Below, piece by piece: positions 1-64,000 of a DNA stretch of 64,000 nucleotides (the stretch's first letter is position 1; each line of letters begins with the position of its first letter). The DNA is from Podarcis melisellensis. Its lineage: Eukaryota. The stretch lies in NCBI GenBank assembly GCA_964234715.1, contig OZ174276.1; one strand, written 5' to 3'. Under the pieces are notes generated by a model, which saw only the letters and a list, made by a program, of their open reading frames with translations, had not been told where the DNA came from and made no database searches. The position numbers and the translations under genes were made by a program.

Positions 1-947
1 GTCCTGCTCCTCTGTCTGGAACTGGTCGTCCCCTGGGCAGATGCTTGGAGGTGCCAAGAAACACGTGTGTTCATAGAGGCACAGACATTAAGTTGCATCT
101 CTGGTTTAGCTCAGAGCTACTAGCCCTGCACCAGAGTTTGACACTGGAATTGTACGGTTGGTTTTTCTAATTGTCAGATGAAATTAATCTTAGATTATCT
201 GCTTCACCAATCCAAACACGGTCTCCTGCATTAGCATTTATTTTTGTTAGGCTTGAATCTTTCAGGGAATAAGATGCAAATTCCGAGGGCTACGTGACTC
301 TGTGAAACCTGTCAAATCCTGGTTACAGCACGATGCAGCCTGGGAGCTGGAGAGGAAATTGTTGCTCAATTTATTTACCACAAATTGAAAATTAGTATTG
401 TGCAACAGTGTCTTAAAGCTACAGGCTCAGAATTTAGCTCAAATTACTTGAAAGTCGGTGTCATCTAAGGTGCTGCTTGGTTAGTTTGAAACCCATGCTT
501 CCTGCCTCCCAGTCAGATTGCATTTGTTTGTGTGTATAGCTTAGCTTCACAAATAGGCAGTTTTAAATTGGCATACACTGGAATAAAGAAAAACATTCAT
601 TAACAATCGATGGAAAGCAGAATATGAATATGGGGAAGAACTAAAGTGAAACAAGGTTAGCCCCACATTGCTGTTGAGGTTCAGACTTGCTACTAGCATG
701 GTTTGAGTTATGGAAAAGAAACTAAAAGTCCAGTGCAGGCATTGCTGTTGTTCCTTGCAAACTATGGTTGCAGGTGAACTAGGATGCAGATGACTCCTTC
801 TCCAAATATTAATCCTCCGTTACCCAACAGTACGGTTTGATATTCTTTTACCATAGGAGCAATAGCCCTGAAATGCATGCTCCCTCACATCACAGTATAA
901 ATTCCCTTGTTCATCTTAGCCTGGATTAAGCATTATGTATGCCAGAT

Positions 948-1346
948 ACAGGGAACCTCAGAACTGCAGGCAAAATGTGTCCCTCACAAGCTCCCTATCC
1001 AGCCCTGGAGACTCTTCCCAGGCCCCAGCTCCTTCCCCAACTCTACATCCTTCCTTAGCCCTGCTCTGATCTCTCCTTGAGTGCTGTTGCCTGGCTTAAA
1101 TGTGTCCTTGCAGTGTTATAATGCCTCTTGCTTATGCAGATGGACAATGAAGTGCTGTGGTTGGGAGGAGTATATTGAAGCTGACTATTGTGTAGCTGGA
1201 TCAAGCTCTAATGTACAAAGCAATAGTTGCCTTTGCTGCTCCACCCACTTTGGCCTCTGGCACCAACCCAACACTGACATGCAACCTCCAGAAGATGACC
1301 CACAAGGGAAGGCAGTTCTTGGCCTGAAAAAGGTCCCCAACCCCTG
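948..1346. mobile_element. Degenerate non-autonomous hAT-type MITE
   Basis: Begins CAGGGAACCT.. and ends ..AAAAAGGTCCCCAACCCCTG, resembling CAGGG..CCCTG hAT termini; no coding capacity. Confidence 0.4.
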
Positions 1347-1867
1347 ACATACACAGTGCTACAAGCATGGTTAACATATCCAGGATTGCTGTCGCAAGCA
1401 AGTTTAGAAACCAGGGCTTGAAATGTGTTTGCATCAACCCCTGGCTAAAAGGGAATCTGGCTACGTTAACCACCAATTGTTAGTATTTGCTGCATGTGTA
1501 AATGAGTTCCCTGGACAACATTAGGCCTGAAGGTCATGCTTCCATCTTGCCACTTGGTGTCCCCTTGCAAGAACTACATTGTTTGCATGATCTTTTCCCA
1601 TATTGTTGAACATCATAAAGTCCACCCAAGCTGATGAAAGATAAAAGGCAGAATTGGAGCTTGTCTGCATCAGTCCTCCCGCATTGCTGATCTTCTCCAT
1701 GGATTCAGAGGTACATGGTGGAGTTTCCACGCATTCCACCCACCCACCCTCCTGAAGCCAGCTAGCCATGCTATGTGGTCTACTGACAACTGGTCCACCT
1801 CTGGTGTGAATTCATTGGAGAGTAAAAACCTTATGCACATTTGTCACAGAATTCAGTAGAGATAAGG

Positions 1868-2001
1868 CAGGGGTCAGGGAACTTTTGGTTGTCTAGATGT
1901 TGCTGAACTAGAACTCCCATCAGTCCTAGCAAGCATGGCCAATGACCAGGGATGGTAGGAATTTAAGCAACAACTGGAGAGCAAAAGGTTCCCCTCACCT
2001 G
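1868..2001. mobile_element. Short (~130 bp) hAT-like MITE; related copies at ~19740-19865, 35495-35730, 37650-37745, 38820-38910, 39520-39630, 59790-59860
   Basis: CAGGGGTCAGGGAAC...GGTTCCCCTCACCTG termini, with an internal quasi-palindrome (aactcccatc...gatggtaggaatt) that recurs across the window. Confidence 0.55.
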
Positions 2002-5000
2002 AGATAAAGGGTTATCTGAGTAACAGAACAAACATGAAGACTAAAGGTGGGGGGGAACCAGAGATGGAGTCTAGAGAGGCTAGGGAGATAGATATCCTAA
2101 TGTTTTTTTAAGGACTGATTTTTTATTATTATTACATCCATGATTCATATGTTAACACTGCAGCTATTGCTAAAATCCACTGGCTTTGTATTTTTTTATT
2201 TGTTTATCTATTTATTCATTCATTTTTTAATTGTGTTCTTATTAAGAATTGTGACCTTGATTTCCTATTGGGTAGCAAGGCAATCGGAAATGTTTTATAA
2301 ATAAATAATAGTGAGTCAACAGGCTGCTTAGAGATAACAGGAGGCTACCATTTGCACGGCCTTTATTGGGAGATAAAACACTCATATATCTAGGCTCTCT
2401 TGGTATGACAGTTCCACAGATAAAGTTGCCACATCTCTGGTTGAGGGAGGTGAGATATTTATGGCACACTTGCACCCGTTAATTCATTTCCAACATTTAA
2501 ATTTGTGATCGCTCATTGACAAGGAGGGAAAGCAATAAATAAATCAGAAGATTTAAATGATTTCCGATTTATGTGCCTTTGAGACATAAAGGATCTGCTG
2601 GCTTTCTGCTCATCATGGGAGCGATATGCACAGAATATAACTGTGACCATTGGACTGTTAATAGATTGCCAACATAACATGCACAAGGAAGGAAAAGCTA
2701 GGGAAGGAAATAGAAAATGTTCAACCACCTCATGGCTCTTTGTTCTAATTTCACCAATAGCTCTGCCAACCCCATCAAATTCAAATCAAGACTTCTGACA
2801 AAGCAGGTTACCTGATCCCTCCTTCATTTCTTTAATATGCTTTTGTGGTTTGAGGTTTGGTTCCTGGAAGTCTCCTATTGATGCAGCTGTCTCCATTTTA
2901 CTGTTGCATTTGTGAAAGTGCTGCGAAAAAGGCCTGAATTCTTCCATGGGTCCAAAAGAGAGGAAAGCTCACAGGTTAGACCAAGACTCCCACCTTTCCC
3001 TTGGACAATGCTCTTTACTAAAATAGTCATTTCTGCAAAATCATTAATGTTAAATTGACTAATGGGGCAGGAAATCACACCTTTGTCTCTTTGAAGCCAT
3101 TCCCTTTATGTGCCACAGCTGTTTGCTCAGTTGAAATAGCTAAGGCTTTTTGGATACCTTGCACTTACAAGTGTGTTGGTGAATCTGCTACCATTAAACA
3201 AACTGAATTTTTTAGAACGCTACACACCATCAGCAAGCAGTAAATACAAACATGGTGCTCCAGAGTGAGATGGAGAGCACAGGCAATGCATTAATAGAGA
3301 GCTGGTAGCATAGAATGGCTGGTGGCTATGCAGCCAAAATGGGGCTACCAAGAAACAAGGAGTGCAAAAAAAAAAAAGCTTTAGGGAAAATAACCACAAA
3401 ACACCCAGTGAAGACTGTGCGCTTAATGGCCAGGGGATGCTAACTTGACTGTGGAATGGAATGGAGTAGCCTGAAAAAAGGCATGGTTGGCTGGCTGGCA
3501 TCCTGAACAGGATAGCACCACCCTGCAACATGTTGCTGTGGGTCCCGCTTGCAACAACAATTGTGACTTTATGCAGCTTTAACAATGAGTACCAGTATTT
3601 GCTTGTTTTTCCTCTTCCTCTATTCCTTTTGCACCATAAGCCTGTTAGCGAAGCCTATGTTGTTATTCCTGAGCACAACACTTAGGAGACTGTAGGCACT
3701 TTATAAATGATGGTTTCAATGACAAAAGAAGAGTTGTGAAATGTCTCTCAATGATCACATTAGGAACTGAAGAATAATTTCAAAGCTAAGGTTCTGCTTA
3801 AGTGATATTCAGGCATTTTACCTGGAGAGGCATCATGAAGAGAAAGAAATAGCCCCAATCACCTCAGTAGTCTTTTAAGGAATCAATCCCATCTTCTCAC
3901 ATACAATAAAATTCTTTTAAGTATCTCACATTGGGTTCCACCTTGGTTTCTGCCACAGAGAGTCTCCTGAATAATATGCTCTCCTTACACTTCTGATTAG
4001 ATGGAAAACATGATAAATGGAAGCAATCAGTGACCATTCTTCATTAAGATTCTAAGCCCCACAATTAGAAAACTATCAGCAAATACAGACGTGCTGTATC
4101 TAAATTAACAGAAGAAGAAAAAAATCTACATGAAATATGAATTAAGGCTGATTGTATTCATCAGATACCAACCAGAAAAGATATGACCACTTAATGTGGT
4201 AGTCAACACCCCTTGACCCAATCTCACGTGTCATCCCAGCAGCAATGTCTCACAAGGATTTAAAATATATTTAATGGTTTTGAACTTAAGATGGGTAATG
4301 TTGAGTACGGTATATAGGATACATAGTCATTTAATTAAAAATTGGTTACTAAATGAGAATAAGACCTAGGGTGTGGGACAGGTCACATGTTGGGATTAAA
4401 GCTGACTATTCACAAAACAGTCCCCTTGCCTTGTATTCTTTGAATGTCACATTGAAAGGCTGAAGAGTGCAGCCTGTATTGCTGATGAATATTTACGAAG
4501 AACCAGCATCACAATAACTGTCAGGATAACCCTCTGGCCTCAAACTGTGCAGTCCCCCTCACCCAGCTATGTATATCTATACCTGCAAGTCAAGATAACG
4601 CTTCATGCATCTGGTAAGGTGGACCGTAGTCCATGAGAGCTTATGGCGTACGTCCATCTTGGCTGTGAGTCTGGGGGACCTGCTCCCTGCCTTGCAAGCC
4701 TTTTCCAGCTGGCCTGGGAGGGTGGGGCCCTGACTGACCTCAGCTACAAAAGCGGAAGCTGCCGAACAGACTCTTGGGTTGGGGTATTGGTTAGCAGGTT
4801 TTGTTATTATTGCCCCAATTGATTAAAATGGTTTAAATTGTTTTTAACTTGTGTGTTTTTTAAATTCAGGGTTTTTGTTGGACGCTCACAGGCTGGTTTA
4901 TCCAATGCATTTCCAGAAGGCTCTGGGGCATTTTCTGGCTGATATGACTGGTGCCCTGTCAAAGCCCTGGCTGATCTCTGGAACATCTGAATGGCTTGGG

Positions 5001-6849
5001 CCACTGACACGATCTTCCCTGAGCATCCTTGCCTGCTTTGTGGGGCCTGCTTAGCTCCCTGGTGTACTCAAGAGTTTAGGGTGATGAAATAGATGGCTCA
5101 AACATGAGTGGAGGAAAACGTCAGACAAATGCAATTGAACACTGGTGAGGGCTCCGCGTTGATGCTACCTAGTGGCAGTGAAGAAGGCATACTTTGCTGC
5201 CTTCATTGCATCCTTGCTATGCCATCCAGCAGAGCTTTTCTGGGTAGTGCAAGGCCTCTTACTATCTGGCCCAAAGGAGGTGGCAAAGCCAAATGGTAGC
5301 TCGATGCGACTAGGGCTTCTCAGACCCTAGTGTCCCCAAAGATTGCCTGATACCTCTCTTTTCCCCCCTGGCAGGCTTCACAAAAGGCATCTCCACAGAG
5401 CCTTGCCAAGGAATGATGGCAAGAGTAACTGCCAGAACCTCTTTAAGGAACGTCAACAGGATCCTGACCTTGAACCTGAGAGTCTCTGAAAAGAGCTCTC
5501 TGGGGGAAGCGCCTGTGCATCCTAAAACCCTGGAGCCTATTAAGAGTTAATCACTGCAGTTATAAATGATCTGCAAGCATTTAAAGTCACTGAATAGCTG
5601 GCGGAGGGTGTGAAACACTGTTGCATTCCTATTAACTCCAAACAGCAGCTCTAAATCCAGAAAGTGGTGCCCAGATTTTCAAGACAATATTAATTTTACA
5701 CTTGGCACCACAGGAGAGCAAGAACAGCTGAGTTCACAAGGGGTCAGTCTAATAAAGAGACAGGGGGGGGATAAAAAAATGAAACCCCCTCAAGATTGAG
5801 CTCCCTTTCCCAGGCACGGAACGTCTCATAACAAAACAGGCTGCACAGGGTAAAGGGGAATTCAGCTTTGTAATGAGGGGTAACCAGCAGCAGGACTTGG
5901 GCCCTGCAGGAGATGTCAGATCCGTAGATACGGAGCATTAACAATGGCTATATCAGCAAGTTTAACACAGCTGTCATTATGGAATGAAGGGCATACGAGG
6001 GGGGATTGTCTGAAGTCGCGGGAATCTGTGGGCAAGAGGTTGAGTTTTGTCCCAGATTTAAAGGTGGCAAAAATCAACTCTGATGAAAAGTGCTTTTCCA
6101 CACATGCTGTAATTAGGCTTTGGAATGCGCCAGAGCAAAGGCTTTCAAACTGTGTAATTAGCACTGCTATGAAATGTGCTAAAATGGGCAGTTTTATACA
6201 TTTTTCCTCTCTGAGCCTCCCTCACAAGGAGGGAAGAAATGTCTGAGCTTTCTTTTCTTTAAAAAAAAAAGTCAGTATGTACTGATTCACACAACGGTGT
6301 TCCTAGTCAGAAAGCCACCTAGAGGTGGATTTTCCCCTTATGTGGTTGCAGGATAAAGAGGTCTTGTGAAAAGTACCTTCATACTGTTTTGCGTGTTTTA
6401 GCAACACAGGGAGGCGCATTCACAAGACTGCATTCTTGTCCTAAAAATGAGTGGCAAGCCTACCTCACAGTGCCCGATTGCCTTTAAAATTTGCCACAAG
6501 CACACTCACCCAGCACCCATTGGGAAGCCTTGTCTGGTTTTGCCCAGGGAAGGAGTTACTGGGAGGTGCAGGGGCTCATGCTCCCAATGGCGACTGGGCA
6601 GTAGATTGGCTTCTTAAGTTGGTTCCATCTCAACTTCTTCCTCTTTCTTCATTTGAAGCGCCCTCCTTCCCTGTATAATGTGGGCTTTGCTAGTTGTCTT
6701 TTACAGGGTTTTTAAAGGACTCCTCTTTCTCTCCTACTTCATATTGTCTAATAGGCTTTGGAATAACATACCTAGTGTTGAACTGGTTTAGTCTAGGCAA
6801 GTGAGGTAATTTGGACAAACCAGTTGGTTAAACTTGAGGCACTATTATA

Positions 6850-7105
6850 TTTATACATACATACATACATACATACATACATACATACATACATACCCCG
6901 CCCATCTGGCTGGGTTTCCCCAGCCTCTCTGTACAACAGAATATTAAAAACAGAATATTAAAAACACGGTAAAAGATCAAACATTAAAAACTTCCCTAAA
7001 CAGGGCTGTCTTCAGGTGTCTTCTAAAAGTCAGATAGTTGTTTATTTCCTTGACATCTGATGGGAGGGCATTCCACAGGGTGGGCGCCACTACCGAGAAG
7101 GCACT
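6850..7105 (-). mobile_element. L2-type LINE 3' end with (ATAC)n tail
   Basis: Microsatellite tail followed by cccgcccatctggctggg...gggagggcattccacagg; near-identical to the copy at 12886-13120. Confidence 0.6.
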
Positions 7106-8650
7106 GTTGAGTTAAGAACCCTTCTCCATCCCCTCCCACAGCCTTTGGCTTGGGTGGTGCTTGGGGGTGCCCTTTAGGCTTTGCATGAGACCTTGGTGGA
7201 CCTCAGACAACAAGGCCACAGTGTGCATGTCAGGTTCACATACCCAAGGTTCACTTCCAACCATTTGGTGAATGGCCACAGACTGAGGCCCAGCAGAGGG
7301 GAGACACTTAATCCTTCACCACTTAACCTCTCTTCCCTGGGCTGCTGTGATTTGATTAATCGGTTTGAATGGTTGCAGACCTTCCAGACTGTTGCATTTA
7401 ATAAAAAGAACCTTATATTCAGCACATGTTGCCACAAGTCTTCTTATGGGTATGCTGGCAATGTTTGGTTTGGGCACTCGTCAAAATTGTGTGTTGTAAG
7501 AGAGGGGTTACACTGGCTGGCTCTGCCCTCTCTGTTGCATCTCTGTGCCCAACCCCACCTCTCTATGTGCACTGAAGGAAGAACGTCTGCAGCAGGGAGA
7601 CTGCTGTCCTTGCAGAGGCTCCATTGGCAGCTTAGAACTCTGGTGGATTTCAGAAGATGGAAAACTTTATTCCTTAGGATCACTGGGATCTGTTTTATAC
7701 AGATCTATCTAGCTCATTGTTGTCTATAATTCACTGGTAGTGGCTCTCTAGGGTTTCAGATAGAAGTCTTCATTGCCATACCTGGAGATACTAGGAGCTG
7801 AAAATAGGACCTTCTACCTGCAGAGCAAGTAATCTGCCAAGGAGCTTCATCTCTTCTTAAATTTAGTGACTGGTGAGAGGTGTCCTCTTTATTGGATGCT
7901 TTCTCCAGGGAGGGTCTGATGCTTCTACTTACATCTTTCTAGTGCTTGGCGAATAGTTCCCACCCGCAAGGCATTTTTAAATATTCACTGAATTTGGTGA
8001 TAACAAAGTTGTGTTTTACAACTTCTGCTGTTTTAATTTAACCTTGGTCGTCTTATCATTTGAACCAGGTTTGTTTTTTGTTTTTTGTACTATTCTTAGC
8101 CACCCTGAGAGTGTTTGTTCTCAAGAACTGGATGGCGTTTTAAAAACAATAATATGTTTGTTGCCTAGTGCTGTCAACGGATCTGGTGGAAATTCCCCAC
8201 TGAGAAGATCTATGTTGAAGACAACAGCACGCCTGTCTCTCATCCTGCCTTCATGTGACTAGCTCTGAAATAGCTGTTTAAAGGTAATTTTATTTAATTG
8301 CAACTTTTTATGGCTCTTCTATATTTAACTGCGGTTGTTGCAGTAATAACTTTGGCAATTTATTTTAAGACAGTAACCTTGGCTTGCTTATTATGATAGC
8401 ATCGGCGGCAACCATTGTCAGCCCAGAGCAAACAAAGCCTTCACAGCACTGCTAAAGTTCACCCATGCATTCTTTTACCAGCGTGCTGTTATTCTCCTTC
8501 CAGCCCATTGTAGGACACAGACCTTAGAACATGATTCCTGCTCATCCTTCCATAACATAATCTTTTCCTTTCTTTCCCTCCCCCTCCTCAGCCCACTGCA
8601 AGGAAAAGGGGGGAATCTCCCTAGTGCCTCTCTCATCCATTACTCTAAAG

Positions 8651-9855
8651 CAGGGGTCCTCAAACTATGGACCACAGTCCACATCCGGCCCACCAGGGTC
8701 CTGAACCCGGCCTGCCCGGCAATTGCAGAACCCGCCGCTGTCTAACAGGTCTATGGCGAAAGGAAGCACAGCGTTTATGGCTTCACCCATAGGGAAAAGA
8801 GGGAGCAGAAGCGCCCCAGCCATCATGCCTGCTGCAACCGAGCTATGCCAAGACCCATTAACTGCGCCAATGAGCAGCTCCAAGCGGAGGGGTCCCAACA
8901 GTGACCTAGCCATTTGTTGCTGAAGCAAACCTGCCTGGTGCCTCCCATGCCGCTCTCCATCTCCTGGGCAGACGGGCCGTTGGGGTGAGGGGAGAGGAGA
9001 GCTCCTCCTTGCCTCGTGTGGTGGGAGGGTGGTGGGAGAAGACATCCTACCCTCCACCCACTCACTACTTTGCCAGCAGGGGAGGCGAAGGACCAGAGGT
9101 TCATCCCTCCATGGTGCCCCTTCCATGCTATGATCCCAAGGTGGGAAACCGGGCAGAGACTGTTCCCCACCCCTCTTGCAGGCCTCGTTGATCTCACAGG
9201 AGCAGGTAAGGGGTTGATTGAGTGGTCGGGCCTAGGCGATCGTGCATCCTCATCCCTTTCTCCTTAAAGCACAAGCCAGATGTTGCGCCTGCCCCCCCCA
9301 GCCACTTCGGTAAATGGGGCGGCTGTGGTGCGCACTGTCATGCGAGGAGTGCCGGCTCCCTGCAGGGAATGCTTGTCAAAAGCGACCCTCAGATCTCATT
9401 CTGGTGAAATTCATTCCTTTTCCACGATGCTCCTGGCCGATGTTCTATTTTTAAGGAGAGCTCACTAGTCCAGAAATGCAGAGGGATCTTTGGGATTATG
9501 TGGGGTTGTTGGAGAAATCCAACCTGGGGGAATACCTGGGGTATAGGAAGAGATTTCCCTGAGAGCGGATTCCTCAATATATACTGGAAAGGGGCAACTA
9601 AATCATTTATTACATTATAAAGAAGAGGACAGAGAGCGACACATACACACCCCTTGCAAGCAAGCTTGCTTGGGGCAAAATCGTTCTTCATTTTAAATAT
9701 TGTATTGTTTTTCCTGTTTTTTGTGCACCACAAATAAAATATGTGCAGTGTGCATTGGAATTTGTTCATATATTTTTTCAAACTATAGACCAGCTCCCAA
9801 CAGTGTCTGAGGGACAGTGAACTGGCCCCCTGTTTAAAAAGTTTTAGGACCCCTA
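8651..9855. mobile_element. Non-autonomous hAT DNA transposon (OposCharlie1/OC1-like) with a GC-rich interior
   Basis: TIRs CAGGGGTCCTCAAACT / AGTTTTAGGACCCCTA; perfect 8-bp TSD CTCTAAAG at 8643-8650 and 9856-9863. Confidence 0.85.
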
Positions 9856-10589
9856 CTCTAAAGCCATTCAATCCAGTACAGCTGATGCCCATCAAACAGG
9901 AGATTATAGTAGAACCTTGTCAGGCAAGGTCAATGCGCTAACTGTGGCAATTCAGAATTCCAGATGCATCCACTGGCTTCACTAGCAAACAAGAACCAAG
10001 AAGAGTCACAGATCCCTTCTCTTTGGCAGAGATGCAGCAGCTCCCTAAACTATTAGCAGGCATGAACAACAACATCAATTCACGGACTTTGGCCTCCAAG
10101 GTATTAGCATAATCTGATGAATTATAGAGTGTAAGTCCCTAGTGCATTTTGTCCTTAGCAACTAGAAGGCATAAGGCACAGTCCTGTATTCTAGATGACC
10201 TAGCTGAGGTGCCATAGCATTCAGTGAAACCGCTGTCACATGAGTGCAACACCAGGTACTCTGCCACCAAAACAGCTATGCTGTCAGAACATGCTGATGC
10301 CAGTGTAGATGTTCCACTGGCCAAGCAACATGACAGAATGGCTGGAATGGGGCAGAGTCATGCACAGGGCATGGGCAACACAGGAAGTGTGGATAGCACA
10401 GCTGTCCCCAGACCCAGCACACCAAAAACCCTCCCTATTGACTTCAATGGAAGAAAGAGATGTGATGTGATAGATGTGAAAGGATTTCATTTCAAAAGCA
10501 CTGAAGAAGCCACCACAGGGAAAATAAAGAGTTTGTTAAATTTCCTTACACTCTACTTCAGGGTTGAAATCTCTCTCTGGGAGGCACAT

Positions 10590-11660
10590 GGCAACAAGTG
10601 CAGTCCTACTCAAAGATTGTGGGTGGATTAGATAGTATAGCTGAAGATCAATTACAAGAGGGAGAAACTGTATGAGAGGCGGAAAGCACTGCAAACAAGA
10701 TGCAAGAGCTAGTTTGTGTTCATGTTGACCCCATGGACTGAAATTCTGCAGTGCTTTTATTGCACAAGACAAGCTCTCCGAGAAGAAGAATTGGACTTGC
10801 AAACATGTGCAGACCTCTGCCAGTCATTAGCAGAGCACTTGCACACTTTGAGGAACGATCTCAAAAGATTTGAAGACATATCAAAAAGCAATCTTCCTGA
10901 TATTGACTACAAAGTAGCCCAGTCCTACAAGCGAATCAGGAAAAAAATGCAAATGATGGCAGCGCACCAGAAACAGCATTGAATCTCAGAGATAAATTAT
11001 GTGTATACTGACTACACCATATTTGACACACCTGAAGCTAAATATGGATAATATGGTGAAGCATACAAAGAAGTATCAAGTAGATTCTTTTCTAAACAAT
11101 ATAGACTTATCTGATGAACAATATGCACAAGGTCCTTAAAAGCTAGCTGACTCATACGCTCTTGTCTTGAACAGGAATTTCTGTAGAGCAGTATAGCAGT
11201 TCTGCTGTTACATGTGCCCAAAATCTAATGAAATAGAGAAAAATGCAGTCACATTGAGCTATATGACACAATTGTGAAAGACAGAATACAATGTGTATGT
11301 CCATATGCAGAGACCACACTACATACTTTCCTAGCATTGATGCTTACTAAATATTCCACACAGCCCTCTTTTTTCTGAGCTGAAAAGAAGAAGTAGAAGT
11401 AGAAGTAGAAGTAGAAGTAGAAGTAGAAGTAGAAGTAGAAGAAGTAGAAGTAGAAGTAGAAGAAGTAGAAGTAGAAGTAGAAGAAGTAGAAGTAGAAGTA
11501 GAAGAAGAAATAATAATCCTCGGAGAACAACAATGTGTCAGGACAGACTTGATTCACTTTCCCTCCTGTTCATGGAAGCAGAAATGCTTCGCCAAGTCAG
11601 TTTGATGAACTTATCCAGAATTTTGCAATCAGAAAATTTCAAAAGAAGCTTTTGTATTTT
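10590..11660 (+). pseudogene. Decayed hAT-superfamily transposase C-terminal region including the dimerisation domain
   Basis: Fragmented ORFs (10716-10982, 11533 onward) give ..RRTTMCQDRLDSLSLLFMEAEMLRQVS.., similar to the hAT dimerisation consensus RSTMxQERLxxLALLSIE; stops and frameshifts; interrupted by a microsatellite. Confidence 0.6.
11387..11508. repeat. (GAAGTA)n/(GAA)n compound microsatellite
   Basis: Direct reading; produces the spurious FYFYFY ORF 11249-11557(-). Confidence 0.95.
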
Positions 11661-12212
11661 CAGCATACATGTAAGCTTGGTGTCAGTTCAAAAAAATATA
11701 TATTTTATTTTATGGTTTAGTGTCATCTTTATTTTGCATTACGTATGGCTGGTACCGTCATATTTCCAGAGCTGAGGGCCTCTAAATGTCTTAATCTGGC
11801 ACTGGGTGGCATTTCTCTAGTCACGTGCAAAGCGAATGTGGGGTTGTTCTGCCAATCTCCAGAGGGATCTGCTCTGTCTCCAGGGGTCCTCTTGGAACAC
11901 GCTGAGGCAAAATACTCTTCAGAACAGCTCTGCAGCATCTCTGGCATCCTAAGGTGTATAGAAGAAGGTCGCCTTACATTTTTAATGGCCCCGCTCCTGT
12001 TTCTTAAACAGTGACTTGATGGACATCTACTAGGCAAAGCTTTAATCCAGCACTGATTTGCCGTGCCAGGAGCAGTTTCACCTTGTAAATGTCTGCATGT
12101 CAACTTGCTGCTAACTGCACGACTTTAAAAAAAGGAAAAATATTCCTCTCCTTTTCTCAGTCAACCTCACCCCCACCTGAAGAAAGCTTCAGCCTAAAGT
12201 ATCCTACTTGCC

Positions 12213-12874
12213 AAGTAGTACCTTGGTTCTCAAACTTAATCCATTCTGGAAGTCCATTCCAAGACCAAAGCATTCTAAAACGAAGGTGTGTTTTCCCATA
12301 GAAAGTAATGCAAAATGGATTAATCTGTTCCAGACTTTTAAAAACAACCACTAAAACAGCAATTTAACATGAATTTTACTATCTAACAAGACCATTGAAC
12401 CATAAAATGAAAGTATTAATCAATGTACTGTACTATAAAATAAATAAGACAGTATTGTAGATGATAAAAAATAAATTATTATTTTTTTCTTACCTGCACT
12501 GATGATAGTCATTGTTTGGATGCGGGGCTTTTACCCGTTTCCACAGTCACACAATCAATCAATCAGTAGCTGAACTGGGTTCCACACAGTCACAAAAACA
12601 AATTAAGCCTCAAAAACACAAAAGCAAAATAAATAGCAAAAACAAAGGCGCAAAATTTAATCTGTTCCAGTAGTCTGTTTGACTTCTGAAATGTTCAAAA
12701 ACCAAGGCGCAACTTCTGATTGGTGCAGGCACCCTGGAAACAATAGCTGACAACCGCATCGGATCTTCGGCTTCTGAAAAACATTCGAAAACCGGAAGAC
12801 TAACTTCCGGGTTTTCAGCGTTTGGGAACCAAGGCATTTGAATACCAAGGCGCTTGAGAACCAAGGTACCACTG
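12213..12874. mobile_element. Tc1/mariner (Tigger-like) MITE
   Basis: TIRs AGTAGTACCTTGGTTCTCAA / TTGAGAACCAAGGTACCACTG followed by TA. Confidence 0.75.
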
Positions 12875-12885
12875 TATTATGAATA

Positions 12886-12886
12886 C

Positions 12887-12929
<43 letters not shown>

Positions 12930-13120
12930 TTATTATTTATACCCCACCCATCTGGCTGGGCTTCCCCAGCCACTCTGGGCGGCTTCCAAAAGAATATTAA
13001 AATAAAATATTAAAAGCTTCCCTAAACAGGGCTGCCTTCAGATGTCTTCTAAAAGTCTGGTAGCTGTTGTTCTCTTTGACATCTGGTGGGAGGGCGTTCC
13101 ACAGGGAGGGCGCCACAACC
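12886..13120 (-). mobile_element. L2-type LINE 3' end with (TAA)n tail
   Basis: (TAA)n 12886-12928, then sequence homologous to 6895-7105. Confidence 0.6.
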
Positions 13121-13559
13121 GACAGTTTGTGGCTCTGATTTGTCTAGTTTTATTTTATTCTTTAAAACGTACAGGTAAATATAAAGTGTTTGTTATGGTG
13201 GTTCAGGAGTTATTGAAAGTTGCCCATCCCCACACACACAAAAAACAACAACCATGATCAACATTTTAAAAATAGAATTCAGGCCCCAGTCTCTGCAAGG
13301 TTTTATAAGTGAAAGCCAGCATCTTGAATTGTACATGGATGGCCAATGCAGCTGTTTTCAAATAAGCTATATTTACAAGGTCCACCATCTGTGCAGGTGT
13401 TAGACATGTTCGCACCGCTTTTATGGAGCAAGCATAAAATCTTCATTCTGTTGCTGGACTCTGTGCAAACTAGTATGCAGAAGGAGTGAAATGGAGAAGG
13501 ATTATATCCCAGCACTGTTTAGAACCATCATTCCACTGGGCCCCAGCTGGAAGCCTTCA

Positions 13560-14170
13560 TTGGGGATTAAGCACACGCCACTGGCTGCAAAACCTCCTCC
13601 ACAAACCCTGCGTGAACAGGATGCTGGTGCCAAGCACCTTGGGGCAAAGCCAGATCAACACCTGCAGCTGCAGCAAATCCCATACTAGCATGCCAAGTAG
13701 GTCTCCTCATCTCAGGGGCATCGCAAGCCTGTGTAAATGAGTATATATATTTTCTTTTCCAGGGCAAGGTGTCAACTCTCAGAGGCTGAAGGTGTGACCA
13801 AGGCTTAATCCAGAAGACAGGGAGCAGGTTGTACACCAGTGGACTATTCAAAAGGTGAGGCAAGGCTTGTCCTTGGAATGAAGGTGGAATTAGAATCACA
13901 ACTTCATTGTATTGCTTGTCTGATTTGCAGCTTAACTACAAGATAAAGCAAACAACTTATCACGAAGGTGAGAGCTAGGCCATCCACCCTGGCTTCAAGC
14001 ACTAGATCACAGCACCTAAAGGTGTGGGCGGATGTCCCACCAGCATCAACAGCAGATGCAGATTTAGGGGAGCATGACAGGTTCACCTGCACTGGGCACC
14101 AAGCCAAGAGGATATTACAGGGGATGCCACAAAAATGATGAACAACAGAAGTTGAGTGACAGAATTTTGG
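13560..14170 (-). mobile_element. Possible highly decayed DIRS-like retroelement fragment
   Basis: Minus-strand peptides ..DGLALT..LLY.. and ILIPPSFQGQALPHLL loosely resemble the DIRS LLYAFPP/VILIAPxWPRQ region; weak. Confidence 0.25.
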
Positions 14171-14278
14171 TGTTGCACAGGGCACTGCTGAAGCCTGAAG
14201 TCCACCACTGTCATCAGTCCCATGCCAATAAGCTTTGAGGACCAGCTCCCTGCCCCCAAATCCCCCCAAGCCAGTAAA

Positions 14279-14627
14279 GGTAAAGGGACCCCTGACCATT
14301 AGGTCCAGTCGTGGACAACTCTGGGGTTGTGACGCTCATCTCGCTTTACTGTCCAAGGGAGCTGGTGTACAGCTTCCGGGTCATGTGGCCAGCATGACTA
14401 AGCCGCTTCTGGTGAACCAGAGCAGCGCACGGAAACATAGATTACCTTCCCACCCGGGTGGTACCTATTTATCTATGTGCACTTTGACATGCTTTCGAAC
14501 TGCTAGGTTGGCAGGAGCAGGGACCGAGCAATGGGAGCTCACCCCGTCTCAGGGATTTGAACCACCAACCTTCTGATCAGCAAGCCCTAGGCTCTGTGGT
14601 TTAGACCACAGCGCCACCTGCATCGCA
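14279..14627 (-). mobile_element. Sauria SINE flanked by a 69-bp target duplication
   Basis: (ACCTTT)n tail read on +, typical Sauria SINE body; flanks 14210-14278 and 14628-14696 are 67/69 identical. Confidence 0.9.
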
Positions 14628-14876
14628 GTCATCAGTCCCATGCCAATAAGCTTTGAGGACTAGCTCCCTGCCCCCAAATGCCCCCAAGCCAGTAAACAGT
14701 GTGTAAATATCCTTCCACCATTCTGATGCTTCTGTATTTTCTCCCTACCTGCACTGAACCTGCCACTTGTAATTTATTTAATGGCCAAATAGAACCCATT
14801 AGCGAACTCATGCTACGTGACAGAACAGAGGACATGAAAGAGGTCAGGTGAGCAGGTGGGCTGTCACTGCACTAAC

Positions 14877-15142
14877 CCCCCCCCCAAAATATACTTTTTC
14901 TTAATTGTATTTCACAATTAATATACTTCTTCTTAATTGTATTTCAGTTCAACAATTACTTTGATAAAATACATATTTTGTTATGTGCAAATGGCTTTGG
15001 ATTAGGTCCATAAACTACCATATAGCATATATTCAACACAAAAAACAGCCACAAATTGTTGTTGACAAAGGATAGCTGGACGTAGAAAGGGCCCCATTAC
15101 CTTCAGTAGCTTAGGGCCTCATCAAACCTAAATCCGGCCCTG
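14877..15142. mobile_element. hAT MITE fragment (same family as 26082-26396)
   Basis: Ends ..TAAATCCGGCCCTG, the reverse complement of the start of the 26082 copy. Confidence 0.6.
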
Positions 15143-16881
15143 TAGCTGAGTCTTAGGAGAGGGATTATCTACCTTCAATAAGCACTGCTGTCCCTGATTG
15201 GACGGTATGCACAAACGTCTCCTCCTATCTCATCCCTCAAATGGGTGCATGTGAAATTGGCCCACACATGGCCGTCAAGGTAGTACTGGGGTGTAGACCA
15301 ACAGGGAAAGTGGGGTCAGACTGCGTCATTAGGCCAAAGCTTTACAGTGTAAACAATTTGCCCAGGAGGATGAAGAGCCAGGGAAGATGCTGGAAATGAA
15401 ATCCCCATGGCTATTGGTATCAAAAGGCTGAGGAACATGCTGCATGTGCCAGGGAGCATGCAGCCATGCTTCCTTCTAACCATTGGCAGTGCCCAAGCAC
15501 GATGGGTAACAGTCTGAAGGTACTGAGTATTTGGACAGTTTCTGAAGGCTAGGGATTAGATCTGACAGTAATCATATGAGTTACCATAGGAGGTGTTTGG
15601 CTCTGCATCATACATTGCATTCCCTTACAAAAAGGCATGTACCCTTCCTTTGAATTGCAGTGTGATTCCGCACTGCTGCCCCTGCACTTCAGACACAATC
15701 AGGTGAACACAGGTGTGGGAGCGGTTTTGTGAATCAACTTTCCTCTGCTCCTGCTGCCTTCCCCCCTCCTGGGATAGGGGGAACATTCAGGATGCACGTC
15801 CAATATTATAAAGAGCACATGTTCCATGTATCTTGTCAATGGATGCTGTGGTCAAGATATGAGAAATACCTGTGAATACTAACCATCCCCCAGCAGCCCA
15901 GTTATCTGTGCTCAGGATATTCTGTGAATATTTCAGCAAGGGTCATCATAGAAAAAAGAAGGCTATTACCCATTTGTATGTGCTCGTTCACTAAATATAT
16001 ACCAAATCTCCACCATCACCCAGATGTGGATCGTACATAATTAAAATAATAATAAAAGCTATGCCATTTTAAAACTCAACCAGACAGGAACCCTAGGAAT
16101 AAATTAACCCCATTGCAAAATGCAGCCGCTTTCACCAGGGGAATGTAAAGATGACGTGGTTGTGTTTATATTTGTCACTATTGAGTGGAAAGTGCAGAGA
16201 CAGAAAACCCCTCTAATATATGTGATGGAAGGGCACCACCCCATGGACAATTGGAGTATTTCATTCACTGCTATAATGTTTGTTGGCTATTCCATCCACC
16301 CCCTCATCCCGAATTTAAAAAAAATCAGAAATCAGTATTTTGTTTGCCTTTTACTTTTGTTTTCTTCTTCCATGAGTCACTCTTGCATTTAAGATTTTTG
16401 TAAGTCAATTTTACACTACGTTTCATGATAAAAGTCTACCAGGCTTGTGTGTTGAGCACACTGCTTTGTGGAAGTGAGTTGTGGGCAACTTAACAACCAT
16501 CAGGAGTGACGCCTCAATGTGCTGCATGGGGAAGAATTTGGGTATTAAACAGCAGGATAGAGTCTCACACGCACACCATTTGAACGGCAATGCCCTTTCA
16601 AAATATTTTATTACGAGGGCCGAAGGGGCCTTGGACCCTAGGAGTTGGCTTCTATTTGTGTCAGCAACACCTGTGCTGACTTAGTCATGTCCACAGAATC
16701 CAGCATCATGTTATTTTAGTTCCTTGGAATTTCATTATTTATTCTAATTTGGTGGATTTCATCTGTAAAGTTGGTTGACTGAAAAAGAGGGTTGAAAAAT
16801 GCTTAAAATAAACAACAATACCCCAATTTTCCCTTTCCTCATACCTCAACAGAACAAATTCCCATTTGAAAATCACATCAT

Positions 16882-18842
16882 GTTATTTATAACAGTCCTG
16901 GAAGTCCTTTTGTGCTCAATAAGGAATAATGAAATAATAAAAGGAGTAAGAGTCGGTCAAAATGAATATAAAGTTAAAGCCTTTGCCGACGACCTAGTAA
17001 TAACGATTGAAGACCCCCAAAATAGCTTAAATGAGGTGTTAAATGAAATTGACCAATTTGGTAGAGTGGCTGGATTTACGCTAAACAAGAGGAAAACCAA
17101 AATAATGGTTAAGAACATAGATCAAAGTCTGGTAGAAGAAATGCAAAGAGAATCAGGGATTGAAGTGGCTAAAAAGATAAAATATATAGGAATTTGGCTG
17201 ACCCCCAAAAATATCGACGTCTGATATATATACTTCAACTATATACCGGTGTGGAACGGCATCAAGAAAGACTTAGAAACTTGGAGTAGAATGAAACTGT
17301 CTTTTGGGGGCAGAATATCAACGATTAAAATGTGTGTGCTTCCAAAGACGCTATTTCTGTTTCAAACGATCCCTATAATCAGGGGAACAAGCGTGTTCAA
17401 AGAGTGGCAAAGAATGATTTCAAGATATATTTGGCAAGGCAAGAAGCCTAGAATACAATTTAAGTTACTAACAGATGCCAAAGAAAGAGGCGGTTTTGCC
17501 CTGCCGGACTTGAAACTATACTATGAAGCTTCTTGTCTCTGTTGGTTAAGGGACTGGATAAAACTAAAAAACAACAAACTATTGGACCTAGAGGGTTTCG
17601 ATAATAGATTTGGTTGGCACGCCTACTTATGGTTGGAGAAGAAGAAAACTCATAAGGGTTTTGATAATCATATTTTCAGGAGCTCCATATTAGAAATATG
17701 GGAGAGGTACAAAAATATACTGGAACCTAAAGTTCCGCACTGGTTGTCACCATTAGAGATATTGAGTGTAAAGAAAATTAATATGAGAGGAAATTGGATA
17801 ACTTATGGTGAGTTAGTAATGAAGCCATATGAACAAGTTAAAGAGTATGTGTATGATTGGTTGCATTATCTTCAGGTAAATGAAAAGTTCAAAATGGACC
17901 TCAAAGAGAGGGGATTTACAGAGAAAGAATCAAAATTTCAAATGGAGATAATTGATAATGATGTTAAGATATTGTCAAAAATGTACAAAATACTTTTGGA
18001 ATGGCAAACAAAAGATGAGGAGATAAAGTCGGTCATGATTCAATGGGCCAGAGATTTTGGTTATAATATACAATTGGATGATTGGGAAAAGGTATGGAAT
18101 GATAATATGAAATTCACTGCATGTACGGCGTTAAAGGAAAATATTATGAAAATGGTTTACAGATGGTATATTACACCCGTAAAGTTAGCAAAAATGTATA
18201 AAACATGTAATAAGTGTTGGAAATGTAAAGAAAAAGAAGGTTCATTTTTTCATATGTGGTGGGAATGTAAGAAGGTAAAGGGTTTCTGGGAAATGATATA
18301 CAATGAATTGAAAAAGATGTTTAAATATACGTTTGTTAAAAAAACCAGAAGCCTTTTTGTTAGGAATAACAGGAAGAGAGATAAAAAGATGTGATTATAA
18401 ACTGTTTCAATATGCAGTTACAGCGGCAAAAATACTAATGGCCCAAAAATGGAAACAAGAGGAACTACCGACCTTTACTGAGTGGAGAATGAAACTTATG
18501 GATTATGCAGAATTGGATAAAATGACTGGAAAAATTAGATATCAGAAAGATCACAAATTCATTGAGGACTGGGGAAAGTTTACGGAATATCTGAAAACTG
18601 TATGTGATGAACAGACAACGCTAGTGGGTTTTAAAGAGGCTTTGTGATAAACCAAGGTATATTGTAAGAAAGAAACTGAGATGGAAGGTTATTATCAAAT
18701 CAGCAATACTACATAGAAAATGTGTAAAGATATGAAAAATGGATGATTGAAGGAGGTACTGGTGGAAGTTCAAAAACTGTAAATTGGTAAACATGGTTGT
18801 CAAAATTATTTGTTAAAGAAAAACTTAATAAAAATTTATATA
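16882..18842 (+). mobile_element. 5'-truncated L1 LINE (ORF2 RT C-terminal half and Cys-rich domain), disrupted
   Basis: ORFs 16799-17224 (FADD RT motif), 17249-18394 (GGFALPDLKLYY; CWKC..HMWWEC) and 18333-18647; A-rich tail; 15-bp TSD TGAAAATCACATCAT at 16867-16881 and 18843-18857; one stop/frameshift near 17222 and one frameshift near 18340. Confidence 0.93.
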
Positions 18843-20004
18843 TGAAAATCACATCATCTGGAGATGAACTATTCCATCTAACCCTAAAGATAGGGATCAG
18901 ATCTTCCATCCCCAAACCTTCATTTTTCTTTAATAAATGTACTGGGGAAAATGGCATATTGCATGCAAAATAATGAATATACAGTGTCAGTAATAAATAT
19001 ATCAGTTTGGCAAATATTCAACTCTTATTTCCTCAATATAATTCAATTCAGTACATTTAGTTCATCTTCATTATCCACATTACCACTATTTTTACTCCAA
19101 TACGGAAAAAACTTGTTAAGCAAATGCCAATTTCTAATCTTCTTTATTTTTCTCTATACCAAACATAATGAGTTAACTTGAAACAACTAATCATGCGCCA
19201 CCACTTATTTCCACACACATGAATAGATGGCACCTCTTTCTTCCCCAGTAATGAGCAATTAAACATATTGCTGCTGTTACTAAGTGAAACTGTTTCCTGT
19301 TTCATACCTAACTCATTAAAACATCCAAAAATTATATTTTGAGGGTGTAATGGAGCAAAGATCCTTGCTGTCTTGGAATGTTTTGCAATAATTCTCATCC
19401 AGAAAACCTGATTCCCACTTTCTTGATTATGTCACCCACAAGAAGAGCCAGCACCAAGACAGCTCTACTTTCATCTCCTTCGTCTTACAAACCAGCGTGT
19501 TAACAATGTATAGTAATTCCCCAACAAATTGATACACAAGGATGATTTCATATATGCCTACCATAATTGCTGCCACAAGCTATCTGGAATCTCTTCAGCT
19601 ATCAGGAATTTATTCCTTATTTCCATTGTCTACAATAGAATTAACTTTTCCTGCAAACCTCATTCAATACTTAATTGGAAAATTCAACTTCATCTGGGCT
19701 CTCAGTCAGATGCCACAAAACAGTTTAAACCAACAGAGGAAGGATGGGAGACCTTTAACCCTCCATCTGTTGCTGGACTCTGGCCCCCATCATACATGAT
19801 CATTGGCAGTGGTGGCTAGGGCTGATGGGAACTGGAGTCCCAACACCAGAGTTTCCCCAGTCCTGCACCTTAGAATGTAACCATTTAATTTTTGATGTGC
19901 CCATTCTCATAGTTGCAAATGCAGATAGTAAAGAAATATCTTGTCAACTTTTTGCTCTGATCAGTTTGTCCCAAAACATTCTGAACAGATAAGCAAAAAC
20001 ATTA

Positions 20005-20229
20005 CAGTGGTACCTCGGGTTACATACGCTTCAGGTTACATACGCTTCAGGTTACAGACTCCGCTAACCCAGAAATAGTACCTCAGGTTAAGAACTTTGC
20101 TTCAGGATGAGAACAGAAATCATGCTCCGGTGGCACGGCAGCAGCAGGAGGCCCCATTAGCTAAAGTGGTGCTTCAGGTTAAGAACGAACCTCCAGAACG
20201 AATTAAGTACTTAACCTAAGGTATCCCTG
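20005..20229. mobile_element. Tc1/mariner (Tigger-like) MITE
   Basis: TA|CAGTGGTACCTCGGGTTA ... TTAACCTAAGGTATCCCTG termini; internal TTCAGGTTACATACGC repeats. Confidence 0.75.
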
Positions 20230-22002
20230 TTTGGCATATGAAGCAGGGATTTGGGGGGACATAAAGGGCAGCATGCCCGACCAGGTGCTTCCCAAGAGGG
20301 AAATGGTGCCTTTGCCAGCTCATTTAAGGCAAGGGGGTTGTAGGGTATGTCCCATCACATCCCAGAAGAAGAAAGAATAGGATGCAAAGGAGGTCAGGAT
20401 TGCTGCCCCTTTAAAAGTTATGTAGAAAGGGGAAATTCAGCACTCATGACATATCTAACCTTCTTCTATCTACACAGCTGTCAACAGAGACAGGAACCCT
20501 ATCCTGTATTATAGCTATTCAGCTATTTGGGAACAGCCCGATGGAACAATCTCCCTTCTCCTCTCCTTGCATACTGCTCTGGGGATTCTCCTGACCCCCT
20601 GAGCCAGTTGGCGAGGGAGCAATTAGGGAAGAGGGGCAGACTCCCCATTGTGCCAGTTGGCTTCCACCAGCAGGACCGGTTAGTTGAATCTGGCAAACGT
20701 GCAATCTAGAAAATGTCTAAAGCTCAAAAGAAATCTGTGTTCCATGAAACAGAGCAGTTGCAAGTCGTAATCAGTCCCCCAAAACTGTCTGCAGAAAGTG
20801 ATTCAAATGATTTCTTCTAATTTAGATTTCTTACTTGGTTTGTTAATGTTGAGGGAGAGGGTGTTTAATTTGGTCATGTGGATGTAACAGAAGGTCTATT
20901 TAATAAAGAAGGGGGCTCCCACACCCTTAGAGCCCCTCAATGATACATTCTTTGCAAAGAGTTTTGTGAGCTTTGCCGTGGGACCTCAGCAAGGCAAGGA
21001 TTCATATTATAGTGTGTGTATTCCCTGTTCTTGATCTGGGATCTCCCAGAATAATCTTAGTGTATTTTGAAAAGATGTTTGTGATATGGTGAGTGCTGAT
21101 ACAGGGATTCTGATTCACATCACAAGATTAATTTCATTTGAGTGACCAAATAAGTCTCGATATGAGTGGAGAGAGAGAGAGAGAGAATATTAACCCCATG
21201 AGAACCTGGGGTAACTGGGTACATGAGTAGCGCTGCCTCTGGCTCCATGTTCACCCTGTCTACCAGCATCTCCAGATACATATATTCATCTAGCCTAGCT
21301 AATCTAGCCTCTGCACCTGGCTTTCTGTGTTCTGGAGAGGTCCTCTTTGCATTCCTTATCTGCACAGGTTCAGAGAGTAATAACTTGAAAACATTCTCTT
21401 CTGCAAAATGTGGTGTGCAGCCATAAATCACTTGGTGTGAGTGAAATCAGGAAGCCGTCATTGTTTCCAGTACAGTCTGCAAAGACTGGAAATCCTACTA
21501 CCACAGGCCACAGGGTTGTTGGTTTTTGCTGAGGATGTGGAATGAAATAAAGACCACACTGAGTTTGGAAGGACCCATCTAAGTGTCTTAACTGTTGTAT
21601 TTCACAAAGATAGATGACTTCCCGCCTGTGTGACTTTGAGTGGCTTTCCCACCCTCCTCAGCTCCTGCTGGGTGAGACTATTTTTTCAACACTGTAGGTT
21701 TTTATATGCTGTTAACACTTAAACCAGACTCACTCCCCAGCTGTTGCCGAGAACCCCAGATCTATAAGGCAGATCTTTCTGCTTTGGGGTGAAGAATTCA
21801 TATGTTTCACACACATTTACTGACTCTTTCTTTTTGTCTGCATCTGGATCCAGCAGATCCTAAGCAGGGCATCTATTTCCTCTCTTAGGGGGATGCAAGT
21901 CTACTTACGGCCTCACTCTTTAACAGAGTAAAACATCATCAATAGACTTAGGGGTGAAATATTAGCAGTGATGTGTAGCTATTTGGTACATGCTGGGATA
22001 AC

Positions 22003-22417
22003 GTGGGTGGTGCTGTGGGTTAAACCACTGAGCCTTGGGCTTGCTGATCAGAAGGTCAGCAGTTCGAATCCCTGCAACAGGGTGAGCTCGCGTTGCTCGG
22101 CCCCTGCTCCTGCCAACCTAGCAGTTCGAAAGCACGTCAAAGAGCAAGTAGATAAATAGGTACCGCTCTGGAGGGAAGGTAAACGGCATTTCCATGCGCT
22201 GCTCTGGTTTGCCAGAAGTGGCTTAGTCATGCTGGTCACATGACCCGGAAGCTGTATGCCGGCTCCCTCGGCCAATAAAGCGAGATGAGCGCCGCAACCC
22301 CAGAGTCGGTCACAACTGGACCTAATGGTCAGGGATCCCTTTACAAGAAAGAGAGCACTCGCTTCTCCCCAAAGAGCATGTGAAGCTGTCTTATACTGAG
22401 TAAGACTACCTTTACCT
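22003..22417 (+). mobile_element. Sauria SINE with a 64-bp inverted local insert in its tail
   Basis: Homologous to the other Sauria SINEs here; tail CCCTTTAC..[insert 22344-22407]..ACCTTTACCT; probable TSD GGATAAC (21996-22002, 22419-22425). Confidence 0.88.
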
Positions 22418-22491
22418 AGGATAACAGATGTTGTCCTTGCACTTTGTAAGCAGGTCCATCCAAAAAACTAAAAGGCAGGACTTTTCTCTTA

Positions 22492-22680
22492 GGGAATGAC
22501 CTTTCATGGCTCAGTGGAAGACCACAAGCTTTGTATTAGAAGTTCCCCGGTTCAATTCCTGGCTTCTACAGTGGAAAGCCTCCTGTAGCAAATGACCTCT
22601 GATTGAGTCCCTGGAGAGATAGGAAAACAGGACTGCAGGTTTAACCAGTCTTACTCAGTATAAGACAGCTTCACATGCTC
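22492..22680 (+). mobile_element. Old tRNA-derived SINE; related copies at ~7700-7850(-), 29110-29530 and 42930-43090
   Basis: A-box-like TGGCTCAGTGG and B-box-like GGTTCAATTCC; shared 3' end ..ACTCAGTATAAGACAGCTTC. Confidence 0.6.
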
Positions 22681-23431
22681 TTTGGGGAGAAGCGAGTGCT
22701 CTCTTTCTTGCGCTTCTACTTGCTCACATCAGTGGCCGACTAGAAACTCAGGCATCTGTGTTGCAGGCCTGACCTTAGTTTAAATCCCTAGCTGTGCTTA
22801 CTTAATTCTAATCTGGGTAAGTTTCCAGTCCTGTGTGTCACTGTGAAGGCTGACGTATGACAAAAGCCCCAAAGAGTTTTGCATGCAGACCTAGAACCAC
22901 TCTGCCTCATCTCAAACCCAGTGTATGTTTCATTTCTTCATATGAGAAAGAAGTTTTAGAGAAACAAGGTCACGATGCTTGGAATCACCCTCTTCTCGCT
23001 GCTGCTGCTGCTGCTGCTGCATAAAAACGTTATGTCCTCTCTGTTCAGATCCCTCTTGCTCGCTCTTTAGGAAATTGGTTTTATTTGTAGTAAATGGGGA
23101 AGCTGAGAGAACCAGTGCTTTCTGGTTGGGTTGGTGGGGTTTCCCTCCCTGCCTGAGTCTAGCTGAGTTAAAAAGTGAACGTTTTCAAGTTTCACTTGCT
23201 GCCACAGCTCAAGACTGCCATCACTAGAACATAGGCAGCAGCACTCAACCTGCTTTCCGTATCACTAACCAGGAGTGAACTGCAGACAGGCATTGTGAAG
23301 AGTGAGGCTCCTGAAATGAACATACGTAGCTCTCAAAACTAGCGATCCACCTCCCCACCCCTCCCCACCCCGAGCAGGAAAAGGGTGACTCACTGAACCA
23401 CTCTTTTTCTACTCCCCGCTCCCTTCTTTAG

Positions 23432-23484
23432 GTGTCTGAGTGTACAGGGGCCAGAGCAAGTTGTGCTATCTAAGTTCTTGACAG
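23432..23484 (+). other. Candidate non-coding 5'UTR exon of the HMGA-like gene
   Basis: Polypyrimidine tract + TAG acceptor (cccttctttag) and CAG|GTAAGC donor; next acceptor ..ccttctgcag at 24075. Confidence 0.4.
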
Positions 23485-24192
23485 GTAAGCTTCCTCTTTC
23501 TTCACCACCTTTCTGGGTCTGTATCTAAAATGCACATGTGGATTGCCTGTTAAAAGAAACTGGGAAGTCACCTTTGCCCTGATGCTGATCAGATGATTCT
23601 CTTAATGAATCTTTGGTACAGAGGGAGGGACAAGAAATAGTGTTAAAATGCTGCCGGTGATCCTGCCTAGTATACCCTCCTCTTTCAGATGCTTTTCTCT
23701 ATCTTCCTTGGGGAGGAAGCTTATTTTTGTTGAATATTTGGCCACTAGCCTGAGTTGCACAGAGCTGAAAAGTTCTTCTGCATAAACCCCACTGAATTGG
23801 CTACCTCCAGTTGGTTCCTCCATCATTTATGGTAGGTTGCTGTGTGGAGCCTTCTGTGGGAGCCATGCAGGAGAACATCCCTGAGCCCTTTGGAGCTAAC
23901 ACAACCCACAGATAGGAGCTGTTGAGGGCCTCCATAAAGACTTTGGGACTCGCTGAGGATGGAAGGAAAAGGTGGGAGAACATGATGATACTTTGTCCTA
24001 AGATTCTTCCGGTGGGGTATTGAAAGCCTCGAGGGGAGTGCCCAGTCAGATGTGCCTGCATTCCTCCTTCTGCAGCGTACAGCTGAGAACAAGCAGGGTA
24101 GAAGTGGGATTGTTCACTCCTGTTCCTTTAAAAGGCTGCAGCGTGGGAAAAACTATTGGCTGATCATCTCCAGAGGCTGGTGAAGTGCCGCT

Positions 24193-24285
24193 ATGAGCAA
24201 CATTGGGAAGCAGGCGGGACCAGGGTCCACTGTTCTGACCGAGCTGCCCAAACGAAAGAGGGGACGGCCGAGGAAGCAGCCGCAG
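24193..24285 (+). CDS. HMGA2-like AT-hook protein, coding exon 1 (MSNIGKQAGPGSTVLTELPKRKRGRPRKQPQ; AT-hook 1)
   Basis: ATG, RGRPRK AT-hook, CAG|GTAAG phase-0 donor at the position equivalent to HMGA2 ..RGRGRPRKQQQ|. Confidence 0.88.
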
Positions 24286-25774
24286 GTAAGCGTTCAGCCT
24301 CGGCGCTTTGCCTTCTCACCATGTTAAGATTTATAAGAAGGAAGCTGATGACAGTTTTTTAGGCATAAAGAAAGTGGTATTATTAGAATGACTAAACTTA
24401 GGTGTGACCCTCAAAACAGTTCGGCATGTCCAGAAAGCTCTAATGTTTGGGTTCAAGGGCTCTTTTTTCTACTAGGCAATACATTCTACTAGGCAAGAAA
24501 TTAACCTGTCTACTGTTAAGTGAGTGATTGGTTGATTGTTCAACCTTCGCTAAACTGGGAAAGGCATATCTAGCAGCATATCTTACAGCTTCAAAGAGGA
24601 GCGTGATTCATTTCTTCAGTATCAGCTGCTAATACTGAGTATGGTTGAGACAGCTGGGGCCACTTTCACAGGCATGTGAAGGGGCACATCTTATGTAGCC
24701 AGGGAGGTCTCCTTACCTTGAGAGATTGGCTGAAGATTAGAAAGGGAAGTCCAAAAGGTCTGGAGATGTCTCCAACCCCCATTCCTTCTTGAAACCAGGA
24801 ATTGGACTTTGTGCTGACTGGGGTTGGTGCAAGTTGTAGTAGAAAGCATCTAGAGGCACCAGGTTGGGGAAGTCTGGATGGCATCTTAACCTGACTTGCA
24901 GTCAGATTGAAATGCACTTAAATGCATCTCAGTTGGCAGGGCAATTGCTTTGTGAGCAAACTTGTACAGTTTAACATATGGATGGCAGCTGTAGTGCCAC
25001 CAACTTTTGGTGCTGTTTGTCCCTGGCCTGAGCAGTCAGAGCAACTTCCAGTCAGGAATTCCAGGTCTGCAAGACCCTGCCAATGCCACCAGCAAGAGTG
25101 GGACTATATCCCAGCTCCCTGGTATCCCTGGGTTTCTTCAGGCTTGCCAATGCTGGTGCACTTTGAGGAGGGAGGAGACTGTGAGGGTTAACATTGTGAG
25201 ACAAAATTAGGGATTGACTTCTGAATAATACTGGACTGCCAAAATGACCCTAAACATTTTGATGTGCAACATCAATGACTCAATTCTAGGTGGAGGGTGA
25301 CATATGTTTGTTTATCTGCTGACCTGTATGCCCTGGGAAATTTCTTTTCTCACCATAAACCTGTTTTTAAAGGGAACTGAAATTTACCAGTGATGCTCAA
25401 CAACATTTGCACTGCTCTTGCCCCATCTTGGAATGAAAATGAAGTTGTTCTCACAACATTCTCCTCAGAATTCTCTTTTGCAAATATCCATGTCAAATAC
25501 TCTCTTGAAGTTTCCTAGTCACTCAAATGTTCTCTCGATATTTGTGAGTTGATACACTGAAGCATTTGGATAGTAGTCTTTAAATATCTGACAGCATTGC
25601 TACACTTAGTATATAGTAGGGGTTTTCATTTTTTTTCAGGGAACACTTTCTATACCTGCCAAGGAACTGCTCCATGTTGCAAAGGATTCTGGGGCATGCT
25701 CTAGAGTTCATACTCCAAATGGAGCACAATTCACCTAACTCTCATGCACTGTTAGAACATCCTAGAATATATAC

Positions 25775-26033
25775 CATGGGTCAGCAACCTAAGGCCCATG
25801 GGCCAGAAGAGGCCCGCAGAGGTCGTTTGACCAGCCCACAAGCCGCCCCCGAACCAAGCCGCCTGCTCATGCACTGCGCTAAGTTGCTGCAGCGTGGTGC
25901 AGGGACTTGCTTCCGGGGCGTCAAAAATCGCGTACGTAGATGCCAAAAATCGCAGTCGTGCGCATGATCCAGCCCATGGAGGGACCTCCGCAGGACCAAT
26001 CCGGCCCAGGCAAAATAAACCTTGCTGACCCCG
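25775..26033. mobile_element. hAT-type MITE
   Basis: TIR-like CATGGGTCAGCAA / TTGCTGACCCCG; CpG-rich interior. Confidence 0.55.
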
Positions 26034-26081
26034 ATATACATAGTGTCCCCCTATTGCTGTACAGCACAGTAGAATATCAAT

Positions 26082-26396
26082 ACAGGGCCGGATTTAGGGT
26101 TGATGAGGCCCTAAGCTACTGAAGGTAATGGGGCCGTTTATATGTCCAGCTGTCCTTTGTCAACAACAAATTGTCACTGTTTTTTGTGTTGAATGTATGC
26201 TATATGGCAATTTATGGACCTAATAGGTATCTAAAGCCATTTTCTGTATGTAGATTTTATTTTATTTGTTTTTTATCTTATATTTTGGAAATGTACATCC
26301 AGGTGTTGTTGTTTTTACTTTAATTATTTTTTGGGGGGCCAAGATAGTGTGGCCCTAAGCTATAGCTTGTTTAGCTTATATGTAAATCCAACACTG
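26082..26396. mobile_element. hAT-type MITE
   Basis: TIRs CAGGGCCGGATTTA / TAAATCCAACACTG. Confidence 0.65.
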
Positions 26397-27783
26397 ATGA
26401 TGGACGAGGTGTTGTTTTTCTCATTGGGAAATCTTTATCTAGAACATTTATACCATGCTTTATATCCATGAAACCTAAGGCAGTATACAGCAATTTCCCT
26501 TGAAATCTCCCATCCAGGCACTAACCAGATCCAAAGATGCTTAGCATCAGTATCATGGCTATATCATTTGCCCTCAGTCCACACCAGCAAATTCTTAATA
26601 GGCTTCCAAAGCACCTCACCATTGCAAGAACTTAGCTTGCAATTCACTGCTTTGGTTGACAGTACTTGATGGTTGGCGAAGAATGAGTACTTGTGTTTTA
26701 TAGTCACTGTGCATGTCACTTTTTATCTCATAGAATTGTATGGATTACATGAAATGGTAATGAATAGCTGACAGTTGGTTGCATATGAAATTTTGGATTG
26801 CCAAAACTGAAACACTCCAGAGTTCTTAATCATTTGGGTTTTGCATGATGAGTTACAAATGTCACATATTCAAAGGCATATGCAAAATATTTTACTTTGA
26901 AATATCTTTATTCAAAATTATACATGATCTAAGTGGAACAATTGCCAAATTTCTAATCTTTGTAAATATTCATTTCACCTTTACTCCATGTTCATTTACA
27001 GCTATTCTTTCTCCCTCTCCTTTAATGATGTTTGTACTAGTTTTATTTATCCACTACTTCCTTTTTTCAAAAAAAAAATAATGTTAAGGTCTCTCTTCTC
27101 ATTGGAGGGCATTCATCATTCTCCCACAGAATGAAAACACTTGCATAATCACATCCCTATTTTATTTTAATTTATTTAAGCTTATATGATAAAAACTCTT
27201 AACATTTTGTCTTGGATTAAGGCATGGGCCAATTTGAATTCTGACAAACGCAATGCAAGGGCTGCATCCAAGTCATACTTGAGCATAGAAGCCAACTCCT
27301 AGGGGACAATGTCCCTTCAGGGGGCCCAATAAATTATTTGATCAATTGTGTGGGGCAGGGCTTACCTACCCCACCCCTCAATATTTTACTCAAGTTAGCA
27401 CCCTTGTACTTGGGGTAGCCCTACTGCAATCAATTAACTCAGCTAACTTAAATGATTTCTACTCTGAGTGTGACTTAGGCTGCAACCATAACCCTACTTA
27501 ACTGGGGAGTAAGCCCCACTGAAGTCAGTGAGACTTACTGTAGGTTAGGACTGTCCCTCCTTTTGCAGCTATCCATCTAAGAAATTGCAGTGGATATGAG
27601 CTGCTCCTTACTGTTTGTCCTGATAAAGAGCTCGTTGCGCAAAAGCACCTGGGTTAATAAAATTCCTGTTCGATTTCTGGTTGCTTTTGTTTTGTGCTGC
27701 TGCTGCTGCCCTTTTAATGTGTGTGAAATACACGATCTTTGCTCTGTACTGTACAAGTAAATGCCCCTTCCCTATCTGAACAG

Positions 27784-27867
27784 GAGCCTGTTGGGCCATT
27801 GCCACCAAAGAAACCTCGTGGAAGGCCAAAAGGAAGCAAAAAGCAGAGTGCTGGGAGTGGACAGATG
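27784..27867 (+). CDS. HMGA2-like coding exon 2 ([28 protein letters not shown]; AT-hook 2)
   Basis: CAG acceptor and GTAAG donor, phase 0/0; matches HMGA2 [21 protein letters not shown]. Confidence 0.9.
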
Positions 27868-27959
27868 GTAAGAACTAGTGACAGAAAGAGCTTTCATGCT
27901 GATTGGCACTCAACCCATATCCCCCGAGAAGGGAGAGAAGGAAGGTGTCCATCTTTATT

Positions 27960-28600
27960 ATTATTATTTTCAAAATTTTATTGACATTATTAGCACCTCA
28001 TTATTAGCTGGGCATTGCAGCATACCATATAAAAAGCTGATAAGCAATAAATTGTAAGAAAAGGAAATAGTAACACACCAATATAAATCAAGAAATTGAT
28101 ACTTCCTGAGCGGACATAGATGGCGACTATCGAGCATAAGAAATAAAATTCCACCAGATGGCACAGAAATATTCTGGATCCTCCAACCTCCTGGAAACTC
28201 ACAATTTGTGTGTGATTCCCCCCCATAGCCAAATTCTATAGGTTCTTATACCACACAGCCAAATGCAGATTTTTCAAGGTTTTCCGTTGCTAAGCTATTA
28301 AAATTCCAGCTGCAGCTAACATCCAAGTCAGGAGCTCTTTAGAGCAACAAGCTCTCATGTTGTCCATCTATATATTCAATAATAACAGTTACTAGGAAGC
28401 CTGAACAGGTGATTTAATTATTTTAGTTATTTTTTGGTATGCTTGGGACCAGAATAATGAAACCCAAGGGCATTCCTGCCAAAGACTGAAGAATAACCTC
28501 ACCAGCAATGCTGCATTAATTGTGATGTAATATGTACCCATCTTTAAGCATTTGGCATCCTCTCATTCCTATAGCTTTAGAAATGATTAAATTCACATGC
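27960..28600 (-). mobile_element. Old L1 3' fragment
   Basis: T-rich tail on +; decayed ORF2 C-terminal-like sequence on -. Confidence 0.4.
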
Positions 28601-29625
28601 AAATTCCATGCAGCCTAGAAGCCTCCTTTAATTATCTACCACCTCTGCATAAATATATTTCACCAGCTGCAAACTCAACATCGTCTCCCTTGGGCAGCTG
28701 CTGTTGTCCAGTTGTTTTTCATAATTCTCCACTACTGTAATATAAATCACTGCCAGGTTCCTTTGAGCTGCCCCCTAGTGGATTAAATTGCATTAAAGAG
28801 CTCAGTTGCCATTGTGTAACAAATCCACTTTTTAAAAGAGGTGGTGGGTTTGCAGTTAGGAAAGTGACAGGGAAATGCACAGAAAAGTGTGGGATAGATG
28901 AATGATGAAGGGGAAGCCACATAATCACTGTGCAAGCAAACCAAGATGAATTCAGAATGAATGCTCAGGAAAGACCCGACATAGGCTAGCCTCTGCTAGG
29001 GACGACATGTCTCGTTTTGGTGCTTGAGGCAAAATGCACTGCACCACCTGCATCGACCTAAGCATCTTCAGCACCTTCCTATCTGTTGCCAATAGCTTAC
29101 TTAGAGAAGGACCCATAGCTCGTGGGTAGAGCATCTGCTTAGAGGGTTATAGATTCAATTTCCAGGGAAGGCGGGCAAAGACCCTGAAACAGGTGTGTAC
29201 CTAGGAGCTAGCCAGGTTGGCCCCACCAAGGGCGCAAGCACAGAGGGACACAAAAACCATACCTCTCCACTCTGGCTTGGAGTGACTAGGAGCTGGAACA
29301 CCTGCCTGTGCGCTCCCTGAGCTGCTCCTCTGTTGCTTTGGGCAGCCAACATTGCTTGCCAAGGCCACAAAGGGGAGGGGGCGATGATACAGCTCCTTGC
29401 CAAGATGTAAGGGAGCCTAGGGAGCCTCTGATTGGAAAATCTTGAGAGTTGCTGCCAGTCAGCATAGGCAATAATACTGAACTAGATAGACCATTGGTCT
29501 GACTCTATATATGGCAGCTTCCTCAATTTGTTTGTTCTGTCAGTGGTTTCCCAGTCATCTTCTTAATGCTCATGCTGTCACATATCACTGTTTATCTTTC
29601 AGTGTGGCCTCTTTCCAAAGAAATC

Positions 29626-29637
29626 TCACACACACAT

Positions 29638-29697
<60 letters not shown>
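29626..29697. repeat. (CA)n(GA)n compound microsatellite
   Basis: Direct reading. Confidence 0.95.
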
Positions 29698-29698
<1 letters not shown>

Positions 29699-29799
29699 CA
29701 CTGCACTTTGAGGGGGAAATGTAGAGTTTCTCATTCCTTTGCTTCAGTGACCACCTGTTGACTAATCAGAAGGTTCTTTTTGTTTCTCCATTATTGCAG

Positions 29800-29847
29800 G
29801 TACACACCTCGGTTGAAAAAAGGCCCAGGGGTCGACCACGGAAATGG
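29800..29847 (+). CDS. HMGA2-like coding exon 3 (VHTSVEKRPRGRPRKW; AT-hook 3)
   Basis: Polypyrimidine tract + CAG acceptor and TGG|GTAAGT donor; matches HMGA2 ..GEKRPRGRPRKW| including the terminal Trp. Confidence 0.92.
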
Positions 29848-30205
29848 GTAAGTTAAATGGAATAAAAAATGCCTTTTTAAAAAAAAAAAAAGTGGCACCT
29901 GATGTTCCTAAAGACTGATCACAGAAGCCTGGGATCAAGTTACATCTGGGGAGTGACCAAACTCTGGGGAGAGGACGAACTAGCACATCCATTCAAACAG
30001 CATATTTGGGTCATTTGAAATTGCTCCTCATCAATAATGCCATGAAATGTGCGAGATCAGCTCGCATGATTGAGAACAAACTTTAGTATCAACCAGCGAA
30101 AAGAATGAGCCTGAAATCTTGAGGCAAGCCACTGTGCTACTGATGGATGGACCAGGAGCCAGTCTATTCCAATAGCCTAATGGAAAATGTTGCCCTCCAG
30201 ATGTT

Positions 30206-30331
30206 CATAGAATTGTAGAGTTGGAAGGCGCCCCAGGGGTCATCTAGTCCAATCCCCTGCAAGGCAAGAATCTCAACTAAAGCATCCATGACAGATGGCC
30301 ATACGACCTCTGCTTGAAAACCTCCAAGGAA
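30206..30331 (-). mobile_element. CR1-type LINE 3' end running into an assembly gap; a similar piece lies at ~33750-33900
   Basis: catagaattgtagagttggaagg..tcatctagtccaatcccctgc is a typical CR1 3' terminus. Confidence 0.65.
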
Positions 30332-30476
30332 NNNNNNNNNNNNNNNNNNNNNNNNNNNNNNNNNNNNNNNNNNNNNNNNNNNNNNNNNNNNNNNNNNNNN
30401 NNNNNNNNNNNNNNNNNNNNNNNNNNNNNNNNNNNNNNNNNNNNNNNNNNNNNNNNNNNNNNNNNNNNNNNNNNNN
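30332..30476. other. Assembly gap (145 N)
   Basis: Run of N. Confidence 1.
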
Positions 30477-30695
30477 CGCCTTTCACTCCCCTTCAGGAGT
30501 CTCAAAGCGGCTAACATTCTCCTTTCCCTTCCTCCCCCACAACAAACACTCTGTGAGGTGAGTGGGGCTGAGAGACTTCAGAGAAGTGTGACTGGCCCAA
30601 GGTCACCCAGCAGCTGCCTGTGGAGGAGCAGGGAAGCGAACCCGGTTCCCCAGATTACGAGACTACCGCTCTTAACCACTACACCACACTGGCTC
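30477..30695 (-). mobile_element. tRNA-derived squamate SINE (Squam3/MIR-like)
   Basis: Reverse strand begins AGCCAGTGTGGTGTAGTGGTTAAGAG (A box), then GGTTCGCTTCCC (B box) and a CORE-like GGGTGACCTTGGGCCAGTCAC. Confidence 0.7.
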
Positions 30696-31975
30696 TGGTT
30701 CACAAAGACACAAAGGCACAGGTTCCCCAGTGTTGATCTACATGCGGTTTAAATTCCATTTTTTACCATCACCCCTTAGCAACCAAGAAAACAGCTGCAG
30801 TCCTAAACACACTTATTTGGGAGTAGGCTCCACTGAACATAGTAGGACTTGCTTCCAAGTAAATATGAACAGGCTTGCCCTAAGATTCTTCATCAGTTAG
30901 TGCCCTAATTGCATTAGTCCTTTTACTTTGGGCTCTGTGACAATTGATCTATGCTCCTATATGGAGATGGAAGCTGTTTTTCAACAACGGAACCTAGTAA
31001 TCTATTTAAAATTGTATCACCACCACCACCACCCATTTCTAGTATTTCAGTAAATTGGTTAGCTCCTATCACCTGTGCATAGAGATCTCTTATTCCGGAA
31101 TGGTCAAGGCAACTTGCAGTTTTAAAAATTGTAAATAATACCCCATACTAAAAATACAGGAGGCTGTTTGCTAAGTATTCAGAACCGTCACAGTGACTAG
31201 CAGCAAGACACCTGCTGACATAGGCTGGCCTGTGGTTAAACTGCCAGCAACACAGAGAGGGGGAAAGGCTCCGTCATGACTCACACAACATAGCTTTGCA
31301 ACTGTATATCTGATACACTGCTGGAGACAATGTGGAATCTGAAGCAGAAGGAGAGGTTTGTTACCATAATACCTAAGCCTAGGTCATGTCCACACCATGC
31401 ATTTAAAGCACAGCATAGGAGGGGTTGGAAGGACAGGTAAGCAAAGGGATGCAGAACAGGAGTGCCAACTTGGCCCCGAAGTGTGGGTGCCCGGGGCCAT
31501 GGGTGCCATACAATGTGCATGGCCCTGGCAGCAAAATTTGTGGGTGCCCAGCCCATTCATGGGGAATTTTGTGGGTGCCCAGGGCCTCAGGGAGTTGGCA
31601 CCTATGGTGCAGAAAGTGGTGTTTTGGCGAGGTGGGTAGGTGGGTTTGGTGAGCAAAGAGCTTAGTGGGGAGGAATGAGGGTTTGGCAATGTGTAGAGAT
31701 GGTTGGCAAGCAAAGCAAGCAGGGTCACAGCCCCTATCAGTGTCACAGGGCCATCAGAAGAGCCCCTAGTGGATCAGACCAAAGGCCCACCTCATCCAGC
31801 CTCTTGGGGCTGCTATGGGAAGCCAGAAGCAGAACCTGGGTGCAACAGCCCTCTCTCCATGTGTCATTCTCAGCAACTGTTACTAAGCGGCATAATAGGG
31901 GCAGAAAGAGCCATAATGGCTAGTAACTGTCAATAGCCTTATCATTCATGTCAGATGCTTACATTTCTCTTGCAG

Positions 31976-32063
31976 CTTGTCGTCCAGGAGGAAGAATTTC
32001 AGAAACCTAGCATTCAAGGGAGAAGCAACCCAAGTTCTAATACATCGTGCCCTGCCACAGAAG
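31976..32063 (+). CDS. HMGA2-like probable coding exon 4 (LVVQEEEFQKPSIQGRSNPSSNTSCPATE)
   Basis: Acceptor catttctcttgcag; VVQ matches HMGA2 exon 4 PQQVVQKK; AAG|GTTTGT donor (phase 1). Confidence 0.55.
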
Positions 32064-33620
32064 GTTTGTGGAATTCAAGTGGGGCTTCTGCAGATAACAT
32101 GAGAATCAGCCCTCACATAAACGGGGGTGGAGGCACCATAGTGCATTGAAGGAAGCCGCTCATCATTTTTTGTTGTTGTTGTTAAGGCTTGAAGTTAAAA
32201 GGGAGAGACAGAAGAGGTGTCGCCCTGCTGCCTGTTAGGTTGTTTAATCATGTGATGTATGAAGTAAGCTGGTGACTGACAAGCACTGCCTTGATTTCTA
32301 AGAAAGTTGATGTAGATGCCGCCTGATAAATGCCAGGGTGTTTAACCTCACTTGTTTGAGTCCATTTCCTCTCCGACTTATGCTGCCGTATCATTTCCCG
32401 CCTCTAAGGCGCATGGTGATGTCAGCTACAGCCACAGACTCCTTTGTGATGGCCTCACTTCCTGCCCAGTTCTGTGTCAGGTTTGCATGGTAGGCAGCTC
32501 CTTTGTGCCACTTAAAACCACGGCTGCTGCGGGTTGCGCTTTCCCCTTCTGCTTAGGATAGCAGCATTTATGCGGCACCTCCTGTCCTGTGCCATTTGAG
32601 AAAACATAGATGCAAAAGGGTGAAGCAACAGAGTGAGTATTGGGAAAAGATGACCCGTGCCAGATGGGCCCATTTATTGAGCAATTGCCCTGATTGTTTT
32701 GCACAGGGTTTATACAGTGTCACCATCAAGTGGCATCTGCCAGTGCTTTTCCTATTAGTACTTTTCTTACCACAGACAAATCCTGTGGGCGGGGTGGGGG
32801 TAGAGGGTTGAAAACAGGTTTGTTGTGCAAGAGCACCTCAGTGCTGTTGCTTGCTTGCAATGCACCTGCTTTCTTGGGGGGTTAGGAAGGTGCACTTTAT
32901 AATGGACATATCACTAGCATCTTCCCAGATGGGTGAGAGATGTATGCCAAAAGGCTGATAGTCTGTAAGCGAGATATATAACCCAACCGATCCAGCACAG
33001 ATCTGTTTTTAACCAGGTGGTCAAGGCCAACTCAAGGGGTACCACCCAATGAGGCCCTTCCAACACTCTCACACACCCCTATTGCAGGCACTGCAGCTTC
33101 CTGGCTGGCAACCAACACCTTCCTGTCATTGAACATGGATGGGTCAGAGGGCCAAGTACCAGCCAAGTAGCTTCAGGGCATTTGGACCAAAGCAGTTGCC
33201 TGACAATGCTGTGTGTTGCCTTGGGCTGTAGCTGTAATCCCGTGCTCATTTCCCCACTGAAATAAATGGAGCTTAGCCAGCCAAACTGTGCAGGTGTTGC
33301 AGCCTATGCAGTGAGGTCAGAAAGAGTGGAAAGGTTTCCCTGGAAGGTGACCTTTAGTCCCTTTGCCGATTTCCCCCTACTACATTGTGCTGGGAGACAC
33401 ATTTGGTTCAAGTGCGGCAATGCCCCACAGCCCTATTGGCAATATTCCATCAGAACTGGCTGTGCTCCCAATAGCATGCACCGCTGCTCCAGAAACTTCT
33501 GTCATTCACAGGAGTTCCTCCTTAGCAGACATTTCAATGATGAAAGAGTTGCCTGAAGGAGGAAAGTTTTAGGGGGAAAGCTATTGTTTTAATGTACTCT
33601 TTGTCTCATGCTTTCTTTAG

Positions 33621-33721
33621 GCACATCTGGAAAAGGATGTCACAGGATCAACAGAAGTACAGAACCCAGTAGATCGTTGGACACCTCTCCAGCTGTGGTT
33701 CAGCAGCAGACGGCTTGTTGA
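33621..33721 (+). CDS. HMGA2-like candidate terminal coding exon (GTSGKGCHR...QQQTAC*)
   Basis: Acceptor ctttctttag, phase-1 compatible, stop TGA 33719-33721, AATAAA at 34215 and 34233; no homology support. Confidence 0.4.
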
Positions 33722-36419
33722 TGTGTCTCTAAAGTAAAATATATTACCATCATAGAGTTGGAAGGGGACTCATTGTTTGATGCTGGAAATCCAGAACTAG
33801 ACCATCCCCAACAGATGGCCTCTGTTTGAAGACTTCCAGTGATGGAGAGCCCATCACCCCTCCAGGGAATTGGTTTATATTGTCAAACTGCTCTTGCCAT
33901 CAATAAGTGTCCCCTGGTTGGCCACCATGGGACCTTCCAACTCTTTGTTTTAATATATTAAATTCCTTCTCTGCCCCAACTGTGTCAAGTGAATCCCAAT
34001 GCTTGTTCTTCCCCCATGCTGTTGATATCAATTTTTGCCCAGTCCAACGGCCATCTCTCACAAGATTCAGACATTTACTTTTAAAATGGTACATTTGGGC
34101 TGAAGGAGGTTGATTAGAGCTCATCAGGATTTGCCTGGAATGAAAGTATCATTGTGCTCTTTAAAAACCGTTTTGTGCTGTGTCGGGATGAATGCTCACA
34201 CTCCCAGAGTGTTTAATAAATTTAATAAGTTTAATAAATGAGAAAAAATTGAATGGCAAATAACAGCAGGCTCCTACGGTCATTCACTCAGAAGTCCATT
34301 GGGGTTTGATTCCTAGGAACATAAACTTAAATCTGTAGGCCTGAGTTGAGTAGAGAATCACTTCTTAGAGGCTTGATGGTTTATTATAGAATTTTGGGTT
34401 TTGCCCATGGGAAATGCTGACTCGCCACCTTTCCCCATCTACTAAACACCTGCTCCATCAGCCTCGGCTTTCCTCTTCTTGCCTAGCTAATAGAGATGTT
34501 CAGAGAAAGAAGAGGGAGGCCACCCGCCGCCACCTGGAAGTAGCCTTGGGAAAACTACAAATCCCAAGGACCACCACAGCTTTCCTACTGGTACTCAACA
34601 TAGTAATACAGCAAGGGGCAGTGGGGACAAACCTCTGTCCTTCTTAGATCCCACCATTGTTCCTCCCACCACTCGCACTGGCCAGGTTCAGTAAATAAAG
34701 AAGGAGCTAAGTGTTATGGAGAACTGGTGAGTGATGGGAAGGATGATTTGGAGGCTGGGATGATTGGCAGGGGAGTTGGAGGGAAGCCAGGATTTTAATC
34801 CAAGCTTCTCTGAGTCTAGTTCAGACAGATTTCATCCATCTCCATTTACTTCCAACAGTTATTAAGCTACTGGTGTTGGAGCAAGGTTAATATCACAGTA
34901 GCCACAAGGAAAAAGTTGTTTGTGTTATTCCAGAGAAATGATTGTCAATGCAAGGCCTTACATAGTTTATGTCTGCATGTGGAGGGAAGCAAGAGGTAAA
35001 CATGCCCCTTTTCAAAGAAGATCAAGAAAAAAAGTAACCCAGGAGTTGCCCTTGGGTTTGGGTTCTTCTCATCCCTTTGGTCCAATAAAGGGCTGTTGTT
35101 CACCTTTTCGGCATAAATGGCTTGGACTGCAAAGATTGCCATGCAAGTCTAGTGTACCTGCTGCTTCTCAAGGAAATCTTTGTTTACTGGAAACAGTTGC
35201 AATCTTTCTGTGAGCAAATGTAGCTTTGGGATAGTGCATCATGCTGTAAGAAGACTCTTCCTCAAGAAATGGATTAGTCCTTGATCTGTAAGAACAGGTC
35301 ATTTTTGCATATTTATCACACTGTAAGGGGATTCGAAAAAGTGACTTGGGGTGCCTAGGTCCTACAGCACCAGCGCAGCTCTCAGGAGAGAGCTAATGTG
35401 TTGTTTTCTGTGCTGCAGCGCCATCTAGAGAGAGGCACTGCAATTCTTCAGCCCAACTGAACCAGCTAGGTGATCTGGGTCACTAAATTATAGCCTTCCA
35501 GATGTTGGACTCCAACTCCCATCAGCCCCAGTCAGCAAGGGCAATTATCAGGGATGGTGGAAATGTAGTCCAACAATATGCAGAAGGCAACAGATTTCCC
35601 CACCCTTTGGTTAAAGAAACAGAAATCCAAATACATAGCTTTTTGTTTATTGTACAGTTTTATAGCAGGGTTGGAGAAGCTGTTGCTCTTCAGATGTTGT
35701 GGACTCACATCATCCCCAGCCAGCATGGCCCTAACACACTGCTGTTTGTAAAATCCTGAATGCCTTATCCTCATTGATGTGCCGCATTTTCAGATGGGCA
35801 TAGACCTCAAAGATCCCTGGACTTTCTTATGAAGATAAGGTCTTTGAAATGCAGCAGGCCAGAAACAGCTGAGAAAATTGGGTTTATGTTTATTCAGAAG
35901 ATCACTGCTTGAGATGATGCAGAAGAAAAGCTAGGATCTGTTTCATCTGAGGTCTAAAAAATTATGGGGAGCTTCTGACAGCTGATACTGATCTACTGAT
36001 AGAGCAAAAAAGAGGGGGAAGATTATGCCTTTAGAGGTGGGAAGTGGGGCGGGGTCTTTGATTTCTTCATTAATAAGCCTGTATCTCCAACACCACCTTT
36101 TGGTTCCTAATTCTCTTGGACTTTGTGCTTTCGTACAAGATGTGATAAGCACAGTGGGAGTGTGGGACATTTGCACATCATAAAGTAGCTGAGCTTTGAC
36201 TATTTGAATTGGCAACGTATGATGAAGATGGGATGCAAAAGACAGAAATGACTATGGCAGCACAGAGTCAATGGTTCCTGTGAAATATGTAGAGGTGACT
36301 TGCAGCCTTACAATTTTTGATGTACACCTTAAAATGTAAAAACATGACTGTGGCAAACAGTATCAAAGAGGGATACGTGGCAGGGATCCGGGATTGGCTG
36401 AGGCTTCCTGTTGAGTGTT

Positions 36420-36830
36420 ATTTGTTTGTTTTAAATTATGTATATAGACTGCCTTCTCCAAGCTTGCATTCTTAAGAACTCAGAATAAACATTTCTACAG
36501 ACTCTCTCCCAAAGCAATACAAGAACACTCAGGCCAAAATCCAAAACATATTTTCTGTAAGTCTGGGAGTTCAAATAAAAAATACCAGCCCCCAAAATGC
36601 ATTGATTATGAATAGGCCATATAAAACAGGCAGGACTCCAAGGCCTTCCAAAATGTCTGAAGTAAGGTAGCCTTCTGGAGAGCAGCTGGTCAGGCGTTCC
36701 AGAGCCATGGAGCCACCACAGAAATACTCTCTTTCTTGTGTTTCCCCAAACCTTGCTGATCTAAGTAGTGGGGCAGGTTAGGAGATCTGCTGGTGTAGAC
36801 CTTATAGCCAGCACTTTGAATTTGACTAAA
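36420..36830 (-). mobile_element. Old L2-type LINE fragment
   Basis: Minus strand encodes ..SVVAPWLWNA, a typical L2 ORF2 C-terminal motif (FSVVAPxLWNxL). Confidence 0.55.
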
Positions 36831-37974
36831 AACATGCTTGCAACTAGTGCACCTCAAAATTTCCTCCAGATGGTTGTGGGGCCACCTTCCACCCCATCCT
36901 GGTGGGTCCCAAATAGAGCAAGAATTATCTCCCCTCCTATTAGCATACATCTCTGCTGAATCAAAAGTCCTCCCATAAGCGCAAGGACACCAACTGTTTT
37001 TCACCCTATGAGTTTACTACCGAAAGCTGTCACATACCAGACAAAACATGGACAGCCATTTACCAAGTAATACTCTTCGGGATCAGCAAGCAGAGCAAGT
37101 AAAACACACGCTTGATTTCACATAAATATTTTAATAACGTCTCAAATACAGGAACATATTGCAATGGTTATCCTACATTACGCAGAGACTTCCAAGTACC
37201 ATGTAAGAAAGGGCTATTGCATTCGAAGAATACGACGGTACACAAGCCTAACAAATACCTGCACTGCCCTTTCAGTGAAGCCATCAGCACTACATTACTG
37301 AAAGCCTTCCAGATGCAGGGCAGAAAGGAACTGGTAATAATATCCCATTTCCTTTCCAGAACCATTCATACTATTTATAGCATGCCCTTCAGAAACAGCC
37401 TATGATCAAAGTGCACGTTTCTACCAAATATGCAGTAAGTTAATCACTCAGCCTCTATGTTTTCAAGTGCCTGAGAATTGCAAGGATTTCAGTTAATGGC
37501 ACTTCATGGAGCATATTGTTGCCTTTGGAAACAAATTTCATTTTCCAGTCATTTTTTATTTTATTATTTTTTTTGCTTCGGTGATGAGAATGCGAAAGAG
37601 CCAATGCTGTCAGTGAGAAAAAGAAACCCAGTACTGGAAAGAATAGAGCAGCCTTTGCCAACCAGGTGCCCTCCAAATGTTTTGGGGATATACTGGCCTG
37701 GGTAGATGGGCATTGTAGTCCAAAACCTATGGTTGGCAAAGGGTGGCGCATGACTTCTGAGTAGCAGCTGATGCCTGCTAAAGAACCACCTGATAATTCA
37801 GTGTTGGAGGCCTTACTGCCAACCTCCAATGCCTCAATATACTTAATCATCTACAGCCTTATTGAATGCCATTAATGCCAGCCAGGGTTGCTGTCTTATA
37901 CATCTGGGTTGCAATGGAAATTGAAGTCACAGTGAAAGCTATCTGTGAATTGTAGATTCAGCTGAGCCCTTGGA

Positions 37975-37976
<2 letters not shown>

Positions 37977-38023
<47 letters not shown>

Positions 38024-38025
38024 TC
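37977..38025. repeat. (CTTT)n microsatellite
   Basis: Direct reading. Confidence 0.95.
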
Positions 38026-40926
38026 GGAGTGTCAAGTAGGACTGGTGGAGGGAATTGTGTTACTGGTGTTTGTGTGAATGCCCTCGGGAAATGATCATTG
38101 AATGAGAAAGTTTCCATGATCCGATGCAATTATATACACCCCAAAAGTGAAGAAGATACATAGGGAGTAGGGAGACTTAACACTGGCTGCAAAGTTCTAA
38201 TTCATGGAGTTTAACACTATATACTCACGTCGCCAGTCATATGCATTATACACCTCTACACACATGTTTTACAGGTCTAGATAAGACCTGAGTGGCAAAC
38301 TTGCATGCACAGGCCGGGGGTGGGGGCACATTCAGTGACAACACATCAACAGTACCGCTCCGCATATGTCAGACCACTTACTCATCTGCATGGCAGCAGA
38401 GCATCTCAAATCTATCATATGGATCCAGCTTTACATGATCACAACCTGCCTCTTGCATGAAATGCAAGCAAAAAAATTCTATCAAGGGAGGAAAGAGAAA
38501 CTGGGTTTAGAAGGTTAAAGGATTGGAATGAGGTTTCTCTGACGTTTTCCCCCCAGCTTCCTATTTTGTTCCCAGTGGAAACCGAAGAAGGTGACGGAAG
38601 TGCATTTCGGCTGCTGTCGCTCCCTTGGGAGCACAGAAGAGAACAGCCAGGAGACTCTCATCCCCCACAAACACTTCAATATGAAATCCTACTTATACTG
38701 CACTACACTTTCCTTTGCCCTGATAAGCAGCCCACACATAAATAAGTAGTTTGTGGTTAGCTTCAGAACCTGTGCTAAAGTGCATAGATGCCCACAAATG
38801 TCAATACTTGCACAGTAGCCCTTCTACGCTTCACTCCATCTCCCATCCTCCCTGACCATTAGCCATGCTGGCTGGGGCTGATGGAGTTGTGGTCAAAAAC
38901 ATCTGGGGTACAAGGAGCTATGATGCTGAACTGCACAGTGATCGTGGATAGCAGAAGGGCTTTTTACCTGCCCACACTTCGGCTTTTCTCTTTGTACACT
39001 AATGACATTGTAGGGCACAACCAACCGCCGGCAGCAGGAGGGTCCAAACCAGGCTCTCCCATTTTCCATCAAAAAAACACTGTCCCTTTGATTGTACTTT
39101 GATTGCACTTTACTTTGATGCTTCTTGACTGATTTGTTACAGCAGTTTCATGTAATGGCTATTTGGTTTGTCTCCTTGAACATGGAGGTGGAAAGACAGG
39201 ATAGGAATCTAATAAATACGTAAATATCAAGAGAGTTTCAGAAACAGGCATAGACATAATCAGACCACAAAGACTGACCTAACGCAGCACCTGGCTGCTA
39301 CTGCAAATTCCTGAGTATGTAAGCCACCACTGGGGAGGAGAACAAAACTATCATATTCACAATTCTAAAAGAACATTTCAGTGTCCCAAAATATCCCTGT
39401 TCAACCATAAGGAACCTGAGCTCCCAGTAAAGACAGTGTGGAGCTTCTTTGCTCAGCACACGACCCTTTACATCAGCATCACTATTGTTCCCTTGTGTTC
39501 TGCATCAGCATTTGCCAGCCTGGTGCTTTGCAGATGTTTCACACTACAACTCCCATCAGCCCTCAGGCTGGCTGGGGCTGATGGGAGGTGTAGTCCAAGA
39601 CATATGGAGGACATCCGATTGGAAAAGGCTGTTCCAGAGGAATGGTAATCCCCTCTCTTCCTTGGTCCTATGCTGAAAATAAGGGGGGCAAAACAAAATC
39701 AGCGTTCTACACCCCGAGCCCTTCGAGCATTCTATTTTTAGTCGAAAGCTGGGATATAAATTATCTTAAAATATATATATAAGTAAATAACAACGTTCTC
39801 CTCCCCATCCTACCAGGAGTGTAAAATAAAACTGTGTTAACTTGCATGTACTGAGGTTTGCCTGTATTGTAGGATTTATTCGATTTAGTAACTATCACGA
39901 ATATCTTCAGCATGGAACACAGAGCCATGAACAAGAACCTAATGTACAAAACTGTCCTGCACTTTTTGCTTTTCTTGTAACGTTCTTGAATATTTTCAAA
40001 AGAATGCAAAAAGAACCTTGAATGCAGATCTTGTGGCAGACACAGATCAGGCTTTTAACTGTTCTATATGGACATGAGCCCATATCTGATTAAGTATATG
40101 CAAGAATATGCATGTGAACACAATACTCTTCCAAAAGCAACTGGTCTTCAGCTAAGGCTTACTGTCTTTGGCTGAAGAAGGATGGGATAAATCATCTCAA
40201 AATCCATGAGTTACATATTGCTGCTCCTACTTCTAAGACTCTCCCTTTAGTTAAGTGCTGAGGAGAGTTAGCCCTTCTGATATGGGAGAGTCCCCAACTT
40301 CTAGAAGCCACACTCTACAGCATCATCTTGCGAATGGTCCTCAAGGTGAGCTAGCTAGAATACCTGCGCTGGAGAAATCTAATAGAAGGTCGCAAGGAAA
40401 ATTCTGGACCTTGTGCTCATGCTTAAGGTCAGCCTCTTATGCGCATGAAACATGAGATGGGACAACCAGGTGCACATCATAATATAGGCTTGAGTCCAGA
40501 TGACAGAGACAACTGCCCAGGCTTCCAGTGCCAGAAAGATGCACCCACATATCTGAGAATGGGAGTCTATTGCATGAAGTGGATTGAGTTAACCCGCAAG
40601 ATTCTGACGTTAGGATACTCTGACAACAACCCAAAGGAGGAAGGCCTTAGAAACTGATGCTTTCATTCCTAACTCTAGCCTGTCACAATGCATGTTCTTA
40701 TCAATTTATCTCAAATGACCTTGCACTTTTCAGCGCACACAGCTTGGTATTGGCATTACCAATCAAGCTCTGAGTGAAGTAGCTTCTTGATGGCAACAGA
40801 TTCCCGACAGGCTTCACATTGGTTCCTGGCACCTTCTACCCCAGCTGGAATCAATGGTCACTGTCCGTGGCAAGTTGCTAGCTGGCTGGTGTTACCCTCC
40901 TGCCTCTCGGACTGAGGAAGCACTGC

Positions 40927-40998
40927 TCATGCATTGATGGCGTTTGCAACATCTGTGAACACAAGGCGACTAGGTCTCTGGAGCACCCCTTGATTTGT
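40927..40998 (-). CDS. C3orf18: C3orf18 homolog, last coding exon (TNQGVLQRPSRLVFTDVANAINA*)
   Basis: Matches the human C-terminus QRPSRLVFTDVANAIHA; T-tract + CAG acceptor; TGA at 40927-40929. Confidence 0.93.
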   Translation of the reverse strand, partial: TNQGVLQRPSRLVFTDVANAINA

Positions 40999-42004
40999 CT
41001 GTAACAAAAAAAAAAAAGAAATCGGAAAGAGACGGTGGTGGAAACAGATTTAAGAAGGAATTTGTGTGTACTTTACCCTCATTTGCTTCTCTGGGACCTG
41101 TAAAATGTTGCCCTCATAGGCAATCCTATGACAGAAGTAATAGTGAGCCAGATTCTTAAAGGTCCATGTATCGTAAAAGTAAACACACAACTAATCTCTT
41201 GCTCTCTGGTGGCCTGGGTGGCAGGAAGTGGCTGTCCACAAACAAATGTTGTTAGGGGAATAAAAACGCCAGGTGGGCAGGGAGGGAGAAATGAAGCAAA
41301 AATTGAATGCAGGTGTTGCAACTGCTACTGTCATGGCCCTGGACTTGGAATAGGGGGGAAATCACACTAGGAGAGGCCCCTGCAGTACCCGCCTCGCTGG
41401 AGTGTTGTCAGGAAGGGGCCCCAAGGAGATGGCACTGCCAGGTGGGTAAGGAGGTAGCCTTACCCTCCTCTGACTTTTCAGAACCCCAACTTGGTGGCAC
41501 CCAATCACTACCACCCTATAGCCAGGGGCAGCTCCAAGCCTACCAGAGCCATTTGCTATTTCTAAGCATGTTCCACTTTGGCTTAAAATCCCGCTAAACT
41601 GCCTCAAAAGCTGTTTGTTTGTTTGTTTTAATTATAATATTGCAGAACTGATTTCATCACACTGAACCAGTAGCTCTTAATCTCCTTAGTTATCAATGTG
41701 AATGTGAACAGGTTCTTTGCTGGCATGAACTTGTCGCTCTGATCACAGCCAAGATAAATTTCTCAGAGCTACCAGGATTTCTCTACTGATCTATTACAGG
41801 ATAGGTTCAAGTACAAGAGAAGGGTCTACTCTATTCCATTCCCGCCACCTGCACAGAAACATACCGGATCTTCCTGTTCCCGCTGGCTAAGCTTTTAGAG
41901 AAAATGTGAAGAAAAAACAAACATACATTGTGAGACCAGCTAACGCTTCTCCTTTCCTCTCCTTCTTTATGGAAGCCATGGCTCAGTTCTGGAACTTGTT
42001 TCCA

Positions 42005-42369
42005 TAAAGGTAAAGGTAAAGGTACCCCTGCCTGTACAGGCCAGTCTTGCCAGACTCTAGGGTTGTGCACTCATCTCACTCTATAGGCCGGGAGCCAGCG
42101 CTGTCCGCAGACACTTCCGGGTCACGTGGCCAGCGTGACAAGCTGCATCTGGCGAGCCAGCGCAGCACATGGAAATGCCGTTTACCTTCCCGCTGGTAAG
42201 CGGTCCCTATTTATCTACTTGCACCTGGGGTTGCTTTCAAACTGCTAGGTTGGCAGGCACTGGGACCGAACGACGGGAGCGCACCCCGCCGCGGGGATTC
42301 GAACCGCCGACCTTTCGATCGGCAAGTCCTAGGCGCTGAGGCTTTTACCCACAGCGTCACCCGCGTCCC
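42005..42369 (-). mobile_element. Sauria SINE (distinct subfamily, CpG-rich, young)
   Basis: (AAAGGT)n tail on +; GGGACGCGGGTGACGCTGTGG 5' end on -. Confidence 0.88.
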
Positions 42370-43516
42370 TTTTATTTCTATGCAAAAGCTTAATTCGAAG
42401 CATGCAGAGCAATAGTAAAGATTTCTTCTGAGCATTTGTGAAGCATTTCTCCCTCATCACTTTTTAACACAACATTATTTTTTCAGAACTCTGAGAGTTG
42501 CAGCCAATATAGGTTCCACTCTGTATCATATTGACTTCAATACTTGCTTTACATTAAATGAAGGCAGAAGGTAGGTTAGGATCTAATGGATGATTGCTGG
42601 CTATTTGCAGTAGATTAGCAAGGTTTTAGTATTCTCAAGGGTGAAACAGCAGCAGCAACAACAAAGACTCTTTACTCCCACAAATTTTGTTGCTGCAAAG
42701 TATTTTTTTTATCGGGGGGCAGGAGGGGAACCAGGCATGTATTTTTGAGTGAAAGAACTTACAAGTTTGGTTCTGGTGCTGATCGCAAATTCCTGGGCTG
42801 AGCTTCCAGCCGGCCTGAGTTACTATTTTACACCCAACTGTTATTGGGGAACCTCACAGTGCTAGTAATAATAATAATTTTTAAAAAACCACCACACACC
42901 CCCCCCAAAGGAGATTCTGCAGGCCTGGTCACCCCTGCTTTACATGCATGAGATGCCAGGTTCAATCCCAGAAACTTAAAGAATTTATGTCTGAAGAATT
43001 GTATCTTAAGCCTTGGAGATCCACTGCCAGTCAAGAGCAGGCAATACTGGGTTATGTGAACCAATGGTCTGCAGTATAAAAGCAGTTTCACACATTTAGG
43101 ACAAGGATTATAGGGCCATTACAACTACCATCTAAACAGTTCAGCTGAACAAATGAATCTTCCAGGTGTCTCCTGCATTCAGGTTCCACTCAGTTCATTT
43201 TATTAGCATTAGAGGTTGCAATCCTTTGTGCACTTACTCAAAGCAGCTCCCATTGAAATCAGAAAGTTGTGTGTATGTGCGCACGCACGCACACATATTG
43301 TTGCAATAACTTCAGCTAATCCTTCATAATCACTTACAGAAACCTTTTAATTTTGGCACTAAAATTGATCACAAATTCTAATCCCATATATGTACTTTGA
43401 AAAAGGGGGAAAGAGTCATGGCTTCAGAAGGAAAAGCAGCACAGAAAATCTTCTTCTAACCTGATGTGGGTCTAGCCTGCAGCCATGCAAGCAGAGATGA
43501 TCACAATATCCCTTTA

Positions 43517-43771
<255 letters not shown>

Positions 43772-43908
43772 TCAGCAACCGTTTAGAATTTAAGTACTCT
43801 GAGTGGGGACCACATCACCAAAGTTGCATTAAGGCTGAAATCCTATACGTATGTACTTGGGAGAAAAATCTCATTGAACTCAATGGGACTTATTTCTGAG
43901 GAGGCATG

Positions 43909-44675
43909 TGTCAGGGTTTCTGGGAGAGAGGAGGAGATGACAGAGGAGACGGAGAGCGAGTGGGAGGAGGGGCAGAAGGATGAGGAAGAAGATGACGGAA
44001 TTCTGAGGGAATCCACGAGTCTGAGCAGCGAGTCAGAGGATTCTCAAAAGGGGGTTACCTTAATCAAGCAAAGGGGAGGAGAAGGGAGAAGCGGAGAGGA
44101 GCCCAGTGGAAGACAGAGGAAGCAAGAGACGTCTCAGCCGGAACGGAGTAAAGGGGGTGGAGTCGTCAGCCTCTCGGAGGGAGCAGGATTAGGAGAGAAC
44201 AGAGAGAGGGGGTTGGAGCAGGGTGTTCAGCCGGAAAGGGTGGAGAGCAGAGCAGGGGGTGGTGTAGCGGTCGAAAGAAAGGTCAGCAGCAACGTACGCG
44301 CGCCAAGTTCAAACGTAGAGGCGCGCGGAAGTGGAGAGAGCTCAGGGGAGGAGCCCGGCCCTAAAGCCAGAAAGAGGGGGGAAGAGGCGGCAGAGGATTC
44401 AGCCTCAGGCGAGTCACGGAGAGAGGGAACCCAGGGGGGCAGGAAGACCCTGCGGAAAAGAAAGGAGAGGAAGAGGTGGTCTAGAGCCAGGCTATTAAGT
44501 TGGTGCGGAAGAGGGGAGGAGTCAGAGGGGACTTCAGCGGTCTAACGTGGCAGACGTACGGCCACAATGCTGAACTGTATGAGAAGCAGAAATCTTCAAT
44601 AAACTTTTCCTGTAAATAAGCTGCAACGGAGTGAGGTCTCTTGTGAGCTGGGACCAGTCCTGGGTGGCCGTGACA
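43909..44675 (+). repeat. 5' LTR (767 bp): U3 43909-44523, TATTAA 44493-44498, predicted TSS 44524, AATAAA 44598-44603
   Basis: Direct repeat of 49636-50402 with no differences seen by eye; TG..CA ends. Confidence 0.97.
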
Positions 44676-44677
44676 GT

Positions 44678-44688
44678 AAGTCCCCTCT
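44678..44688 (+). promoter_or_regulatory. Self-priming primer-binding site (AAGTCCCCTCT)
   Basis: Exact reverse complement of AGAGGGGACTT at 44524-44534; no TGG-starting tRNA PBS present. Confidence 0.85.
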
Positions 44689-44735
44689 CAGAAAGCAAAA
44701 ATTTTTTTTTGCGAAGCTCACGAACGGGAGCAGCC

Positions 44736-45812
44736 ATGAGCGCTGAGGAGCAGCTGGTTGCATTGCGGAATCAGGTTACCGCTCTCACATCGGCAGTCAT
44801 TGCTTCGCAGAAGAAGAATGACGACTTGGAGAAGACGTGCCAGGATTTGCAGGCAAGGTGGGAGCGCGCGGACAAGGCGGGGGCCCCAGGATCCAGAGCG
44901 GAGGGCATTGCGCTTGGACGGAGGGGGGGTGCCCTAGTTCCGCATTTTAATGGCAACTTGCAAGACTATCCCAATTTCAGAGCGGACGTTGTATATGCAC
45001 TGCACTTACTCCGTCACGATTTTAAAGATGAGGAGGAGAAAGTGGGGTTCATTGTTTCGCACCTGCATGGGGAGGCCAGGGCTTGGCTACGCAATTTGTG
45101 GCGCGAAGATGGACCGGCCCGTCGCGATTCAACTGCGTTCATCAAAGCGATGGATTCTTGTTTTCAATCCTCTGTGGATGTGGACATTGCGCGCCGTCAA
45201 ATGCACGGGCTGAGGCAGGGGAAAGCGACTGTGCGCCAATACCACTCTAAGTTTTTTGCATTGCTCACCGCCTTAGATTGGCCAAAGGACAGTAAGCCGG
45301 TCAGAGATCTTTTTTGGGAGGGATTGAGCCCCCCCATCAAGGATGAGATCGCTAGGGGGGACAGACCCCAGACCCTAGAAGACGTGGTGCACCGGGCTTT
45401 AGCTATTGGAATTCGACATGAGGGGCGTCCGTGGCACGAGGAGGACGGGCCCCAAGCGCGTGCGCAAGCAAGGACTCTCCCTTTTGTGCACAGGGACTTC
45501 AGCCGTGCGCACCCCTCGCCAATGGGGAAGGACAGAGAGGAGCCAATGGAGATTGGTGGTGCTAGGGCTCAGAAGCCATCCCAGAGCCCTGTCCCTGGTG
45601 CAGCCAAGGCGAAGCCTCCTAGAGGAACCAGGAAGTGTTACATCTGTGACAGTGCGCACCATATGGCGAAAGAGTGCCCCCAGAGGCTCCAGAAGCACAC
45701 TGCAGCGCTGGCAACTGTAACAGCAGAGGTGCAACCAGGGGAGCAGCTTCAGGGAAACGACAATGCCTGGCTGGAAGCAGAGCTACTGGGGCTCAGCCAG
45801 GCGGATCTGTAG
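44736..45812 (+). CDS. gag: Gag (358 aa): coiled-coil N-terminus, retrotransposon capsid, EPMEIG motif, CCHC zinc knuckle
   Basis: gccATG Kozak context at 44736; CYICDSAHHMAKEC = CX2CX4HX4C; LRQG and FWEGL capsid motifs. Confidence 0.95.
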   Translation: MSAEEQLVALRNQVTALTSAVIASQKKNDDLEKTCQDLQARWERADKAGAPGSRAEGIALGRRGGALVPHFNGNLQDYPNFRADVVYALHLLRHDFKDEEEKVGFIVSHLHGEARAWLRNLWREDGPARRDSTAFIKAMDSCFQSSVDVDIARRQMHGLRQGKATVRQYHSKFFALLTALDWPKDSKPVRDLFWEGLSPPIKDEIARGDRPQTLEDVVHRALAIGIRHEGRPWHEEDGPQARAQARTLPFVHRDFSRAHPSPMGKDREEPMEIGGARAQKPSQSPVPGAAKAKPPRGTRKCYICDSAHHMAKECPQRLQKHTAALATVTAEVQPGEQLQGNDNAWLEAELLGLSQADL

Positions 45813-45824
45813 ACAAGCCCCCAG
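45752..45824 (+). promoter_or_regulatory. -1 programmed ribosomal frameshift signal (G GGA AAC + H-type pseudoknot)
   Basis: Slippery heptamer 45752-45758 in the gag frame; 6-nt spacer; stem GCCTGGCTG(45765-73)/CAGCCAGGC(45794-802); loop GGGGCT can pair with AGCCCC(45816-21); pol is in the -1 frame. Confidence 0.9.
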
Positions 45825-48800
45825 CATCACTGCAGAGCGTGGACCCTTTGCCTCCCAAACCGGCAGTTCTGCTCACAGCAACACTCCAGTTACCTGATGG
45901 GAGACTCCTCGAGGTTCCAATAACGATCGATTCGGGAAGCAACGCCGACTTCATGGGACTGCAGTTCGTTAAGCAGCACAACATGGCGCTCCTGCCTGCA
46001 ACGACGCCTCTGAACGTGGTCACGGTGGACGGCAGGAAGTTGCTGGGGGGGCAAGTGGTGCAGCAAACCCCTCCCATGATGATGCAGATTGGCAACCATC
46101 GAGAACTTATTAGTTTCAATGTCACCCACTTATCGGACACACCCATCGTGTTAGGCATGAGTTGGCTGGAGAGGCACAGTCCCGCGGTTGCGTGGTACCA
46201 GAGGCAGATCAACTTTTGTTCATCGTATTGTGCTCAGCATTGCTTTCAGACCGATCAGGGAGGAGAAGCTGAGCAGCCATTGCATCTGGGTATGGTGCAA
46301 ACAGTGCCTCACAAGTACCAGGAATTCTTGGAGGTTTTCTGTGAGAAGGAAGCTGACAAGTTGCCGCCTCATAGACCTTACGACTGCGCGATTGATTTAG
46401 TGCCAGGGGCGCAATTGCCTGCTGCCAAGCTGTACTCCATGTCGGAGGACGAAATGCAAGAGCTTCGGGAGTTCATAGACCATAACCTCAAGCGAGGTTT
46501 CATCCAGGAATCTAAAGCAGCGGGAGGCAGCCCTGTTTTCTTTGTGAAGAAGAAGGACACGCCCCAAAAAAGGCTTATAGTGGATTACAGGTTCATCAAC
46601 AGCTTGACTAAGCCCAAAGCTTTCCCCATGCCCAAAATTGACGACCTTTTAGCGACCGTCAGGAGGGGCAAGATTTTCACCAAGCTGGACCTACGTGGAG
46701 CTTACAATCTCATCCGCATCCGGAAAGGAGATGAGTGGAAGACCGCCATGTTCACCCCTCTGGGCACATACGAATACAGAGTCATGCCTTTCGGCCTCCA
46801 AAATGGCAGCCACGTTTTTCAAGCATTTATGCACCACGTGCTAGCAGGTCTCCTCTACAAAAAGTGTGTCTGCTTTCTCGACGATATCCTGATTTTCTCG
46901 GAATCGCCGGAGGATCACGATAAGGACGTGAGGGAGGTCCTGCAGAGGCTGAAGGAACACAGGCTGTATGCCAAGTTGGAAAAGTGCCAGTTTGATGTCA
47001 GAGAGGTTGATTTCCTTGGCTACAAGTTGTCCGACGAGGGACTGGCCATGGACAGGGCTAAGGTTCAAGCGCTGTTGGACTGGAAAAGCCCTCGAAATCG
47101 GAAAGAGGTCCAGAGGTTCATCGGCTTTGCCAATTTTTACCGCAAGTTTATTAAAGGTTTTGCGAACGCGACGGCGGCGATCACTGACACCCTCAGTTCC
47201 AAGAAGAAGAAGTTCGTCTGGACCGAACAAGCGGAGCGGTCCTTCCGGACGCTTAAAGGTCTTTTCGCCTCCGAAGAGCAGCTGCTCCACGTGAATCCCG
47301 GCAGACCCATGCGGGTAGAGACCGATGCGTCAGATAGAGCGGTTGGGGCCGTTCTTTTGCAAGAGGATTCACAAGGCAACTGGCGACCGGGTGCGTTCTA
47401 CTCCCGGAAGCTCAGCAAGACGGAGCGCAATTATACCATATGGGACAGGGAGTTGTTGGCCATTCATGCAGCTTTCAAAGCGTGGCGACACTTCTTAATA
47501 GGAGCCAAGCACACGGTGCAGGTCCGCACGGATCACAAGAACTTAGAGTATTGGCGGACGGCTAAGTTGCAGACCCAGCGACACATGCGCTGGGCGGAGT
47601 TCTTTGCGGACTTCGACTTCAAAATAGAATACATCCCAGGAGACTCCAATGTTATTGCAGACGCGCTGTCCCGAAAGCCGCAATACTTGGAGGAAGCAGC
47701 TCCAATCGCAGCAAAGCACATTTTCGCACCGCAGGCGTGGACGTGCGCTACCATCGCAGTCGACCTGGACGCGGTGCGACGCGCGTTGCAAAGGGATCAG
47801 TTTGCACAGTCTAAGATGGAGGAGCTACGCGGAGGGTCGCGACACAACGATGAGTTTCAATTACAAGATGGACTTTTGACTCGTAAGGGTGCCCTTTACG
47901 TGCCCACCGACGATCTTCGAGCCAAGGTTTTGCAACAGTTGCATGACGCCCCTAGTGCAGGCCATTTCGGCAAAGAGAAGACGATGGAGTTGGTGGCTAG
48001 AGACTTTTGGTGGCCCCAGATGAGAGGAGAGGTGGCGGACTACGTCGCCAGGTGTGATATCTGCCAGAGGTCCAAACCAGTGCACCAGAAGCAGGCGGGA
48101 TTGCTAGAACCGCTGGAGACACCGCAGCAACCGTGGGAGAGGGTAGCGTTGGACTTGGTTACAGACCTGCCCAGCTCCAGAGGTAAGACGGCGGTGTTAG
48201 TGGTGGTGGACTTGTTCACCAAGATGGCGCACTTCATCCCTTGTGCCAAGGTGGCGACGGCAGAACAGACCGCAAAGCTCTTCATCGATCACGTCTTCAG
48301 AGTGCATGGACTTCCGCAGTCCGTCTTGTCCGACAGGGGGCGCCAGTTTGTTTCCACTTTCTGGCGAAAGCTTCTGGGCATCTTGCACGTCAAAATCAAC
48401 CTGACATCGGCGAGGCATCCACAAACCAACGGTCAAGCGGAGAGGGTCAACGCGATCATGCAGCAGTACCTGCGGTGCTACGCCAACCAGCGACCTGCGG
48501 CGTGGGTGGACTATTTGCCGATGGCTGAATTCGCCTACAACAACACGAAACACGCTTCCACCGGGGTGACGCCTTTCTTCGCGAACAATGGCCGTCATCC
48601 CAGAACCTTCCCGAGATTTGCGGCACCAGGAGGGGGGGGGCCTCAAGATGCCGACCAGTTTGCAGCGGAGTTGCAAGAGGTGCACGAGGAGCTGCGGAGA
48701 CATTTGGAGCTGGCAAAACAGGCGTATAAGGTGCAGGCCGATAAGCACAGGAGGGCGGGAGAGGACATCCAGGTTGGGGACTGGGTGTGGTTAGCAGCCC

Positions 48801-50272
48801 ACGCGATGCCGGCCAGGTCATTGGCCAAGAAGAAGTTAGGACACAGGCAGCTAGGGCCATATCAAGTTGAGGCTAAGATCAATCCGGTGGCTTTTCGTCT
48901 AGCCCTTCCGGAAGGTTCCAGGGTGCACCCGGTCTTTCATAGGTCGGTGCTCACTCCCTACAAAACCCCACACAGGTTTCAAGAGTCAGGAGCACCCCCA
49001 GAGCCACGTAGGAGGGCGCCTGAGAGGGGGGAATCGCCAAGACCAGAACCTCTTAACGAGGTCACAGAGATACTGGACTCGAGATGGGGGGAGGAGGGAG
49101 TTGAATATTTTCTCGCCAGGGAGGGCACACCAGCCGCTGCTAATAGTTGGGTGCCAGGCTACGAGTTAGACGAACCCCTTTTGAAAGGAGAGTTCCATGC
49201 ACTTTTCCCACATAGACCCATGCCAGCTGAGTACTTTGATGACTGGCTTTTCACACCCACATTGTCTGATAGCACGTTCAGGGGTTTCTCTTCCCCCGAG
49301 GAAAGAACACCAGAATCAAGCCCGCCCAGGGGATCGTGCTCGGGGGTGGACACGGAAACCCCTTATTGGTGGGAGGAGCAGCCAGAGGGGGAATGGCGTA
49401 AGAGGTGGCTGATAGGTCCTTGGCGGGCAGCACCGGAGGAAGTAGCGATGGAAGCAGAGACTGAGAAGCATTTGGGGGAAGAACCCGACTTCGAATACAC
49501 TTACACAGAACTGCCAGCGGAGAACATTGACGTAGACGACCTGTATCCTGAGCCTACCCCCGAAGAGCCGCAGTTTCCACAACCGGTCCCCGGCGAGCGG
49601 GAGGGGGGAAGGGGGGGCTTCGAGGGGGGGATGGATGTCAGGGTTTCTGGGAGAGAGGAGGAGATGACAGAGGAGACGGAGAGCGAGTGGGAGGAGGGGC
49701 AGAAGGATGAGGAAGAAGATGACGGAATTCTGAGGGAATCCACGAGTCTGAGCAGCGAGTCAGAGGATTCTCAAAAGGGGGTTACCTTAATCAAGCAAAG
49801 GGGAGGAGAAGGGAGAAGCGGAGAGGAGCCCAGTGGAAGACAGAGGAAGCAAGAGACGTCTCAGCCGGAACGGAGTAAAGGGGGTGGAGTCGTCAGCCTC
49901 TCGGAGGGAGCAGGATTAGGAGAGAACAGAGAGAGGGGGTTGGAGCAGGGTGTTCAGCCGGAAAGGGTGGAGAGCAGAGCAGGGGGTGGTGTAGCGGTCG
50001 AAAGAAAGGTCAGCAGCAACGTACGCGCGCCAAGTTCAAACGTAGAGGCGCGCGGAAGTGGAGAGAGCTCAGGGGAGGAGCCCGGCCCTAAAGCCAGAAA
50101 GAGGGGGGAAGAGGCGGCAGAGGATTCAGCCTCAGGCGAGTCACGGAGAGAGGGAACCCAGGGGGGCAGGAAGACCCTGCGGAAAAGAAAGGAGAGGAAG
50201 AGGTGGTCTAGAGCCAGGCTATTAAGTTGGTGCGGAAGAGGGGAGGAGTCAGAGGGGACTTCAGCGGTCTAA
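45758..50272 (+). CDS. pol: Pol (expressed as a ~1845-aa Gag-Pol): protease, RT, RNase H, integrase, GPY/F module, degenerate chromodomain and an acidic/basic tail running through the 3' LTR
   Basis: IDSG protease; MPFGL and FLDD RT; ETDAS/ELLAI/TDHKNL/ADALSR RNase H; HHCC + D,D(35)E integrase; GPYQV..HPVFH; EILDSR..YFL..NSWVP; uninterrupted ORF. Confidence 0.96.
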   Translation, partial: RQCLAGSRATGAQPGGSVDKPPASLQSVDPLPPKPAVLLTATLQLPDGRLLEVPITIDSGSNADFMGLQFVKQHNMALLPATTPLNVVTVDGRKLLGGQVVQQTPPMMMQIGNHRELISFNVTHLSDTPIVLGMSWLERHSPAVAWYQRQINFCSSYCAQHCFQTDQGGEAEQPLHLGMVQTVPHKYQEFLEVFCEKEADKLPPHRPYDCAIDLVPGAQLPAAKLYSMSEDEMQELREFIDHNLKRGFIQESKAAGGSPVFFVKKKDTPQKRLIVDYRFINSLTKPKAFPMPKIDDLLATVRRGKIFTKLDLRGAYNLIRIRKGDEWKTAMFTPLGTYEYRVMPFGLQNGSHVFQAFMHHVLAGLLYKKCVCFLDDILIFSESPEDHDKDVREVLQRLKEHRLYAKLEKCQFDVREVDFLGYKLSDEGLAMDRAKVQALLDWKSPRNRKEVQRFIGFANFYRKFIKGFANATAAITDTLSSKKKKFVWTEQAERSFRTLKGLFASEEQLLHVNPGRPMRVETDASDRAVGAVLLQEDSQGNWRPGAFYSRKLSKTERNYTIWDRELLAIHAAFKAWRHFLIGAKHTVQVRTDHKNLEYWRTAKLQTQRHMRWAEFFADFDFKIEYIPGDSNVIADALSRKPQYLEEAAPIAAKHIFAPQAWTCATIAVDLDAVRRALQRDQFAQSKMEELRGGSRHNDEFQLQDGLLTRKGALYVPTDDLRAKVLQQLHDAPSAGHFGKEKTMELVARDFWWPQMRGEVADYVARCDICQRSKPVHQKQAGLLEPLETPQQPWERVALDLVTDLPSSRGKTAVLVVVDLFTKMAHFIPCAKVATAEQTAKLFIDHVFRVHGLPQSVLSDRGRQFVSTFWRKLLGILHVKINLTSARHPQTNGQAERVNAIMQQYLRCYANQRPAAWVDYLPMAEFAYNNTKHASTGVTPFFANNGRHPRTFPRFAAPGGGGPQDADQFAAELQEVHEELRRHLELAKQAYKVQADKHRRAGEDIQVGDWVWLAAHAMPARSLAKKKLGHRQLGPYQVEAKINPVAFRLALPEGSRVHPVFHRSVLTPYKTPHRFQESGAPPEPRRRAPERGESPRPEPLNEVTEILDSRWGEEGVEYFLAREGTPAAANSWVPGYELDEPLLKGEFHALFPHRPMPAEYFDDWLFTPTLSDSTFRGFSSPEERTPESSPPRGSCSGVDTETPYWWEEQPEGEWRKRWLIGPWRAAPEEVAMEAETEKHLGEEPDFEYTYTELPAENIDVDDLYPEPTPEEPQFPQPVPGEREGGRGGFEGGMDVRVSGREEEMTEETESEWEEGQKDEEEDDGILRESTSLSSESEDSQKGVTLIKQRGGEGRSGEEPSGRQRKQETSQPERSKGGGVVSLSEGAGLGENRERGLEQGVQPERVESRAGGGVAVERKVSSNVRAPSSNVEARGSGESSGEEPGPKARKRGEEAAEDSASGESRREGTQGGRKTLRKRKERKRWSRARLLSWCGRGEESEGTSAV
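49596..49635 (+). promoter_or_regulatory. Polypurine tract
   Basis: G/A-rich run ending GAGGGGGGGATGGA immediately before the 3' LTR. Confidence 0.85.
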
Positions 50273-50402
50273 CGTGGCAGACGTACGGCCACAATGCTGA
50301 ACTGTATGAGAAGCAGAAATCTTCAATAAACTTTTCCTGTAAATAAGCTGCAACGGAGTGAGGTCTCTTGTGAGCTGGGACCAGTCCTGGGTGGCCGTGA
50401 CA
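49636..50402 (+). repeat. 3' LTR (767 bp); U3 is translated in the Pol frame
   Basis: Direct repeat of the 5' LTR; the Pol stop TAA 50270-50272 lies inside it. Confidence 0.97.
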
Positions 50403-50546
50403 GCATGTATAAGATTGCTTTAATGGTACAATCTTTGGCTTGGTTCAGTATCTGCTGCCTAAGTGCAGAGGTCATTACAGGAGATTTTCAAATACAGAAA
50501 CAATCAGTCTCTAAACATTGCTTTACCAACAGCAAGGAGCACTTAC

Positions 50547-50572
50547 CGTTTTCTCTTCCTGATATATAAAAC
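50547..50572 (-). CDS. C3orf18: C3orf18 coding exon 2 (26-nt microexon VLYIRKRKR)
   Basis: Matches human VLYIRKKKR; TAG acceptor and GTAAGT donor; phase 0/2. Confidence 0.93.
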
Positions 50573-51375
50573 CTAGAAAAGCAGAAAGTTGTTGTAAGTA
50601 CTGGAGAAACCTTTTCACACCAATTCCTAGGAAAAAACAAGTGCTGTATACTCTTTGGCATGCAAAATTGCATTGAGTTCAATGGGGCTTACTCCTAGGA
50701 AAGCAGGTGTAGGATTGGGGCATTCGTGTACACTCATGCATGCTAGGAAGAACTAGTTGGAAACCCAATTTACTTTACCTCAGTAAGAGGTAACTCAGTA
50801 ACTAAGAGAGCAATCCTAGACATGCATAATCAGAAGGAAACCTCACTCCCAAATAAGCCCATATTGGATTGCAGCTTAATTTACAGTGCAACCCTTGGAA
50901 GTACCAGTAAGTCACACTGTGTTCAACGGGCCTTACTCTCAGGAAAATATGAATGGGATTGCAACCTTAGGCTGCAACCCTATACACATGCTTACCTTGG
51001 AGCAAGCCCCATTGAGTGCAGCATGACTTACTTCTGGGTAGACATGCACTGGCTTGCACGTCATCTCTGAAGCCAACCCTATAGCTAGACTTAATAATTA
51101 TTCCCTTTTCCTAGGAAATGGCAGTTCTGTGCTTTTGGAGAGACGGGGTGTTTTGGGATCTCTAACAGAGGATTTTAAACACCCAAATGAGAAAATAATT
51201 CCCAGGGTCCTTCGGTAAAAAGCCATGCCATTTAAACTGATATATGATCCAGGTAGACTGGCACCCAAGGACTGGCCCAGTCTTAGGCATTTTTGTACCC
51301 TGCTTGAAATATTATAGTGGAGCTCCTGAACTAAGCAGCCCTCCCGTAGGAACCACATGGCAGACACCGTCTTAC

Positions 51376-51609
51376 CATAGCAACAGCCAACCCAATCACA
51401 GTGATGATGCCGAAGGACAGCAGCATGGTCCCCATGCCAGAACCATTGCCAGCCACATCTGGAATTTTGGTGCTGTTAAAGCTGCTGGTTTCAGGGGTCA
51501 GCGTAGCAGTTTCTGATCCAGCCCCGTCCACAGTCATCCCATGGTCTGGCTCGGAAGTGCGAGTGCCACTGTGGTACAAAGTGTTCGCAGTGGATGTGCT
51601 ATAATTCAT
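51376..51609 (-). CDS. C3orf18: C3orf18 coding exon 1 (MNYSTS...GTMLLSFGIITVIGLAVAM, transmembrane segment); exon extends to an acceptor at ~51769
   Basis: GTMLLSFGIITVIGLAVA is identical to the human TM segment; GTAAG donor. Confidence 0.95.
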
Positions 51610-53599
51610 TTTGGGCCAGAGCTTTTGTTGTCTTCTCCTTGGTTGATGTCTTGAACAACCAACTTCTTACTTTTCTGCTGCAAAGTGCATTTCCTTGCCT
51701 CTTCAGTCAAGAAGCCTGATGGGAAAGCTCTTTCCTTGCATTTTCTTCTGAAGTCCTATTGGCTAATCTCTAGCAATAGAGGGGAAAAAATAAATCAGTC
51801 GTTACCTCCCAAGGTATCCTTACACCAACCCTATAAACTAGACTGGTATTCTTAGGACCATATTATAGATGAAGAGCTGAGGAGGGAGAGCTGCCTAAGA
51901 CCAGCCCAGTTCATTCATGGCTGAGCTGAAATCTGAACCAAACTCTTAACCACCTTACAACACTAATACTGCAATCCTAGGCACATCTCCCCAGAAGCTA
52001 GTCTCAACGAATTCCTTTTTTTTAATTTGAACATTCTGTTTTGTTAGGAAGGCTATACTATAGTTACTCAGCTCAAGCCTGCTGGAGGGTGGCATGTGCT
52101 ATAAACATAGATGTGAGTCAATAAAGTAGAAATAAGTTTAGCTGAGTATCAAGTAGCTCACCAGCTGGCCAGCTGACCTTCTGGAATCTCACATGGCCTA
52201 GTCAGCTGGCCTACAGAAGTATCATGTGAGTGGACTTGGGTGTGGTCAAGCAACAAGGGCACAGTATTTGAGGTGCCTTCAAGGCAAGACTCAATTGCAA
52301 TATCCCACGCCTGTTATTAATCCTTACTATTGCACTTTTGGCAATGAAACTTAGTTATCTACAGATCAGTTCTCCTGAATTGAATCAAGTCATTTAAACA
52401 TATTCTCACTATAACAATATCCTGTGACGCTAAGTTCGAAAAACAAACTACATGCATGCATTGTATGAAGCACTTCCTTTTGTTGCCAAGTTAGTTTTAA
52501 TGAAAGAGCATGAATTCTTGAATTTTAAGAGAATAACTGTACAACCCTAGGCATCTTCACTCAGATGCAAGTCTCATTGAGTTCAATGGCATCTTCTACC
52601 AACAGGAGGTAGTGGGCATAAGACTGCAGTTATATTTTATCCCTGAGCATTCCATACTATTTGTTACTATTTTTTTTTTAAAAAATGCCATTGAAACGCC
52701 TTTTTCCCCTGTGCTAAAAGTTCCTAATGATTAAACCTTTCTTCTCTTCCAACTCCACTTGCCCCCTTTTTTACATTTCCTCCTCCTGCCACACCATGCT
52801 TTTCTTTTAAATGAGAAAACTAGAAACTCACCCTGCACATATATGCCAGCATTCAGGTGCTATGCATGTTTATTCAGCAGTCCCACTGTGTTCAGTTGGA
52901 CTTACTCTCTTGTAAACATGCAGCTCATTGCAGCAGCCTCAGTTTTATTTTAACCCTTGAGGGCTGTTGTTTTTAACCAGACACTATTTTTGCCTTAATA
53001 TTGCTACAGCTGAGTTGTCATCAGAGCTGACATTTTCAAAGAAATTTCGACTGTGACCACAACATCCCATCCCTAAGCAGCCCTAACCATTTTGAACCTC
53101 ACCCATCATAGTTCATATGTGGTTAGGACTCTTTCCCCATCACTTCAGGTGTCCTTCTTTCCCCAGGAGAGGAGCATGCTCGTGAGAATGAAGGAAACCA
53201 GGAAAGAACATCGGGACACTTTTTTATATTGAAGCAAACTCCACACCCACACCCAGTTTTCATTCACTTACGGTATTTAATTGCTCTGTAGTGAGAACTG
53301 TGTGGCTCAAACATTCATATGAATTTTCATTTCCCAAGATTGATTATCATTGTTATAAATGACCAGCCTGGGTTTTTTGGGTGGAGGTGGGTAGGAAGCT
53401 ATTTACCCCTATTCCCAAAGACCCTGTTGAACCTCAAGAAGAATTGCCCGCTTGGCTGGGGCCTTGCATGGAAGTGCGTTTAAGCACTGAGAGAGAGAAA
53501 GAGTCAAAGAGAAACTTTATCCGGGCAGAGCTCTGCTTATTGCAAGGGATGAGTCTGTTCCCAGCCACTTCTGAACTAAATCCAGCTCCCCGTCCCACT

Positions 53600-54750
53600 T
53601 CCCCAATTCCCAACGTGACAGACCAGGACGGCGAAAGCAAGCCTTCGAGGGAAAGGTACAACAGAGGGGAACCGAGAATGATTTGGGGTTTTTTTTTCTT
53701 GGGGTGGCTGGCTGGCCGGCCTGGCACTCCTCCCGACCGCCTCCACCCACCTCCGTGGCCTGCTTAAGAGGTCAACGCCGTCCTCCTCGCTCCTTGCCGG
53801 GCGCGCGTGGCCGTGCCGGGCCCCGTTAGCAGCAGCCTAAACAAAACCATGATGATGACACCAGCACTTAAGGAGGCGATCGCCGGGCAAGGAGGACCCG
53901 GGTCCCTTGCAAGTCCCGGAGACGTTGACCTGCTCGGGTTGGGAATGCAACCCCCCGCCCAGCCCAGGATCGCGGGGGCCAGAGAGGGAGGCAGACTTTT
54001 CCCCCCCCCCCCGCCCTCTTCTTTTGACACTCTGGCGGAGCCGCGTCTGCAACTTGTGAGAGTGGCCCTGGCGAGGAGGGCAAAGAGACGAGGAGCAGCC
54101 AGGGGCGCTTGTGCGGGATGTGGAAGACTCTTGCCCCCCTCTCCGCTTCCCATGCAATGGCCGCCTAGGCTGGGGACTTCAGCACATCGCTCTGGTTGCT
54201 GGGAGACTGGGTGACTCCGGGGGCTTTGCTGCTATTCGGATTACCTGCACAGGAAAGCAGGAGCTGCTGCTGCTGCCATGGTCTTACTTGCCATTGTTTT
54301 TCCCGAGATGCTGGGTGAAGCCCTTCCTCCCTCCCTCCTGTCACCGGCCCTCTTGATGCTCCGCTTTGATCTCCCCTTCTCCCTGGGATTGGGCAGCGCT
54401 GTGGCTCGGGATTGGCCGGCCGGGATGTCACTCACAGCGGGGAGATGCCACCGCGAAGAGTTGGGCTGCAATGCGAGCCCTGGAGATGAACGGCGAGAAG
54501 CCTCGATCCGGGCGCGTCTCGCGGTCGGCCGAAGGAAGCTCGCGTGCCCGGCAGGGCGATGGAGCAGGCGCTTGAGCCGGTGAAAACTCTACTAGGGTTT
54601 TTCTTCTCGACAGCTGTCCCTTATCGCTGTGCCCTTGGCCGGGGCAAATCCTTCGTCTAGTGTAAAGTGGTCCTCGACTAGTCAGACTGCCTACTCAGCA
54701 GGACTGTATTTTACCGGCTGCGCGCCTCCAAACCCATCCTCGAATACCCT
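53600..54750 (-). promoter_or_regulatory. C3orf18: CpG island / promoter and probable first non-coding exon of C3orf18 (donor at ~54245)
   Basis: Sharp rise in GC and CpG; minus-strand CAG|GTAAT donor at 54245/54244. Confidence 0.7.
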
Positions 54751-55289
54751 AACAATAAAGCAATGAAGAAAACGTGTATGTGTGGAATTGGGGGGGGGCG
54801 GGAAGGGCGGGTTCTTTAACGTGTGCAACATACATTTGCTGTTGTTTTAACTACCTTTGAGAGGTGGGTGCTCTGCCCATGCTCAGAGGCTCCATCTCAT
54901 GATTCTTACAGTTGTCTCTTGCAAGATATCAAATGCTGGTAGTGGGAGGCTTCCTCCCCACCCAAAAGGCAGCACTCATTGTTGTCTGAACCCCCCTGCT
55001 GGATCTGCGCTTCCACTCAGCATGCATGTAGTCCATTATCAAAACCACTTCAGTTACTTATTTATTGACAAACCTCTACATTTGAGACCCCAGTGAGGGT
55101 GACGAGAAAGTGGCTCGAGGCCCAGTTCAGTTAGCAAAGCGATGCTACTAACCTGCATTTGTTTTTCTAGATATTTTTATGAAAACCAGTATGTGATTAT
55201 TATTAGTAGTATGATGAAATAGTTAACAGTTCTCAAATTAAATCTACTTAGAACAGAATATCAAAGAAAAAGTGCTCTCTCAAGCCCAC

Positions 55290-56320
55290 ATTCCCAGCAT
55301 GTTTGCAGATATCTACGCTGGTCATGTTCACAGAATGGAAGATGACAGGATCCCAAAGGATCCCCTACAGGGAGCTGGCTTCAGGCATCAGGTCTGCTGG
55401 CAGACCAACTCTGGATTAGAAAGATGTATGCAAATGTGACATGAAGACTAACAACATCAACCCTGCCATTTGGGAATCCCTGCAGGACCTGGAAACAGTC
55501 AGGCTGTGCATCCACAGCAGTGGCCAAAGGGGAATGACCACTGGGAGGAGCGCAGAGAGAAGAAACACCATGATGGATCTGTAGCAGCACAACCTGACAC
55601 CTTCATCTGCCCCAGCTACAATATATATAACTATCTCCTGTATTGGTCTCTACAGCCACAACAGGCGCTGTAACCTTACAACAGTTTGACTTCACTCACA
55701 AAGGCACACTCTATCAGGGTTGGAGTCAGACACAGGTTAGTAATAAAGGAAGCAGATCTCCATTATCTCTTTATTCAAGGGAACAAACACACAACTCGAC
55801 CTAGTGATCTCAGCAAACTATGCCCCTATGGAGCAGTTGCCAGGACTGAAGGTCCCTGTCTTCCATGCCTCTCTAAGGCTCTTCCCCAGCAATCTCAAAT
55901 TGCGTGTGCATACCTCTGGTCTCTGTCCTTCCCTCCTCATTATTCTGCTTGTTCTGGGAGATGGTGGAGGGGAGCTTGTTGAAGCAGGATAGATTCCTGG
56001 GATTCTTCAGCAGCCTCCTGACTCCCCTCCTCTGCTTCAGCTGCTGAATGTGAACTACTCTCTGGCACAGGATCTCCCTGCTCACTAAACCCTGTTTCCC
56101 CTTTGGCATTCGGCACTTCTTCCCAATCATCTCCCTTTGTCCTCTCCTCAGTGTCCCACCACTGATCTCCTGGTTCTGAGCCTTCCTCCTCCTGGGCTCC
56201 CCCTTGGGGGTTCCCTGGCAGATGCCTCCCCCTACTCCCCTTCCTCCAGCCAGTCCCTGACACACTCCTCCATTGTCTCCAGAAAGAGACAGATGCTGAG
56301 ACAACAGCAGAACAGCACCT
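55290..56320 (+). mobile_element. RTE-clade LINE 3' fragment, split by a solo LTR
   Basis: Encodes ..GHVHRMEDDRIPKD..ELASG..GRP.. (RTE ORF C-terminus); resumes after the LTR with ctccattgtctcc.. and a CA-rich tail. Confidence 0.7.
55712..56262 (-). mobile_element. Gypsy-type solo LTR (551 bp)
   Basis: Minus strand TGTCAGGG...CCCTGATA (decayed TGACA); AATAAA near the 3' end; perfect 5-bp TSD CACTC at 55707-55711 and 56263-56267. Confidence 0.85.
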
Positions 56321-56479
56321 GTGGACTATCTTATACGCAGTTGTTTGGAAAGAAGCCCCATGAACACAATCAGGCTTTCTCTCCCCCCCCCCCCGCCGCC
56401 CCCGTGCTAAATTTAAGGCTTAAATCCTAAGAAACACTGAACACTGCAGGACTTTCTTCCAAGTGAACTTGCAAGGAAG

Positions 56480-57150
56480 ACTATTTCTCTCTTTCGTGCA
56501 GTTTTCTGCCGCAGCCACTCCTGTGGAACTGCTGCAATGGGCTAAGGCTTCCATGCGGGGTCCCCCTTGCCTCGTTCGCTCTGCCTTTTACGGAAGATTG
56601 ACGCTTTGAGGCTTTCCCTTTCAGGCGGAACTGTACGCCGCCGTCCCTGTTATCGAGTAAGGCCGTGTTGCTTGCAGCCCCAACCGGAAGTGCGTCGCTT
56701 GCCAGTCTTGTAATTTGCTTAAGAGTCTCGCCTCCTGCTCTTGGGAAAGAAGCGCGGTAGTTGCAATGGTGCTTTGTCAATTTGCAGGTAAAAAAAAGGA
56801 ACAAAATATCTCATTGCCGCCACATTTTGTTATAATGTACGCGTCCATAAAAGCCTTCCGTAAGGCTTCTCACTTGGAAGAAGGACCTGCGAATTGGTCT
56901 CCCTCCTTCTCCCCGCGCTTTATTCAGAATTTCTCTCTGACTTCATCTATGTGCTGTTCAGCTGCATTGATCGGGCAGCGGAAACTGCTCTGTGAAGGTT
57001 TAACTCAAAATGGTTTAGCCTTCTTCCACCCAACGAATAATGCATTTTAAATTGCAGTCGTTTGCCGCGTAAGGTTTGCACACTAACCTAGAAGTACGGT
57101 AAATCCCGTTAAACTCATGTGCAGGCATGCGTAGGAGCGCCCTACTGGGC
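56480..57150 (+). promoter_or_regulatory. HEMK1: HEMK1 CpG-rich promoter and first non-coding exon (donor 56787/56788); ETS/GABP site ACCGGAAGTG 56683-56692
   Basis: CpG enrichment, canonical ETS motif, CAG|GTAAA donor, downstream acceptor at 58573. Confidence 0.6.
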
Positions 57151-58798
57151 TTGGAATACTATGGGAAAGGAAGTTCCTATTTCTCCTGTTGATTTTATGT
57201 GACACTCACTGCTCACAGAGGATAGTATCTTCACAGCAGAAGGTGATGGGATGATGGAGGCAGGTATTGTTGCCAGAGGCATTTGTGCTTATCCCACTAT
57301 CATCTATGTGTACAAGTTCCTGTCGTTGCTACCTGTATGATCAGAAATGACACCAGAACAAAATAAGTGTGTGTTATAGGAAACAGCTGTATCATACTAC
57401 TTTCAACTATTTCAGACTATTTTGTCAACTCTCATTGTCTGTGGCTACTTCCTGATTATTTGGAGAAAAGGGATAACATTCTGATCTGCTTGGAACATGA
57501 CAGGAAGACATTTTTAAAAATGCAAAATAGCACAGATACCTTTTATATGCTTTATTATAGAGGAGTCTTGGCTCTTTTTGTCCGCACCTCCCATTCTATA
57601 TTCCTATGCTTTGTTGCCTGCATCAGCTGTCCATTATAATTTTTTTCCTATGTGGGCAATTTGTGAACTGGTCAAGCATCAATTAAAAAAGGTGTTTTTT
57701 AATATATTTTATAGTCTAATCAGTCTAAAGCTGGCCAAATATCAGTCCTACCACTGTGGATGGTGGAACCCACACCTCACTTAGATTCATTTTATTGGGC
57801 CTAATCTCCTATGTAAACATATTTAGGATGAATGTCCCAGGCCACAGACGGAAGGCACTGTTAAAAGGAAATCCAATGTAGTCAAGACAATATTTGACAA
57901 TATCACCATTGCATCATGTATATAGCTGGGATTAGCAGAAGAAAGATCCAGACCTACTGGTAGCTCTCTGAATTATTTGAGAAGCCACAGAGGACATAGT
58001 TGTATATTGTGAGTTCCATTCCATTCTTCTACTCACAACAAATTCCCAGGCTCAGAGTTCTTTCATTCTAAATCTTTTGTGCTAAGCTCCAGCTGGTATA
58101 TCTCAGAGTTCAAGTAAAAAACAAACCAGATCCCACAAGCTTATAGTCTGTGTACCCTTGGTGTATAGTATATGTGTGACAAACAAAGTGTGTAGGAATT
58201 ATGTAACACCTGAACAAGAGCCCTTGTAGTTTGCATTCAGTTTCCCCAGTGGTCAATAAGATGTGCTTTGGAAACCCACAAACAGGACATGAGCATACTA
58301 GCACCCTCCTGATTGTGAACTAGCCTGTAGCTTGAGTGTTGGTGAAAAGCAAATCTGGGCAGTTTCAGTACTGCTTAATTTTATTCAAATGTGGTTAGAA
58401 TCACAATTATGGAAAGTGAAATGCATTATGCCTTCTTCATTTTCATGTGTCATGTGAGTTCATCATTTATGCTGTGTTTATAATGACCTCTTTAAAAATT
58501 ACTTCAGCCTAAATGGTAAGTGAGCTTATCCTGAATTTGAGATTATTTCCTTTGGTTGTCTCTTTTTCTCTAGGTTACTACTGGATGAATGAGTCACCTG
58601 TGTGCTCTGCAAGGACAAGAGGACACATGGAATCTCCTGTTGACATTCTGCTGTATAAGCACTGATGAGACTGGAGTGTCCTGTGTTGATATATTTTCTG
58701 AAACCAGACTGCTGGTGTTAGAGACTCGTGGTGTACTTTGGTGGCCTATAAAAAGTTGAGCCTTTTCTCATTCTTGGAAACCATAACCTTCTGGAGCC

Positions 58799-59050
58799 AT
58801 GAAAGTTCTTACTAGCTCTTTGTACAGGAAGCTTTTGAGTTTGTTCCCTCATCTTGGGAAGAGTCCTGCCAAAGGCTCCAATCTAAATCCCTGTCACAGA
58901 CTGCTAAGAAAGTATTTCTGTTATAAGGCAGGTGTGGTTACAGCTGCTGACTTGGTCAACTACTGGCAAGGCGTGTTTGAAGTGAATGAGATCCCCGAAC
59001 CACAGGCATCTTCCGAATATATTGTTTCTCATGTCCTAGGAGCAAAAACA
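58799..59050 (+). CDS. HEMK1: HEMK1 (mitochondrial release factor glutamine methyltransferase), coding exon 1
   Basis: LVNYWQGVFEVNEIPEPQASSEYIVSHVLGAKT matches human [33 protein letters not shown]; basic presequence-like N-terminus; synteny with C3orf18. Confidence 0.93.
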
Positions 59051-59863
59051 GTTAAGTGATGTGGGTAAAATAGTGGTTGTCTGTGCAGAGCACCAAAATG
59101 AATGTTGGAAGATCTGCCTCATGTCTGATTCACTAGCCAGCAATTCTGCGCTCTAATATATCACAAGCTTCTCCAATGAAGTAAATAGTGCTTCTTGTAG
59201 ACAGAGAGGCTAAGCCTTGACCTCCTTTTAAATAACTTTGCTCTGCTCTGATCAAGGTTCACCAAGCACATCGGCTGTTTGCAGTAGCATCCAAGTACAG
59301 TTTATCCTGTTTACATCATTGGTGCTTTTTTTGGATTGCTATTTATATCTGTTTGCCATAGATTGTAATGGCTAAATAACTGCTTAAACAGTTCCACAAC
59401 TGGAAATAAGTTGTGCCAGCCCGCTTGGTTTCCGTGCTAGTCTTGGTGGAAGGGTCTTTCCTTTCTGCAGGGCAAGGCAGAATGGTGGAGGGAAATCACA
59501 ACACTCCACCCCTCAGCCACCACCCTTGTTCACTTCTGTGAACAAACCATCCTCTACAGCCCAATTGCTCCTCTGTAGCATAGCTACAGTTGTTAAATGC
59601 GTGGCTACTTTAAAAGGGACAAAATCATGTAGAATGGGCCTATTAACAGCTTTCGGTCATAATAGCTATTAGGAACCTTTGTTCATGAGGCAGTATGCCA
59701 GTGAATGGTTGTGGGACTATTTCCTTCATTCCCTGCTTGTCGGTTTTCCAGATTAATCAAGTTTAGTGGGTTCTATGGCCTTCCATAGGTTGATGGATTT
59801 CAGCTCTCTTTAGGCCCAGCCAGCATGGCCAATGGTCAGGGGAGATGGGAGTTGTAGTCTAGC

Positions 59864-60212
59864 AACGTGGGTGGTGCTGTGGTCTAAACCACAGAGCCTA
59901 GGGTTTGCCAATCAGAAGGTCAGCAATTTGAATCCCCGCGACGGGGTGAGCTCCTGTTGCTTGGTCCCTGCTCCTGCCAACCTAGCAGTTCAAAAGCACA
60001 TCAAAGTGCAAGTAGATAAATAGGTATCGCTCTGGTGGGAAGGTAAACAGCATTTCCGTGCACTGTTCTGGTTCACCAGAAGCAGCTTAGTCATGCTGGC
60101 CACATGACCCGGAAGCTGTACACCGGCTCCCTCAGCCAGTAAAGTGAGGTGAGCGCCGCAACCCCAGAGTTTTTCGCTACTGGACCTAATGGTCAGGGGT
60201 CCCTTTACCTTT
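59864..60212 (+). mobile_element. Sauria SINE nested in a short hAT-like MITE
   Basis: Homologous to 22003-22343; ACCTTT tail; AACGT on both sides. Confidence 0.85.
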
Positions 60213-60436
60213 AACGTCCGGAGAGCCACAAGTTCTCCACTCCAGATCTAATTGTTTATTAGGAAACAGAATGCTGTATTAGGTAGACCTTTGGTCTCAC
60301 CCAGCAGAGCTCTTATCACAGTACAATGGAGAGGGTAGGTGGGCTGACCACCAAGAAAAGCATTTAACCCTCCTGGGTGGAGTTAGTTTTGTGGGCTACC
60401 AGAATTTAATCTAAATGCCTGTAAATAACTTTTCAG

Positions 60437-60528
60437 TTCCAGAGCTTGAATGCCAGCAGCATCTCTACTCCCCTCTCTGCAAAGCAAAAAGAACAGATCC
60501 AGCAGCTATGTGCAAAACGGCTACAAAG
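60437..60528 (+). CDS. HEMK1: HEMK1 coding exon 2 (FQSLNASSISTPLSAKQKEQIQQLCAKRLQR); further exons not found in the window
   Basis: Matches human FQSL..QPLTSQQLQCIRELSSRRLQR; ttttcag acceptor and AG|GTGGGT donor. Confidence 0.92.
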
Positions 60529-61467
60529 GTGGGTACTTATGCTGATTTGTTTCACTTTCTCAAGGACGTTGCAGAAAAAAACTGTTCTATTAGGATGCCT
60601 ATGGAATGTCAGGCAGCTAAAGTAGTTTTAAAATGAAGACAGGGGTCAAGTCCTGTCTTCAAGGTTGGAGGGATACGTTTAAATTCATTTCTTTTACTGG
60701 GAATTGACCTCAGTTTAGCTTAGAAATATGCGCCCTTACATATGACTTAGTAATAAAAATAAAATGCAAGACAAACCAGTAGGTACTAGTGCTAGAAGTA
60801 GCTGCTGAGCTATCACTACCACTCTGCAGTATAGTAGCAAACATTTAGTCGTCCATTTAGCACTTTAATAAATCATGAGCAAATCCCTTTTTAAATCCAT
60901 AGGGCCTTTGCAAGAACTGAGCCAGCAGAGAGGTGCAAGTAACAAGCTCGGCTGCTAGGCTTACATAATGCCATTCAACAATTAAGCGGCCTTAAATAAT
61001 TTAAATAAATGAGGCATTTCCAGCAAAGAGACGTCCAGGGTAGATGGCGAATATTTAAGGCTTGGATCGCTGAAATGTGTTCATCTATGGTGGCTGAATC
61101 AGTTCTGTAGATCTCTTAGCACTCATAATGACAATTTTGCATGCATTTTAAAGCCACAATTTCTTAAATTATTTGTGTGTTTAGAACAATTAGGGTTAAG
61201 AAAATGACAGTACAGTATTGGAACTCATTATCTTGGATAGTTAATCAAATTGCCCACTGTCTCTTTGGTTCTGATTTTATAGCAATCTGCATACTAATTA
61301 ATCCTCCTGTTGAAACAAATAAGCTGTTACTGCTGTGTCAATATGTTTATGCTTTAAAACCTAGGAGAAATACAAGTAGCCCCACTGTTAATATTCCATA
61401 TTTTTCACAATATAGAATCGGACAGAAAACTGGACTTCTTTGAATCTGGGGTCTGTTTTATTGTACT

Positions 61468-61848
61468 CTAAAGGTAAAGGACCCCTGGATGTTTAAGTCC
61501 AGTCAAAGGCGACTATGGGGTTGTGGCACTCATCTCGCTTTTCAGGCCAAGGGAGCCGGTGTTTGTCTGCAGACAGCTTTCCAGGTCCTGTGGCCAGCAT
61601 GACTAAACCACTTCTGGCACAACAGGATACTGTGACGGAAACAAGAGCGCACGGAAACACCGTTTACCTTCCTGCTGCAGTGGTATCTATTTGTCTACTT
61701 GCACTGGCATGCTTTTGAACTGCTAGGTTGGCAGGAGCTGGGAATGAGCAATGGGAGCTCACCCCATCGCTGGTATTCAAACCGCCAACCTTCTGATGGG
61801 CAAGCCCAAGAGGCTCAGTGGTTTAGACCACAGCGCCACCTGCATCCC
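61468..61848 (-). mobile_element. Sauria SINE (older subfamily)
   Basis: AAAGGTAAAGG tail and Sauria SINE body. Confidence 0.8.
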
Positions 61849-64000
61849 TTATTGTACTGTAACCCCACTAAGACAGTAATAGCATCTAGCTCTTGAGGGT
61901 ACTGAGTAAAAGTTTTGAAGATGAAGGGCAATAGCCAGAGCTGGCCCAAGAAGTTTTGACACCTGAGGTGGACCCCAGAATGGTGCCTCCCTCCCTGCCA
62001 GAGAAGAAGGGGTGAGGGAAGGTCCAAAAGGTGAGGAAGTAGGATTGACAGTGTGATCTGCTGCCCCTGTGAATCCTGCCACATGAGCCAGTTGCTTCAC
62101 CTTGTTTCATGGGTGGGCCAGCTATAGTAATAGCTGCTGAAAGCTTAGAAATCAATAGACTTCTAATGTGGGCTGAATCTTTATCTCTCCCCACCCACCC
62201 TGGTGGGCCATGTTGGACAGGTTTGCCCACATGTCAATCATCCAATGTCACAGTGATGTCAAGTGACCTGTTTTTGCACACCACTGTGCACAGAGCCCTG
62301 ACGATCAGCTGATTTCTGACACTTGAACATAGTGCTTCACAAAGCACTTTGCAGGTGTCACCAATCAGTTGATTGGCAGTGGTTGGAAAACCCCTTCTGG
62401 CTCAGTCACATTTTTACTTGTCCCCACCACCGCCACCTGATGTCCTATATGAGGTCTGGAACAGCATGTAGAGAACCTTCTTGGCTCCGCAGGTCAGATC
62501 CTTATCAGGATCAGACTTGCGGGCCTCATTTGACAGGTGAGCAAAGCCACCCACCTATGAAATCACACAAGGCTCCTTCTCCCACCCCAGGCAAGAGCAG
62601 CGCTTTTGCAGAGCGCTCACACACTATGAGCCTCAGAAAATCAGAGGTGCAAACAGGAATGTGGGCTGTTTAAACTGAGCAGGAGTTAACCCCCGCTCAT
62701 CAGTTCTTGAGTAGGCTTTAAATCCTGCTGCTTTGGCTGTGAAAATCTCTTCCCTGCTGGGAGCAGGTGTGCACAGTCAGTGCTGGATTTAGCTCTGTCC
62801 TCTTGCCCACCAGCTGATGTCACCAATGACATCAGTTGATGCATGGGAATGGTTTGGGGAAAATGGCCTTGTGGCTTGGAGGTTGCCCACCACCGTTAGA
62901 GAGAAGCAACCACCTCAGTAATCAGGGGCTGTTCCTCCTGAGGTCTTCTCCACCCTCCCAGGCCCTGTGTCTCTGTTGTGAGCTATGTATGCCACACAGC
63001 CTACCCTGGGACCTTAACTAGCTTCCCTCAGGTGCAGTAGAAGATTGGTAAAAGAAGAACTTTTTGATTTCAAACTTCCCCATTTCTCTCTGTGTCTTTT
63101 TACATTGCGTGCCTCAGTTTGGAAGTTGATTTTTCAGCTGCTACATCTTTGGTTATGGAAATATATGTGCTTTGACCCGGCCACCACTAGAGGCTGTATT
63201 TGCACAGTTCATGAAACTTTTCAATGCAAACCTGTGTGTTTGCTTACTCAGATGTAAGCCCCATTGAGTCCAGCAGGGTCTACTCCTGAGTAAGTAGGCA
63301 TAGGATTACAGTCTTATATAGGCAGCCGTAGTCCATACTTGACCATTATGGTTTGTTGCATGTTGGGCTTAGGAAATCTGTCTGTGTAATTTCCTTTGCT
63401 GTTTTCCTCTGCTATTCTTGTCTACTTTCTGGTAGAAACAGTGACCAGACCAGATGCATTTTCCACCTGATATGCAAGTTTTGGAGTGCAATTGCATTCT
63501 GAAGTTGGGTGCTTTCTTTTGAAATAGATATTTTAAGTTTGGTGCTTTTTATAGCTGAAAGGCAAGACTTGCTGCTCAGCTGTGCATTGGGTATTATTTG
63601 CATTGTGTAGGAATTAATGAGTTCTTTTTTGAATACTCAGGACAGAGGAAAGCATTAGAGAGCTTCAGCTTCCTTAAAAAAACACAACAACCTACAAATA
63701 TCTTTGCAGAGGAGTGGGGTGGAGGAAACCTAAGGAGAAAATGGAAGGTGAAACTTGTGTGGGGTTACTAAGAATTCAGCGCTCTTGTATTCATGGGAAA
63801 TAGCACTGTGTGCATGTGTTAATCATGTGTGCTTGGATTTAGCCCACTGTGCTCACTATTCCCACTTCTGGAATGTGGCCCCTGACAGCTTTCCACCGCA
63901 GTAGTGTGGCCCTCTGGCCAGAAAAGGTTCCCCACCCATGAGATATGCTTCTGTTCCATAGCAAGGCACTTCTGGAAACATGGAAGAGATACAGCAGGTA

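Follow-up and report, generated by a model that had tools for sequence, protein, structure and literature searches.

A third HMGA gene beside C3orf18 in a lizard: evidence for an old paralogue of HMGA1 and HMGA2

The locus described here raises the question of whether vertebrates have a third HMGA gene besides HMGA1 and HMGA2, two genes heavily studied for their part in development and body size, and also in stem cells and cancer. The working picture of the field is that there are two vertebrate HMGA genes (review PMC7013770, section 4). We have found no description of a third one in the literature searched. We have analyzed a window of 64,000 nucleotides (the whole stretch of DNA under study) from Podarcis melisellensis (GCA_964234715.1, contig OZ174276.1), in which a gene with three AT-hooks lies beside C3orf18.

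The gene has a five-exon coding sequence of 414 nt (137 codons, 137 aa) at 24193-33721 on the plus strand, as read from the translation and the splice sites. The limits given in the earlier note turned out to be exactly the start codon and the stop codon (TGA at 33719-33721). Coding exon 1 (24193-24285, 93 nt, 31 aa) opens with the ATG, carries AT-hook 1 (KRKRGRPRK) and ends in RKQPQ. Exon 2 (27784-27867, 84 nt, 28 aa) starts with EP, carries hook 2 (KKPRGRPKGSKK, with PRGRPKGSK) and ends in GQM, and exon 3 (29800-29847, 48 nt, 16 aa) ends in EKRPRGRPRKW, with hook 3 and a Trp (KRPRGRPRKW). Exon 4 (31976-32063, 88 nt, 29 codons plus 1 nt) codes for a short patch of QEEE and a region rich in Ser and Asn, and exon 5 (33621-33721, 101 nt, 2 nt plus 32 codons and the stop) for a net-basic, Ser/Thr-rich C-terminus; all are on the plus strand. 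Every splice site is canonical, with donors CAGgtaagc, ATGgtaaga, TGGgtaagt and AAGgtttgt (exon in capitals) and acceptors made in all cases of a polypyrimidine tract and cag or tag. Exons 1-3 are in phase 0 and have one AT-hook apiece, each with a PRGRP or KRGRP core, so that the clean splice sites and HMGA2-like boundaries claimed before for these three exons are borne out. The Pfam AT_hook model gave 15.9 bits on exon 1 alone, under its cut-off of 17.4, and 27.1 bits over three stretches of the orthologue from Lacerta agilis (P0001).

The sole N run of the window, an assembly gap at 30332-30476, lies within a SINE-like repeat in intron 3, between exons 3 and 4. In P0001 the last residue of exon 3 (W75) is directly followed by the first of exon 4 (L76), and because this protein is contiguous across the boundary no coding exon is hidden in the gap. 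Exon 4 is identical to residues 76-104 of P0001 at 27 of 29 positions and exon 5 to residues 106-137 at 30 of 32. The exon 1 boundary is the same in the pigeon, turtle, paddlefish, minnow and lamprey loci, and the phase-0 boundaries of exons 1-3 are kept in all of these and in whale shark. The 48-nt exon 3 is common to lizard, pigeon, turtle and caecilian, and exon 2 has 78-79% identity to the pigeon and turtle exon.

The gene is spliced, exons 1 and 2 being joined in a contig and exon 3 being included according to depth. The data come from run X1, which like run X2 derives from a close relative, not provably P. melisellensis, the RNA label of both being a guess. Record 1 of the X1 contigs joins exon 1 to exon 2 directly (record positions 427 and 428 abut), and it is unbroken over 24100-24282 and extends beyond, giving a 5' UTR of at least 24100-24192 (plus strand). 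The X1 depth in the bin 29700-29899 equals the contig depth multiplied by 48/200, which fits a 48-nt exon 3, and the depth is zero in unique bins of the introns. With introns present and exons 1 and 2 joined in a spliced contig, the view that this is an intron-containing gene and not a retrocopy stands.

A translocated HMGA2, the only one of the species, was considered and rejected. In Zootoca vivipara HMGI-C proper (P0119, P0122) is found on a 72-Mb contig and the HMGI-C-like protein (P0002) on one of 123 Mb, a split that agrees with the earlier note in that the locus is not the HMGA2 of the lineage, and in Anolis sagrei, Erythrolamprus, Lathamus and Coturnix, too, HMGI-C/HMGA2 is a distinct protein from a different contig.

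Among squamates, birds, turtles, alligator and echidna there are orthologues annotated as 'HMGI-C-like'. Their scores are 96-221 bits in the first four of these groups, against at most 80 bits for true HMGA2, and none of the three hooks varies across 15-17 species of the five groups. At E<=1e-30 there were only 7 clusters in a library of 1.84 billion representatives, all sauropsid or echidna. The best candidate orthologues outside amniotes are teleost 'hmga2b' and the 'HMGI-C-like' proteins of paddlefish, coelacanth, sharks and chimaera. In sharks, pooling species, we found hmga1a (Heterodontus, Rhincodon), an HMGA2 type (Stegostoma P0167) and the 2b type (Rhincodon P0171, Scyliorhinus P0213). 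All HMGA paralogues are therefore present, with sharks pooled in this way, in both cartilaginous and bony vertebrates, as expected of ohnologues. A teleost-specific duplicate, implied by the suffix 'b', is contradicted by the shark, coelacanth and paddlefish sequences. Among the annotated or predicted proteins searched, no orthologue appeared in therians (marsupials and placentals). The suggestion that the copy survived in squamates has thus to be replaced by a range that spans the gnathostomes, with therians as the group without an annotated copy, but databases do list it, as was guessed, under no better name than 'HMGI-C-like', 'uncharacterized' or 'hmga2b'.

We have examined the neighbour in the same way. 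C3orf18 lies on the minus strand of the window, tail-to-tail with the HMGA gene at a distance of ~9.8 kb. Its last coding exon (43514-43690) matched the pigeon, turtle and minnow C3orf18 by tblastn with E values of 7e-15 to 9e-19, and its first coding exon (51373-51609), ending in a transmembrane helix (GIITVIGLAVAMV), matched minnow c3orf18 with E 1.4e-10; the range for the gene against the three neighbours was 1e-10 to 9e-19. A gene with the PF27898 domain (C3orf18_N) is found tail-to-tail with the HMGA gene in echidna, pigeon, turtle and the hmga2b locus of Pimephales (fathead minnow), the echidna neighbour being identified by its Pfam label, since that locus had no tblastn match to the window C3orf18. 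In the catshark Scyliorhinus the 2b-type HMGA and C3orf18 bear consecutive locus tags (scyTo_0007251 and scyTo_0007250) on one 390-kb contig. The C3orf18 pairing first noticed in the lizard is therefore conserved in pigeon, turtle, echidna and a cyprinid, and in catshark by consecutive tags. No neighbour fell inside the 10-kb flanks of the paddlefish, whale shark, caecilian and lamprey loci, which are uninformative on linkage.

A total of 153 C3orf18-family proteins was found. In falcon, HMGA1 is followed tail-to-tail, on the opposite strand, by a 101-aa PF27898 gene with the motif RLRH.L.PMY..DP, which we take to be SMIM29, as its position and length fit. Its motif exon matched the window C3orf18 with E 5e-9 and shark C3orf18 with E 3e-7. 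The proposed mirroring of the HMGA-C3orf18 pair by HMGA1 and SMIM29 is confirmed by this neighbour and its motif: the pair exists twice, because HMGA1 also lies tail-to-tail with a gene of the C3orf18 family, which argues that an ancestral pair was duplicated as a block. The neighbour was co-duplicated in the same orientation (window, echidna, pigeon, turtle and minnow against falcon), as expected if the gene is a 2R ohnologue of HMGA1 and HMGA2.

No branching order among HMGA2, the amniote clade, the fish 2b sequences and lamprey comes out of the protein tree (85 columns), where they form a polytomy, which is why the age of the gene is read from synteny. The HMGA2 of bony vertebrates forms its own group, excluding the amniote clade (88/78 support). 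The AU test rejected neither a single clade of amniote, caecilian and fish 2b sequences (p 0.40) nor a joint clade of the amniote sequences and tetrapod HMGA2 (p 0.21), so that the whole argument for orthology with fish hmga2b is one of synteny. On this basis it is supported that cyprinid 'hmga2b' and amniote 'HMGI-C-like' belong to the same gene.

It is probable, in our opinion, that the gene is functional and that its product is a small architectural chromatin protein of the HMGA type, intrinsically disordered and with three R-G-R-P AT-hooks in the ~100-140 aa that are typical of the family. The gene would be a third paralogue, neither HMGA1 nor HMGA2, with the conserved tail-to-tail linkage to C3orf18 as its marker, orthologous to fish 'hmga2b' and to the sauropsid and monotreme 'HMGI-C-like' genes. 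The ancestral pair of HMGA and a C3orf18-like gene would have been duplicated before sharks and bony vertebrates split, most likely at 2R, a plausible origin, and the C3orf18-linked HMGA copy would later have been lost, or left unannotated, in therian mammals.

Three other readings have to be weighed. The two HMGA and C3orf18-family pairs might come from an ancient segmental block duplication apart from 2R, making the gene an old third paralogue and not an ohnologue. The duplicated block shown here consists of two genes only, the tree gives no branching order and HMGA2 had no C3orf18-family neighbour in any locus that could be read, all of which would suit such an event. We regard it as unlikely, since all three HMGA types are already found in elasmobranchs, so that the duplications fall in the period usually assigned to 2R. 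The human regions 3p21, 6p21 and 12q14 are, we assume, linked by RASSF1/RASSF3, USP4/USP15, LEMD2/LEMD3 and ITPR1/2/3, which would also count against it. A far smaller chance is given to a younger duplicate of HMGA2, of tetrapod or amniote age, that landed beside C3orf18 and matches the position of fish hmga2b by coincidence. The AU test that keeps the amniote clade with tetrapod HMGA2, together with the Trp after hook 3 and the PQ.VVQ-like start of exon 4 that are common to HMGA2, is compatible with it, but it would require a gene to have inserted twice, independently, at one site and in one orientation, which is very unlikely. It is C3orf18 proper that lies tail-to-tail in the cyprinid and has the adjacent locus tag in catshark, motif-exon identity being 79% for the minnow hmga2b neighbour versus 42% for the HMGA1 neighbour, and the HMGA2 group of bony vertebrates leaves the amniote clade out.

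Slightly less credible still is that the lizard gene has no function, being either a relic in decay or an artefact of annotation. Its first 19 residues and its tail do evolve fast, and 6 of the 7 differences in exon 1 from a related lizard (run X6) alter the amino acid by codon reading. Nevertheless, the frame of 137 codons is intact over five canonical exons, the hooks are invariant from squamates to echidna, a spliced contig exists (from the close relative, with its guessed RNA label), and the conserved stretch of the amniote tail, with GK(G/D) and R(R/S)SL, is kept from lizards to birds.

For the third paralogue that we favor, the invariant hook cores suggest binding to the minor groove of AT-rich DNA, which the three RGRP cores would enter, bending or opening chromatin for other factors. 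The tail is different. By composition count the acidic C-terminal tail, a trait of the HMGA family, is absent from the amniote protein: acidic and basic residues number 4 and 2 in window exon 4, and 2 and 4 in exon 5. The net charge of amniote tails ranges from +1 to -5 for lengths of 45-63 aa (~60 aa in sauropsids, 45 aa in echidna), whereas in HMGA1 and fish HMGA2 it is -6 to -14 for about 20-35 aa (-11 to -14 for 27-34 aa in fish HMGA2). Fish 2b tails are intermediate in charge. The description of the gene as HMGA2-like is thus right for the hooks and exon boundaries, but not for the tail of the amniote protein. In amniotes the acidic tail, which damps DNA binding in HMGA1 and HMGA2, would have been replaced by a near-neutral, Ser/Thr-rich one of roughly 60 aa, and the protein should therefore act like a naturally tail-less HMGA, differently regulated. 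The 3' UTR of HMGA2 has multiple let-7 sites; no let-7 seed match was found in the 10 kb after the stop of the third gene. We put forward tentatively, at slightly less than even confidence, the broader proposal that jawed vertebrates ancestrally had three HMGA genes, the third being a 2R ohnologue that has sat beside C3orf18 since before the shark-bony vertebrate split, was lost in therians and became in amniotes, with its neutral Ser/Thr-rich tail and no let-7 sites in those 10 kb, an HMGA that is naturally 'tail-less' and independent of let-7, its biology not being known to have been studied.

If true, an ancient and widely retained third paralogue would change the reading of results from non-mammalian models: knock-downs of hmga2 or hmga1 in chicken, lizard or zebrafish may be buffered by it, and the zebrafish-style name 'hmga2b' misleads toward a teleost-only duplicate. 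It would also be a clear case of an old gene duplicate in vertebrates that is apparently missing in therians, and a natural experiment on the function of the acidic tail, and the duplicated pair of HMGA and C3orf18/SMIM29 is a compact marker for reconstructing the paralogon. The gene is not categorically new, as public gene models exist and its product belongs, as an ordinary member, to a known family.

Among known systems, the likeness to HMGA2 includes the three AT-hooks, one per phase-0 exon, an exon 1 ending in RKQ(P/Q)Q, an exon 2 starting with E, an exon 3 ending in KRPRGRPRKW with the Trp after hook 3, and an exon 4 that opens with a (P)Q.VVQ-like stretch. However, the context of hook 2 is GPLPxKKPRGRPKGSKK in the third gene versus GEPSPKRPRGRPKGSKNK in HMGA2, the linker between hooks 2 and 3 is without the SKAAQKKAEATG of HMGA2, and the gene spans 9.5 kb beside C3orf18, unlike HMGA2, the intron 3 of which is very large. 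Pimephales hmga2b has the tail-to-tail C3orf18 and exon boundaries matching those of the lizard gene, and several fish 2b-type proteins begin with MSN, as the amniote proteins do. They differ in the hook 2 context (GPPTPKRPRGRPRGSKNK), and their exon 4 is still 33 nt long and their tail still moderately acidic (net charge -6 to -9). HMGA1 is a clearly separate clade (100/99 support), without the Trp after hook 3, with GRKPRGRPKK as third hook and with a short, strongly acidic tail, but like the third gene it codes for a small three-hook protein and lies, in falcon, tail-to-tail with the gene of a single-pass membrane protein of the C3orf18 family.

We have translated the window between 24000 and 34000 and found a gene of five coding exons on the + strand, with a CDS of 414 nt (137 codons plus the stop). 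Exon 1 (24193-24285, 93 nt), exon 2 (27784-27867, 84 nt) and exon 3 (29800-29847, 48 nt) carry one AT-hook each and, given their lengths, are all in phase 0, precisely as had been claimed from the sequence; they are followed by exon 4 (31976-32063) and exon 5 (33621-33721). The limits proposed earlier for the gene, 24193 and 33721, coincide exactly with its start and stop codons. Exon 3 closes with a Trp, a trait typical of HMGA2-type proteins. The donors are all GT with good consensus and a pyrimidine tract precedes every acceptor. The gene extends over only 9.5 kb, and its introns exclude a retrocopy, in agreement with the earlier note. When single exons were compared with Pfam, exon 1 alone matched AT_hook, below threshold. 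The only run of Ns in the whole window (30332-30476) is located in intron 3, within a SINE-like repeat. This gap conceals no coding exon, since in P0001, the orthologue of Lacerta agilis, the Trp that ends exon 3 (residue 75) stands immediately before residue 76, and the latter aligns with the codon that opens exon 4. The identity to this protein was 27/29 residues in exon 4 and 30/32 in exon 5. Besides, intron 4 may contain an alternative terminal exon (32426-32494, + strand), with a tgtcag acceptor and the phase of exon 4, that reads ATATDSFVMASLPAQFCVRFAW before a stop and matches the C-terminus of the isoform P0002 of Zootoca. A conserved non-coding element was detected at 23149-23534, 0.7-1 kb upstream of the ATG, with 66% identity over 391 nt to the turtle locus (L004, 205-566) and 77% over 87 nt to the pigeon one (L003, 4089-4175). 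In these two animals its counterpart is found 6-10 kb before the ATG of the orthologue. The element may act as a promoter or an enhancer of the gene, or belong to its transcript as a 5' non-coding exon.

Transcription was examined in X1 and X2, two sequencing runs from a lizard closely related to this one, stored as contigs and labeled as RNA by guess. Their contigs cover the exons, with zero depth across the unique intron bins, and the contigs of the DNA runs X3 and X6 continue through the introns. In record 1 of X1 (635 nt) the segment 24100-24282 abuts 27781-27866, i.e., the junction of exons 1 and 2 with an ambiguity of 3 nt ('cag'), and the same junction appears by depth arithmetic in record 8 of X2. 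The depth of X1 in the bin 29700-29899 equals the contig depth multiplied by 48/200, the value expected if the same contig continues through the 48-nt exon 3. The junctions 3|4 and 4|5 are taken from orthologous gene models.

We have searched the databases by exons, using as query the region 10-50 of the window ORF 27739-27981 (which contains exon 2), and obtained 28 proteins; those with a name were all 'HMGI-C-like' or 'uncharacterized' and came from squamates and birds, which is how the earlier note had guessed that the gene would be present in databases. For alignments, profile searches and tree the database orthologues (P0001 and others) served as proxies of the window protein, and the mammal-type HMGA2 isoforms retrieved were left out of alignments and tree. 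A profile of 15 proteins (A1) recovered the same gene in Lacerta, Zootoca, Sceloporus, Rhineura, Pogona, snakes, geckos, many orders of birds, turtles (Mauremys, Pelodiscus, Dermochelys) and Alligator, with 96-221 bits for the sauropsid orthologues, followed at ~80 bits by echidna and true HMGA2. With the echidna included (profile A2), only seven clusters among 1.84 billion representatives reached E<=1e-30, all of them sauropsid or echidna, and the next small protein was an Anolis HMGA2 (88 bits). A duplication restricted to lacertids is thus rejected by the orthologues in snakes, geckos, birds, turtles, Alligator and echidna. No therian version was apparent among all the A2 protein matches of up to 265 aa. 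Among the database proteins matched, those of amphibians named 'HMGI-C-like' came from caecilians only (Geotrypetes, Rhinatrema), and frogs had HMGI-C proper only, though they kept C3orf18; anurans may represent a second, independent loss.

The gene could also be simply the HMGA2 of these animals moved to another location. This reading is rejected in Zootoca vivipara, where HMGI-C proper (P0119, P0122) is found on a contig of 72 Mb and the HMGI-C-like protein (P0002) on a different one of 123 Mb. The same split appears in Anolis sagrei, Erythrolamprus, Lathamus and Coturnix, so that a locus separate from HMGA2 is established in a lizard of the same family and in these other species, as proxies for P. 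melisellensis. HMGA1 was also distinct, the sequences of birds, a salamander, sturgeon and sharks forming a separate clade (support 100/99).

The neighbor of the gene in the window is C3orf18, whose first coding exon (51373-51609, - strand) ends in a transmembrane helix and whose last one (43514-43690, - strand) bears the family motif; these exons gave no Pfam match with the copy of Pfam used, which did not include PF27898 (C3orf18_N). An HMGA-like gene lying tail-to-tail with an opposite-strand PF27898 gene was found in echidna (L001), pigeon, turtle and fathead minnow (L005), and in the minnow the HMGA gene bears the name hmga2b. The C3orf18 exons of the window matched the pigeon, turtle and minnow loci by tblastn (E 1e-10 to 9e-19). 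In the echidna the gene extends beyond the stretch retrieved for this locus and no tblastn match was obtained there, so its assignment is by the Pfam label. The cloudy catshark has its 2b-type HMGA (scyTo_0007251) and C3orf18 (scyTo_0007250) under consecutive locus tags on one contig of 390,037 bp, and the two genes are therefore adjacent. The synteny thus extends well beyond lacertids, and near-consecutive accessions in gar (W5NAB2, W5NAB5) and in Pelodiscus are weaker hints of the same adjacency. The loci of paddlefish, whale shark, caecilian and lamprey were uninformative either way, with no neighbor within the 10-kb flanks and no C3orf18-like exon found there by tblastn. Upstream of the minnow hmga2b (L005, 1-5603) there is a gene with PAN, Kringle and Trypsin domains, HGF- or MST1-like; if it were MST1, a gene located at 3p21 in human, the conserved neighborhood would be extended.

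Around these two genes the window contains other features. A full-length LTR retrotransposon of the Ty3/gypsy type (44000-50300, + strand), with a pol ORF of 1532 aa and a gag-like ORF of 393 aa, is inserted in the intron between the first and last coding exons of C3orf18 and explains the GC-rich part of the composition profile. Head-to-head with C3orf18 we found a likely first coding exon of a HEMK1-like gene (58799-59059, + strand), with a weak match to Pfam PrmC_N (E 0.083) and the motif ..EYIVSHVLGAKT.., which we take to be that of HEMK1. On the upstream side of the HMGA gene there is a non-LTR (LINE-type) element, with ORFs of 141, 381 and 104 aa that resemble reverse transcriptase (16799-18647, + strand).

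A similar arrangement is found at HMGA1. In two falcon assemblies a small opposite-strand gene is located 1.1-1.9 kb downstream of HMGA1 (P0260), and its product, of 101 aa in the locus L009, bears PF27898. Its exons reproduce the C3orf18 pattern: a transmembrane helix ending in ..AMV, a short basic exon and then RFDRLRHRLLPMYSYDPAEE..EQELL. The exon with the motif matched the C3orf18 of the window by BLASTP (E 5e-9) and that of shark (3e-7); the transmembrane part is collinear with C3orf18 and alone was not significant. The proposal that a tail-to-tail pair of HMGA and C3orf18-family genes is present twice in one genome therefore holds. By position and length we take the falcon gene to be SMIM29, the name used at the human locus; a word search for named SMIM29 proteins with the last C3orf18 exon gave only C3orf18 fragments among the 120 matches listed.

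The age of the gene was approached with a tree of 49 proteins and 85 columns. HMGA1 was cleanly apart, and bony-vertebrate HMGA2 (88/78) and the amniote clade (72/75) were recovered, with no branching order among these two, the caecilian 'HMGI-C-like' proteins, fish 2b and lamprey. The AU test did not reject a single clade of the amniote, caecilian and fish 2b proteins (p 0.40), nor one of the amniote proteins with tetrapod HMGA2 (p 0.21), and dating therefore rests on synteny. By this evidence the C3orf18-linked copy existed before the split of teleosts and tetrapods and, by the catshark locus tags, before that of cartilaginous and bony vertebrates; sharks also carry hmga1a and an HMGA2-type protein. 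The timing fits the 2R duplications, a plausible origin, and duplication of a smaller block is a possible source of the HMGA and C3orf18-family pairs.

The earlier observation of the gene is thus confirmed, and its interpretation as a third HMGA gene in a duplicated pair is supported with three corrections: instead of surviving in squamates only it is gnathostome-wide (birds, turtles, alligator, echidna, fathead minnow and catshark), its 2R origin is no more than plausible, and the amniote protein is tail-neutral. According to a review on the evolution of HMGA, vertebrates possess Hmga1 and Hmga2 (2020; PMC7013770, section 4). In the literature searched we found no description of a C3orf18-linked third gene, and 'HMGA3' appeared there as a plant gene or as typographical errors. 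The gene is already present as automatic gene models (hmga2b in fish annotation) and is, within a well-known family, a new member that had not been described.

With three invariant RGRP cores at HMGA2-like spacing, the protein would be, as in the rest of the family, a disordered architectural factor that binds the minor groove of AT-rich DNA. In both alignments the hooks are invariant and the N-terminus and tail variable, with a stretch GK(G/D) plus R(R/S)SL of the tail kept from lizards to birds. The 10 kb that follow the stop codon contain no let-7 seed matches. The likeness to HMGA2 suggested before stands for the AT-hooks and the Trp after the third one, but not for the tail. The tail of HMGA1 and HMGA2 is short and strongly acidic (net charge -6 to -14) and that of the fish 2b proteins moderately acidic (-6 to -9), whereas the amniote proteins have tails of 45-63 aa (about 60 in sauropsids) whose net charge ranges from +1 to -5; in the lizard gene the last exon is net basic. 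The amniote protein is, in comparison with its relatives, a tail-neutral HMGA.

Follow-up and report, generated by a model that had tools for sequence, protein, structure and literature searches.

A young sushi-like Ty3/gypsy retrotransposon from a lizard with a putative Tf1-type self-priming site

Results

Organization of the element

The window, by which we mean the whole 64,000-nt stretch of DNA analysed here, carries on its plus strand a Ty3/gypsy (sushi-like) LTR retrotransposon at 43909-50402 that appears complete. Its features are:

43904..43908 (+): target-site duplication GCATG, left copy; same 5 nt at 50403-50407
43909..44675 (+): 5′ LTR, 767 nt, TGTCAGG...CGTGACA with TG...CA ends; 100% identical to 49636-50402
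44493..44498 (+): TATA-like box TATTAA, 31 nt upstream of the predicted transcript start
~44524 to ~44620 (+): R, and ~44621 to 44675 (+): U5; approximate, predicted border
44524..44534 (+): predicted transcript nt 1-11 (R start), putative self-primer AGAGGGGACTT; exact complement of 44678-88
44558..44565 (+): R strand of an 8-bp helix without mismatches, the other strand being 44664-44671 (U5); present in the MFE and centroid folds; status uncertain
44598..44603 (+): AATAAA polyadenylation signal, from whose region the R/U5 border was placed
44676..44677 (+): spacer GT, 2 nt between LTR and PBS (1-2 nt in relatives)
44678..44688 (+): putative primer-binding site (PBS) AAGTCCCCTCT, complementary to the predicted 5′ end of the element's own transcript
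44736..45812 (+): gag, 358 aa, Ty3-capsid/PEG10-like, with a CCHC knuckle (assigned from domains and gag similarity)
45674..50272 (+): pol frame, 1532 codons, with PR, RT, RNase H, IN, SH3_Tf2-1 and a long acidic tail running through the U3 of the 3′ LTR
45752..45758 (+): G GGA AAC, a slippery heptamer when read in frame with gag, within the gag/pol overlap (-1 frameshift site)
49622..49635 (+): polypurine tract GAGGGGGGGATGGA, preceding the 3′ LTR
49636..50402 (+): 3′ LTR, identical to the 5′ LTR
50403..50407 (+): target-site duplication GCATG, right copy

A preliminary description of this DNA had taken the element for an intact amniote copy, and the identical 767-nt LTRs, the 5-bp target duplication, the polypurine tract and the open gag and pol frames all agree with that view. 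Since the two LTRs are identical the insertion should be recent, and the element is apparently an intact, very young sushi-like Ty3/gypsy copy.

The pol frame is -1 relative to gag. Pfam searches identified Ty3-capsid and Retrotrans_gag domains in gag, where PF19259 and PF03732 exceed their cut-offs and PF16297 scores 26.3 bits, below its cut-off of 29. In pol they returned protease, RT, RNase H, the zinc and core domains of integrase, and a Tf2-1-type SH3 fold, so that the Ty3/gypsy order PR-RT-RNase H-IN is present with Ty3-like RT and IN. The closest solved structures are Ty3 Gag-Pol for pol (PDB code 7q5b, E = 1e-136) and PEG10 for gag (PDB code 7lga, E = 3e-4). The proteins nearest to pol are annotated in Podarcis muralis as ‘Gypsy retrotransposon integrase-like’ (83-90% identity), followed by Anolis proteins at ~50%, and the nearest named proteins overall come from lizards, frogs, fishes and fungi and are labelled ‘Gypsy integrase-like’. 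These identities point to a lacertid-type lizard as the source of the window. A Pfam chromodomain search of pol residues 1091-1532, which include the C-terminal region of the integrase (window positions 48944-49635), gave no match up to E = 10. Relatives at 51-61% identity carry the chromodomain PF00385, which suggests that it is degenerate or lost in the window copy. The LTR termini TGTCAGG and CGTGACA match the att motifs TGTYANR and CNTNACA reported for Sushi elements (PMC3601003). On three grounds, its gag, its LTR termini and the PBS layout described below, the element can be grouped with the vertebrate sushi-like elements.

An 11-nt complement at the end of the 5′ LTR

The preliminary description had proposed that the putative PBS is the exact complement of the predicted first 11 nt of the transcript. 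Letters and coordinates all hold: 44524-44534 exactly reverse-complements 44678-44688, and the complementarity ends at exactly 11 nt on both sides. The PBS begins after a spacer of 2 nt, because the target duplication fixes the end of the LTR at 44675. It had further been stated that a TGG-starting tRNA PBS is missing; there are indeed zero TGG trinucleotides from 44676 to 44735, before the gag ATG at 44736, and a tRNA CCA end therefore cannot anneal there. ARAGORN detected no tRNA gene, either in the window or among the fetched loci of relatives, and Rfam returned only a snoRNA-like match at chance level (E = 0.97). The predicted promoter elements are likewise as described, with TATTAA (44493-44498) 31 nt before 44524 and TCAG at 44522-44525. 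As a separate observation, GTAAGT, the consensus for the intron start of a 5′ splice site, lies at 44676-44681, where it takes in the spacer and the beginning of the PBS; among the related families examined, none has GTAAGT at the LTR/PBS junction.

Such a match might arise as a chance product of base composition, the LTR being GA-rich and the leader CT-rich, which places the chance expectation above 4^-11. When the LTR was shuffled with dinucleotide frequencies preserved, 64 of 5000 shuffles (1.3%) gave a complement of at least 11 nt within the first six offsets past the LTR, a rate that is inflated because the LTR is GA-rich. It also speaks for chance that AGAGGGGA occurs again at 44510. Elsewhere in the window, only 17 of ~57,000 other 11-mers are reverse-complemented within the LTR, and the signature of ACA, a spacer and a 10-mer with an upstream complement appears at ~7 places in 128 kb (both strands of the window); this signature is informative only at a defined LTR end. 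Against chance, a scan of 2000 randomly chosen positions inside the element gave no match of 11 nt, and the LTR site coincides with the position 31 nt past the TATA-like box, a box at -34 to -27 being found for just 3.7% of the positions in this LTR. Taken by itself, the 11-nt match of the window element is only moderately improbable; it is suggestive without being compelling.

The same layout in related families

Relatives were collected as the DNA around related pol proteins, and their LTRs were delimited by self-comparison. The set comprises 11 elements of ~9 independent families, from a gecko, a frog, three fishes and four further sources including environmental contigs; the closest lacertid sister families lie outside it, exact-sequence look-ups of the window's gag and of a Podarcis protein at 61% identity having matched no record. 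In 10 of the 11 elements, the LTR ends in ...ACA and is followed by a spacer of 1-2 nt and then by a stretch of 9-12 nt that has its exact complement within the LTR of the same element. The exception is a degenerate Hemibagrus copy with an internal deletion. The putative PBSs and their lengths are:

Gekko japonicus (L001): TTGCCAGCAC, 10 nt
Prochilodus (L002): AATACTTCGC, 10 nt
Ascaphus (L003): TATGCTCAACC, 11 nt
Festucalex, two elements (L004): AATAATCCGAC, 11 nt
Hemibagrus (L007): ATACTTCGC, 9 nt
NCBI assembly (L005/L006): TTGCTAGACT, 10 nt
Logan contig (L008): TTGTTTGCCTC, 11 nt
ENA contig (L009): TAACTTCTTT, 10 nt
JGI contig (L010): TTGTCGAGACTG, 12 nt

The PBS sequence thus varies between families and each pairs with its own LTR. 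When the same scan was applied per element to random internal positions, the observed match length was reached in 0-0.65% of trials. Comparing PBS and R across family members had been put forward at the outset as a check on self-priming, and the outcome is favourable: ~9 related families share the layout with different sequences. Pure chance is excluded because the layout recurs from family to family, the combined chance for ~9 other families being far below 1e-10, and we regard composition as an extremely unlikely source of the match. As the same layout returns with different sequences across families, Tf1-type self-priming is well supported in silico.

The comparison bears equally on the possibility that a host RNA primes the element, either an internal tRNA fragment (a half-tRNA of the copia type) or a small RNA complementary to 44676-44693. 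PBSs for half-tRNAs are known in other LTR elements (PMC6317226). However, the TGG start is absent from the window element, no TGG-type tRNA PBS was found next to the 5′ LTR in any of the relatives examined, and the PBS, though different in every family, always matches the LTR of the family it comes from. Host priming would thus call for a separate RNA in each family together with a coincident match in the LTR, and we consider priming by a host RNA highly improbable.

The LTR partner of the PBS also sits where a transcript would be expected to begin. In 9 of 10 families the first base of the LTR site is preceded, at a distance of 30-32 nt, by a TATA-like hexamer. This spacing played no part in picking the matches and so lends independent support; only 4-20% of LTR positions show it, depending on the family. 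The base at -1 is a pyrimidine in all 10 families and the base at +1 a purine in nine of the 10; in the window element, these bases are C and A around 44524. Because both the TATA spacing and the -1/+1 bases recur, the LTR site falls on the predicted start of transcription in one family after another, and we infer a start at 44524 for the window element. In the remaining family, that of the JGI contig L010, the actual start may lie one base later, which would make an 11-nt primer. The window element was found in six sequencing runs, all of them stored as contigs and none recorded as RNA.

RNA folding around the primer and the leader

In a predicted RNA fold of 44524-44735, nt 1-11 pair with the PBS in both the MFE and the centroid structures, and the fold of the whole leader has z = -1.7. 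Two extra helices had been offered in the preliminary description as support. Both exist as written, one of 8 bp between 44558-65 and 44664-71, the other of 9 bp with one G-U pair between 44641-49 and 44715-23, but they lack statistical support, as pairing in this region is no better than in shuffled sequences (z = -0.23 when the 40 nt that follow the primer are matched with the final 40 nt of U5). Across families, the energy of the duplex adjacent to the primer is no better than that of shuffles in six of seven cases, and one family reaches p = 0.04. The 8-bp helix may lengthen the primer-PBS duplex. Lin and Levin (1997/1998) reportedly described a larger RNA structure, with a U5-IR-like stem, around the primer-PBS duplex of Tf1-type elements. 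Further downstream, in the part of the leader that separates the PBS from the gag ATG, lies an A5/T9 hairpin (gcaaaaa tttt tttttgc, 44696-44712) that forms in the predicted fold. Contigs of run X6 carry indels at 44686-44697, just before and into this hairpin.

The duplex of 5′ end and PBS might be a real, conserved RNA structure with a role other than priming, such as packaging, dimerisation or translational control of gag, while another molecule acts as the primer. Conservation of a duplex across families does not by itself reveal its function, and the PBS directly adjoins the gag ATG in several of the fish families, an arrangement that would suit such a role. Nevertheless, the duplex always starts 1-2 nt past the terminal CA, where the 3′ end of a minus-strand primer must sit, there is no other PBS candidate at the LTR end, and the same layout has been shown experimentally to prime in Tf1 (PMC7175516). 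We therefore judge a duplex with a role other than priming to be unlikely.

Abundance, variation and a coding frame through U3

Four sequencing runs were aligned to 801 nt of the element. One organism has the family in great abundance (2526 contigs), and it is also present in three further organisms. The variable sites include, among those listed, 44506, 44550, 44566, 44580, 44620, 44656 and 44722. No listed variant falls inside either 11-mer, an absence that is not significant, with 25 rows outside the list; the four aligned runs hold no usable covariation of primer and PBS within the family. Run X5 contains a diverged subfamily with the PBS AAGTACCCTCC, the LTR partner of which lies outside the visible sequence. 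Self-priming predicts that this subfamily would have GGAGGGTACTT at the start of its R.

The pol frame stays open through all of the U3 of the 3′ LTR (49636-50272, equivalent to 43909-44545 in the 5′ LTR), and its stop lies 20 nt after the predicted transcript start and 9 nt past the self-primer. A Podarcis relative of 1498 aa (P0004) aligns to the end of the acidic tail, with ~50% identity there versus 83% in the core. In the Logan contig L008, the pol stop is 35 nt upstream of that element's primer site. The open frame may reflect a real coding U3 or may be a by-product of the GA-rich composition. Identical LTRs, very high copy number and presence in the runs of four organisms could point to a currently mobile family of self-priming chromoviruses in amniotes, in which promoter, start and primer lie within or abut coding sequence and co-evolve with it; we put this forward tentatively and regard it as rather doubtful.

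Other repeats in the window and in relatives

A second LTR-like sequence was found on the minus strand at 55669-56262, starting with TGTCAGGG and ending with GGTTACA. No similarity to the main LTR could be detected, neither gag nor pol lies close by, and the sequence is probably a solo LTR. It was also considered as another self-priming LTR and rejected, since the bases past its end have no complement inside the sequence.

Direct repeats at 6973-7096 and 12999-13122, 6026 nt apart and 86% identical, could be the LTRs of an older element; the DNA between them shows no similarity to the gag or pol of the window element. Dispersed repeats with internal inverted repeats lie at 22000-22299 and 59864-60163 and at 22367-22687 (+), and the same signature occurs on the minus strand. 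They are unrelated to the LTR element and probably belong to a SINE- or MITE-like family.

Outside the window, three JGI metagenome contigs (L010, L011 and L012) hold a related environmental chromovirus in head-to-tail arrays of LTR-internal-LTR-internal units. This chromovirus has an extra ORF of 116 aa between pol and the LTR.

Discussion

Our analysis indicates that the RNA of the window element most likely serves as its own primer for the minus strand, in the manner of Tf1, a reading to which we assign a probability of roughly 0.8. The mechanism that the preliminary description had invoked is already established in Tf1 and proposed for the vertebrate sushi group (PMC7175516, PMC4600332, PMC6317226). 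In Tf1 the transcript's initial 11 bases anneal to the PBS, and RNase H cleaves between bases 11 and 12 (PMC7175516). Elements of hosts ranging from fungi to vertebrates have been implicated in self-priming (PMC4600332), which is considered typical of the Tf1/Sushi group (PMC6317226).

Each step of the mechanism that we propose for the window element is drawn from its sequence together with the established mechanism of Tf1. Transcription would begin at 44524, 31 nt past TATTAA, and nt 1-11 of the transcript would fold back onto the PBS at 44678-88, 2 nt beyond U5. The element's RNase H would then cleave after nt 11, and the 3′ OH of the 11-mer would be elongated across the spacer, U5 and R (from nt 12 on), yielding a strong-stop DNA of ~143 nt that would be transferred to the 3′ R. 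Finally, the plus strand would copy the primer, so that the start of R would rewrite the PBS in every cycle. This renewal of the PBS, expected from the general scheme of retroviral replication, would explain the perfect 11-mer complementarity in young copies.

To our knowledge, self-priming has been proven only in fission-yeast elements, and for vertebrates it is based on inspection of sequences. The known mechanism is unchanged by the window element, whose value is that of a clearly delimited case in an amniote. This copy, in which the LTRs are identical and both gag and pol are open, yields precise predictions: a cap at 44524, an 11-nt RNA on the ~143-nt strong-stop DNA, and a cut after nt 11. 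The rule that emerges (an ACA end, a spacer of 1-2 nt, a complement of 9-12 nt and a TATA-like box at ~-31) could also be used to annotate the PBS and transcription start of sushi-like elements that are overlooked by tRNA-based LTR annotators.

Comparison with known systems

Self-primed reverse transcription has been shown experimentally for Tf1/Tf2 of Schizosaccharomyces pombe and Tj1 of S. japonicus (PMC7175516, PMC4600332). Like Tf1/Tf2, the window element has a predicted 11-nt primer from the 5′ end of its RNA and a PBS just past the 5′ LTR, has no tRNA-type PBS, and encodes a pol of Ty3/gypsy order whose integrase contains a Tf2-1-type SH3 fold. Unlike them, it resides in an animal host, its gag and pol occupy two frames joined by a -1 slippery site, and the window copy lacks a Pfam-detectable chromodomain and a statistically supported extended structure.

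For the vertebrate Tf1/sushi group, self-priming was proposed for sushi-ichi of pufferfish and its relatives (Butler et al. 2001, as cited by PMC4600332 and PMC6317226). The window element resembles this group in being a vertebrate element of chromovirus type, with a PEG10/RTL-like gag and ‘Sushi’ LTR termini, and it shares its PBS layout with the fish, frog and gecko relatives. Points of difference are that it represents a squamate (amniote) family with identical LTRs and that its PBS sequence is its own.

The PEG10 and RTL (SIRH) genes of mammals are domesticated sushi-like elements whose gag is similar to that of the window element (7lga, E = 3e-4; PF16297, 26 bits). PEG10 uses the -1 frameshift heptamer G GGA AAC (PMC10570562), and the window element has the identical heptamer in its gag/pol overlap. 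This common heptamer ties the lizard element to the sushi/PEG10 lineage. In contrast to the mammalian genes, which have lost LTRs, PBS and mobility, the window element appears to retain all of these.
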